From: Hormiphora californensis
Taxonomy: Eukaryota; Animalia; Ctenophora
Assembly: GCA_020137815.1 (NCBI GenBank)
Contig: CM035352.1
Span: 4,774,001-4,838,000, forward strand
Reading direction: 5' to 3'
DNA length: 64,000 bases
Positions 1 through 64,000 of the stretch are shown in pieces. The translations under genes were made by a program, and so were the position numbers. How positions within the stretch are numbered: the first letter of the stretch is position 1; each line of letters opens with the position of its first letter. The notes beneath the pieces are model-generated. The model was not told the DNA's origin. It ran no database searches and saw nothing but the letters and a program-made list of their open reading frames with translations.

Positions 1-139
1 ATGCAACATATGTCCGCCCAAAAAGAGATAATCTTACCAAACGTAAATACTATTGTACATGAGCACTAACTAATTTCAACCTTCTCGCACTGAAAATTAA
101 TTATTTCTTCCTGGTCTCATACCGACATATATTCCCAGC

Positions 140-1028
140 TGAACCAGTAAAGACATTGGCCGATAGCAGAGTCAGTATACTGGAGAAGCAGCTAGAATAC
201 ATGAGGCGGCTAGTCCACAATGCCGAATCTGAACGGACCAAGGCAACTGAGAAATTAGCGCAGCTAGAGGGAAAGGAAAATAAGGTGAGTTAGCCGGGGT
301 GGGCTTTGTTTTCCTCGACCATATCCCTGTATCATATCACAAGTTAGTCAGTTCTTGGTGATACATTTTAGTTACATCACGAAACTAGGGAGGATTTTTA
401 TTAATTTTTCTGATTATATTCAGGAGACCTGTACTTTGGAAGATATTCGGAAACAAAACGAGAAGATTGAGCACTTACAGATGGAGTGCGAGCGGTTGAA
501 CTCCGCACATTCTAATGCCCAGGTATGTAACAGCCTCTCCCTTAAATCCTTCTATCCTCCTTATCTCTCTCTCCAGTCTCTCCTTCTCCCTCAAGTCCCC
601 AACTGATCATCCCATCAATGTGAGAGTCTAAACAGTTTAATCACACCCAGGACAAAATTAAAGAGTTGGAGGGTCGATTTGGGGAAGAAAAAGATAGTCA
701 CGAGAAGTTATTCCGGCAAACAGAGGAGGTAAGAGTTCATTGCATGCTTTCTAATATTGTGGAGTTTTCTGTCGAGTAAAACTTGCCAAAAAGGAGAGTT
801 TCAATATATGCTTGGTAGGCAGGTTTTGGATGCTCTGATGTTTTCACAAGTTTTAAACGCTAACTAAGAACAGAAATCCCAGTTAGCACGGTTGACTGAG
901 GAAAATAAGAATCTAATGCTCAGCATTACACCCTCCCTACCTCCCTCACCGCCCAACCATCGACCCTCACCATCTGGGAATTACAGACCCTCTCCTGAAC
1001 CGAAACGAAAACAGGTAATAGGAAATGT

Positions 1029-1068
<40 letters not shown>

Positions 1069-1957
1069 TCTCTCCCTATCTAAACTACACCAATTTCAGA
1101 GATCCACCAGATCGGGTAGCTATGAACCCAGACCACCCCGGTGCGAAACCCTGAAGAAGCCGATGCCGTTTGTATGTGGTCGCTCTGCTCACCCCTCTCA
1201 CTCCCTCTCTGCCAATGTTCAGCAAGTGTAAGTGTAATCAGGGGGTTACCATGGTAACATGTTAAAAGTGCTACCTATTTAGCACGCCACATGTTTTGAA
1301 ATCTGAGTGTACTAAAGATGCAATTATCAGGTTGTCGCTTCTACAAAAGGAGAACCCGAACCTCTGTGCTCGAATCTCCACACAAAGACGAAAGAAGGGT
1401 GGAAGTGGTACTACCGGGGAGATAAAGCAGATAATTAGTGGCTTAGAGGACGATATCGGGGCCTTAACATTGTAAGTTTATAATGGCTCCCTTTTTGATG
1501 TTTTGAAAATCTAGAGAATTCCACACTAACCCACAATCAACCCACAGTGAATACCAGTCCCTGAAGTCGAGAGATCAGGATGCTGAGACAAAGGGGAAAC
1601 TAGATTACATAACCGTCCAAATGGAAAAGAAGAGTTCTCACATTAAAAAACTTCGGTCACTCCAGAAAAAGGTTATTATTATTTGTCCTACCGGATTGTT
1701 TTAGTAAGTGTGGTAAAAAGATCATACACCTTATATCTAAATTTTCTTTTCTTGGGTTGACATGGATTTAACATTAACCCTCCCAGATGGATAGTGAGCG
1801 AGTTGTGACTGCTAAAGCCATGCCCCTCTCTTCAAGTAGTCAGTCCAGTAACCGAGAGGTACAAATATCACTGAAGGGACGTAATACGAGGGAATTGCTA
1901 ACGAAAGTTAAGAGTATAAGAGATGTTCTAACCAACAAGGATATTCAGTGGGTGTGA
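140..1957 (+). CDS. CEP57: Centrosomal protein CEP57/CEP57L1 family, 3' portion (8 exons in window; 5' end lies upstream)
   Basis: Exons at about 140-283, 424-522, 651-728, 883-1013, 1099-1227, 1331-1471, 1548-1671 and 1787-1957 with GT-AG borders. They give SRVSILEKQLEYMRRLVHNAESER (CEP57 localisation domain), MPFVCGRSAHPSHSLSANVQQVLSLLQ, LEDDIGALTFEYQSL...MEKKSSHIKKLR (microtubule-binding domain) and the C-terminus LLTKVKSIRDVLTNKDIQWV*. AATAAA follows at about 1999. Confidence 0.88.
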
Positions 1958-3535
1958 GATTGGGTTTTATTGCCCCGTTTTTGTTGTCAAGTCAACGGAA
2001 TAAACGACAGGTTATTGGCATTGAAGTACTAATACATATAACGTTACATTCTATTTTACCCTGTATTACCATTAGGAACGTTTTTGAGATGATATTGTTA
2101 CAGATTAAATTGAGGACATTTAGAAAATGTTTGTTTTGATTTGAATTATAACTTGACTCGCCTGGTGCCGCTGTTAGAATTGTTCCGTTAGAGTTTCGTA
2201 TTTGGAACGCGCGACGACATTCTTGCGCAAAAGGCGCATTGTTGTCAGCCTCATGTCTGACGGCGCGGCAAATACAAAATGAAATGCGCGTTTTGTTTTT
2301 GCGCGTAACAACGCCGCGCACGATTTATTTCCAATATCTATAATTTTGATCACCTGGTCTTTTCCACTTCCTGTTTCCGGGAACGCCTTCCTCCCTTGAA
2401 AAGTGCTGCCTTATCCTGCCAGCAACGTTTGCCAACTTCCTCCCCCTCTCTGACCGTGAGAAGTTCTCACTGAGAACGAGGTAAGCAATGTGGCAGACGC
2501 CCCTGGCTTGTATTGCCATTGATGCAACGCTTGCCATTGATGCAACACAGCCTGTCCATTCGTCGAGTTGAGTTCGCCGAACTCAGTTCGGGCTCGCGTC
2601 AGCTGACATCAGGCCTTCGGTCAGGTTTGAGAGCCTTAGTAGAGGGGTTGTAGCACCGGGAGGTAATGAGTAAACACACACACACGCATTGAGCAAGCTC
2701 AATGTTTAGCTATTCTCCGGCTGGGTATAGGGCTGAGGTACTGGCAAGATATAGTAGGATCGCTACTGCCCACATGTCAAGTTTATTCGGATATACAAGT
2801 TTAAAAGGTTGGGGGGTCACAGGGACCGTCTTAGCTTCGCTCCCCGTTAACATTGCCTGTAACCGGGGGTCCACTAAGCTCTCATATATACTCGGCCATT
2901 ACTCCCAACCACTAGTAGTGGTTTTCAGTACCTCTTATACTGGTAAATCCGTATAGAAACAATCCTTGTGTTTTAATAACGATCACTCCGTATATCTTGC
3001 ACTGACCCAGTATTACCACACATTAATTGTGCAATTGGCACTATGGGATTTCTCCACTACGGCCGGCACTGTGAGTAATCAGCCACTATATAAGCTACAT
3101 CTTGGTTGCTAACCAGTCAATACATTAGTAGAGTTTGAGAGCCTGGGAACAGTGGCCACTCAGTCACGCACTAGTGGAACATGTCAACCCCTCGCCAGCT
3201 GGCTTCACTCAGACGTCAGACTTCTGAGTGAAAAAAATCAATACAGGGGCTCAGGGCTGTGGCTGTGCTAAGAATTGGGGCATAGAGCCTCTGGTCTTGC
3301 CTGATGCCTCTTTCTCACGTATGGACTATGGACTATGTCAGTATGTCAAGAGGAAATTGTGCCAAAACTCCGCTCCCGAACGAATGCAGTTCAAACTTAA
3401 ATTGAGGTTGATTGAAAAGTTAAAAAATCAAAACACTACAAAAATAAAATCTTAAGCCTATTTAAATCGACAAATGATTGTTGAAACAGACTACAGAGAA
3501 AAACCATTTAAAGGAATGTCTCCGTCTATTTGTGG

Positions 3536-6500
3536 TTACGAGTTCTTTTTATTTCCACAGCATCGTTTCGCCAGTTCATTTATCAGCATGTACCTCATCT
3601 TGAACTCCTGTATTTTCGATTCATCAATATCAGAGGGTGTCTCACGTCCTAGCTCCGCGTCTACTTCGATATTACTAACCTGAAATTAATTATGCTAGAT
3701 GTCCGAAGGACACCAGAGATTTACAAAAGTAATTGGAGTGAGTTCTTTTCCTACCGATTCGTTGTACAACATCTGTTGGAAGTCTGGCGATGGAACTGTT
3801 TCATTGACGATTCTCTTCTTCAACCAACCACTCGATACTTCTTGAATGAAGTTCACCTTTAGTTTGTCTGAAATGGAATATAGGTTAACCTAACCACCTT
3901 ACCATGTGGTATCAATCGATGCAGACTGTAGAGACTGCAAATGAACTGTTGGGAAAATTATAAAAAGACTTAAGCGTGATGTACATTAGGGTAGGTACTT
4001 ACTCTTTGGTCGTTGTGTCCTTGTATAGCACCGGTAAAGGACGTACAAAGGGGTCATTATCAAATTGAGGGGAAACATCCAGGGTATACCTTTCTTGTAT
4101 TCCTGCGAATAAGGTGGGCTATCATTTTCCATCATTTGCAATAATACCTATTACAATAAAACCTCGATTCACCGAACGTCTAGGTCCTTCCTCTGCATTT
4201 GCGGAGTACAACTGTACTGAAGTTTCACGATACAGCTATATTTTATACAGGGCCGGATGAGGGACGTGTTGTTACTCACGGTGAATAATTTAGCCCTGGA
4301 ATATTTCCACTCGGTATCCTCATTCAGCTGTATCTCCATGTATGTGTTGTTTAGCATTGCAATTAGGGTGTTCATAAACACAATGGAAAGGATCACAGAG
4401 TATACCAAGACCAGGAAAATCATTATCGCATTTGTTGCCTTGTCCTCCGCTACCAGCGACTGAAATATTTGATAGTGAACTGCGTCTCTAACGGACAAGT
4501 TATTTTCAAGCACTCTGCACTATAGAAAGTAAGGTTTTTAATTGTGTTGTTTTACCTCCGTTCCAAGAATGTCGAAGAGGGACCAAGTCATGGTCCGCAG
4601 CGTGTCTATAAAGTCATTGAAGTCTTCCAGCTCCGTGGGACCGCCCTTCAGGGCTCGGTAACTGTGAGCCACTGAGTAGATGGAACACACAAACCCCATG
4701 AGAATGAGAACAATTAGAATCATGAGTTTAATGACATCAAACATCATTCTCTTGACTGCCAGTTGTAGTGGACCAAGGACTCTGAGGAAGTCCACAAAGT
4801 TCATCAGTCGGAAGAATACAAATACCTCAACGATACCTGATTGAGAAAAACTAATATCAGCTTCCTTATTTGTTATAACTCATAAGCAAACAGCTTTTGA
4901 GTCGCCTGACACTGTGTCCACTCTTCGGAATAATACATAAAGTATGAACAATTCAATTCCACTTACTATAAATGTAAAAAGCAACCGTAGGCTTGCTGAT
5001 GATTCTGCAAATAATTGCAACAGGCATTGATATACAAATGATCAGGATCTATGATATTCCAGAAATTCCTGAGATACTTTGTTTTCCCGTTGAAAACGAA
5101 CTGGTACATCTCTGTTTCAACCCTCGCCAGGACACAGGCCCAAAGTATAATCTCGAATAATTGTTAATTCTGGGTCAGGTCCAGTTTTCACAGAAAGCAC
5201 GGTAGAGACAAGGAGAGTCAGTAAAATGGCATAGTTTATCATATCCACGAATAATGAATAAAATGGTTTTAGAAGCTCTCTAGCCAAATAATCCAACCGG
5301 CTGTGTTGATATTTCCACGTCCCCGTAACTATAGAATCTTTTACAAGCAGGAAAGTATAGAATATACCCATTATCACGCCCAAAAGAGAGGTACAAATTA
5401 ACCGGAGTAGGACGAGGAATGTTGCCTTATCCTTTGTACCATAAAACTCCTCAACAAGAATCTCCTGACAAAAGGGATGGGCGAGAAATGCTTTTTCTTT
5501 TGCATCAATCGCCGCCTCAATGTATGCAGTGCTGCAAAGTAATCTTCTTGCTTCCCAGACCGTCCTACAGGAATCCAGGAACTGGACGGAAAACTTGCAG
5601 GCATCACGAGCCAATATGAGGCAGTCAGTGGCATACTCTTTCTTGTGGTTAGAAAGTTGAAAGAGTTTCAAATTGCAGTGGTGCGCTGTCTTCATCGGGT
5701 CTTTGGTAAGGTTCATGTACTCGGGACAAATGAGAATGGTCAGGCACATCATGGCCGTTCGTGATTCTCTGTTTGGAGATTTGAGAGTATTACAAAGGCT
5801 ATCCACAGCCAGAGTTATATCGGCACCATAATGTAGGAGTTCCTTTAACAGTTCAATATTATCCGCACAGGGATTCAAACTCATTGCCTGGGCAACTTGG
5901 ACCAGGGGGTAGTCCCCATTTCCATCTTTGTGGTTGGGATTAGCTCCGAATTTCAACAAGATCCTCGTCATCTGGTTTCTACTGGATCCCATCCTGCATG
6001 TCAGCAGAAGGGGAGAGTTACCAAACACATCCTGACAGTTGGCTACGTTTTTCTCGCTGTAAAACTTATCTTGACACCCGAACTTGGGAACGACGTTTTC
6101 CTCAATGTTCACACTGTATGTCATGAGAAGATGTTTAAATGTTCGCAAATCTCCATACTCAATGGCTAGGAAAATATGTTGCAAAATTTCAAATCGTTCG
6201 TCGTCAGTCAGTTTGTTGGCCCGGTTTGCACGACGTTGTATTTCCTCACGGAGTCTGTCGGCACTAATAACTGGTTTCGACTTTCTTTCACGTTTCCTTA
6301 GTTCACGCTCTAAGTCATCTCTCCTAACTTTTCGTCCTTTTTGGCGATGGGCTGGTCGTTGGGGAGTTTCTTTAGGCTTTATTGTGGGGACTGGAGGAGC
6401 GGGTGGCACTGGTGGAGCGGGTGGCACTGGCGGGGCGGGCGGAACTGGGGGAGCGGGTGGAGGAACATTACATCCGGGTACGGCGGGAGGAGCTCCGGGT

Positions 6501-7168
6501 ACAGACGGAGGAGGAGGAGGACGCTGTCCACCACGATCACCTATTATTTGCGGTACCGGGGGAGCTGGTGGTATGATGTCATTTCTTGAAGGAGTACCAA
6601 TATCATTTGCAGTAGGTTCACCATTTTCGGTTGACGAAACGACGATTAGTTTAGCTGATCCGGTGTCTTTATTTTCCTCATCGTGATCGTACTCCTGCCA
6701 CTCTTCTTCCTCTTCCGTGGAACTCCAGTAGTCATCATCTTCATCATCTTCATCATCTTCCTCATCACAGTCTATCACAGTCTCAATAGTACCACCTCTT
6801 ATACCACCTCTTAATATACCACCACCACTGTAAGCGAGGGTATCTCGCTCCTCCTGAAGATACTCCAAAACACCCCGCTGCTCCCTTTTCTCATCGATCT
6901 CCTTCAACACCGCCTGCATGTGTTCTGATGCAAACTCATTTCCAATTACGTCTCCCGCGCCAAAGCCGTCCTCGCCAATACTCGATATCCGCTGAAGAAT
7001 TCTGTGTTGAATCTTAGACTTTTTCAAATTCTTGGCTTGTTGCGGTTTTCCATTTTCCGGGTCATTCGGATCGGTGAAGTAGACGATGGGGAGACCCAGG
7101 GGAATTGGAATGTTGTCAGGAGCAATGGAGCTGACATAGTAGTCATCCTGTTCAGACGATCTGCTCAT
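3536..7168 (-). CDS. TRP cation channel, TRPC-like (ankyrin repeats, 6TM, TRP box), with two apparent +1 frameshifts in S2-S3
   Basis: Exon 1 (7168 to about 4967) has an acidic tract, (PPAPPV)n, ankyrin repeats (DVFGNSPLLLTC, GANPNHKDGNGDYPL) and FLAHPFCQEIL. Later exons give LGPLQLAVKRMMFDVIK (S4-S5 linker), TLRTMTWSLF (pore), MNTLIAMLNNTYMEIQLNEDTEWKYSRAKLF (S6 plus EWKFAR-type TRP box) and WMFPLNLI. Stop at 3536-3538. Confidence 0.9.
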
Positions 7169-7444
7169 GGACTCTAGGTGGTAGTCAAGAACAATTTTTA
7201 GCTCAATTTTAGACTAAATTCACTTTAATAACTATATAACTATAACACTATAACCGCTGTAAATACAAGATTTGGGCAATATTACACTGCATCACAGCTG
7301 TAGGGCCGGGTACACACAAGAACAAATAGAATATCTCATGTAGGAAGTAAACCGTTGCAGGGACACGAATTCCAAACAAACAACATAATTGTACTGGAGC
7401 ATTATTCCATTCCACTTTCACTCTCTTTCTCCTCTTTCTCTCTT

Positions 7445-7449
<5 letters not shown>

Positions 7450-7516
<67 letters not shown>
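7450..7516. repeat. (CT)n microsatellite
   Basis: Long CT dinucleotide run. Confidence 0.95.
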
Positions 7517-7519
<3 letters not shown>

Positions 7520-9801
7520 TTCATTTGTTGAATAACATCAGCTATATTTTGAGATACACCTGCAGCTATTTACAACTGTCCGGAAAATAATTTAAATGAT
7601 ATTCTCTTTCCCTGTCTCTATTTCTTTCTCTATCTCTACCCCTCTCCCTCTCTTTCTTTCGCTCTCATTCGTTCTCTCTTTATCTTTCCTAGATGGTCTG
7701 GTTCCTGGTATAGTTAGCACTGGCAGTTAGGGGAGACTTGGCCAATATGGGCCGTGTGCCCAAATGGGATCTTGGGCTGTACGTAAGATAATAAGGTTCA
7801 GACACAAACTGAACACTACAATACGATCCTCTTTGTTCAAGGATCATTTTCCATTGATTATTATCATTTTCTGACAAATAGATGGTGTCGTGTGTTGGTG
7901 GTTTCCCACAGAATTATCTAAGTCGAAAATTTGATCTTATGTTAAGCTCGATTACACAGCCCTCTCGATAGATTGTTACCAGTTTTTGGGCGGAAATTTA
8001 AGTTAGTGTAATTTTCTTGCATCCTGAAATATTTTTAAGCTTTTTCAAATTATAGTGTTTGTTAAATAATTGCTATAGTAAAGTTGTTCAGTTTGGGTTA
8101 TATGGGACATTTACACCTTGTCCAAAATGGGATATCCCATTTCACCAAATTTGCTCAATTTTAGCTAAAATGGGATATCCCATTTTACCAAAATTTGCTA
8201 TCCCGTTTGACCTAAGATCTAAGTATCTTTATTGGTTACCATAGAGACTGCTTGGGATCGTTTGGTTACCATAGCAACCACCTAGGAAGCCATTACAACT
8301 AACATTGCATCAGCCAAAAAATGTTTGAAAGCACAAAACTCGTCAAAAACCAAGTTTTGAAGCATAGACATCAATAATACATCCATTTTCGTCATGGAAA
8401 CAAAGCGTTATGAGCGCATAACGCAAATAATTCATGTTTATACACAATTTCTATAATTTCTTCCAATTTACGACCCCGTGTTTGACATATAACTTAAGTT
8501 TTTCCCAAACTAAAGCGGTTTTGGCAAAATGGGACACGTAACTTAGGTCAAATGGGATATCCCGTTTGACCCAAAAAGGTATGTCCCGTTTCGCCAAAAT
8601 TTTTAGCCACTGCATAAATTTTATACCAAATGGGATAGTACCATTGCTCATCTTTGGGTGTAGATAAGGAGATGTATTTCAGGGAAATGATAAATCTAAC
8701 AATGAAAAATACAACCAAATAAAAAAGAAGGGGGAAGAGCCCGTAGAAATTGAGATATATGGGGAAAAAGGATGGTATACCGTTATGGCCAAGTCTCCCC
8801 TAACGGTATATTATGTAGTACATGGAATAATGATAGCACGAAGCAAGCAAACAGGTCACACCACAAGCAAACGAAAGGAGGATTGTGCATGCGAATCGAG
8901 CCAGTGAGAGTCAATTGTGAGAAAAATACAAAAGTGCAAGGAAGCTGAAAGAGGGGCAAAGTGTAGCAAGATAAAATGTAACGACAATCGAGTCTGCTGG
9001 TTTCCTCTCCGAACAGGGCCGAAGTGTGTGCGACATTACAGTCATGAAATACAAAAGGGATCATATTTCAATTTTCGAACATCCGATCATCAGACAATCA
9101 ATTTAGGGACTTCTTCTAGAAGGATCAGCTTCTCTGTGTTAAGGTTTGACAAAGTTGAAGACAAGCGTATTGTGATAACGAGAATGTGAAGTGAATTGTT
9201 ATCAGTAACAGTCAACAGAGACATATATAATACTTGAGTTTAAATCACGAGGTTGCCTGGTTACAAGGCATTTGGAAAGGTAGTAGGTGAAATGTTTTAG
9301 ATTGCCCTGTAAAATGTACATTGAAGCTAAGGTTTTGATTCAAAATAGCGTACGAACTATATAGTACAACTAGAAGTGGTGGTAGAAGTGGTAATTAAGT
9401 TACTAGAAAAGGCTGTGGTTTGTACTGGTAATGGAAATGCACCGGCCACCGAGATACTGCATTGGCAACTCAAACTGCTGCAAAACAAACTGATGTCGTT
9501 CCACTAACAATGAAGTACTATATCTTGAGGAAAGTTAAAAATTAAAATGATAAAATCAATCGTATATAATATATCTTGAGGAAAGTTAAAATGATAAAAT
9601 CAATCGTACAGCATGTATCCTGGAGCTCTTGTATAGAACTACAATAGCTACAGGATACGGACTTGCGTTTTTATTCTGTCTTTATTCTACTCAACGATAA
9701 GTTACAACTCACGCAACTTTAGGAAGCAACAAATGTGCCATGCGGATACATCATGTTGTTTAGCTTACCTGGATAGTGGTGGTGGGATTTTGAAGTATGT
9801 A

Positions 9802-9973
9802 CAGTCGGACCCCGATTTAGGGACACCCTCGGGGGAAAGGCTCTTGTCCACTAAATCGGGGTGTCCACTAAATCGGGGTCAAATAAGGTTAATTTCCTAT
9901 ATCGGGGGAAAAAATTCCTGTCCCTAAATCGGGGTGCCACTAAATCGGGGGGCCCTAAATCGGGGTCCGACTG
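9802..9973. mobile_element. Tc1/mariner (pogo/Tigger-type) MITE, short member
   Basis: TIR CAGTCGGACCCCGATTTAG...CTAAATCGGGGTCCGACTG with TA on both sides; internal repeats of CTAAATCGGGG. Confidence 0.85.
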
Positions 9974-10291
9974 TATATGAATTCAAGTTGGCGCATCCAC
10001 TGTGCAGGGCATAATAATGATAATTTATGACACCAGATTTACAGTTGGTTCAGTCGGACCCCGATTTACCAGGATGCCCAGCAAATCGGGGTACCGGGCA
10101 TGATGATCACTTCCTCTTCAATCTTCGTTCTTCTCCATTCTTCCTCTCCTTACTTTCACTGTAAAAGTTTAACTAAATTATGGGGAGATAAACATCTATC
10201 TCTGTGCCAGCCCTAAATCCCATGGGGTCCCATAACCACAAGGCTGCATGGCTGATGCCTTTGACAGGGTGGTTCTCCTGTTTTGTTTCAG

Positions 10292-10351
10292 ATTCCTGCG
10301 AGCAAGTTTCAAGATGAGGAAATTGAGGTCGTGGATATTTCTCTTACTTAG
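10292..10351 (+). other. Isolated exon-like segment (candidate 5' exon of a downstream + strand gene)
   Basis: Strong acceptor (ttttgtttcag) and donor (AG|gtaagt); contains an ATG-initiated MRKLRSWIFLLL. Confidence 0.45.
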
Positions 10352-11757
10352 GTAAGTATTTCAAAGAAATATTGAGTTCTGTTTGATTTTCCAGGCGCCA
10401 CATGACAATTTGAGTGATAACATACTCTCCTGTATAATATACCGTATTGCCTATTATAATTATCGATGATTGCACGCTCACTAATCGCTGTTGAGCCACA
10501 ACTCATGGAATCGATGTCACACAACAATGACGTAGTGTGTTCGAGAGAGAGTTCTGACATGTGTAATTGTTTTACTAAGGGATTGTTGGCACGTGTGTGT
10601 GTGGTTTAATTACTGTAGGTTATGTATTGACATCCTGTCATAGCTCTCCTCGGCTCTATACTCTCATGCCGTCCCAACAAATTCTGCTGCAATAAAACGT
10701 GAGCATAATGAACATAATATCATATATTAATGTTTTCCTTTAGCCAATAATGATATAGCTGTGTCACGGTTTGGCTTGCTCCACCCTGTTTCACCACGCC
10801 CCACAAAAGGGTTAGAACATATAACAAGTTACGGTCAACTCATCGGCTGTCAGCTCATTGGCCTGCCCCTGACAGCTCCTCAGTGTCTCGACATAATATC
10901 TGTGCCAGTATACCTACGGTCTATAATATAATCGCGGTGAGACAGAATGACTGAATGGGAGAAACAAAAAATAGAACAGAGAAATACAGAGAGATGCAGA
11001 TAAAAGAGAAAATCTGGCGCCCCAAATTACTATTCGCTGTCATTGTAAATGCCATGTCGATCAGAGCTGCTGTTATGTGTTGTGGTTAATACGTCTTTTC
11101 ACCATGACACTGATCTCTAATAGAGAGAATCAGAGATTTAATCGCTTCACTTTTCCTATTATAAGTAGGTACTTAAACATAAGTATCTAGTTTCCGCCGT
11201 AATCCGCTGCATTGTTAGTACTTAGCAGGCCAAGTCTTCATTGCCAGCCTGACATTTAAACAGCTGTATCTTTTCTTTCCTCGACAGAAATTCCGTGGTT
11301 TTTGATGTCGCCACGTGTCTGTGGTCTACACGTTCTAATTAAATGCACGTGCACTCTATTCCAAGAGATTTACTTAATCATCCGCCAGTTGTTTTGTATT
11401 AGCTTTTTCCAATTGTTATGACGTTCTAACCTTGGTTACGAAGTCACTCCTATTATTGCTTGAGCTTGCACGACCCGGAGGGGTAATTTCTTACTCGACA
11501 AGTAATTTCATAACCAAGTTCTAATCCTTCCTTAAACACAATGTGTGCAGGGTGCGGTGAAACAGGGTCGATCAAGGCAACTTTTAATTCCTTCCTTACT
11601 TGGCTTGCTTTAGCTATGATAATATTACCCAACTGTATCTCTTACTGACTGAGTTTTTGCATCCGCTGTTTTAGTAGAATTGAGCCTTACACAACCTGTG
11701 TTACACAAGTTAATTATTGAGCCTAACACAAGCTAACTATTATATTCCCAGCTTATT

Positions 11758-12840
11758 ATGAGTCAGTACTGTCCAACCAGCGATGAGCAACACCTCAACA
11801 ACACTAATACACCTACAGCAACCGATCCGTATACCCTATACTCAACCCTGAGTTCAGTTGAATTCATCATCGGTACCCCCCTCAACCTCCTCTGCTTCCT
11901 ATATTTCCTCCGCCAGCCCGGATCTGTCTCCCGATTGGTCCACCTATGGATCACACTTCATGATGTCATTAAGAGCGTCCTGGCAGTGGTTCCAGCCATA
12001 TCCAGCTACCTGCACGGGGCCCCCGGAGTCCTGGCTGTACCTGCCCTCTGCACGGGATATGGGATGTTCTGGAATGTTGCTGTGAGACAAAGTGTCTTCT
12101 TAATCGCCCTCCTCAATGCAACCCGGACAGTTTCAATGCTGAAACCATTACTGCAGATCAAACGGGGCCTTATCATGGGAATTCTGGTGGGCTACATCTC
12201 CATGCAGATACTTCAGGCAACTGTTCCATTCTGGTTTGGAGTCAGCTACACATACAGTCGAGATATGCTGGGTTGTGGATGGGCCGTCTCACAGCTCTTC
12301 CAAGGTTCCACCCTCAGCCAGGGATGGTTCCTCACCGCCTATATTCTCTTAAATGTCATCCACTACATAGGCCCCGCTGTTATAGTGATCTTCTGCAACT
12401 GTGTCTCGTGTGCCCTCCTCGCACGGACCACAGTTTCAACTGCGGCGAGTGGAGTGAAACGTGACGCAACAATAACCATGGTGGCACTTACAGTGGCGTA
12501 TGCCATCCTGAACCTCCCCCAATGTGCTCTAGTCCTGATACATCTCTTCATGATCGCCAAGTGCACCTACCTGCCCCTGACAAACGTTATCCATGTTCTG
12601 ACCTTCACCCACACGGCCAACCTTAACTCCATCGCGAATGCAGTGATCTACTTTGTCCGGGTCCAGAAGATTCGTCAGTTTGTCTGTCGGTTAGGTCGGG
12701 GTGGGGACGCGGGAACACGAGCGGTGGTCCGGCAGAGCACTGCCCAGGAGTATACCCTTCTGTCTCGGTTGAGCAGAGAGCAGTTTAGCAACCGCCATCT
12801 CCGAGTACAATCACCAAGGGACTGTAGTACACAGCACTAG
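11758..12840 (+). CDS. Class A (rhodopsin-like) orphan GPCR, single coding exon, 360 aa
   Basis: Seven hydrophobic segments; TM1 GTPLN; TM2 LHD; Cys at the top of TM3 and in ECL2; degenerate DRY (NATR); TM6 LNLP; TM7 NAVIY; N-terminal N-glycosylation site; no TM7 lysine. Confidence 0.9.
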   Translation: MSQYCPTSDEQHLNNTNTPTATDPYTLYSTLSSVEFIIGTPLNLLCFLYFLRQPGSVSRLVHLWITLHDVIKSVLAVVPAISSYLHGAPGVLAVPALCTGYGMFWNVAVRQSVFLIALLNATRTVSMLKPLLQIKRGLIMGILVGYISMQILQATVPFWFGVSYTYSRDMLGCGWAVSQLFQGSTLSQGWFLTAYILLNVIHYIGPAVIVIFCNCVSCALLARTTVSTAASGVKRDATITMVALTVAYAILNLPQCALVLIHLFMIAKCTYLPLTNVIHVLTFTHTANLNSIANAVIYFVRVQKIRQFVCRLGRGGDAGTRAVVRQSTAQEYTLLSRLSREQFSNRHLRVQSPRDCSTQH

Positions 12841-12940
12841 TAGTATACGACACTAGGATCGAAGGGAGTGGACTGTAGTACACGGCACTAAGATCGAAGG
12901 GAATGGAGTGTAGTACTAAGTACACGGCACTAGGATCGAA
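12819..12940. repeat. Short degenerate tandem repeat overlapping the GPCR stop and 3' UTR
   Basis: GGACTGTAGTACAC(A/G)GCACTA(G/A)GATCGAAGGGA units, about 3-4 copies. Confidence 0.7.
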
Positions 12941-13313
12941 TAGTTAGGGAGCGGATCTGTCTGAATGGACCCGCGGGATAAAGCATCGGGTTAATGCAGG
13001 CTGGGGAGATACTCACACGTATATGTGCAGTTCTCATTCATCATGCGCCCAGCTGCAGCCTCTTGTCTGATGAAACCACACAATACATCATGCCCGGGAG
13101 TATCTTCCCCACCTTTTATCCTGACCCTTTTGTCCCGAATACCGACCCTATTTCCTGACTCGTACCATAATCCGCCGTGTAATGAATAATTATCTGTATA
13201 AACACTTATCTAAGTCGAACAGATTGAGTTACCATAATATATATTGTCTATGTTAAATTATTGTTATCATTTGTTGCTAAAACTGTTTACAATTATTGTC
13301 TATATAAGTACCG

Positions 13314-14375
13314 CACAGTGGGGCAAAATGCTGTTTGACCTGGAAGTAGGAAAAAATAGATTTCTCTTAAAATTTGTCAGTTGGAAGTAATATGTTCAAA
13401 GTTTTACTTGCGACAAACCGGATTGAAAAATATCAATTTTTATGGATTTTATGATCAATTTTAGTCATGCGCATATCGCATTTTCAATTTTGACATTGAA
13501 ATTAGACCTTAATTATATATTCTGCTGTATTCTACTATCTGGTCGGTTTGAAACATCATTTGGCACGTGGTAGTACTGGATAATTGCCAATTTAGTACAA
13601 AAAACCGTTTTAAAATTAATCTTGTCCCTGAAATATGATCGCGCATGAAAAAAAATCGGTTATTTTTCAGTAGAAAAGAACAAATATAGTTCCAGTACAA
13701 CATAGTACAACCATGGGACCTTTTTTATTTCATTCTTTACACCTTCGTGAACACATTTCAACCGCCAGAACCCACCGCCAATGGCCGGAAAGTATTTTTA
13801 CAGCTATTTTTCGATGAAAATTTGCATAAAATTTTAGACTTAAATATTCAAAAGTTACCTAAATCCATCATAATATGTACATATTTTATGTTTTATAGAC
13901 CCAATTCGATGGTAACGATTATATTAGATGGTTTCCTAGCAGTGTTAACTTGAATTGTGCCAAAATTTTGTTTTTTAGGTCAATAAAACGTCAAAAAAGG
14001 CCGAAAATTGACGAAAAACTAGTCCACCCATGGCCATAACCCATTTTAAGGATGGGAAATATGAACTGAAGCCATCTACAATCAATAGTTATGCTGATAC
14101 AGTGTTAAAATCAGCTCTATTGGCGAAATTAGAGCACGAATAGGCTAAAATAACGATTTTTCGCCCAAATCTCAAATTTGGAATAGAAACTTTCCTTGTG
14201 ACTTTTTACAAAAATTCATTTTACGACCCAACTAAGCTAATTTCGGCTTTCTTGGCTGCTTGAATGAACTTAACAAGTTAAAATAAGCTATTATAGAGTC
14301 ATTTGACCACGAATGTCTCACTACTTTAGCGAAAAACCCCTACTTCCACCTCAAATAGCATTTTGCCCCACTGTG
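13314..14375. mobile_element. Non-autonomous Transib-like DNA transposon (1062 bp)
   Basis: 37-bp TIR CACAGTGGGGCAAAATGCT(G/A)TTTGA(CC/GG)TGGAAGTAGG with 3 mismatches; 5-bp TSD TACCG at 13309-13313 and 14376-14380; no long ORF. Confidence 0.85.
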
Positions 14376-15116
14376 TACCGTCCTTTAATCTGTATTTTGA
14401 ACTCCTGTTGTCATTCCACCATGACCAATGAAGCGATGAATCATCGCTGATGATCTTTACTGTGCCAGAAAAATAGGAAGTATACAGCTTATATCATCTG
14501 CCACCCGACACTATTCTATGAGTCACGTTACCAGTTAGAACATGTGATGTTTGTGAGAGGGGAGGGAGAGAGAGGGTGAGGGAGAGGGAGTGATAGGGAC
14601 AGACAGACAGATAGAGAGACAGAGAGAGAAAGAGAGAGGACGCACACTACCTCCATTTCACTCTCTCTGAGAGGCAGCTGAATTCAAGAATTTACACAAT
14701 GCTTGCCCTGGTTCACCACGCCCCTTGTTTTGAAAAATAAAAAGGGTTCGAGCAAATTCAGCTCAATGAGTATTCACGAAATTTCTTCAACCGATAATCA
14801 CTGGTCACTGGGAAATGGCTGTACTCAGAAAAAGATGCACTTAGGTTTGAATATTTCGGAAAATAATGAAGTCAATTATAGCTCGTCCGCGTCTGTCTCA
14901 TTACGCGTATAAACTTGCACGAGCAGCAATTCGACTAACAGTTTATTTTTTGGTGGTGACCTGGTGAATAAGAGGTTCAGAGGTATAATATAGGATCTTA
15001 TTTGTGTAGCTCACAACGTCATTTTGTTTCAAATGTGTGGCTTCGGTAGATCAAGCTCTTATACCTCTTCAATATTATTATTATAATACTTATATTATTA
15101 TATTATTATTATTATA

Positions 15117-17503
15117 TTAAGCCAAAAACTAATTGGAATTAGTTGGCGGGAAAGGTGGCCCACTTACACCTTTTGCTACTACCGGGTACCACGAACTGTC
15201 ATTCTCTTCACGTCACGTCGGTATCTCAATCTCTCTCTCTCACCCTTTCTCTTTCTCTATTTCACTCACCTCTTATATCCCTGATACATTTTAAAATAAA
15301 ACCCGGCATCAGGCAAAGGTGTAAGTGGGCCACCTTTCCCGCCAACTAATTCCAATTAGTTTTTGGCTTAATTTAGGTCCCTTTTTGGTTTCTAATGTCA
15401 GTATGACATTATTTCATGATGTAAAATTGTCAAAATGATATGTTATATGAGAAACGAGACGAATTTCTGTGAAAATCGTAATTTTGACGTCATTATGACG
15501 TCATCTGACGTAATTAGTGACGTCGTAACGACGTAATTGCATCACAATATATTTTGAATGAATACCCTGAAGGAGCTTGTAAAGTATCATTGACCACAGT
15601 GGTCAGGAAAGAGAGTTTTTGCTCGAAAAACGTTCATTTTACTGAATTTTTCGTCAAATTTTTGAATTCCGACGCGATTTAAGGGCTCAAAATGATGAGC
15701 TACGAAAATTCGCTATATAGTAACTGAAAGTTCAGACAATTTGCCGGTAACGATTTTTCGTCAAATCAGAAATCGGAACACGTCTTCAGGGTGCTAGAGG
15801 CGTTTGAAAACAGTTAGTCGATCTCGCGCAATGACGTCACTCGTGACGTCATTGCGCGCGTCATAGGTAAGATTGAGAGTCGCCACCCAAATGGGTACAT
15901 GCACGAGACAATTATCTGTCGAATGCCGCTTGGTTTAAGGTCGTACGATGTCTGGTTCGTCTCAAACTGGGACCAAACGGAAGGTAATAAAGCGTCTATA
16001 CATCTATCTATCTATCTATCAACCTAGTTATCCCCACACTGAATTTTCTGTTTTGGGGGTGGTGTTATTTAGAGCAAAAACTAATTGAAATTAGTTCGCC
16101 AGAAAGGTGGCCCATTTTGAACTTGCTCCTTCATTTCCGTCACCTTTGAGTTGAGTCTTCAAAGACATTGAGGTATCCGTAAACTTTTCTGCCTTCAACT
16201 CAAAGGTGACGGAAATGAAGGAGCAAGTTCAAAATGGGCCACCTTTCTGGCGAACTAATTTCAATTAGTTTTTGCTCTAAATTTTTACTCTTTTTTGGTC
16301 GTTTGAGGTCATTTATGACCTCAAACAACTAAGATAATTGTCAACTAAAGTGTTCAAATGTAATTCAAATGTATCCTGGGTTGTAGAAAACTGATTTGAC
16401 GAAATTTTCAAAATTCGACGTCATTTTGACGTCGTGACGTCACATGTGACGTCACGACGACGTAAAAAATTATGAGAGACTATTTGGTCAATGAAGCACT
16501 AAACGTGTGAAAAGTTTTAAAGGCAGCAGTAGTCAAGAACTGAAGTTATTGCACGAAATGTGAGTTTTTGTGTAGATTTTCACATCAAATTTTTGAGTTC
16601 CGACGCGTTTTAAGGTCTAAAAATGACAAGTTAGAGAAATTCGTTATATAGTATCTTAAAGTTCAGACAATTTGCCACTAACGATTTTCCGTCAAATCAG
16701 GAATCAGAATACGTCTTGAGGGTGTTAGAGGCGTTTGAAAATATTTGGTCTGAGATTTTTCAATGATGTCACTTTGTGACGTCACTACGGTCGTCATAGT
16801 GGACATTTTCACTTGAAACCTTAACTAATACATGCCCCGAACGATTTCCTAACGGATAAAACTTGGTTCAAGTCTCTAGCTAGTATGGTTCGGGCTACAA
16901 GTGTTACACAGTGAAGCGTCTATATCTATCTATCTATCTATCTATCTATATATATATATATACCTATCGCCACACTGAATTTTCTGTTTTGGGGGTGGTG
17001 TCATAACTTGCGACCTGAATGAGCTAGCTACTTGAAATTTTTACCGTCAGTAGAGGTCTATGTAAAGCTTCTTAGTACCAAATTTCAGCCTCCTAGCTCA
17101 TCTGGTTCCGGAGTTAGGAGGGGTCGAAAAGTGCCAAAATGGGCTAAAACTTCAAAATTGTTATATCTACGCTGTTGGCAAGCGGGCCCACTTTTTCGGG
17201 AAAAGTTTTTGGGGGGATGGAATGGGGCCACCTTTGCGCTTGCCAGCGCAGTGATAACTTTTGAACAAAATGAGCTAGCCACTTGAAATTTTTACCATCG
17301 ATAGATGTCTACAAGAAGCTTCTGAGTACAAAATTTCAGTTTCCTAGCTCATCCGGTTCCGGAGTTATGGCGTGTCAAAAAGTGCCAAAATGGGCTAAAA
17401 GTATAAAATAACTATATATACGCTGTGAGCAAGCGGGCCGTTTTTTGGGGGAATTTTTTTCTGGGGGTTGGATGGGGCCACCTTTGCGCTTGCCAGCGCA
17501 GTG
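15117..17503 (+). mobile_element. Helentron/HINE (DINE-1-like) non-autonomous element A, interrupted by related element B
   Basis: 5' foldback (15115-15372) containing AAGGTGGCCC; (TATC)n microsatellite at about 16000; 3' GGGCCACCTT followed by the stem-loop TGCGCT-TGCC-AGCGCA; sits in a (TAT)n tract with no TSD. Confidence 0.65.
16068..17253 (+). mobile_element. Helentron/HINE-like element B nested in element A
   Basis: Same architecture: near-perfect palindrome 16067-16282, (TATC)n at about 16925 and identical 3' stem-loop. Removing B rejoins A as ...GGTGGTGTTATAACTT..., matching B's own internal GGTGGTGTCATAACTT. Confidence 0.7.
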
Positions 17504-17518
17504 ATTATTATTATAATA

Positions 17519-18366
17519 CAGTCGGACCCCGATTTAGTGGCCCCCGATTTAGTGGCACCCCGATTTAGTGGCGGGATTTTTTTCCCCCAAAAATTTTTTT
17601 GGATTTTTTTTTATGAAATTTTTGTGAACATTTTTCAAAGGAATACCAGCCACGTCCGAATCGTGTTTCGAATCAGTGAATCTTATTGCATGTCCTGCTG
17701 CTAATTAGACGGTTCGGAACGAACCGATACGTGATCCCCATGGGGCCATAGAATCATAAGTTCACCCAGCGTCAAAATTTCGATTTGATGGGGATCACGT
17801 TTCGATTCGTTCCGAACCGTCTAATTAGCAGCAGGACGTGCGATAAGATGCACCGATTCGAAACACGATTCGGAAGTGGCTGGTATACCAGCCTTTAAAA
17901 AATTTTGAAACTTTTTTTTGCAAAATTTTACAGTACGATTGTCAATGCTTTGATCGGTGCTCCCCATAAATTTTGAGAGAAAAAGTTATTTTGAAATTTC
18001 GAGACTTCCTCACCCGCTTAGGGTGCCCCGATTCGGCATGGTATCACGTATCGGTTCGTTTCGAACCCGCTAATTAGACAGGACATCCAGGAAGCTGCAC
18101 CGATTCCAAACACAAATCGGACGGGCTGGTATAACTTAGAAAATTTTTCACAATTTTTTTGAAAAAGTTATTTCATAGTTTTCTATTTCTAATCAGAAAT
18201 GATCATGATCATATTGCATATAACAGTTAGAGGTGTCTTAGTATAGCATTTTGGGCATAAAATAGGTTTTTATGGGCCAAATATGGCTCACCCCGATTTA
18301 GTGGCACCCCGATTTAGTGGCAGGATTTTTTTCCCCCGAGGATGCCACTAAATCGGGGTCCGACTG
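17519..18366. mobile_element. Tc1/mariner (pogo-type) MITE, long member (848 bp)
   Basis: Same TIR as 9802-9973, TA TSD, subterminal CCCCGATTTAGTGG repeats, internal ~100-bp inverted pair (17640-17745 / 17790-17890) and a third copy at about 18036-18132. Confidence 0.85.
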
Positions 18367-18553
18367 TACTTCAGATTCAACTTTTAATTTAAAATCTTTT
18401 CTCTCGGCAGCGTCCTCGCCACCATCTCATTGATAGTCATTTGTTCACAACTGGCAATTATCATTTTGACTTTGAGTTCTACAGATCCCTGTTCGGTTGA
18501 GTAAGGACAAGTTTTTCAGGGACGTCCTTCATTTATACTACAGGGTTCTACAA

Positions 18554-18588
18554 TCTCTCTCTCACACTCTCTCTCTCTCTCTCACACA

Positions 18589-18669
<81 letters not shown>

Positions 18670-18698
18670 TCTCTCTCTCACTCTCTCTCTCTATCTCT
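18554..18698. repeat. (CT)n microsatellite
   Basis: CT dinucleotide run. Confidence 0.95.
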
Positions 18699-19178
18699 AC
18701 TAAACCATGGCTGTAGTGGTGGTGCCATCCATCTGCTGCAGCAGCTGCTTTATGGTTCCCCATGCTGATCTGTCATTAGCCACAGAGCTGGCTCCTACAG
18801 ACTACCTCTCCTTTTCTCTCTACTTCTCTCTACCTCTCTCATACAGACTACCCCTCCCTTTCCCTCTCTACCTATCAAGAAGCTATGAATTATATATAGA
18901 AGCTATGAATTATATATGTGGCGGGGGCAAGTGAAGGCACGGGCGCATCTTATCAACAAAGGTCCCTCTCTGTAATTGTAGGGTACTATATTGCATAATT
19001 AGACTGCTAAATGTTGGTCAGAATGTGCAGGACCCAGGACTAGGAGATTATCTGAATATAATAACACTGCACGTGGACCCAGGGGCTGAGAAACAATATA
19101 TACTTTGTTTATCTCACAAAATGTGTTTAAATGTTCATCAGAATATCAGATCCGTCAGATTAATCGCCTGTCTCCTTG

Positions 19179-19273
19179 TTGGTATCCAAGACACCTCACA
19201 CTCAGGCCGCTTCGCGGCCTTCGTTTGGTGCGCTTCGCGCGCCGGCAAGGGAGGGGTAACTTCGTTACCAAGT
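19179..19273. repeat. Short (~95 bp) interspersed repeat; second copy at 23210-23300
   Basis: TTGGTATCCAAGACACCTCACACTC...GGCAAGGGAGGGGTAACTTCGTTACCAAGT shared by both loci; terminal hairpin GGTAAC-TTC-GTTACC. Confidence 0.75.
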
Positions 19274-19604
19274 CTCTTTAACGGTATTGATTGATGTCTG
19301 AAAACTTGAATACCCGTCCGCGCGGACTTATAATTCGTCTTATAAGACTGTTATAGATAGCGGAGGACGCGTCCTCCCCCATCTATAACAGTCTTCCATC
19401 CCTCATCAGTTTACTGTGTAAGACTAAGAGCATATCCTGATCCGAGAGGTCCCCATTATAATGATAAAATGTGGGCCCCGGGGAAATCACGCTGACTAAA
19501 GTAAAATCCAGTGTAGCCCGGGTATCTCTCTGACAATAATAAGACCGAACCAATAAGTTGAGCAATTTGCTGTTTTTGAGTCGCATTGTTTCGGATACAA
19601 ATTG

Positions 19605-19809
19605 TAGGGTAGCGACAGGCTATTTTAAATGGCGACTAATTTGAAACACCCCCTCTACAGGCCAGCAGGTGCACCAGATTTGGATTTTTAGATATCAATG
19701 ATGTTCTGATTAGCCCACTGATGTCTAAAAATCCAAATCTGGTGCACCTGCTGGACTGTAGAGGGGGTGTTTCAAATTAGCCGCCATTTCAAATAGCCAG
19801 TCTACCCTA
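19605..19809. mobile_element. Palindromic MITE
   Basis: Arms of about 95 bp: TAGGGTAG...CCAGATTTGGATTTTTAGA / TCTAAAAATCCAAATCTGG...CTACCCTA. Confidence 0.75.
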
Positions 19810-20744
19810 TTACAATGAATAATGTTTATGGACTGTTGACGACTCGTAAATTTATTCAGGAAAGAGATAATCAGAAGGTTTTGTCATACATATAACGATA
19901 TCCTCAGTGCTCAAATCAATTTGTTTAAAGCAGTCTAGAAATATTGAATGATAAAACCTGTATCAATGAAGGGTAAGGGTATTAGGAATATATACACCAG
20001 TCACCACGGGACAAAAGTACCCGTACTTTTGTAAGTTTTTCTGTAGGGGAAGGGCCAAGGGTATGCGGATATATTTTAAGGAATTTTAACGAATTTAAAA
20101 TTTAGTCCAATAGGATCTGCAGAAGGGGTCGGGTCATCCAACACTCTATTAGTGTCCTTGCTGCAAGTGCAGATAACAGATCCTAAAGTCCTATAAAGTA
20201 TAAGGACCTAAGTTCTGCAGTACGCTCGACCTTTCTCCGCTTTAACTTTGGGTCACTAGAGAAAATACTACCAATGTTTATGTTGTACTTATGTTGTTCA
20301 GTTCTCACTCTCAGTTATAGCTAACCAGGGATCAGTTGTTGAGTAGGGGTGGGAGATTCTTCCACTCAATAAGGGATCAAAGAAGCTGATACTGAGTGTT
20401 ATAGTGTACAATGATATACAGATCCCCTGTTAGGTCAATGCTCTGATATACAGATCACTCAACAACCACCCCTGTTCCTTAGAACTTCCTGACTTCCAGC
20501 TTCAAACCTTATTAATAAAACAGGAGCTCTATTCCACACGTGTCGACATGTCACGTGACATGAGTTATATTGTCTAAACTTCCCATCCCATTGTCTAACT
20601 TAAACTATGCTTGTTCTTTAGCTCGTTTTATATCTAACGTGAGACTAGAGCTGGGGACTATTTAAGAAATTCTACCTTTTGTTCACAGCTCACCTGTCAC
20701 ATTTCATAGTGACTATCACTATAAGTCTCTTTTAGAGATAGGGT

Positions 20745-22920
<2,176 letters not shown>

Positions 22921-23313
22921 AAGACGCTGAGTAAACCATTATTATAGAGTGTAGTTTTTCTTTTTTATTAGCTTGCTTAGTAAAAATAGTTCCCTTCTAC
23001 CTCGTATTATACCAAAAGGCAAAACTGTCTACCAACAACTATTTTATCAAAAGTTATCTGCTTGTTAAAGCTTACAATTAAAGAATTGTTTGTTCACTAA
23101 TACTAATAACTAAATAATGTAGTGACATTGACACTATAAAAGGTGGAATCAATAAACTCGGATTCAAATCTGCGATTAATTATCCTCGTATCCACGGTTG
23201 GTTATTCCATTGGTATCCAAGACACCTCACACTCTGTTTCGCGGCCTTCGTTTGGCGTGCTTCGTGCGCCGGCAAGGGAGGGGTAACTTCGTTACCAAGT
23301 TATTCCAGTAGTA

Positions 23314-23940
23314 CACGGTGTTCATTTTGGATCTTTACAAGCGTTGGGCTTTACCCAGAAAAAAGTTGACAAGATTAGGTCATGAAACTTCATACTTGGA
23401 CTATTCTATACCCTCATTCAAGGTTCCCGGTGTTTTCGGAGCTCTAGCACCCCGGGAAGTGTGTTTTTGGCATCAAAACTACCAGAAGGAATTTTTTTGC
23501 TGGTGCTGAGACTTTGCTAAAATGTTTTTTGGGTATTTTCTATGTCAACCCCAAAGTTTAATGATGATTGAATGTGTTTTTCGATGTCAAAATTTCGAAA
23601 AAAGTGGCTGGAAAGACTCAATTTTTGCCGTTTTCGAGCCTTTCCAGCCACTTTTTTCGAAATTTTGAGTCCAAAAAATATATCCAATCATCATGAAACT
23701 TTGGAATTGACATAGAAAATACCCAAAAAACATTTTAGCAAAGTCTCAGCACCAGCAAAACATTCCTTCTGGTAGTTTTGATGCCAAAAACACACTTCCC
23801 GGGGTGCTAGAGCTCAGAAAACACCGGGAACCTTGAATGAGGGTATAGAATAGTCCAAGTATAAAGTTTCATGACCTAATCTTGTCAAATTTTTTCTGGG
23901 TGAAGCCCAACGCTTGTAAAGATCCTAAATGAACACCCTG
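23314..23940. mobile_element. Near-fully palindromic Tc1/mariner-type MITE (627 bp)
   Basis: Ends TA|CACGGTGTTCA...TGAACACCCTG|TA with arms of about 290 bp; a partial diverged copy lies in a FATP intron from about 51440. Confidence 0.85.
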
Positions 23941-24137
23941 TATATATCGTGTCCCAGATTGGTATCCTCTCATTTCCTCAATTGCACTGATAAGAGGATT
24001 CGGAGATAACTAATCGCGGATTCAAGAATTTATTATTTTTCTAGCCGTCTTAATTTTTTTATTATTTCTTAAATTCTTAAATTTCTCCGTAGTAAATTAG
24101 CACTTAAACCAACTTGTGGGATTGTAAACTTTTCTCA

Positions 24138-24960
<823 letters not shown>

Positions 24961-26012
24961 CTACCCATTGTTTTTCGTTTGTACACCCGTCTGCCCAAGA
25001 ATAGCATCGTCTGTAACACGTGACAGTCATCTGACCGCTTAACCCCATTGTCAGAGCCCAAGCTAATGGCTTAAGTGACGCCTCAGCCACAAAGCGGTAC
25101 TCGGCACCGTCTGCCGGGGGAGGAGGCGTAAATGGGCAAGGGAGAGCCCATTATCGCGCCGTCACGTGGACTGATAATGGGCACACGTGATGCCCAACAA
25201 CGCGCTGTGCCCTCTCTCCCTATATGCTAGGCAGGAGCTTATTCTCAACACTTCTCTCCGACTCCAGCAGCAGATTCTTCACAACAAGATTTCTCAACGG
25301 CCCCTTGAAATCAACGGCATCTCCCCAATTGTATCCTTTTCTGCAAATTTTAAATAAAATTTGGATTTGTCTTTAAAATAAGGCTTGAGTCATTAAAACC
25401 CGTCATATAGGCTTATCTTTAATATCTTTAATATCTTTAATATCTTTATCTTTTTATTTAATCATTTATTCTACCGTCACCACTCTATATTTAACGGACG
25501 AAAGTCCAATTGCATTTATAAAAGTACCCTCTTTTATTTAAGTTCTTTAAATATTATTTGATGCTTTACCAGCCTCTTAACTAGGTTGAACGACGATTGA
25601 TATCTGGTGGTGTCTGGCTCATATCGTAACAATACATTGACGACAATTGGTGTTACTTTGGTTCTGAATACCTGTATCCTTTATACGCAAATTCAATAAC
25701 AAAATTTTGGTGCATGAAACTTCTCAACCTTCTTGCCTTCTAGAAAGTTCTTGGATTGGATTTAAATTGTTACCCTTGAGTTGCATTAAAGTTCGCCTTA
25801 AGTTGGAAGAGATTAGCGGAGCTTTCCAGTTCCGTTATCTCAATCCCGTTGGGTGCATGGTCCTACCTCTTTACTTTCCTCTTCATTGAATATATTTTGT
25901 ATCAGCTTGCATGAAAATATCTCGCATCTCCGCTGCAGCCCCAGCTGCAATCAAACCTTTTTTCAGATTTGGAGGGATTCGACAATCTTGGTGTGATAAA
26001 AGACAGCGATTG

Positions 26013-29000
26013 ATGATACTAGTAGCAGTAATCACCTATGGTGCTTTCCACCGCGGTCACTGAACTCAATGATCTCAACCTGGAGACCGCAGCCAGCAAA
26101 GATAATGCACCGTTCACGGTCCAGCTTAAAGACTCAACTGGTACTGACACATCGTTACGGTATCTACAAGATCATTATCTACGCAAAGGACTCTACCAGC
26201 TCGATAGCCGGGTGGCAGGTAAGATCACATCTTACTAAGATCTTGACATGCTAAACTAGGTCCCACAATTCAAGCGCGGTGCTATATCTATCGGAGGGGG
26301 GGGGGGGTGGTAACAGTCGAATTAAATAAAAATAAAGGTTACTTTTATTCTTACTGTTCTCGCAGTATTTTGACACATGACATCTTCCTGCAGGTCATTG
26401 CTATCCGACACATTAGGTGTTGTGGATAGCTTCAAAAGTAACGCTGGCTCGACACAAGTACCCTGCAAGGCATCTGAGGCAGACCAGCTCGGGCACGGAT
26501 AGCTTTGAGTGGATCTGTGATGAACGTATAGCAGCGAATAATGTTGAAATCAGCAGTGTCAGCGCAACCACCGACTTGGCAGAGGTCGTCATTGTCGGCT
26601 TTGAGTGGGGTAAGTGGTCTGCAAATGAACATTCCAGCAGAATATAATATAGTGATTTGACTATATAGTGGTAGATCATGAGATATATTTAACCGTATGA
26701 CATGTTTCAGAAAGTTACCCATGCGCAAAAGGCTACTTTTCAACTGACGGAACTAATGGAATTACAACTGGTAACCCGACGTGTGGTGAATGCGATAATG
26801 GTAAGTAAAGTTATATGTCTTCGAGCCTCATCAGATAAATCCTAACAGACACCTTTTTCAAAGAAGCGATATCCTCCTTTCTTGATTATTTCCTTAATTA
26901 ATTCCTTAGTTTTAGTTCCTTAATTAGTTCCTTAATCAGGTTATTATCAAGCTGTGTTCGCATCATGGTCCACAAATGTAACCAGTTGTACGCAGTGTGA
27001 GAGAACCCCCCTCGAGAATTTATACGCAAATGACCTAACTGATAAAGCTGATAAATGTGTGAGCTGTCCCATACCAAAGGTAACAAAGAACAAAAATAAA
27101 ATATTTGTTCTCCATCAGATTATCTACATTTTATTAGTTTTAACCAACAATATACCTGCCCAAATATATAATTAACTTTATACCTTCCATCAGGTTATTT
27201 TCGATACTGATCTGTCAACGTGTGACTTCTGCGAAGCGGGTAAAGAGTACTTTGCTAGCGGTTGCGATGCAACTTTCACCGTACCTACCGACCGAGCAGC
27301 CAACACAGTGAATGCAGTAACAAGTGGGCTATCTTCAACTGGTACGTGAGATTATTGTAGGTAACATGATCTAGTTAAGTTAGATTATAGTTCTGATTCG
27401 TTATTCGTATCCAGCACACCACTCCTAAACCCCTGACCCCATCCCAGACTTCTACTCCACTCCTAACCCCCTGACCCCATCTCAGACCTCTATACACCAC
27501 TCCTAACCCCCTGACCCCATCCTAGACCTCTACACCACTCCTAACCCCCTGACCCCATCTCAGGCCTCTATGCACCACTCCTAACCCCCTGACCACATCC
27601 CAGACCTCTACTGCACCACTCCTAACCCCCTGACTCCATCCCAGACCTCTACACCACTCCTAACCCCCTGACCCTATCCCAGACCTCTACACTACTCTTA
27701 ACCCCCTGACTCCATCCCAGACCTCTAAACCACTCCTAATTAACCCCCTGAACCCATCCCACAGCGGGGTGTACGACCGTCAACTGTGTCGATTGTCCTG
27801 ATGGGACCTACAATGGCAACAACTCGCCCAACTTTTGTAAGCAGTGCGCTGATGGTGAAGTACCAAACACTGGTAAATCAGCCTGCGATCAATGTCAAGC
27901 GGTAAGTGTTTAACATAACAAGTGACAGATCTCTGGTCATTCAATTCCGTAGGTTCCAATAGGAATTATTCATTAAATATTTCCTACTCTAGTAGAGTAA
28001 CTCTACATTGTCTATTTTTCAGGGTACATACATGAACGCCGGTAGAACAGCTTGCGATGCTTGTGAAGCGGGCAAAATATCTGTAAATGGGGCTACATCG
28101 TGTGCGTTTTGTGCCAGTGCAGGGGATTACACGGACGATAAAATCAACTGTAAAACATGCCCAGATGTACGTATACTGTATCATTTATAATAATATTTGG
28201 TAATCTAGGAGTAGTATAGTTGTTAGACAATAGACATTATTAACCCCCACCCCACTATTTACCCCCACCCCCCCTCTTTCTCTAGGGTGAAGAACCGAAA
28301 ACTACAAGGGACGGCTGTGATGAGTGTGATGCGGGACAGTACAAAAGTAGCTCCATGGATACCTGTGCCACATGTGCTGCAGGATCTGTTACTACGACAA
28401 CGGGGAGGTCAGAATGCACAAAATGCCAACCTGTAAGTACTCAAACATCACTCTTCATTTGACCTATATTATATCCTTGGGTATTACTGTTATGTAGTTA
28501 CATAACTTTGCCTTGCTTGACCCTTTTTCACAAATATATATACTTATAGGAGGGTTAGGACATAATCAGTTTTAATTTAGTATAATTAATTAGTAATTGG
28601 TTAGAATTCACCACGTTTCATGTTTTAGGGAACATTTGAAGAGACAAACACCGTTTGTACCAATTGTGACGCTGGCAAGTACCAGGCTGCTGAGGGGAAG
28701 GATTCATGTGACACATGTGATGCAGGAAAATACTCCGAGGCAGGGGCTTCTGTCTGCCTGACCTGTGATCCCGTAAGTACTGCACATTCATCCACTTATT
28801 AACTTATTGACTTATTAATTTATTGAATATAATTGATTGTCAGGCGACTCAATCGTTTCGATGATTTCCCTAAAATACAGGCTCATAAATTAGTGATATA
28901 TTAACACGGCGCTTAATGTTGCAGGGCCAAAGTTTAGACACAGATCAGACGGGGTGCACAGATTGTGAAACGGGATTTTACTCCAACGATCCCTACCCAG

Positions 29001-30046
29001 ACCTCAGTGTTCAGCATGTGCTGCCAACAGAATACACTGATGCGGTGAAGCAGATCACGTGCAAAACTTGCAACCTTGTAAGTGTTCTAATTTAGGTAGA
29101 TCTACTATACACCCCCTTTTCAGGGCTCCTAAATTAATCACCTTTTAAAATTAAAACCCATGAGTGAAATGTGAATCACACCGTTACCCCCCCCCCCTCC
29201 TCCTCCAGGGCGAGGAATCCAACGCAGGGAAAACAGGTTGTGACCAGTGCAACCCGGGGGAATACAGGGACAGCAGTGTCACAGTCTGCACAGACTGTGC
29301 AGCAGGCAGTTACAGTGACTCAGCCGGAACCGCTCAATGTACACTGTGCAATGAAGGGTACAAGCAACCTGGAACAAAATCAACAGAGTGCATAGCGTGT
29401 CCGGCTGGGGAGTATGCCGACACTAAGGGAGCTACTTCATGCAGTCCATGTCCAGATGGTCATGTTTCAGCTGAAGGGAGTGCAGTTTGCACCATATGCG
29501 ACCCGGTACGTAAAGAGTGCCCCATAATTAGGAGGACACAATAATATGTATTATCTATCTTTAAGCAGATCAACTAAATACATTCTCTACAGGGTACCTA
29601 TGCGCTCAACAACGTCTGCGAGCCCTGTCCTGCTGGGAACTTCACCGATCGACCCGGTGAGACTAGCTGTAGTCCCTGTCAAAAGGGGTACATTTCCGAG
29701 GAGGGGGAGGCCCAATGTGAACTGTGTAAGGCGGTAAGTTATACTGAGAAGACGTCATATACAGTTTATTATCCTAGTTAAAGTTTTTGACATATTATAT
29801 CGCTATCAATTATATATCGTTATCACAAACAGGGAACATATGAAGAGGATAATTTACAATGTGTTGAGTGTGGCATCAATAAATACCAACCCGTGCAGGG
29901 AAGCACAGAGTGCAAAACGTGCCCCAATAACTACTACAGCTCTCAAATAGGTATCCAATATCTGTCTGTCTCTGTCTCTCTGTCTCTCTGTCTCTCTGTC
30001 TCTCTGTCTCTCTGTCTCTCTGTCTCTCTGTCTCTCTGTCTCTCTG

Positions 30047-30126
<80 letters not shown>

Positions 30127-33100
30127 CCACTATTTCCCTCTTGGAACCGACCCAATCCCCACAGGAGCAAGTGACTGTACAGTCTGTCCAGACCACTACT
30201 ACGCTTACGCGGGTTCCGACTGTCAAAAGTGTCCCGCCACCTATGAAGAAATTGTGGCTGATACATCTCTTAGCGGAAATCAGGAAGAGAAATGCAAAAG
30301 TAAGGATGTTTAGAAAGAAATATGTAATGAGAACTAGAAAATTATTGAATTGAATAGCAGCTAACCAGATACATTTCCACCCCAGGCGACCTTGGTGATG
30401 GGTGTTTCGGACAAACCATCACGAACCAGTACGGCAACTGGACCACACCATGGCTTCAGGTCGGCAAATCGTACACCGCGAAATGCACGTATGATGAACC
30501 GACGGCTGACACTGCGGCGGTATTCGTATGCACCTTAAAGAGTGAGGGGGATAATAAAACAGAGCTGGTAGAAGAGTTCACGTGCTTAAAGACAACGAAC
30601 AGCAATGAACTGGAGAAGGTCTTAGAAGTAAGTTATTTGTCACATACTGATCATTCATACTGTCAGAGAATTTATCTAAAACCACTACAATTTAAATTAT
30701 AATTGTTCTTAACCCCCCTGTAGAATTTGAACAAAACCTCGGATGACAAAGCGATTGATATGGAAAAGATAACCTCCAAGACTGCCGATAACGGTCTTGG
30801 GGACGTTTCCGTGGTTACCGACATCATTAATTCCATCACTGACTCAACCACTGAGTCTCTGAGTCCCAACCTGACTACTAGCATTCTGCAGAGTGTCAGT
30901 AATTTGGTGGAGAGTGATCTAAAGGCTGATGTTACCCCCAACTCACAAGACATCACACAAAGGTATGAATAATTAATTAGTTAAACAATTACTCTGCGAT
31001 GATCGGGTGACTGTTGAATTCGGTTTACTAAATGAGATTCTAACATGTATTTGTTCTCCCTCTCTCAGTATGGTTAACACAATCAAGAAGGTGGCGACAT
31101 CCGTGAAGACAAAGAACGTTCCCATAGCAACTAGCAGTGTTGCTGTGATGGATGTTAAGAATGATGCCGACAACAATGCGCCTAATAGTGAAGGTGTCCT
31201 AACCTTCAACCTTGAGTCTAATACCAACCTAGAGGGCTTGAAGGTCGGAACTACGGACTCGGCAGCTACCCCCGCACTAATGGTATGTTTTTATTCCCCC
31301 TAAGTCATATAGAGAGATACTAATTTCATGGCAATATCAATATCTTATTCTTCTATAACTGACTATATCCCATCAGATCCAGACAAAATCCAGCGGAGTA
31401 TCCACCCAGCGGGACATGTCCATCGTCCTAATCACCGACTCGACCCTCATGCTCGATGCCGATATCTCCGTCACCCCTGTCGCCAACACGGAGGAGGAGG
31501 CGAAGGAGAAAGCCAAGACGATCGTTGCTGATATCATGCGGAATCTGGATAGTGACGGTGACGGGACTGAAGACACAACCACGTCAAAGACGTATGTTAA
31601 CTCTCTGATAACAGAGGTAACGGTTAACCCAAAGGATGACGATGATGATGATTCGGGATTTCAACTTGACCTCTTCCTACGACCTACACTTGATATTGTG
31701 AGTCTAAACTTTGTGTTTTTAGTACTGCAAAAAACTGAAATTACACGAATAAAACATTATTTTAATCCCCACTAATAACACGTTCCACCAACTATTACAG
31801 GGTGATACTGATACAAGTCTAAATACAAGTACGTCTGGTACTCGGGTCCAGATCCAATACCTTTGCGCCATGTACAACGAGGCAAAGGGAAAGTGGGAGG
31901 AGAGTTGTAAAACTATCTACGATACCATGGACCCCATTAAAGGAGTGATCTGTATTTGCAATCATAACACCAGCTTTGCTGTTCTGATGGTGAGTGTACT
32001 GATCCTAAAGTGTCCATTAGTCTACTTCCATGAATTACGCCTTCAATTAACATAATCTCTATTTCCCTACTAGTCTGCCTCATAATATGACTCCTATTTC
32101 CCTAGTCTGCCTATGAGATTGACCGTGGATATGCTGTCGTCCAATCCTATCTAACATGGATCCTGCTGGGAATCTCAACCCTTGGCCTAGCCCTAACCCT
32201 GTGCTTCCTGCTTCCCGCTGCGGAACTCCGGAAAACCAGATCAGCCAAGATTAACGTGTGTTTCACCGTGTCCCTCATCCTAGCATCCCTTCTGTTCCTG
32301 GTCCAGGATCTCTTTATCAAGTCTGATAACAACGGGGTCATAAAACTTGTAAGTTCAAACAAAATTCTAGCTTCTAGGTTCTTTCATTATATTCCATTAT
32401 TTCCATCTATACAGTATAAATTCACCATCTCTCTCTCCGCAGTTAGAACTAACCCTCTCTTTCTCTCTCCTACAGAGATCCACTGGATGTGCGGTATACA
32501 CAATGCTCCAGCACTACCTTTGGCTGGTTGTGTTCATGTGGATGATTATCGAGGGTTTCCTCATGTACCTCTCACTGGTCCAGGTCTTCGGCTCACACAT
32601 CTCCAAATACATGCTAAAATTCAACCTGGCTGCGTGGTGTAAGTTAAACCTTGTTCTTATTATTCGATGCTTTATACCCTGTGTTTTGACCCAGAAGATG
32701 TATGTACAAACGAGTTAATTATGAGTGCTAACATCCCCCTCTCTATTTTCAGTGATTCCAGTTCCTTTCCCCCTGATCGGTTACTTTGTGTTCACCAATT
32801 CATACACAGTCGGGGAGGGGGAACAAGCTGTATCTCTAATCGACCATAATTATATGGCTGAGACGATGTGTTTCATCAAACCTGAAACCATTGCCTTTTA
32901 TACGCTCTTCCTCACCCCCCTCTGTCTCTGTATCATCATCAACCTGGTCTTCTTCGCACTGGTCGCCAAGGTCATCAAGAACTCCAAAAGCTCAGGAAAT
33001 ATCTCCGATAACGAGCAAATGCTGGTAAGAAACTGTTTTAACATATATTCGATAGTCAGTACTGGCTGATATAAAATCAAACATTATAGTTAACAGTAGT

Positions 33101-34090
33101 TAACCCTTTGAGGACGATAGACCATATATGACCCATCCGATAAAATGCCATACTGACCCCAATATTTTCTCAGCGACAACTCAAAGCGGCGGTCGGAGTA
33201 ATGGTTTTACTGGGGACGGGCTGGTTCATTGGAATATTCATGTCGGTTCCAGTTCCTGCGTTCCAAGTCTACATGCAGTACTTTTTCATCATTCTCAATA
33301 GTACTCAGGTATGTTATACAATAGAATTACTATTTAGAATTACTATTTAGAAGTATGATTGGATAATTTAAAGGCGCAACCCCTCCACTGAAAATACTAT
33401 TACCACTGAAAATATAGTAGTTACCATCGTTTACTATTTTTCTGAATCAGCTTTATACAGCAGCCTATAGAAACTGACTAATTCAAACGATTCTCTCCTT
33501 TACAAGTGGCTTTTTCAGTCTCATGTTTCATAAAAATGGCCTCTGATCTGGCTCGTTAGTCATGCAAAATTGTATAATTTCTCTAGCAGCTGCTACCCGG
33601 CTTTCTCTCCTGCAGGATCCTCCAGCTTTCGCCCCTATTTTTACTTTTTAATTCTAGGCAGTAGTCCTTTTCATTCCCTCTCTCTCAGTCCCTCCCTTCT
33701 ATCTCTCCCCCCCCCCCATTTTAATCGCCACTTAGCTCCCTTTTTAGCCGGCAGGTGCAACTTCACCCCCTCCAATTTCAGGGAACATTCGTCTTCCTGT
33801 TCTACATCGTGCTAAACGATCAAGTCAAGACACACTGGATGGTGAAGTTCGGTTTCGCAGAGGCCAAGAAAACCACCACCAGCTCCTCCGCAGCTGCTGC
33901 AACCAAAAACACCACCATGTCCTCGACGGCAGCGAAGCCGGCCAAGACGAAAGAGAACATATACGAGAATCAGGCAGCTGACCAAGGCGCTGAGGAAGAT
34001 CACACGTACTCCACTGCTGAGTATGCAAACATGGACAAATCCGGGAAACATGAGTTCCCTGCTAAGTCTGATGATAATGCGAACATTTGA
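26013..34090 (+). CDS. Adhesion GPCR with long Cys-rich (ephrin-receptor-like/GCC2_GCC3, TNFR-like) repeat ectodomain, GAIN/GPS and secretin-type 7TM; about 24 exons
   Basis: Many CxxCxxGxY...C repeats (26711-30300); GPS motif CAMYNEAKGKWEESC...ICICNHNTSFAVLM (31801-31990); 7TM exons with LQHYLWLVVFMWMIIEG, CFIKP, LKAAVGVMVLLGTGW and ILNSTQ|GTFVFLFYIVLNDQVK; stop at 34088-34090. The start is uncertain (ATG 26013 needs a one-base correction; ATG 26038 is in frame). Confidence 0.92.
27416..27764. repeat. Intronic minisatellite, ~37-39-bp unit, about 9 copies
   Basis: CACCACTCCTAACCCCCTGACCCCATCCCAGACCTCTA units; the last unit ends in the acceptor cccacag. Confidence 0.9.
29962..30126. repeat. 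(CTCTGTCT)n and (CT)n intronic microsatellite
   Basis: Seen directly. Confidence 0.9.
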
Positions 34091-34553
34091 TTTTACCGCG
34101 GTGCGATTTAGTTAGGTCTGTGTGTGTGTCCCCCTTTTTATTTTTTAGCTCTATTTATTAGTAAATAGTGGTCAGGTGTAGATTTCTAAATGAGATAAGT
34201 TTGTAGTTTAATTACTAAAATCTGATATTCTCTTTTTTTATAAAACGAATGAAGCTACAGTATCAGTTCTGTGATATGTGGAATTGTTAATTGTTTAACT
34301 TTTATTAAGTTCTTCAATACAATAAAATCTGAAGTTATGATAGTACAATACCAAAATAAAATACAACTTTTAAGTTGGCACTACGTACGTCATACGCGTA
34401 CAGGGGATTTTTAGTTAGTTTACTCACACTGGAAGTCTGCACTGTTATACTACTGCAGCAGTTACAATACTGTCTCAAATAACCGTTTCACATGACCATC
34501 TCATTTATCATTGTAAACATCGGAAATGGCCAGATCAAATCTCTCAAATTGTA

Positions 34554-34930
34554 CGTATTATAGACGCATATACGAATTATAGACGCGACGTATTATAGAC
34601 GTATTATAGACGTGCTATAGACGTATTATAGACGTATTATATACGTATATTATTATAGACGTATTATAGATGCATTATAGACGAATTATAGACGCGACGT
34701 ATTAAACGTATTATAGACGTATTATAGACGTGCTATAGACGTATTATAGACGTATCACAGACGTATTATAGACTCGTTAGACGTGTTAGACGTGTAAGAC
34801 GTATTTTCTACGTACAATCGACGTATTACTATAGACGTATCATAGACGTATTATAGACGTATTATAGACGTGTCAGATGTATGTAAGACGTATTATCTAC
34901 GTACTATCGATGTATTATTATAGACGTACT
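34554..34930. repeat. 11-bp tandem repeat (TATTATAGACG)n, resuming at 36771-36805
   Basis: Many degenerate copies. Confidence 0.9.
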
Positions 34931-35234
34931 AGCGCACCCATTGGGTGCGCCTCAAGTAAGGCCTTTTGATAACCCACCCGGCTTCGCCGGGTGGTACTTT
35001 TCGCCCTTTCAACGTCAACACGGTTGCCATGGCAACTGAATTGGTAACTATGGGGACTGGCATGTTAAAAGGCATTCGAAAATATCAACAAACTTCCACG
35101 GGAAGTTGCAAAAGTGTGAACAGCAGCTTTACAGCTTTGGGCACATAACGTGTTTTATGAAGGAGCAGACTGTCGCGTAGATACCGCTGAACGAACGGCC
35201 ATCACTACGTCGTTCATCTCCAAATTATAATGAG

Positions 35235-36770
35235 AAATATAATGAGAGAATTTTAAATGTCGAAAGAGGCACTTTTACCCCTTTAATTTTTTCAATAACA
35301 GGAGGCTATGGACCTGAATGCAAGACTTTTTTAAAACTTTTATGTAACAAGATTTGTAATAAGAAGAATGAGAATTTTAATGACGTTATTAGCTTTTTAA
35401 GAGTGAGACTCTCCTTTATCATTTTAAAATTGAGCCTTTTATGTATACGTGGGTCAAGAAACAGCAGGACAATGAAAGATTATAATGTTGATGATTTTAC
35501 CTACAGTCCTGTCGACAACTACACTTCAAATCTCAGAATTTCAAATTTTCGGTTCAAATGTGTAGACTACTAAAATTGAAACTGCTGGGGAGGGTTGGCA
35601 CTTCTCATAACTCACCTGGGCAGCCACCAGAGGTCCAAAACCACTCAAAAAGGTCAAAAAATCAATTTTCGATTTGAGGAAAACGACCGGCATCACGAGA
35701 TTCCTCGTCAAATTCTAAGCATCCTCGTATAATTCTAGCTCACCAATTCAAACCAGTTCGGAGAAATGAGCGATGAAAGAAGCAAAAAGTGAACAATATT
35801 GTGGGAGGAAGGGCTCAACTGGCTAAAAATAGATGACTGAATTCCTGTGTTTAGTCTATTGTAACAATCTCACTTTGCGCTCTCTCTTTTCTGATCTTGG
35901 AAGGGGGAAAAGGGGAAGTGCAGAAAGAGAGAGCGCAAAGTGAGATTGTTACAATAGACTAAACACAGGAATTCAGTCATCTATTTTTAGCCAGTTGAGC
36001 CCTTCCTCCCACAATATTGTTCACTTTTTGCTTCTTTCATCGCTCATTTCTCCGAACTGGTTTCAATTGGTGAGCTAGAATTATACGAGGATGCTTAGAA
36101 TTTGACGAGGAATCTCGTGATGCCGGTCGTTTTCGGTAAGCGGTAAATACTCACTCGGTTCTTCACATTTTTTGGACGTTTTTGGCCATAACTCAGCCAT
36201 TTTTTGACCAATTTGCAAAATCTTGGGCTCATTGGAAAGAAGACATTAAGAGCTTTCCAATGATCCCTAGAAAATGAAAATTGGCGCAAAATGCGCGGCG
36301 TTATGGCGTAAAATGCGCGTTTTCGCCATAGCGCCGCGCATTTTGCGCCGATTTTCATTTTCTAAAGCTCATTGGAAAGCTCTTAATGTCTTCTTTCCAA
36401 TGAGCCCAAGATTTTGCAAATTGGTCAAGAAATGGCTGAGTTATGGCCAAAAACGTCCAAAAAATGTGAAGAACCGAGTGAGTATTTACCGCTTACCGTC
36501 GTTTTCCTCAAATCGAAAATTGATTTTTTGACCTTTTTGAGTGGTTTTGGACCTCTGGTGGCTGCCCAGGTGAGTTATGAGAAGTGCCAACCCTCCCCAG
36601 CAGTTTCAATTTTAGCAGTCTACACATTTGAACCGAAAATTTGAAATTCTGAGATTTGAAGTGTAGTTGTCGACAGGACTGCTATGCTTTTAATAATATA
36701 AAATTGTAAATTGCCATTGTAAATACCATTGTGTATATATTTTTAATTGTTTTTCCAATTATAATAGAGA
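35235..36770 (+). mobile_element. 5'-truncated CRE-clade non-LTR retrotransposon (C-terminal restriction-like endonuclease region and 3' UTR), interrupted
   Basis: Translates KYNERILNVERGTFTPLIFSITGGYGPECKTFLKLL...LRVRLSFIILKLSLLCIRGSR, matching the FTPLVFSxTGGxG and LSFxLLRxxLLCLRGSR pattern of CRE-type elements. The frame closes as DFTYAFNNIKL* (36707-36709) once the 35504-36681 insertion is removed. Confidence 0.8.
35504..36681. mobile_element. Non-autonomous foldback/TIR element with 3-bp TSD (CTA) and two internal palindromes
   Basis: TIR of about 185 bp CAGTCCTGTCGACAACTACAC...; CTA at 35501-35503 and 36682-36684; internal palindromes at about 35683-36130 and 36135-36499. Confidence 0.88.
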
Positions 36771-36984
36771 TTAGACGTATTATAGGCGTATCAGACGTAT
36801 TATAGTCATGTAAATTGTAAAATCCAAAAACCAGTCATTTTACGTAGGGCGCGTGCGTTTTATCTATACGCTGCTTTTATGCGAGCAGCATCACTGGACT
36901 GTCGTGCGGCGCGCGTACTTTTCCAGGATTTCCGGCCGCGATCCGGCTTTCATTTTAAAGATTTCCGATTTCCGACTCGGGTCT

Positions 36985-37222
36985 TGTTAAAGTACTCCCC
37001 AAACTACTATGTCCCTCACTCGGGTTTTGTTAAATTTCCCACGGTCATAACTCCACTCCCTGATGAGATAAAGACTTGAAATTTGTTTTGTAGGAAGAAC
37101 TCGACATGATCTCCTCACAAAACAAATTTCAAGTCTCTATCTTATCAGGGGGTGGAGCTATGGCCGTCTAAAATCCGGTCGCGCGCAGCAAGGGACATAA
37201 TAGTTTGGGAGGACCTTTACCG
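36985..37222. mobile_element. Degenerate palindromic MITE-like element
   Basis: CCCAAACTACTATGTCCCT / AGGGACATAATAGTTTGGG and AGACTTGAAATTTGTTTTGT / ACAAAACAAATTTCAAGTCT inverted pairs. Confidence 0.55.
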
Positions 37223-37411
37223 CGGTCCGCTTCCGTCTTCCGCCCGCGTCATTCAAGACATCTATGGCCTGAGTAATGAGTATGCTAGCTCAAGCTCTCC
37301 AAGCATGGGTATGAAAGGTTGAAAGGATTAACGTAAAGTGTAAACGCCACAAACCGGAACTGAGCTGAGGTGCCCAAATTTTTCCTCCCTACGACTTGAT
37401 CTCAATTTCAG

Positions 37412-39360
37412 GTTCTCCTCACATCTCTTCTGCATCTGGTAGTCCACGCCACAGACGCCCATTCATACACCACCCACTTATCTGAAGCTGAACTTCAATC
37501 GTTTTTCCATCACACCTAAGGGGTACACTGGACATGGTGCCTCAGGTGAAGTGAATACACTTGACAATTGACTGTGATCCAAAATTAGTGCATAAGAATG
37601 GAAATTAAGCTAAATTTAGCTCAATTTTGCCGAAACACTTGAATCTTTGCCTTGCTCGACCCTGTTTCACCAAGCTCAGCACGTGAAGGAGGGTTAGAAC
37701 ATAACAATAAAATCTTGCAGGGTACGGTGTAGTTGACCTGGGTGACGGTAATCCTTCACACAAAGGTACAATCTCACTTTTTTCATTTTTTTTGTTTCCC
37801 TACAGCTCACTTTTACCTGAGACAATTGGAAATTGATAACTATTCTAATTTTACCAGGTCGTCACCGTCGAGCATTTTTCAATCCAAAGGGGACACCTTG
37901 GCCTAATGGCGAATATAACTACGCGTTTGACGGCAGAATTAAACCTCTCCAAAAGGAGTTGGTTCTAGAAGCTATGAAGAACATTTCTCGGAAGGTTCCT
38001 TGTATCAAGTTTATACCTGTCACGGAACGGAAAGATAACATGATAATTCACTCTGGGGGTGATCAGCACCAGTAAGTTTACTTCCAATTATATTTCCCGA
38101 TCATTTGACAGATCTATTAGTAAAATATTTCACAATCCCCCATCTCCCTTCTCTGTTATGTAACCACACTTACTCCTTTAGTTGCTACGCCTCAACGATG
38201 GGCTACAAACCCGGTCACGTGATAGTGTATCTGGGGAAGTACTGCGACAGAAATGTGGTTGCACATGAGATGCTCCACGTGCTTGGTGCAATACACACAC
38301 AGAACCGTCCTGATAGAGATGACTATGTGGATATTCACTGGGACAACATTAGAGAGGATTTTAGGAAACAATTCAAGAAGGCCAAGGAGAAAAAGGCTCA
38401 GCCAAGACCAGGAAAATATGACTTTCTCAGTGCAATGCATTATCCCGCATTTGCTTTCGGTGTCTCCTCGGACAAGCCTAGTTTGAGCCCGCTGAAGGAC
38501 GGGGTGGAGCTATTAAATCATGGTCACTTACCAGTAAACGAGGAGGACTACCGGTCACTGAGGGAGTGGTACGGGTGCTGCAGGGAGGCAGATGATTGTG
38601 TGAAGAGGGACGAGGATCAGGGTAGTAGTAATGGGGGCGAGGATCAGGGTGATACTGGGGACGAAAACCAGGGTGATACATGGGAGGAAGAAGAGGGTAC
38701 TGATGCATGGGACGAAGAGGGTGGTACTGGTACCGGGGACGAGGATCAGGGTCGAGATACCGGGGAAGAGAATCAGATTCGGGATACTGAAATCAAGGAA
38801 GAAATAGCTGATACTCCGTTTGTCGGCGCCAGACCCCGTTTTGTACTCGGATCGGGTCGGCACCCCCAGACAGCTGATAATGGAATCGAGGAAGAGGGTA
38901 TTGTCGAAGTGACAGGAGAGAGGGCAATAGAGGGAGAGGGCACTGAGGAAGACGAAGAGACAGGTACTGATACCGAGGAAGAGAATCAGGTTCGAGATAC
39001 TGGTGTCGAGGAAGAGAGTACTGATACTGGGATCGAGGAAGAGGGCACTGATATAGATGGAGAGAAAGAGGGCACTGATATAGATGGAGAGGAAGAGAGC
39101 ACTGTTGAAAGGGAAGAAGAAGAAGAAATCACAGTCGAGATGCCGACCGAAAAGAAAAAACGAAAGCGGGACGCTGAAAGTAAGATTTTAATCAACAGAT
39201 ATGTCAAATAAAATATATCCAATCAACATGACATTAAAATTAATTTCCCATTTTCGGCACAGGAGACACTGAAGCAGCAGAAGGAGTGATTAAAAAACGA
39301 GTGAAAGTTCTGGAAGGGCATCCTTTTGTTTTTGTCCTTCTCAATAAACCACTATTGTAA
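37412..39360 (+). CDS. Astacin-family (M12A) zinc metalloprotease with acidic C-terminal repeat tail
   Basis: HEMLHVLGAIHTQNRPDRDDYV zinc motif; Met-turn SAMHY; propeptide ending RHRR|AFF followed by WPNG; signal-like VLLTSLLHLVVHA exon at 37412. Exons at about 37412-37545, 37721-37764, 37858-38071, 38182-39179 and 39263-39360. The start codon is not resolved. Confidence 0.88.
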
Positions 39361-39484
39361 GTTTTTAAAATTAGCCAAAGAATAATATCCCATCTGTAAG
39401 CTTAAATTTGGACCCTGGTTCAAACTCTTTTTATTTTATTTTATAAGGGGAAGGAGGATCGAACAAGGCAAGTATCAGGATCCA

Positions 39485-39880
39485 TTTTTTCCCTGCCTGG
39501 GTGAATGCCCGAAGGGCATTCACCCGGGATGATGTTTTTAGCACGCACGTGCTAAAAAGATCATTCAGGGTTTAGAAATCAGCAGATCGTGGGGGTTAAC
39601 TAAATGTCCGTCCGTCCGTCCGTCCACCGTAACGGCTCCACGCACATAACAACCGATCCGTTTTGAAAGCGTCGTCCGCAAAGTTATTACACTACGGATT
39701 TCGGTGGCGCGTGCTCAAAATTTGCTGCGCGCGGCGCTCTCAATGCAGTGTATGTATACACACCTCGCGCGTTACAGCATAGCGGTGCTATTAGCGATCG
39801 GATGGATTTAACTTCTTGAAACTTAAAGGCGTTGAAAGCTCAGCTCGTTAGTATGGTGACTGAGGGAACGTGAGAAGTTT
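39485..39880 (+). mobile_element. DINE-1/HINE-like (Helentron-associated) element, 5' part
   Basis: Starts after a T-run; hairpins GGGTGAATGCCC-GAA-GGGCATTCACCC and TTTTTAGCACG..CGTGCTAAAAA; (GTCC)n microsatellite at about 39606-39624, typical of DINE-1-like elements. Confidence 0.55.
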
Positions 39881-39918
39881 CCCATGCAGAGCTTAGTGTC
39901 ACATAACATTGTAATTAG

Positions 39919-40454
39919 GCGTTGGCGGACGACGATCAGATCACATTGCACGGTATCGTCTGGTGTGACTGTGAGCGGCGCTTACCAGATATCATCGTTT
40001 ATCAGTGATCAGTTGGAGTATTCGTTGGCAGGGAAACACAGCATTATGAAACATAATGCAATAATAATTCTTGTTGTAACTGGGCCCTTAGGTGTCTTAG
40101 ATCTGGCAATGTGGCCTTGAACATTTTCCTCACTCCGAAATAATTGCCTTAGCAACGGTTGCTAAGGCAGTTATTTGCTAAGCAACCTCAATGCAGCCTT
40201 TAATAACACCCTCTTCCAGGCCTGTCAAGTGGGTGCACCCTAATGGGACCACTATTCCTCCCACCTCAACATCCCAAGACGGAACGGTAGAGATGGTTCG
40301 TGTTCCCATTGCTAGGACTAACGATCACAACGGGACGATGTTCCTCACCCATGTAGAGTTGAACAATAATATCCTTGTTGTGGAATGGACTGTCCAGGTG
40401 GTGGGGGAAGACTCCGTTTTGGGACGAGATATTGGTGGAGTTGTGGAGCCGTAA
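39919..40454 (+). pseudogene. Three-exon 3' gene fragment of unknown family, with one defective splice donor
   Basis: Exons 39919-40004, 40092-40139 and 40220-40454 join in consistent phase 2, giving ALADDDQITLHGIVWCDCERRLPDIIVYQCLRSGNVALNIFLTPKPVKWVHPNG...GGVVEP*; the second donor reads AT, not GT. Confidence 0.4.
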
Positions 40455-40971
40455 TTATTGTTTTTTAATAATTTGGGGGAGGATAATTCCGTCTGTATAA
40501 AGTTATTTATTCGAATTTGTTAATTGCTTGTCGTGTTTGTGTTGGCTGTTATTAACCACCATGTTTCCAAGAATGTTGTGCTCATATCATGACGTTATCA
40601 GTGAACAATCATTATTATATGTAGTACTGTGGAATACACGCGGACACAGTACTCAATACTAATTGTTGTGGAGTGTTATTTGACAAAAGTTTCCCAAAAT
40701 CAGGTTGCCCCTAGGTTGGCGTTATCCGCGACACATTCTTATCTCTAATTATTTAGAGAGCTGAGATCTCTACAGCAGTAACATTGACCGCGATCATGAC
40801 TTCATTGTTTCCTCCTATCCTTAAATCTCACTTTCTGACGCCTCAACCCCCTCTTTCTCTCCTCCAAGTAAGCGCCCTTGTTTTCTCCTTGTTTGACCCA
40901 TATAAACCTAGACAGGACTGCCAGTATTTAAGCCAGCTCCCTCTCTCCAGCTGTTACAGATCTACCACATC

Positions 40972-41948
40972 ATGATACGAACTTTGTGTTTCCTGGCGTT
41001 CTTCGTCGTGAACCTCTCCCTCGCCTCCAAGATATTCTTGAGGTTCCAGGTTGATACTGTGCCCCTTAAAATGACAGACGAAATGCTTACTGAGGTACAT
41101 GCTTTTACTTGACATACATGACGTACATGACGTACATGACGTACATGACGTACATATACTAAATTCCCGTCGATCGTCTAACTAATAACCCTCTGCCCTT
41201 TTAAATTATAGGATTTTGACAGGCCAACCTTCCAACTCTTTAGGCTCTAACCTCCCTGGTTCTACAGCTTTAAAATGTTGACTATCAACAGTTGACATGC
41301 CCATACCCCGTGTCACAATTCTAGGCCTTCTAACACCATATTTTTTTTCCAGAAACTCGGCGAAGGCCTCATTGAAGAATACATGAGTTTGGCTAACGAC
41401 TCCTTCAAGGATATCTCGAGCGTGAGGAACAAGAACCAAGCTTGCCTCAGTGAGGATTTTGTAGAGCAGCAGCAGGATGTTTTCCCCTGGTACATCCGGC
41501 ATGTTCGGTGTTCAGGGATTGGACAGCAGTGCAATAAACGTGACGTCAGCTACACATGCCTCCAGGTATAATAATGTCAGGTGACACATGCCTCCAGGTA
41601 TAATAATGTCAGGTGACAGATTTAGTTTCCCATGCGCTGCCCCTTCTAGGATCAGTAAGGATTTACTTGTCGATCATCCTATCTTTATTTCTATTTATAT
41701 ATTTCCCAATCCTAGGTGCCCTTATCTCCGTTTCTCCCTTTTGAAAAGGGCCTTTTCTCCACTTCCCAAGTTGTCATGTATAATAACACTCCTTTTACCT
41801 ACCTCCCAGACGACTATTAAGAAGCATGTATTGAAGCACGACGCGAATAGGATTGAGCAATTTGACGATGGACTAGTTCTATGAGTTCTGGGAGAAAGGG
41901 ACGATTGAGGTTGGAGTAGGATGTGAGTGCTCCTGGCAGGCATATTAA
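40972..41948 (+). CDS. Secreted cystine-knot growth factor/hormone, Trunk/PTTH-like (about 157 aa; 3 exons; one +1 frameshift near 41876)
   Basis: Exons 40972-41094, 41353-41565 and 41810-41948, all phase 0 with GT-AG borders. Signal peptide MIRTLCFLAFFVVNLSLA. Mature region ACLSEDFVEQQQDVFPWYIRHVRCSGIGQQCNKRDVSYTCLQTTIKKHVLKH...(shift)FYEFWEKGTIEVGVGCECSWQAY* has six Cys and a terminal CxC. Confidence 0.82.
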
Positions 41949-42421
41949 ACCTTTGGACAAATGGACAATGTGATAGAGATATATATTGGAGCGAGCCTAG
42001 GATACCGGACATTTTGTAAAACACATCAATGAATCAATATAATGTTATATTTATTGTGAATCTAAATAAGTTTTTAGCACTGTTTAGCTGAGAGTTTTGA
42101 GTTGTCCAGACCGGCTGGAAAACAATAATTGGACTTTTTTAGTTGGGTGGAGTCCAAATAATGTGGCCACTGTCATGGTAGATCTGATAGTGCCATTGCC
42201 ACCTATTCTCGACGTCGATCTCTCACAGGGGTCCATGTCACCAAGTAGATCTAATACAAGGTGGGCCACGGATTGTTGGTCATGGTTAGCGAGGTGGTGC
42301 GTCAAAACGGTGATAGTTGTGAGAATAAAAATTATGGGAGCACTCTGGATCAATTCCTTGGTAACTTTTTCCATAATTTTTTGTGAAAAATTCGAAAATT
42401 CCTTTTTCATTCCTTCATTCA

Positions 42422-45400
42422 CAGGGTGTGAACTGCATGTCGTGTTTGCTAGTCGCGAGCGCGCTTGCGAGACAAGCAAACACGTCAAGGTTCATTAACA
42501 AGCATGCTGCTCAGTCGTTTTAGATTTAATACACAATGTAAGGATACCATGTAATAGGTGAGACTCTTGCCGTCACCCTCGTTCAAGTCCCGTGAAAAAC
42601 GGAGCAGTACACGCAAACTGATGCCCATTTTCCTCGCGTGACCCCGATTCAGCAGTTTGAGACACCAACTCTTTAGGGGGCCATATCTCAGGAACCAGAC
42701 AAGATAGGAAAAATCGCCGTCTAACGAGGCGTACAGTTTTTAATCTAGTTTACCACTGTACCGGCCGTTTCACTCTCCGACCTAAAACAAAAATCGCAAC
42801 CCCACAAAACTTCAAAATAATGAAATTCGCATCTCGCATGTCGTGTTGCATGTCGTGTTGCATGTCGTGTCATGTTATTGACGTGCTCGCGTTCAACTCT
42901 CACACAGCAGCTGCAGAACATGGCGGGAAACATCGAGGAGTAGAGAGAGGGTCGGTGCCGAATCAAATATTTCTTGATCTTGATCTACTCCATCTCTCAG
43001 CTATCCTACCCCTCATCAACTCGATCTCTCAGCTACCCTACCCCTCATCTACTCCATCTTTCAGCTACCCTACCACTCATCTACTCCATCTTTCACCTAC
43101 CCTACCCCTTATCTAGTCCATCTCTCAGCTACCCTACTCCTCATCTACTCCATCTCTCAGCTTCCCTATTAGGGAAGCATAGAGATGGAAACGATTAGGG
43201 GTAGGGAATCCCTATCCATAATCGTTTCCATCTCTGTGCTTCCCTAGCCGTCATCAACTCCATCTTTCAGCTACCCTACCCCTAATCTACTCCATCTCTC
43301 AGCTACCCTACCTCCCATTTACTCCATATCTCAGCTACCCTACCTCCCATTTACTCCATCTCTCAGCTTACCTACCTCCCATTTACTCCATATCTCAGCT
43401 TCCCTACCTGCCATTTACTCCATCTCTCAGATACCCTACCTCCCATTTACTCCATTTCTCAGCTTCCCTACCTCTCATTTAGTACTCCATCTCTCAGCTA
43501 CCCTACCTCCCATTTACTCCATCTCTCAGCTTCCCTACCTCCCATTTACTCCATCTCTCAGCTACCCTACCTCCCATTTACTCCATCTCTCAGCTTCCCT
43601 ACCTCCCATTTACTCCATCTCTCAGCTACCTTACCTTCCATTTACTCCATCTCTCAGCTTCCCTACCTCCCATTTACTCCATCTCTCAACTACCCTACCT
43701 CCCATTTACTCCATCTCTCAGCTTCCCTACCTCCCATTTACTCCATCTCTCAGCTACCCTACCTCCCATTTACTCCATCTCTCAGCTACCCTACCTCCCA
43801 TTTACTCCATCTCTCAGCTTACCTACCTCCCATTTACTCCATCTCTCAGCTTCCCTACCTCCCATTTACTCCATCCCTCAGCTTCCCTACCTCCCATTTA
43901 CTCCATCTCTCAGCTTTCCTACCTCCCATTTACTCCATATCTCAGCTTCCCTACCTGCCATTTACTCCATCTCTCAGATACCCTACCTCCCATTTACTCC
44001 ATCTCTCAGCTTACCTACCTCCCATTTACTCCATCTCTCAGCTTCCCTACCTCCCATTTACTCCATCCCTCAGCTACCCTACCTCCCATTTGATCCATCT
44101 CTGAGCTTACCTACCTCCCATTTACTCCATCTCTCAGCTTCCCTACCTCCCATTTACTCCATCCCTCAGCTTCCCTACCTCCCATTTACTCTATCTCTCA
44201 GCTACCCTACCACCCATTTACTCCATCTCTCAGCTTTCCTACCTCCCATTTACTCCATCTCTCAGCTTCCCTACCTCCCATTTACTCCATCTCTCAGCTT
44301 CCCTACCTCCCATTTACTCCATCTCTCAGGGGTAGGAATGTTAGGATAAATGAGAGATGGAGTAAATGGGAGGTAGGGAAGCTGAGAGATGGAGTAAATG
44401 GGAGGTAGGGAAGCTGAGAGATGGAGTAAATGGGAGGTAGGGAAGGTAAGCAATGGAGTAAATGGGAGGTAGGGAAGCTGAAAGATGGAGTAAATGGGAG
44501 GTAGGGAAGCTGAGAGATGGAGTAAATGGGAGGTAGGGTAGCTGAGAGATGGAGTAAATGGGTGGTAGGGTAGCTGAGAGATGGAGTGAATGGGAGGTAG
44601 GGTAGCTGAGAGATGGAGTAAATGGGAGGCAGGGATGGAGTAAATGGGAGGTAGGGAAGCTGAGGGATGGAGTAAATGGGAGGTAGGGAAGCTGAGAGAT
44701 GGAGTAAATGGGAGGTAGGGTAGCTGATAGATGGAGTGAATGGGAGGTTGGGTAGCTGAGAGATGGAGTAAATGGGAGGTAGGGAAGCTGAGAGATGGAG
44801 TAAATGGGATGTAGGGAAGCTGAGAGATGGAGTAAATGGGAGGTAGGTAAGCTGAGAGATGGAGTAAATCGGAGGTAGGGTATCTGAAAGATGGAGTAAA
44901 TGGCAGGTAGGGAAGCTGAGATATGGAGTAAATGGGAGGTAGGTAAGCTGAGAGATGGAGTAAATGGGAGGTAGGGAAGCTGAGAGATGGAGTAAATGGG
45001 AGGTAGGGAAGCTGAGAGATGGAGTAAATGGGAGGTAGGGTAGCTGATAGATGGAGTGAATGGGAGGTTGGGTAGCTGAGATATGGAGTAAATGGGAGGT
45101 AGGGAAGCTGAGAGATGGAGTAAATGGGAGTTAGGGAAGCTGAGAGATGGAGTAAATGGGAGGTAGGTAAGCTGAGAGATGGAGTAAATGGGAGGTAGGG
45201 AAGCTGAGATATGGAGTAAATGGGAGGTAGGTTAGCTGAGAGATGGAGTAAATGGGAGGTAGGGAAGCTGAGAGATGGAGTAAATGGGAGGTAGGGTAGC
45301 TGAGAGATGGAGTAGATGAGGAGTAGGGTAGCGGAGAGATGGACTAGATTAGGGGTAGGGTAGCTGAAAGATGGAGTTGATGAGGGCTAGGGAAGCATAG

Positions 45401-46212
45401 AGATGGAAACGATTATGGATAGGGATTCCCTACCCCTAATCGTTTCCATCTCTATGCTTCCCTAATAGGGAAGCTGAGAGATGGAGTAGATGAGGAGTAG
45501 GGTAGCTGAGAGATGGACTAGATAAGGGGTAGGGTAGCTGAAAGATGGAGTAGATGAGGGGTAGGGTAGCTGAAAGATGGAGTAGATGAGGGGTAGGGTA
45601 GCTGAGAGATCGAGTTGATGAGGGGTAGGATAGCTGAGAGATGGAGTAGATCAAGATCAAGAAATATTTGATTCGGCACCGACCCTCTCTCTACTCCTCG
45701 ATGTTTCCCGCCATGTTCTGTAGCTGCTGTGTGAGAGTTGAACGCGAGCGCGTCAATAACATGACACGACATGCAACACGACATGCAACACGACATGCGA
45801 GATGCGAATTTCATTATTTTGAAGTTTTGTGGGGTTGCGATTTTTGTTTTAGGTCGGAGAGTGAAACGGCCGGTACAGTGGTAAACTAGATTAAAAACTG
45901 TACGCCTCGTTAGACGGCGATTTTTCCTATCTTGTCTGGTTCCTGAGATATGGCCCCCTAAAGAGTTGGTGTCTCAAACTGCTGAATCGGGGTCACGCGA
46001 GGAAAATGGGCATCAGTTTGCGTGTACTGCTCCGTTTTTCACGGGACTTGAACGAGGGTGACGGCAAGAGTCTCACCTATTACATGGTATCCTTACATTG
46101 TGTATTAAATCTAAAATGACTGAGCAGCATGCTTGTTAATGAACCTTGACGTGTTTGCTTGTCTCGCAAGCGCGCTCGCGACTAGCAAACACGACATGCA
46201 GTTCACACCCTG
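42422..46212. mobile_element. 3.8-kb foldback element with minisatellite-containing arms and 5-bp TSD (hAT5-like termini)
   Basis: CAGGGTGTGAACTGCATGTCG...CGACATGCAGTTCACACCCTG; TSD ATTCA at 42417-42421 and 46213-46217, present once in the host element's other arm; arms of about 1.9 kb meet near 44340. Confidence 0.9.
42985..45650. repeat. 32-bp minisatellite arrays in inverted orientation
   Basis: CCCTACCTCCCATTTACTCCATCTCTCAGCT(T/A) up to about 44328; reverse complement from about 44352. Confidence 0.95.
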
Positions 46213-47934
46213 ATTCATTTCTCGTTCATTCATAATGCGAGCATCCTAATTTTCCATCATTATGCTATTCTTCTTTGGCTTGAATTTATCTTTCCAATGA
46301 TCACCATAAAAATGAAATTGAAGCACCAGGTCACGTAGCAGTTGAGAAAATGTTCATGCATGATTTTGGCTCTTTTTGCGACTTTCAAATAGCTGTATCA
46401 CGGCTACCTTTCATTCAATCTCCTTAAAACTTTGGGAAAACATTGGATAACCAAAGATCTTTGCTCACAAGAAAAATCAAGGTCAAAGGTCAAAGTTCAT
46501 TTTTCATTTTTGTAAGTTCATTCCGTTCATTCATGAACCATCATCCCTAAAGTGATGAAAAGGTTTGGGTTTTGTTTGGCCCCTGTCCTGCAATGACAGA
46601 GAGGTGTAATAGCGTGTTTCCGGGCTATTTTGTGGGTGTCCATGTGATCATGATGATATCTGACACCTTTTCTGAGCCATAATTAAGGGATTTTCTCAAG
46701 TTCAAGCATGTAGCTTGGTTTTTCTGCGTGCAACAATGCTATGAGATCTCATAACACCTCAAAAATGATGATTCGATCAATGAAATGAGTTTATTTATGA
46801 TCAAAATTGTTCGTTTCGTTCAATTTGACATCGGTTTTAATCTTTTCAATCATAAATCAACTTATTTCATTGAGCTAATCATCATTTTTGAGGTGTTATG
46901 AGATCTCATAGCATTGTTGCACGGTACTAATCGCAGAAAAACCAAGTTACATGCTTGAACTCGAGAAAATCCCTTAATTATGGCTCAGAAAAGGTGTCAG
47001 ATATCATCATGATCACATGGACACCCAAAAAATAGCCCGGAAACACGCTATTACACCTCTCTGTCATTGCAGGACAGGGGCCAAACAAAACCCAAACCTT
47101 TTCATCACTTTAGGGACGATGTTTCATGAATGAACGGAATGAACTAACAAAATTGAAAAATGAACTTTGACCTTTGGCCTTGATTTTTCTTGTGAGCAAA
47201 GATCTTTGCTTATCCAATGTTTTCCCAAAGTTTTAAGAAGATTGAACGAAAGGTAGTCGTGATACAGCTGTTTGAAAGTCACAAAAAGAGCCAAAATCAT
47301 GCATGAACATTTTTTTAGCTGCTGCGTGACCTGGTGCTTTAATTTCATTTTTATGGTGCTCATTGGAAAGATAAATTCAAGCCAAAGAAGAATAGCATAA
47401 TGAAGGAAAATTAGGATGCTCGCATTATGAATGAACGAGAAATGAATGAAGGAATGAAAAATGAATTTTTGAATTTTTGACAAAAAATCATGGAAAAAGT
47501 TACCAAGGAATTGATCCAGAGTGCTCCCATAATTTTTATTCTCACAACTATCACCGTTTTGACGTACCACCTCGCTAACCATGACCAACAATCCGTGGCC
47601 CACCTTGTAGTTGCTGTCATGTAGTTCGTTATAGATTAGTTAGTTGGTTCTGCCATAGGTGTCACATGGTCTGACATAGATCCAAACTCTGTCTCTCCTT
47701 CAGCTGGCTGCCCTACTTTCTGATTCACCTCCTTTAACGCTGAAACGAAAACTAATTAGCAGAACTCTCTATGGAACTTCGAGAAAAGTTATTTGTCAGG
47801 GGCACTGCTGACTGCTGCCGGGGAGGTCAAATTAGACGGGTCAATCATTTATGTTGGTATTATGGCACAAGTTTCTAGAATATTCTGCAGTGTCTACTGG
47901 ACAAGAACCCTCTATTATATCAGCTGTGTCACTA

Positions 47935-48595
47935 TATGAGGTATAAACTCTGGCCACTGGCGCGTTATTTCAGATAACTTTCTCCCAGCGCGCCGCTGGG
48001 AGAAGTTAGCTGAAGTTTATCCGCCGCTGGCGGATAAACTGGTTTAAATCACGACGACGATCCCGAGGCGGAGCCGAGGGAGAGGCGGAGGGGTTTAAAC
48101 CTATAACGTGCCAGTGGTCAGAGTTTATAGGTTATATACCCTGCTTTAGTTGTTTATTTCAAGTATTACACACCAACAAGAGAGAGAACACTAATCAAAA
48201 CACTCAAAGAGGACTGAGAAATAGTTAAAACACCTCACAATTGAGTGTACACTGTTTGGTAACAGTTACTAAGCAGTTGCTAAGGAAAGAGAGTGAAAGA
48301 AATAGCCTGATAAGGGGCATGTCACACATAACACAGAGGAAGAGATAGTGAGACAAAAGGGGAGATAAAGAGAGAGTAATTGACGGAATGTGTCCTTTCT
48401 TTCTCTCCAATGTAGTGTGTAAGTGTTGCACATAGTGTTCCCTCTGTATTTTAGTAAGAACTGATCATTTACACACACTTTGAATGTTCAAAATAAATAA
48501 CCTGCCAGTGGGAAATAATCTGCCGCTGGACTGGCTGTTTATTGAGAGCGCGCTAGTGGGACTGGCGGGTTATTTAAGTTAGCAGGGTATATAAT
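47935..48595. mobile_element. Hairpin-rich interspersed element (possibly HINE-like)
   Basis: Inverted pairs TATAAACTCTGGCCACTGGC / GCCAGTGGTCAGAGTTTATA and TTATATACCCTGCT / AGCAGGGTATATAA; internal hairpins CTCCCAGCG..CGCTGGGAG and TTTATCCGCC..GGCGGATAAA. Confidence 0.45.
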
Positions 48596-48675
48596 ATAGA
48601 AATTTACAGTGCAGGTGCTCTGACATATTGGCCACCCGCACAGCGTACTGCGAAAAAAGGATTATAATTTAAAAT

Positions 48676-50356
48676 TTACGTACGTATAATTGGTTTCATA
48701 TCGTCTGGTTTAGCAGCACTGCTGACCATGATCCGTGGGATGGTATACAAGATGTAGATCAGGAAGAGTAGTGCCACAAGGACGGAGAGGCACATAACAT
48801 TCACTAGCCAGGATTCGGTAGAGTAGTTCGTATAGTCAAGGGACCTGCAGTATAGGTTATAGACGAAATTACTAATGGAATGGATAGATGAAGGATATTT
48901 TGTACCTATTACTGATCCTACTATATTTGTCCTTATTGTTAGTCCTTCTCATATATGCATATTGTATTGTTATGTGTACAGTAAAGTGCCCTATGTATAA
49001 CAGTGTACCCTGGCCTATGTACCAGTACAGTGTACAGTGTTACAGTGTACATACATGTGTGTTGTATATCGAGGTTAGATTATTAGCTTACCCGGAAAAC
49101 AGGCGGAAGAGAGCTTTTTCGTAGATCCCAGTTTCGATGGCACAAATCGCTCCAAACAGTAGAAACATCCCAACGACGATGTGTATGGGTTTGTACCATT
49201 TCCGCAGCCAGATGTACTTTCGAGGGTCAACGTCTTGGAAGACCCCCACACTAAGCAGCGCCTGTGTGCCAAGGAAATTATTGATTAGGAATTTTATGCT
49301 TACATAACATGGGATATCACTAATCACTGTGTGGTGATTTTAGGCTGTCAGATCTGTCAAATGGTAACCCCTGGGAATTAGTCTCTGACAAGTTCTCACC
49401 CATTTGATGTCTCCAACTATTATAACAGAGGTCACTATAGTAACCAGTTAGTTACCATGGTAACCGTGATGTAGCAAATGTGTTCAGTGTTCACCATGGT
49501 AACTAGATAAAACGTTCTTACCCATGTGATGTAGCCAACAGAGGTCACGATTCCAATCCAAGAGTGGAGGGAATAGAGATCGGTGTAGCCCCAGTCGGAG
49601 TGGTATTCAAATACTGCGACCTGACAGAATGACAATTCACAAAATTTGTTGGGCTTCTTTAGTCATTATAATTGTCCCAAGTTAATAGAAAAACGCCCCC
49701 CCCCCACGAAGTTTATTCATTACCGCTGACGCCTGACGCCCTGACACGTCGTCAAGTCAATCCAGAAAGACCTCATTGTAGAACCATTATATTAGCACAC
49801 CTCTATACCCGAACTTACCAATCCGAATATAATGAAGCCGACAGCTAGAAGATGGAGGACAGCATGAATCCATTTATTTGTCTTCAGGTTAAATGGGAAT
49901 AGTCGGAAGGCAACGACAGCTGAAACAACTCATTTCGGTTGACAGGTTTTATTAAGGCCCCCAGCAAATCAATTCCCTGGCCTCTGTTTCGCAATGAACA
50001 AAACATTGCTATATATATTATGTCCTGTCAGTGCGATGCTTTCCTCTCAGTTCCCTCCGAGTGCAACAGCATGACAATTTTGAAAAAGGGATTAGTGTGA
50101 TGAAGAATATATTATGTCCAATAATTCTCTCACCGTTGCCAAAGAGAAAGAACATTCCGATTATCATGGCAATTGGATGCCAATTGAACTTATAAGTGGT
50201 TGTCGTGGACCAGCCTACACCTCCCATGTAGCCAAATACCCACCACAACATCATAATAACAGGAATTGATAGGGCTATCTCCACTAGGACTAACAAGACC
50301 GTCCGGGTCTTGAGCTTAACGCTCAGGTCTAACTCAGGATCCTCCTGAGCAGCCAT
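48676..50356 (-). CDS. Cytochrome b561 family transmembrane ascorbate-dependent reductase (CYB561/CYBRD1-like), 5 exons
   Basis: FNWHPIAM, KWIHAVLH, LYSLHSWIG and YKPIHIVVG supply the four heme-ligand His; TGIYEKALF motif; stop at 48676-48678. Confidence 0.92.
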
Positions 50357-50845
50357 CCTCACAAGCTTCCCGACCTTCTAGGACGTGCTTTACTAATTTA
50401 TGTAAACAACAATTGACAGTTGAGGCACGTACAAGCAAATGAGAAAGACAAATGTGCTATACACACACCAGCAAGGCTTACACCGGCATGGAATCTCAAG
50501 ATATTTTCCTGACCAGTGCAGCAGCACCTCAATTCTTGATCCAATTTATTTGGGGACATCTGGCCTAAACGTCTTTATTTATAAAATACGTTTCATAACA
50601 TGCAATATAATGGTTTTTTAACCTGGACAAAATTACAATTGCGAATTTAAAATAAATACAGTCGAGTCATATACCGATTACCGCATGATTTACCGTACCC
50701 TCGATTTACCGTACCGTGCATAAAGTCCTTCCCCGATAAAGTCCGCCGTCCGGTAAATCGAAGAGATTGACGCAATCTAAATCGCAACTGTCAAAAGACA
50801 GAGAGTCAGTGGTAGAGATTCTACTAGAATATAACGTTTATTTGT

Positions 50846-53800
50846 TCATTTCGTAAAGCCAAGACTACCGGATTCTTTAACGGCCTGTTCAAGTCTTGCA
50901 GTCATGGGAAGGTAACTTTTTAAAGAATGACAGACGTGAAAAACAATGTCGCTCTTGGCAGAAAACCCATCTTCTTTCAGTTGCGTTGTGACGTATTTGA
51001 AGGTTGGTGTCGTTTCCAGGGTGTTCTTAATTCTGATAAAATAATGTTTGATTAGCTGTCAATAAAAATCAGACAGGGAATACAAATTAAGCAAGATGTG
51101 TTTTTATGGTGACAATTCTCCGTGCAAGATATGTATGTTAACCAACCTTGCAAATAGAGGGACAGCATAAGAGGGAAGATTGTCGATAAGGGTCTCATAC
51201 AGCAGGTCCCAGTCCAATTTATCTTGGTCGATAGTGAGAGCAATCATTCCTGCCCTGCCGTTATGGTGCGGTATTGCTATCCCGTACACACACGCCTCCT
51301 TTACCCCTCGTACTTTGGTTACTAATGCAGCCACCTCCACAGTCGATACGTTTTCTCCTTTCCATCTAATATACAGGGTGGTCATGTATGGGATCAGAGG
51401 GATAATTTCGTTACCAAGCCATAACTCCGGTTCATTCCACAGGGTGTTCATATATGGGATCTTTACAAGCGTTGAGCTTCACCCAGAAAAAATTTGACAA
51501 GATTAGTTTAAATGAAACTTCACACTTGGACTATATATTACAGCCTCAGGTCTCATTCAAGGTTCCTGGTGTTTCCGAAGCTCTAATACCCCTGGAAGTG
51601 TGTTTTTGGCATCTAAGGTACACGAAGAAATTTTTTCCTGGGTTTGAGACTTTGCTAAATCGTTTTTTAGATATTTTCTATGTTAAGTTAAAAGTTTCAT
51701 GATGATCGATATTTTTCTATCTGGCGCCGCTGACCCCATCTGAACGCACTTGGAATCAAATTTGGGTGTGGCGCCGCCATACAGATATTTTTGGGCTCCA
51801 GATGTCTCAGTTTAGTTGGCTTGGTAAGCCAAAAAAACGCTCAAAAAGGGAAAAAATTGGCATTTTTGATCTTTGTAGCCACTTTTTTCGAAATTTGGAG
51901 ACCGATAAACACCTTCGATCATCATAAAACTTTAAACTTGACATGTGTTTAGGGGTAAACGCTGCCCCTTGTAGTGGAATTACAGTAATGGAATTACAGT
52001 AATAAGACGCAGACTTTGCATAACGTGCGGCTACAAGCGACCGGGAAACTATTATATGACGCAGGCGAAATGAAGTTTTTTACTAGAACCGGAGCTATGG
52101 CTTGGCAACCACATTATCCCTACCTACAACGATGCCTACGAGGGGTAAATTATGGCGAAATTTAAAAGCTTAAAAAATGACACTCCTTTAAAATCCGAAA
52201 ACGTTTAATTTACCGATAAGTGTCGCCTAGTCGGTCCTGAAAGTAGAAAGATCTATCCTCTCCAATTGTTACAAGATCACCCGTGCTTAGGAAGTTGTCT
52301 CCCTTTTCCAGAACATCTTTTATCACCTTGTCATCATTGCTTTCACTGTAATACAGCGTTCCTAGATACGGACAGAAGAAGAATGATTATATAAGAAGGA
52401 ACTGTCCAATGTCTAATGGACATGGCATCCACATAGTTTGCAATACGTACAATATAATATATTGAATGGATGCTGTTTTATCTTACGATTAGTGTTTTGC
52501 TCCTGGACGATGAGTAGTCCAGGTTGACCAATTAGACACAGTTTACAGAGCTTTGTTTGGAGATCTCGGACTGGGATCATCGTTTCTCCATTACACTGTA
52601 TAACCCTAGTAAATAAAGTAATAAACGATCAATATAAAACCGTTCATAAAACATTGGATCTAGGCGAGATCATTAGTAAAAACATGAAGGAGTTAAGAAG
52701 AAATGACCTCAGCTGCAGGCTGCAGCAATCAAGCAATATGGTTCTTGTACCTGTAGGGTTGGGGTCCAAACTTTATCCTTGGGATGTAACCAAGGGAACC
52801 GGGCTTGTTCAGAACAGACCCCAGGAAGGAAATGCCCTCGGTTTGACCATAAAACTCGGCCACGTTATCTATGTTAAAATCTTTCTTGAAAGTCTCATAA
52901 ATGTCCTGTCCCAGGCCGTTTCCAATACACGCCTTGGTCCGGGAATCCTGCCGGTTGAAGGTTTGCCGTCGGTTCAGCAAAAACCGGCACATTTCACCGA
53001 CATAGAGGAAGATGGTGGACTTGGTGTCCTTCAAATCACACCAGAATGTGTTAACTGAAAACTTCTCCCTGATCACAAAACTAGCCCCACTCTGAAATTA
53101 CATGATTGGAATAATTAGTCTGATTGTAGAGGATACTTATGAAAATGTTAGCATGGAGAAATTTTTGACCTCTAAAGTCCATTTTTTGAACAGTTAGACT
53201 TAAGCGAACTGCTTCAATTATTGAATTTTCTGTTCTATGGGCTAGAAAATATTACTTTCTGGTTTAATTCCCCTTAATTAGTATTATTAAATTAATTACC
53301 CTGATGGCGATGTGCATGCCAATAGACAGAGCTGTAGAGTGGTAGAGGGGGAGTGTGCAAAATATCCTGTCAGAGTTGTCGATCCCATACCTGTAAAACA
53401 TAAAGGTAACGACGAGTTATCTATCAATCTATCAACAAAAGTGATAATGAAGATTGCTTTTACTTTTACGTATAAAATATTCAATATGGATAAAACAACT
53501 ATGTAGTTACTCTGTTACAAATGATATTGTATGATAGATATATGATAGATATTATATATCTCTTTAGTCTTTGTATGCGTTGAACTATTTGTATCTCTTT
53601 TTATCATTGTTAGCAATGATATTACCCCTCCGCCCAAGTGACTCCGCCCAAGTGCCCCGGTATCTTTGTTGAGCTCCCAAAACAAAATGTGGTAATTATT
53701 ACTTGCCAAAACACTTTAGTTCTCAAAATATGATGAATTATGTAATCTGTCAAATTTGATTTTATAGTCTTCATTTTACAAGGTCACGGTGGGAAGAGTT

Positions 53801-55522
53801 AATATAAATGGATGGTACCGATCTTACCTCATTCTTATACATGTATGGCCATGGATAACTGTCGTGAACTAGAAGTTCGGTTAAAGTAAGAGTGGCGCGC
53901 CGTGTTTTCTCACAAAACTTAGTAGATGAACGGGGAGTACCACCAGGACCATTGGTACGGTATCGAAAATTTCCAATTCTGTCTCGTTCATTAGTTATGA
54001 CGTAATAATTCTGTCTCGTTCATTAGTTATGACGTAATATGTTCATTATTTAAACTTTTATAAAATTGCTCTTCAGAAAAATCCGTACATTGTGGATTGA
54101 AATGGATGCTTGAATCGTGTTCAGCGTCAAAAAATAGCCGGGGTACCAAATTTTGGTGTCTCTAACTTGTCTGTGACGCGAGATATAATCGACAAATATC
54201 AAAAACGACCAAAGTGAGAGAAAGAGAGTTTGTTACTTTTGGGTGGCGCGCACAAACAACTAGCACCCAAAGATAACAAGCAATTTTATAAAAGTTATAA
54301 AATCTCAGTTTTCCATTAACATTTTCCCACTACAAGCGACCGTGTAAGACCTTTCACATCTATACTTTACCTGTGAATGAATGATATATCAAGGACGGTC
54401 CAGATTTTAGAAAAAGATATGGGCACTGCTTTCGGCATTCCAGTTGTGCCGCTGGTGAAGATAAAGCCAACAATACTGTTGTGATCTAAATGAGTTTAGT
54501 TGATTTAAAAAACTAAGGAATATAATATGTCACAATTGCTCTATAATTGTTAGTTAGTATATATTCACTGTAATCTTTATGCTTTTACCTTGTTTCCTGC
54601 CAGCCCATTTGAAGCTATTCTGAGAGTTAGACATCAACTTCATCAGGCCCAGCACCTTCGCTCCAATCAGATCAAGTCGTGATTCCTTGTTACGAGTGCT
54701 AACAGTGATAATATTCAGCTTGAGAATTCTGCAAATTCCTCCCTCTAATTCCAGGAATTGTCGAGCAGTTTCATTACTGAGAACTGTTGAACAGTTGTCA
54801 AGGGTTTTGACGCAGTGAATGAGGGATGCCCCACGAAGATTAGTATTGAGCAAGGCAGGACGGGCACCCAGCTTGATAAGGGCTAACCAGGTTAATTACT
54901 AACTCCACACTATTCGTCATGAATATACCGACTGTTGCACCGGATTGCACATTTCTCTCGTAGAGAAACTTCGCCACGCTGTCACTCATCTCATCGATCT
55001 GAGTAGTAGATAAAATCAGATACTTTATATTAAAGAAAATTATTATTTCTTAGATAACATGGATGATTATGTACTCGTGAGAGCTAGAGAGAGATCAGAG
55101 AGTGATATATAGCAGCCATAGCAGATATCAAAAATCTTGTTCGAAGAATTTTTTCATTAAGTTCTTGACATATCATAATATGATATGTCAATATATTATA
55201 TCTCGATGCATTTTATATCCAATCAGCAAGCAATTTAATAAAAATTTAGTAACATTAATTTAATCTATGTTACCTCGCGGAAAGTATGTTCTCGTGTCAT
55301 ATCCATTATAAATACTCTCTTGCCATGTCTCCTGACCGCTTCATTCCACATATCCACATAGTTCCGGTTTCTCCGCTCAATCCTCATGCGGGAGAAGGCA
55401 AACCTGCACTTGAACATGATGACCCGGAGCTCCAACCAGAGAGTAGCGAAGTTGTAAATACCATGGGAAAGACATGTTGTAATGAGGATGGCGATGGCAG
55501 CAATGACCAACAACCAAATCAT
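50846..55522 (-). CDS. Fatty acid transport protein / very-long-chain acyl-CoA synthetase (SLC27A family), multi-exon
   Basis: N-terminal hydrophobic anchor; ALLNTNLRG; IFTSGTTGMPKA AMP-binding motif; YVGEMCRFLL; EFYGQTEG; STGDL...[45 protein letters not shown]. Confidence 0.93.
51390..52125. mobile_element. Nest of MITE fragments in a FATP intron
   Basis: Outer inverted pair CCAAGCCATAACTCCGGTTC / GAACCGGAGCTATGGCTTGG; partial copy of the 23314-23940 family; small CTGGCGCCGC element (51720-51785, related to 59925-60000); GGAATTACAGTAAT..GACGCAGACTTTGCATAAC repeat shared with about 57215-57250. Confidence 0.65.
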
Positions 55523-57906
55523 ATCGTGCTGGAGTGATTAAATAATTGAATGATTCAAGTGATGCAAAGATAATGATGTGGCCACAATTAAGTCCCACTC
55601 GAACGTCGAATTTGAAACAAAAGTGGAACAAAACCGGAAGTGGAGAATGATACAAGCGAAATTTTAGCTACTCTGTAGTCTGTACAATGTACATACAACA
55701 AAGATCCAAAATACTAAATGTACTCCGGCACTGTGGGGTACTGTGTGTATTATTAGGTAGGCTTTGTGCAGGACAAAGCAAAGAGGCGGTCACTATTGAT
55801 AGCATGACGCATTGTAATGAAGAAAGAAAGTAAGTTAGGGTGAGAGAGAGTAATAGATAGAGAATGGGAAGAAGGTGAGACACGTGGCCGATGGATCACA
55901 ATGAACCCAGGCCATACAATTTGATGTTACCCTACTAAGCCTTTAATGCAATATGGCCCCCATATAGGTAATCGGCATGACATTGTAAAGTTCATTGATA
56001 GTTGACCGTTGGAGAGAACGCTCTGCAGCGTACAACAAGTGCCTTGTCTAAATTGCTCAGACTGTAAACCAGGCCGGTTAGTCTCCAGAGAGTCTCTCCC
56101 TTAAATGGATTCCAATACATCAACCAAACATATATATCATGCACTATAAGCAGTGTAGGTACCTAAACAGTCAACAATAAACGTGCAATACCGATCTTAA
56201 TCGACGTTTTATTTTAGTTTGGGCGCATACAGACTTTTAATGCTACAATGACGGATATTATTAATGCACGGTCTAGTTAGAGCTGTAGTTGAATTCAAGG
56301 AAGTTAATCTCAGGACAACTTCTGTCACTAAACACTGTTACTAAAGCAAAGAGAGATCTAGATAAATAGAGATTTAGCTTGCAAAACGGGCCAATGCAGC
56401 TCCTACTCAGAAAATGTAAAACGCAGCAAGGCATGTCACTATGAGTCTCTAATTTAGAGTCTAAACCATTATCATCACGAAGAGAGAGGAATAATAGTTA
56501 ATGGGCTGTAACGGTCCTTCATTATGTTAGGCTAATGCTTTCTATTTAGGTCCTGAGCTGCCACCGGAACTAACCTGTTATCTAATGTGGTAGTTGGGCC
56601 ATGATATCCCCTCATTTCTCTCCCTCCTGCGCTGTCCCGGAGGTGGTAGGTGTAGTCATCAGGTGTAGATCCTACCCTAACAATTGACTCTGACCTTTTG
56701 CTTATCAATTTATTGCGTTTCTGCATCATGCGGTGCCGACCCGATTTACGCCCTCAGATTAGACTTTAGAGCCGTACGTGGGAGCCGTACGTGGTTATTG
56801 TTGTCTTGACTTTGGTGACATGGACACATGCGAGAGATCTCACACGAAGCGAGAATATATTATATAGGTGGCAACGGTACCAAGTCTTGACTTACTTGAA
56901 TAAGGGTGGATTCCACGTATGGTATTTCCGAACTCTATGGATATTCGATAAGATTTCTCCACTCTATCGGCCATCAAAGAAGTCATTTCAGAGGTTTCCC
57001 TGCATCGGCCGTGTCACGCCTCAGTACAAATGTAAAAAGGTCTGTTTTGTTCGCCCTCGTCTGGAGATTCCGTGGTTCAGTAACACTGTTCAGTTCCTCC
57101 GGGTGACGTGCAGCATGGCCAGCAAGTCGGAAGCAGTATCCTTTATTGTTGTTACAAATGCCATATATATTCGTGTTCGTGTTTTACGCTGCCGCTGGTA
57201 GTCGCATTACCGTAATGGAATTACAGTAATGAGACGCAGACTTTGCATAACCAATAACGCACGGCAAAAAGTGCATTTGTCAGCACGTACTAGCGCACTG
57301 ATTAGCCACGGTTGCGTGTCTACATATACCGTATCTTCGTTTTCCATTACCGTTTTCCCACTATAAGCGACCGGGTAACATATATGTTGTTATATGCTCA
57401 GGATCTCATGCCCATCTTTTAAAGCGGCTTGATAGGATTGCATTGGTCGCCGTTTATTGCAAATTGGCTAGCTAGCTCTCCTTATCAAATATATATGCTC
57501 CTTTTGGGTATCAAATGAGATCGATTTTTGGTTCTCCTGGCTGGTTCGCATGAAGTTCAGGGCCCTAACCAGTTAACTAGTTTCTATTTCAGGAAACCAA
57601 TATTAAATTGGCCATCAAATGGAACTCATGGATTAGTTTTTTATTGTCGACACTCGACACTCATTTTGTATTGTTGTCAAAGATTTTATTCAACGAAAAA
57701 CATATGTAAACACAAAGCAACGCAAAATAATCTGAGCGTTTTATATCAGTCCCATATTGAACTCATCTTCCTATGCTATTTACAAAATTCTATACACATA
57801 ATTCAATGAACAAGACATGTCTCTTTCTAAAAGTCACAAAGCAAAGTTCTTAAAATGGGCATCTGTAATTTGTCTCCATCGTTTAGGTTCACTTATTCTG
57901 AATAAT

Positions 57907-60572
57907 TTACAGTCGGGCATCGTAGTGGTCCCTTTTGTACGCTTTTAGCATCTCCGACATTTTCTCGAATCCTTCGTAAAGGCCATCGCCCGTAATTGCA
58001 TTGCACGCTTGCACGTGCCATTTATTATTTCTGAAAAGAGTAAATTGGGGTTTTCAATCGGAAAAAAACTAAACGTGATTCAAATTTCATGTCATTGTTT
58101 ATGCACATGTGTGATCCATGTGTTACTTATTCGTTGCCAGGCACTGACTGAAAATTATATAATGAGACACATGTAATTGTGGAGGGACGAAGTACAAGAC
58201 ACAGGGTTTCTTCGTCCCTCCACAATTACATTGATCACCACACCCGGCGCAATGGGGACAGGAACTGACCAGGAGTAGGCTGGGCATCCCTAGGGGGTTC
58301 AGGAGGAACCACAGCAACCCAACACTATCGATATGAGACACATGTGAGATACATACCTGTAAGAGTGGAGTTGAAGTTTATCGACGACCTCTGAGATCCT
58401 GCATGCGTTTGGTAGATCCTGTTTGTTGGCCAATATCAGCACGGGAACATGTGCCGGTAACTCACTTGACTCCAAAACCCCTCTCAGCTCCTCACCAGAT
58501 TCCTGAAAATTAATACCAAGTTAAAGTTTATACAATTATATCGACCAAAACGCGGAGTTTTTACGTCATCCGACCCGAAACCGGCTTGAATTTGGTCACC
58601 CGTTATTCTCAGGACATCCAAATATGTCAAAATGTGTTTATGCAAACCCCATGTTTTGAGTGTTTTTCGCGTTCTACCCCTAATGGGTTTGGGTACGGCC
58701 GTCGGCCACCCCCTATACGTCGCGGGACCTCGGGACCTTTCCAACCTCTCTACGACTTTCACTCTAAAAATATCTATGATTAATGATTATGGTTTGTGGT
58801 TTTTTGCCATGCTTCGTAGGCTGTTTAAGCTCGTGCTAGCTCACAGTATGAGTCACTCCTTAGCCCGATAATATGATGTCCCAATCTGTCGCAATCTATC
58901 GCAAATTTTGGTCAACTCTATATATAGTCTAGGAAGCTTTACGTAATGCGAGTATTTTAGAGTAAATAGGTTGAAATATCATTACATATTATAATATTCT
59001 TTTGACATTTTTATTTCTCATGAATCGCTGAACGTATTATAATATTTCAAATTGATAACATAATAAAGTATTTATTTCTCAACATTTAATTATATGGTAC
59101 AGTTTGCTTGTAGCTCAACCTGTCAATTTACCCTATCACTTGCATTTATATATTACGCTGTCAATTTTTGACAACCATAATAAGATAAGGAAACGTGGAG
59201 AGCAGGGAAAGTTTTATTTGACAGAACTTATCTCCCAAATTTCACCACCATGCATGGGAAGTTTTATTATCTCCCCATTTCCTTAGAACCTAGTTCAGTA
59301 CAATATTCAACTCGACTTATGATAGGAAGTTTTATTATCTTCCATTCTCCCGGCTCCCAATTTATTTCCTAAACTAATACAGGATCCAACTCGACTTATA
59401 ATGGAACTCACCATGAACCTCGTTGGATCGTTGCTATCCACGACAAACACTATTCCCTTGGCAGTTGTGTAGTAATGCCTCCAGAGCCGTCTTATCGCTT
59501 CCTGACCACCGACATCCCAAATCGTGAAGGTGATACCTAAACAAATCGAGATTCAGATGATATGAGATGGAAAGGGAGCAAGATAACGATTCAGAGAGTG
59601 GGATTTAGCTGGGAGCAAGAAGTGTGACCATAGCGTTTTGATTTAAACATAGTAACTCTGCAGATTACGCCCTTGTCATATAAAATGAATTTTGTAAATT
59701 ATTAAGAGGCTTGACAGGCATTTGGCTTTATCTTTGTACCCAGAAAGTGCCAAGTTTCATGGAATATATTATATTCTACCTAGAATTTGACATGGCAGAT
59801 GCCGGATGAATTGATAATAAAATGGCTCTATCTCAAAATGAAGCTTGATGTCAAATTTTGAATGCAATTTGAAAGGTGGTTAATAAGCTTTCACTTTACA
59901 AAATAGCATAACCACTGGTTATACCTGTCTGGCGCCGCGACCCCATCTGAGCACACTGTCGCGATTTGAGAATCAAATGGGGTCTGGCACCGCCAGACAG
60001 GGTTAATCTATTTTGTAAAGTGAAAGCTTCATAAATATAACATATAATACAGTCGGACCCCGATTTAACGGCACCCCTATTTAACGGACAAACCCCTTTC
60101 CCCGAGGGTGCCGTTATAAATCGGGTTTCGACTGTCTAATGCAGTTGACATCTGAATTATAAGAAGGCTACTAGGCTAGGTGTCGCGGATCGAAGTTGTT
60201 TTTTGACCTAAATCTGTAAAAGTGAAATGGAGTATGTATACACTTGGACCAGATATATATATAGTTTAAAAATGCCATCCTACGCAGTCTGCCCATTGCA
60301 TTCGGCGAGCTAAGCTTGTACGCTCACACCGAGCCGACATACTGGGACCATGTCAAGTTTAAAACAGTAGCCCTACCTTTGCATGGAGTGACTGTTTCCA
60401 CATTGAACCCGATGGTAGGAATGGAAGAAATGGTTTCGTTCAACTTCAGCTTGTACACAATGGTTGTTTTCCCTGCGTTGTCCAGGCCAATCATGAGGAT
60501 GTTCCAGGGATCGTTGCCAATTCCCACAATGTCCGTGAAGGAACTCCACATTTTCCCCAGGATGAGACCCAT
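57907..60572 (-). CDS. ARF/ARL-family small GTPase (ARL14/ARL11-like), 4 exons
   Basis: N-terminal MG (myristoylation site); GLDNAGKTT (G1); PTIGFNVE (G2); WDVGGQ (G3); LANKQDLP (G4); [11 protein letters not shown] (G5); stop at 57907-57909. Confidence 0.93.
60050..60134. mobile_element. Very short member of the CAGTCGGACCCCGATTTA MITE family in ARF intron 1
   Basis: TA|CAGTCGGACCCCGATTTAA...TAAATCGGGTTTCGACTG. Confidence 0.7.
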
Positions 60573-62132
60573 GCCGTTGCTATGGGAATTGGGATTCAGA
60601 GCGTTGTGGATAAAGCATTTATTATGTCTAACAGTTTACTAAGGAGGAGGATCATAATTGTATGTCATGCGGCCTAGTTTTATTCTTAAATTGTTCAATT
60701 ATTATGCTCATGTAACTGACACTGACGAAGTTGGCTTCTTAAAAAGGATTGTACTGTCGTTTAGTAAGCATAAATATGAGGATGGGTAAAAATCACTGTA
60801 CTGCATGATACGAAGAATATTTGATATAATATTCAGAGTGAGAAACATGTTCGATATAATATTCAGAATAAGAAACAGGATACACATGGTTTCACCATTA
60901 AAGGTTGACAAGTTACAGGAGTTTAAGTAAAATGTGTAACGATGATGATCAGAGTCGCAAATCTGGTAGCAGCATGGCAACACTAAAATGATCTGTTTGT
61001 TTAGAGAGCGTCATCACCGGGTGCCGTATTTGAGTGTATGTTTACATTGTCCCCATGGTTTGGGTGTAATTACTGCTTAAAATGTAACCATGGTAACGGT
61101 CTAGCAGACAATCACAGTCTCAGTAGTACAAAGTCATAATATGAACAGTATTAAGAGAAAAGTAATGATGTCAAAAGTGTTGTGTTACATGGTGTGAGTT
61201 GTGCTCGGTACTTCTGAAACAACTGAACAGTACACAAGAACATATAACAATGATTCAGATAATGCTTGCTGCTCTTTTATAGAGCATCTCTTACCTGTTA
61301 AGATGTGTCTGGTGTATCGTCACATTGTGCCACGTCCGCAGCCACCACGCTGCCTGCCGAGTGCTGTACAACAAGCGTACTGCTGTGATCTCACTCCCAT
61401 TATGTATTGAACTGGCCAGCAGCCAGAGAGATAGAAAGGGAGAGAGAGAGGTAGACTAGAGACATGGAGATTGGAGAGTGGGAGAGCGGTAAAGGCACGA
61501 GGGATAAATTAGAGAGACATGCAGATAGAAGAGCGATACAGACACATAATAACGGTTGGAGAGAACATGTAAAAAGGAAAGCTGAGTTATCTCTATTATC
61601 ACGAGTGACATCATGATATTACTAATAATATGATATGAACAGATATGAAATGGCCTGGGATCTTCAAAAAATTGATTAAAAGGGGGCTTTTTTCGAACCA
61701 TGGGCCTTCTGCATGCGAGGCAAGTGTTTCATTTAATTACTACGACCGCAAGTGTAGCTATACTTGTTGAGTAAGGGCCAAGGGGGTACTCAACGAGGCT
61801 ATAACATATATCTGAAATTCGCAGTCTGATTGTACGGGGAAATTTAACTTTTATCTACCAAGTTGGTTTCATAAGCTATGATCTATTGCGGCTAATTAGT
61901 GATGCTTTGTGTTACGCAAAACATGAAGTACGGACTTTGGATCAGAGTCGGTTTTGTTCAATATATATGATTGCTGAGAAGTTTGATTTTGACCAACAAT
62001 ATGACAGAGCAACTTTTGGACAGTTTTTGAGTGATGTGAGAATCTTTAGTTGGAACTGGCCAGATAAGATGCAGATTGACAAGTCACAGATTGACAGGTC
62101 ACAGATTGACAGATCACAGAGAGAGAAAGAGA

Positions 62133-62172
<40 letters not shown>

Positions 62173-62732
62173 CGGGATTATTTGAATTGTAAATTGTTTA
62201 TATTTCGTAGCACAGTGTCAGGCAACTCAAGGGATCGTGACATGTATATATATCAGAATTTAATTTCCCATTAATTTTGAAGGTTCCAAGTAACGCGTTG
62301 TCCCACGTTGCCACACACCAAGTTCAATTACTCCGTTACCCGTCAGTTGTAAATTTGTTAACCTTTTGTCAGTTAGGTGCTATGTTAGTAAAGTCAGATT
62401 TTTTTGAATGTGTCACCCCCAAATGCACGCATACTAGAACCCCAATGACCAAAATTTCTGTCGATGTTTTTTGAGCAAAATTTTCTCGATTTTTCCATTG
62501 ATAAAGTGCCACAAAGTCAAGAAGTTACTTTTTTCCTCATCTGAGGAAATGTCAGAGGGGATAGAAACTGTACCCTCAAGACAATTTATTTAATCTCTTT
62601 TTGTTTAGGCCGCACGAGACAGATATACTTGAAAAACTCAATGAGTCAATGAGTTCAGTTTTTACATAACCCCATTTCCCCACCTAGAAACCCCCATTAT
62701 TTGTACCTAACCCCATCTCACCACTTAGTCCC

Positions 62733-64000
62733 ATGATTTCATTGCTTGGGGACATCCTCGTCTTCTCCTACCTGTTCCTAATCTCAATTCTGAGCATAGC
62801 CAGTAACACCTTTGTCCTCCTATGTGCCAACAACTACCGGGCATCTGACACCGACAAAGTCTCCATAACATTCATCAAGAATCTAGCCGTCTCAGATCTC
62901 CTCTGCACTATCCTATTTGTCATACCATCCCTGTGCAACGTTGAACGAGCGGATTATCCGGAGTTATGTAAAATTGCCGGCATCTTGGCGTACATCCCCG
63001 CGGAGACGGAGATCCTCTTGATAGTTCTGATCTCAGGGTACAAGGTCTGGAGGTGTGTGTGCCCCTTTAGGTTACCCCTAGCGAACTGGCGTACAGTTAC
63101 TATCCGGCTACTGGGTGCGGGTGTCTGGATAACGGCTGCCCTCTGTACCATGGGTCCACTCCTAGCCACCGACTATGTCATGATATACGACCCACAGCTG
63201 AGACGGTGTGTGTTTGACCGCAGTGAGGTGTCCCTCGTCAGGCTGTGTAAGTTTATATAAATACTTAGTCGAAACCCGATTTACCGAAAAGCTTTTCCCC
63301 GGTAAATCGGGTACCGTATTATATGCTGAACACACGACACACGTGTCCATAAAGCATGGTCACGTGTGTCCACTTTGCATTGGACACTAGTTACACAATC
63401 TAATTGACACACCAACAAAATACTAACTGTATCTCCAATTCTAACTATCTCCATTCCACAGGCTTCTTTCTGTTCGGGACCCTACTACCTCTACTTCTGA
63501 TTATCATTTTCAACCTCACCCTCCTCTTCATTACCGTCCGTCGGAGTAACAACCTCAACTCGAAGGCCCCCTTCACAGTCCTATCCCTCTCGGGACTCTT
63601 TCTCCTCTCCTCCCTCCCCTTTATCATCTACAACATCCTCACCTCTGTTCACGGGGTGCAACCTGCCTTCAACGGGCTGAAGACTTTTGCTGGCTTCATT
63701 TACTATGTCAATCTGGTTGGAAACCCCATCGTTTACACCCTAACCAGTCAGCGGTTTTTCCAGCACTGTCTGCTGGTGATGAGGGCGGTATACAGAGACG
63801 ATATACCCTTGACAAGACGGAGCTTGAGAAGCTCAAGACAATCAAATTTACAGAGGGTGAACACGTTAGAGATTACTGTTGTGTCAAATAGTGTGAACAA
63901 TGCTACCAAGAACTCCCCAAGATCGTCTCTTGCAAGAGCATCAGTTGTTGAAAGTGCTACGAAGAACTCCCCAAAACATTCTCTTGCAAGAGCATCAGTT
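62733..64000 (+). CDS. Class A orphan GPCR, two exons (62733-63246; 63462 to window end), C-terminus incomplete
   Basis: TM1 SN; TM2 FIKNLAVSDLL; TM3 Cys; degenerate DRY (GYKVWRCVCP); ECL2 Cys; TM6 SSLP; TM7 GNPIVY; phase-1 GT-AG intron; frame open to 64000. Confidence 0.9.

What the first reader, a model, noticed from the sequence alone, without database searches (positions are those of the whole stretch)
40972..41948. Hidden Trunk/PTTH-type cystine-knot signalling ligand, missed by the ORF track
Seen: three phase-0 exons give a signal peptide, a short pro-region and a six-Cys domain with FPWYIRHVRC...C...C...HVLKH...YEFWEKGTIEVGVGCEC. The last two Cys are reached only by skipping one extra base near 41876. 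Knowledge: this spacing matches the Trunk/PTTH/Noggin/IL-17 cystine-knot group and most resembles insect Trunk (FPRYIRSIEC...KVLRR...W...CCEC). As I recall, trunk-like peptides have been reported from ctenophore transcriptomes, but I know of no identified function or receptor. Inference: a peptide hormone or growth factor in an early-branching animal that automated annotation would truncate or drop.
Basis: partly seen in the sequence, partly recalled or inferred. Interest (0 to 1): 0.85.

Follow-up and report, generated by a model that had tools for sequence, protein, structure and literature searches.

The report
Comb-jelly Trunk-like signal gene, intact
An intact, spliced comb-jelly gene that looks broken only because of a one-letter assembly error encodes a small, likely secreted protein matching the already published comb-jelly relative of the insect signals Trunk and PTTH, so it is a new member of a known family whose receptor and job are still untested.

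Summary
Three phase-0 exons (40972-41094, 41353-41565, 41810-41948) are joined at both GT..AG introns in 2 of 2 RNA runs laid. The extra base near 41874-41876 is missing in 5 of 5 runs that span it, so it is an assembly error and the gene encodes 157 residues. 13 of 17 variant codons are silent. A neighbouring gene is 95% identical to a Pleurobrachia bachei protein, so the host is a ctenophore. By eye the protein matches, end to end, Mnemiopsis ML093034a, the trunk-like peptide published in 2019 (PMC6660194): about 36 of 81 knot residues and nearly the same cysteine spacing. It is therefore a new member of a known kind, in a second ctenophore lineage, and not an undescribed ligand. It keeps an N-terminal motif seen in Trunk and Noggin but has only the six core cysteines. 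The cystine-knot fold could not be tested on the whole protein, and single exons gave no Pfam, PDB or fold match. Receptor and function are untested; that paper lists no ctenophore Torso. The scan had not noted this gene before, but noted a similar six-cysteine pair in Trichoplax.

The parts
40901..40906 (+). TATAAA, TATA-box-like, 71 nt before the ATG; no upstream ATG in 40860-40971
   Evidence: function inferred, start of transcription not measured
40972..41094 (+). Coding exon 1 (residues 1-41): likely signal peptide 1-18, then a short conserved segment
   Evidence: hydropathy peak at residues 1-19; small-residue cleavage sites after 18 or 19; 20 of 41 identical to relative P0003. No SignalP available
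41095..41352 (+). Intron 1, 258 nt, GT..AG, phase 0
   Evidence: skipped in X7 and X8; same position in relative P0003, which reads through it
41086..41385 (+). L-x3-LG-x6-YM motif (residues 39-52, across intron 1), also seen in Trunk and Noggin-type sequences
   Evidence: 385 of 200,000 shuffles match the loose pattern; by-eye comparison with published sequences
41353..41565 (+). Coding exon 2 (residues 42-112): short pro-region, sequon N56, basic site R66, Cys72, 94, 101, 110 and the FP-W-Y motif
   Evidence: 82% identical to P0003
41566..41809 (+). Intron 2, 244 nt, GT..AG, phase 0
   Evidence: skipped in X7 and X8; P0003 diverges at the same junction
41810..41948 (+). Coding exon 3 (residues 113-157 and stop) with KHVLK, YEFWE and VGVGCEC (Cys150, Cys152)
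   Evidence: covered to 41960 by RNA contig X7
41874..41876 (+). One surplus base, an assembly error; possibly two alleles of one codon (Gln, Leu) merged in the consensus
   Evidence: left out in 5 of 5 spanning runs; the two-allele reading is inferred from two different gap placements
41443..41930 (+). Predicted cystine-knot domain, C72-x21-C94-x6-C101-x8-C110-x39-C150-x-C152
   Evidence: for spacing; fold inferred from family membership, not tested on the whole domain

Best explanation
This is an intact, spliced three-exon ctenophore gene for a 157-residue, likely secreted six-cysteine protein, the likely orthologue of the Mnemiopsis trunk-like peptide ML093034a, which is predicted to fold as a cystine knot and most likely signals by binding a cell-surface receptor tyrosine kinase, as Trunk and PTTH do. 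Shown: exon joins, intact frame, silent-site bias, ctenophore host. Seen by eye only: end-to-end match to ML093034a. Inferred: signal cleavage after about residue 18; three intrachain disulfides (72-110, 94-150, 101-152, by analogy with PTTH, recalled); optional trimming at R66 (K65-R66 in X8 and P0003) to free the knot; probable non-covalent dimer, since no spare cysteine is left; RTK-MAPK signalling through a receptor not yet identified. Odds: intact gene 0.97; homologue of ML093034a 0.95; cystine knot of the Trunk/PTTH/Noggin group 0.85; RTK ligand 0.55.
For: Splicing in 2 of 2 RNA runs. Surplus base absent in 5 of 5 spanning runs. 13 of 17 variant codons silent, including both changes after the break in the corrected frame. 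Relative P0003 keeps exon 1, exon 2 (82%), four cysteines and both intron positions. Neighbouring gene 95% identical to a Pleurobrachia bachei EukProt protein. ML093034a in the supplement of PMC6660194 has spacing x22, x6, x8, x43, x1 against x21, x6, x8, x39, x1 here and about 36 of 81 identities from first to last knot cysteine (counted by eye). That paper links ML093034a to trunk sequences at P<1e-5 and only transitively to PTTH. Trunk and PTTH activate the Torso RTK; a clip-less aphid Noggin-like protein does too (PMC9071555).
Against: No tool confirmed the family independently: exon 2 and exon 3 alone gave 0 Pfam families and 0 PDB sequence matches; the exon-2 model was poor (pLDDT 47) with no fold match. 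The family call rests on a BLAST-clustering paper plus a by-eye comparison. Typical Trunk motifs (PWxC, DLG, CW, CxP, extra Cys pair) are absent. [quoted passage not shown] No genome was available to look for a receptor. The RNA evidence is from two plankton metatranscriptomes of one study, 95-99% alike, so possibly another population or sister species.
Confidence: 0.6

Rival explanations
1. Same gene and fold, but it works like Noggin: it would bind and dampen ctenophore TGF-beta-family ligands, alone or in addition to activating an RTK.
For: [quoted passage not shown] Mnemiopsis has TGF-beta ligands but no detected Noggin, Chordin, Follistatin or CAN antagonist (PMC3169577). No ctenophore Torso is listed. 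The L..LG..YM motif resembles Noggin's as well as Trunk's, and the segment right after the signal peptide (LR..D.VPL) faintly recalls a fish Noggin clip shown (by eye, post hoc).
Against: The clip proline and acidic end are missing, and the PL of that segment is not kept in Mnemiopsis. Only six cysteines; Noggins have more. The published clustering ties ML093034a to trunk, not noggin. Drosophila Trunk does not dorsalise frog embryos. A 2024 review says ctenophores seem to lack true BMP orthologues.
Confidence: 0.15
2. A ctenophore-specific secreted cystine-knot protein only remotely related to Trunk (equally near six-cysteine IL-17-like or other knots), signalling through a different receptor such as a GPCR.
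For: Many Trunk motifs are absent. No non-ctenophore protein scored with exon 2 among 1.84 billion representatives (1 hit, P0003) or with exon 3. [quoted passage not shown] An earlier scan note describes similar unplaced six-cysteine proteins in Trichoplax (unchecked).
Against: Two separate Trunk-type features, the N-terminal motif and the FP.Y...C...W...VGCxC knot, occur in the right order, and direct BLAST links to trunk sequences are published for ML093034a. Single-exon queries of 45-71 residues have little power.
Confidence: 0.22
3. A pseudogene or null allele lacking the last two cysteines.
For: The window itself stops at residue 136. Contigs drop rare variants, so a rare allele with the extra base cannot be excluded.
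Against: 5 of 5 spanning runs lack the base, including the best-matching DNA sample. The RNA contig X7 is in frame. Variation is mostly silent.
Confidence: 0.03

Closest known systems
Mnemiopsis leidyi trunk-like peptide ML093034a (de Oliveira et al. 2019, PMC6660194)
   Same: Similar length, signal peptide, F.VD segment, L..LGEG..YM motif, RNK.QAC entry to the knot, six cysteines with nearly the same spacing, TTI.KHVLK and IE.GVGCECS; about 36 of 81 knot identities (by eye).
   Different: Other ctenophore lineage (Pleurobrachia-like host); five residues shorter in the knot; has an N56 sequon and, in some forms, a KR site that Mnemiopsis lacks.
Trunk of insects, lophotrochozoans, amphioxus and corals (Torso ligand in Drosophila)
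   Same: Signal peptide, N-terminal L..LG..YM motif, FP.Y(I/L)R.V.C, K.VLK strand, aromatic/acidic Y-E-x-W before terminal CxC.
   Different: No N-terminal cysteine before the motif, pro-region of about 20 residues instead of a long multibasic one, no PWxC, DLG, CW or CxP, no extra cysteine pair; loops x6 and x8 instead of x4 and x6; no Torso known.
Insect PTTH
   Same: Six-cysteine core with similar spacing and a V..GCxC end.
   Different: Lacks the extra cysteine two residues before the first knot cysteine seen in Drosophila and Tribolium PTTH (its role as inter-chain bridge is recalled); keeps the N-terminal motif that these PTTHs lack; PTTH is described as insect-specific.
Noggin and Noggin-like proteins
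   Same: Secreted knot family relation; L..LG..(Y/F)(M/L) motif; [FW]P.[YW] before the second cysteine.
   Different: No clear clip domain, no long helical middle part, fewer cysteines; Noggin reported undetected in Mnemiopsis.

Membership tests
Ctenophore trunk-like peptide (ML093034a type) | End-to-end sequence match with the same six-cysteine spacing | tested here: met
   counted by eye, about 36 of 81; no computed score
Ctenophore trunk-like peptide (ML093034a type) | Ctenophore host | tested here: met
   neighbouring gene 95% identical to EukProt Pleurobrachia bachei P005718
Ctenophore trunk-like peptide (ML093034a type) | One-to-one orthology (reciprocal best hit, single copy) | not testable with these tools
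   no genome held; no second copy within the window
Trunk/PTTH/Noggin cystine-knot group | Signal peptide, no transmembrane segment | tested here: met
   single hydrophobic stretch at the N-terminus, cleavage pattern; no SignalP
Trunk/PTTH/Noggin cystine-knot group | Six core cysteines, FP.Y motif before the second, terminal CxC | tested here: met
   pattern matches 72-152, 0 of 200,000 shuffles; pattern written post hoc
Trunk/PTTH/Noggin cystine-knot group | Cystine-knot fold or profile match | tested here: inconclusive
   only single exons could be submitted: no Pfam, no PDB sequence, poor model and no fold match
Canonical Trunk | N-terminal L..LG..YM motif | tested here: met
   residues 39-52 (385 of 200,000 shuffles)
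Canonical Trunk | PWxC, DLG and CW motifs and the extra cysteine pair (CCxC end) | tested here: not met
   absent here versus Drosophila and Tribolium Trunk
Canonical Trunk | Activates a Torso RTK | not testable with these tools
   no genome; no ctenophore torso in PMC6660194
PTTH | Extra cysteine two residues before the first knot cysteine | tested here: not met
   Cys list versus PTTH entries
Noggin (canonical) | Clip domain with Pro35, Leu46, Glu48 equivalents | tested here: not met
   definition; only a faint by-eye likeness after the signal peptide
Noggin (canonical) | Inhibits BMP signalling | not testable with these tools
   needs an assay

The most novel reading that the evidence does not exclude
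[quoted passage not shown] It acts without Torso, as the extracellular TGF-beta modulator that ctenophores were thought to lack, perhaps also as an RTK ligand.
Probability: 0.15. Interest if true: 0.75.

Novelty: new member of a known kind. Interest (0 to 1): 0.38.

Why it matters
A 2021 review calls Trunk the only ctenophore peptide signal shared with other animals (PMC7935135), and that claim rested on one sequence from one species. This gene adds a Pleurobrachia-type member with spliced transcripts and silent-site bias, plus a third relative with the same introns, so the family is conserved across ctenophores and not an oddity of one gene model. The three sequences mark which residues to test. 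It also shows how one wrong base hides such a gene: no full-length form surfaced in the protein collections searched. It does not yet answer what the protein does or binds.

Tried and rejected
No genome was held, so no Torso search. Pfam on single exons: 0 families for 3 of 3 exons; P0003 gave 3 weak matches below cut-off. PDB sequence search: 0 for exon 3, exon 2 and their two-row profile. AlphaFold2 on exon 2 with a two-row alignment: pLDDT 47, pTM 0.28; Foldseek 0 of 22 rows at E<=0.001; half a knot is not expected to fold, so this says nothing either way. Protein searches: exon 2 found only P0003 (1 of 2 candidates; 1 hit among 1.84 billion representatives); exon 3 found 0 of 1 candidate. 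JGI metagenome scans: 0 of 222 pattern matches confirmed; the terminal motif gave 1 locus, L001, a chance match on the opposite strand of a bacterial gene. The protein atlas gave no result. Alternative splicing as a way round the break was considered and is not needed, since the base is absent from DNA runs too. The PTTH-Torso structure paper was not held, so disulfide pairing is recalled. Searches for later work on the ctenophore gene found none: ML093034a 0 papers, ctenophore+trunk+PTTH+torso 1 paper, only passing mentions; subscription journals are mostly not covered.

Full report
Observation. As assembled, the frame stops after 136 residues and holds four of the six knot cysteines. With one base fewer in exon 3 it runs to 157 residues with cysteines at 6 (in the signal peptide), 72, 94, 101, 110, 150 and 152.

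Splicing and the extra base. Ten public runs were listed and six were laid, all as contigs. Both introns are skipped exactly in the two RNA runs, X7 and X8, with at least 62 letters on the shorter side, and in neither DNA run of that call. These are plankton metatranscriptomes of one study, 95-99% alike, so they may come from another population or a sister species; contigs show neither strand nor level. One letter is left out at the break in X1, X4, X6 and X7 (at 41874) and in X5 (at 41876): 5 of 5 runs that span the site, from 3 samples. X8 ends at 41872. The two placements give a Gln or a Leu codon, both in frame, and X5 and X6 are one sample, so I infer that the consensus merged two alleles. 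The window also differs from X1 by other small insertions and deletions. A rare null allele is not excluded, but the gene is intact.

Constraint. Of 17 codons that differ in X5-X8, 13 are silent, against 20% expected from the codons (p about 8e-7). The four changes are R24S, Q26E, V65K and V84I; none touches a cysteine. A relative, P0003, is 82% identical over exon 2 and 20 of 41 over exon 1. It is a gene call that reads through intron 1 and into intron 2, which shows the same two intron positions.

Host. No genome was held. A single-exon gene at 11758-12837 is 95% identical to a EukProt protein of Pleurobrachia bachei, so the host is Pleurobrachia or a close relative. Earlier scan notes on this genome also call it a comb jelly.

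What it is. PMC6660194 (abstract, passages, Results part 1 of 3, and parts of the supplements seen) reports a trunk-like peptide in Mnemiopsis leidyi, linked to trunk sequences by BLAST clustering at P<1e-5 and only transitively to PTTH. Its sequence, ML093034a, is in the supplement. By eye it matches this protein from the end of the signal peptide to the last cysteine: cysteine spacing x22, x6, x8, x43, x1 against x21, x6, x8, x39, x1, and about 36 of 81 identities in the knot. No computed score backs this count. Mnemiopsis is the only ctenophore in that paper's species list and Pleurobrachia does not occur in its ligand file. Later papers only cite it (PMC9004410, PMC7935135, PMC11087051: passages seen). 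The identifier itself is in 0 papers of the library.

Anatomy against the family. Against the published set (by eye) the protein keeps a signal peptide, an L..LG..YM motif found in Trunk and Noggin-type sequences (residues 39-52; 385 of 200,000 shuffles), FP.Y before the second cysteine, a K.VLK strand, Y-E-x-W and a terminal VGCxC. A loose knot pattern matches 72-152 and 0 of 200,000 shuffles, but not the as-assembled frame; I wrote the pattern after seeing the sequence. It lacks Trunk's PWxC, DLG, CW and extra cysteine pair, PTTH's spare cysteine, and a clear Noggin clip. The pro-region is only about 20 residues. R66 is the one candidate trimming site before the knot; it is KR in X8 and in P0003.

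Limits. Only single exons could be sent to the search and folding tools. They gave no Pfam family, no PDB sequence match, a poor model and no fold match. Protein searches found P0003 alone, although the collection holds Pleurobrachia proteins; this fits a missing gene model but is weak evidence. The cystine-knot fold is thus inferred from family membership, and the disulfide pairing is recalled from PTTH.

Mechanism. Most likely the protein is secreted, forms three disulfides, dimerises non-covalently, may be trimmed at R66, and activates a receptor tyrosine kinase. Trunk and PTTH signal through Torso and MAPK (PMC9071555, parts 1-3 of 5 read, alignment figure not visible; PMC3863949, passages), and a clip-less aphid Noggin-like protein does the same. 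Against this, torso was reported from cnidarians and bilaterians but not ctenophores. The main rivals are a more distant knot with another receptor, and a Noggin-like TGF-beta trap. The latter draws on aphid NL1, which blocks BMP without its clip, and on the reported lack of all known antagonists in Mnemiopsis (PMC3169577, passages). A review doubts that ctenophores have true BMPs (PMC11226491, passages). PMC13482580 was checked and is not relevant.

Verdict. Real, intact and correctly read, but the ctenophore family was published in 2019. New member of a known kind; interest 0.38. The open and testable question is its partner.

Noticed in passing
window 37821-39211 (+): Astacin metalloprotease exons (Pfam PF01400) with a long acidic tail, on the same strand about 1.8 kb upstream of the trunk-like gene. 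A role in processing it is pure speculation.
   Followed up: partly
window 42422-46212: Foldback-type element about 470 nt downstream: 1060-nt inverted arms, 98% complementary, around 32-nt internal repeats, flanked by a 5-nt direct repeat ATTCA. A second inverted pair lies at 46202-47458.
   Followed up: partly
window 41552-41615: 32-nt tandem duplication that copies the end of exon 2 and its donor; a second GT lies at 41598. Both RNA contigs use the first donor; the second would add a stop.
   Followed up: yes
window 41098-41151: Short tandem repeat in intron 1 that is replaced by a shorter stretch in X5 and in one X1 contig.
   Followed up: no
window 40182-40454 (+): 90-residue open frame between the astacin and trunk-like genes, with no Pfam match; perhaps an exon of another gene.
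   Followed up: partly
window 11758-12837 (+): Single-exon 360-residue gene, GPCR-like by eye but no Pfam match at 0.01; only two relatives found, one from Pleurobrachia bachei.
   Followed up: partly
window 29164-34087 (+): Probable adhesion-type GPCR with cysteine-rich Ephrin_rec_like repeats and a weak 7tm_2 match.
   Followed up: no
window 4172-7213 (-): Ankyrin-repeat protein with a long first frame and membrane segments behind it, TRP-channel-like by eye.
   Followed up: no
window 59310-60635 (-), 51107-53097 (-), 62688-64000 (+): Arf-family GTPase exons, AMP-binding enzyme exons, and a rhodopsin-type GPCR that lies in two frames, possibly another assembly indel.
   Followed up: no
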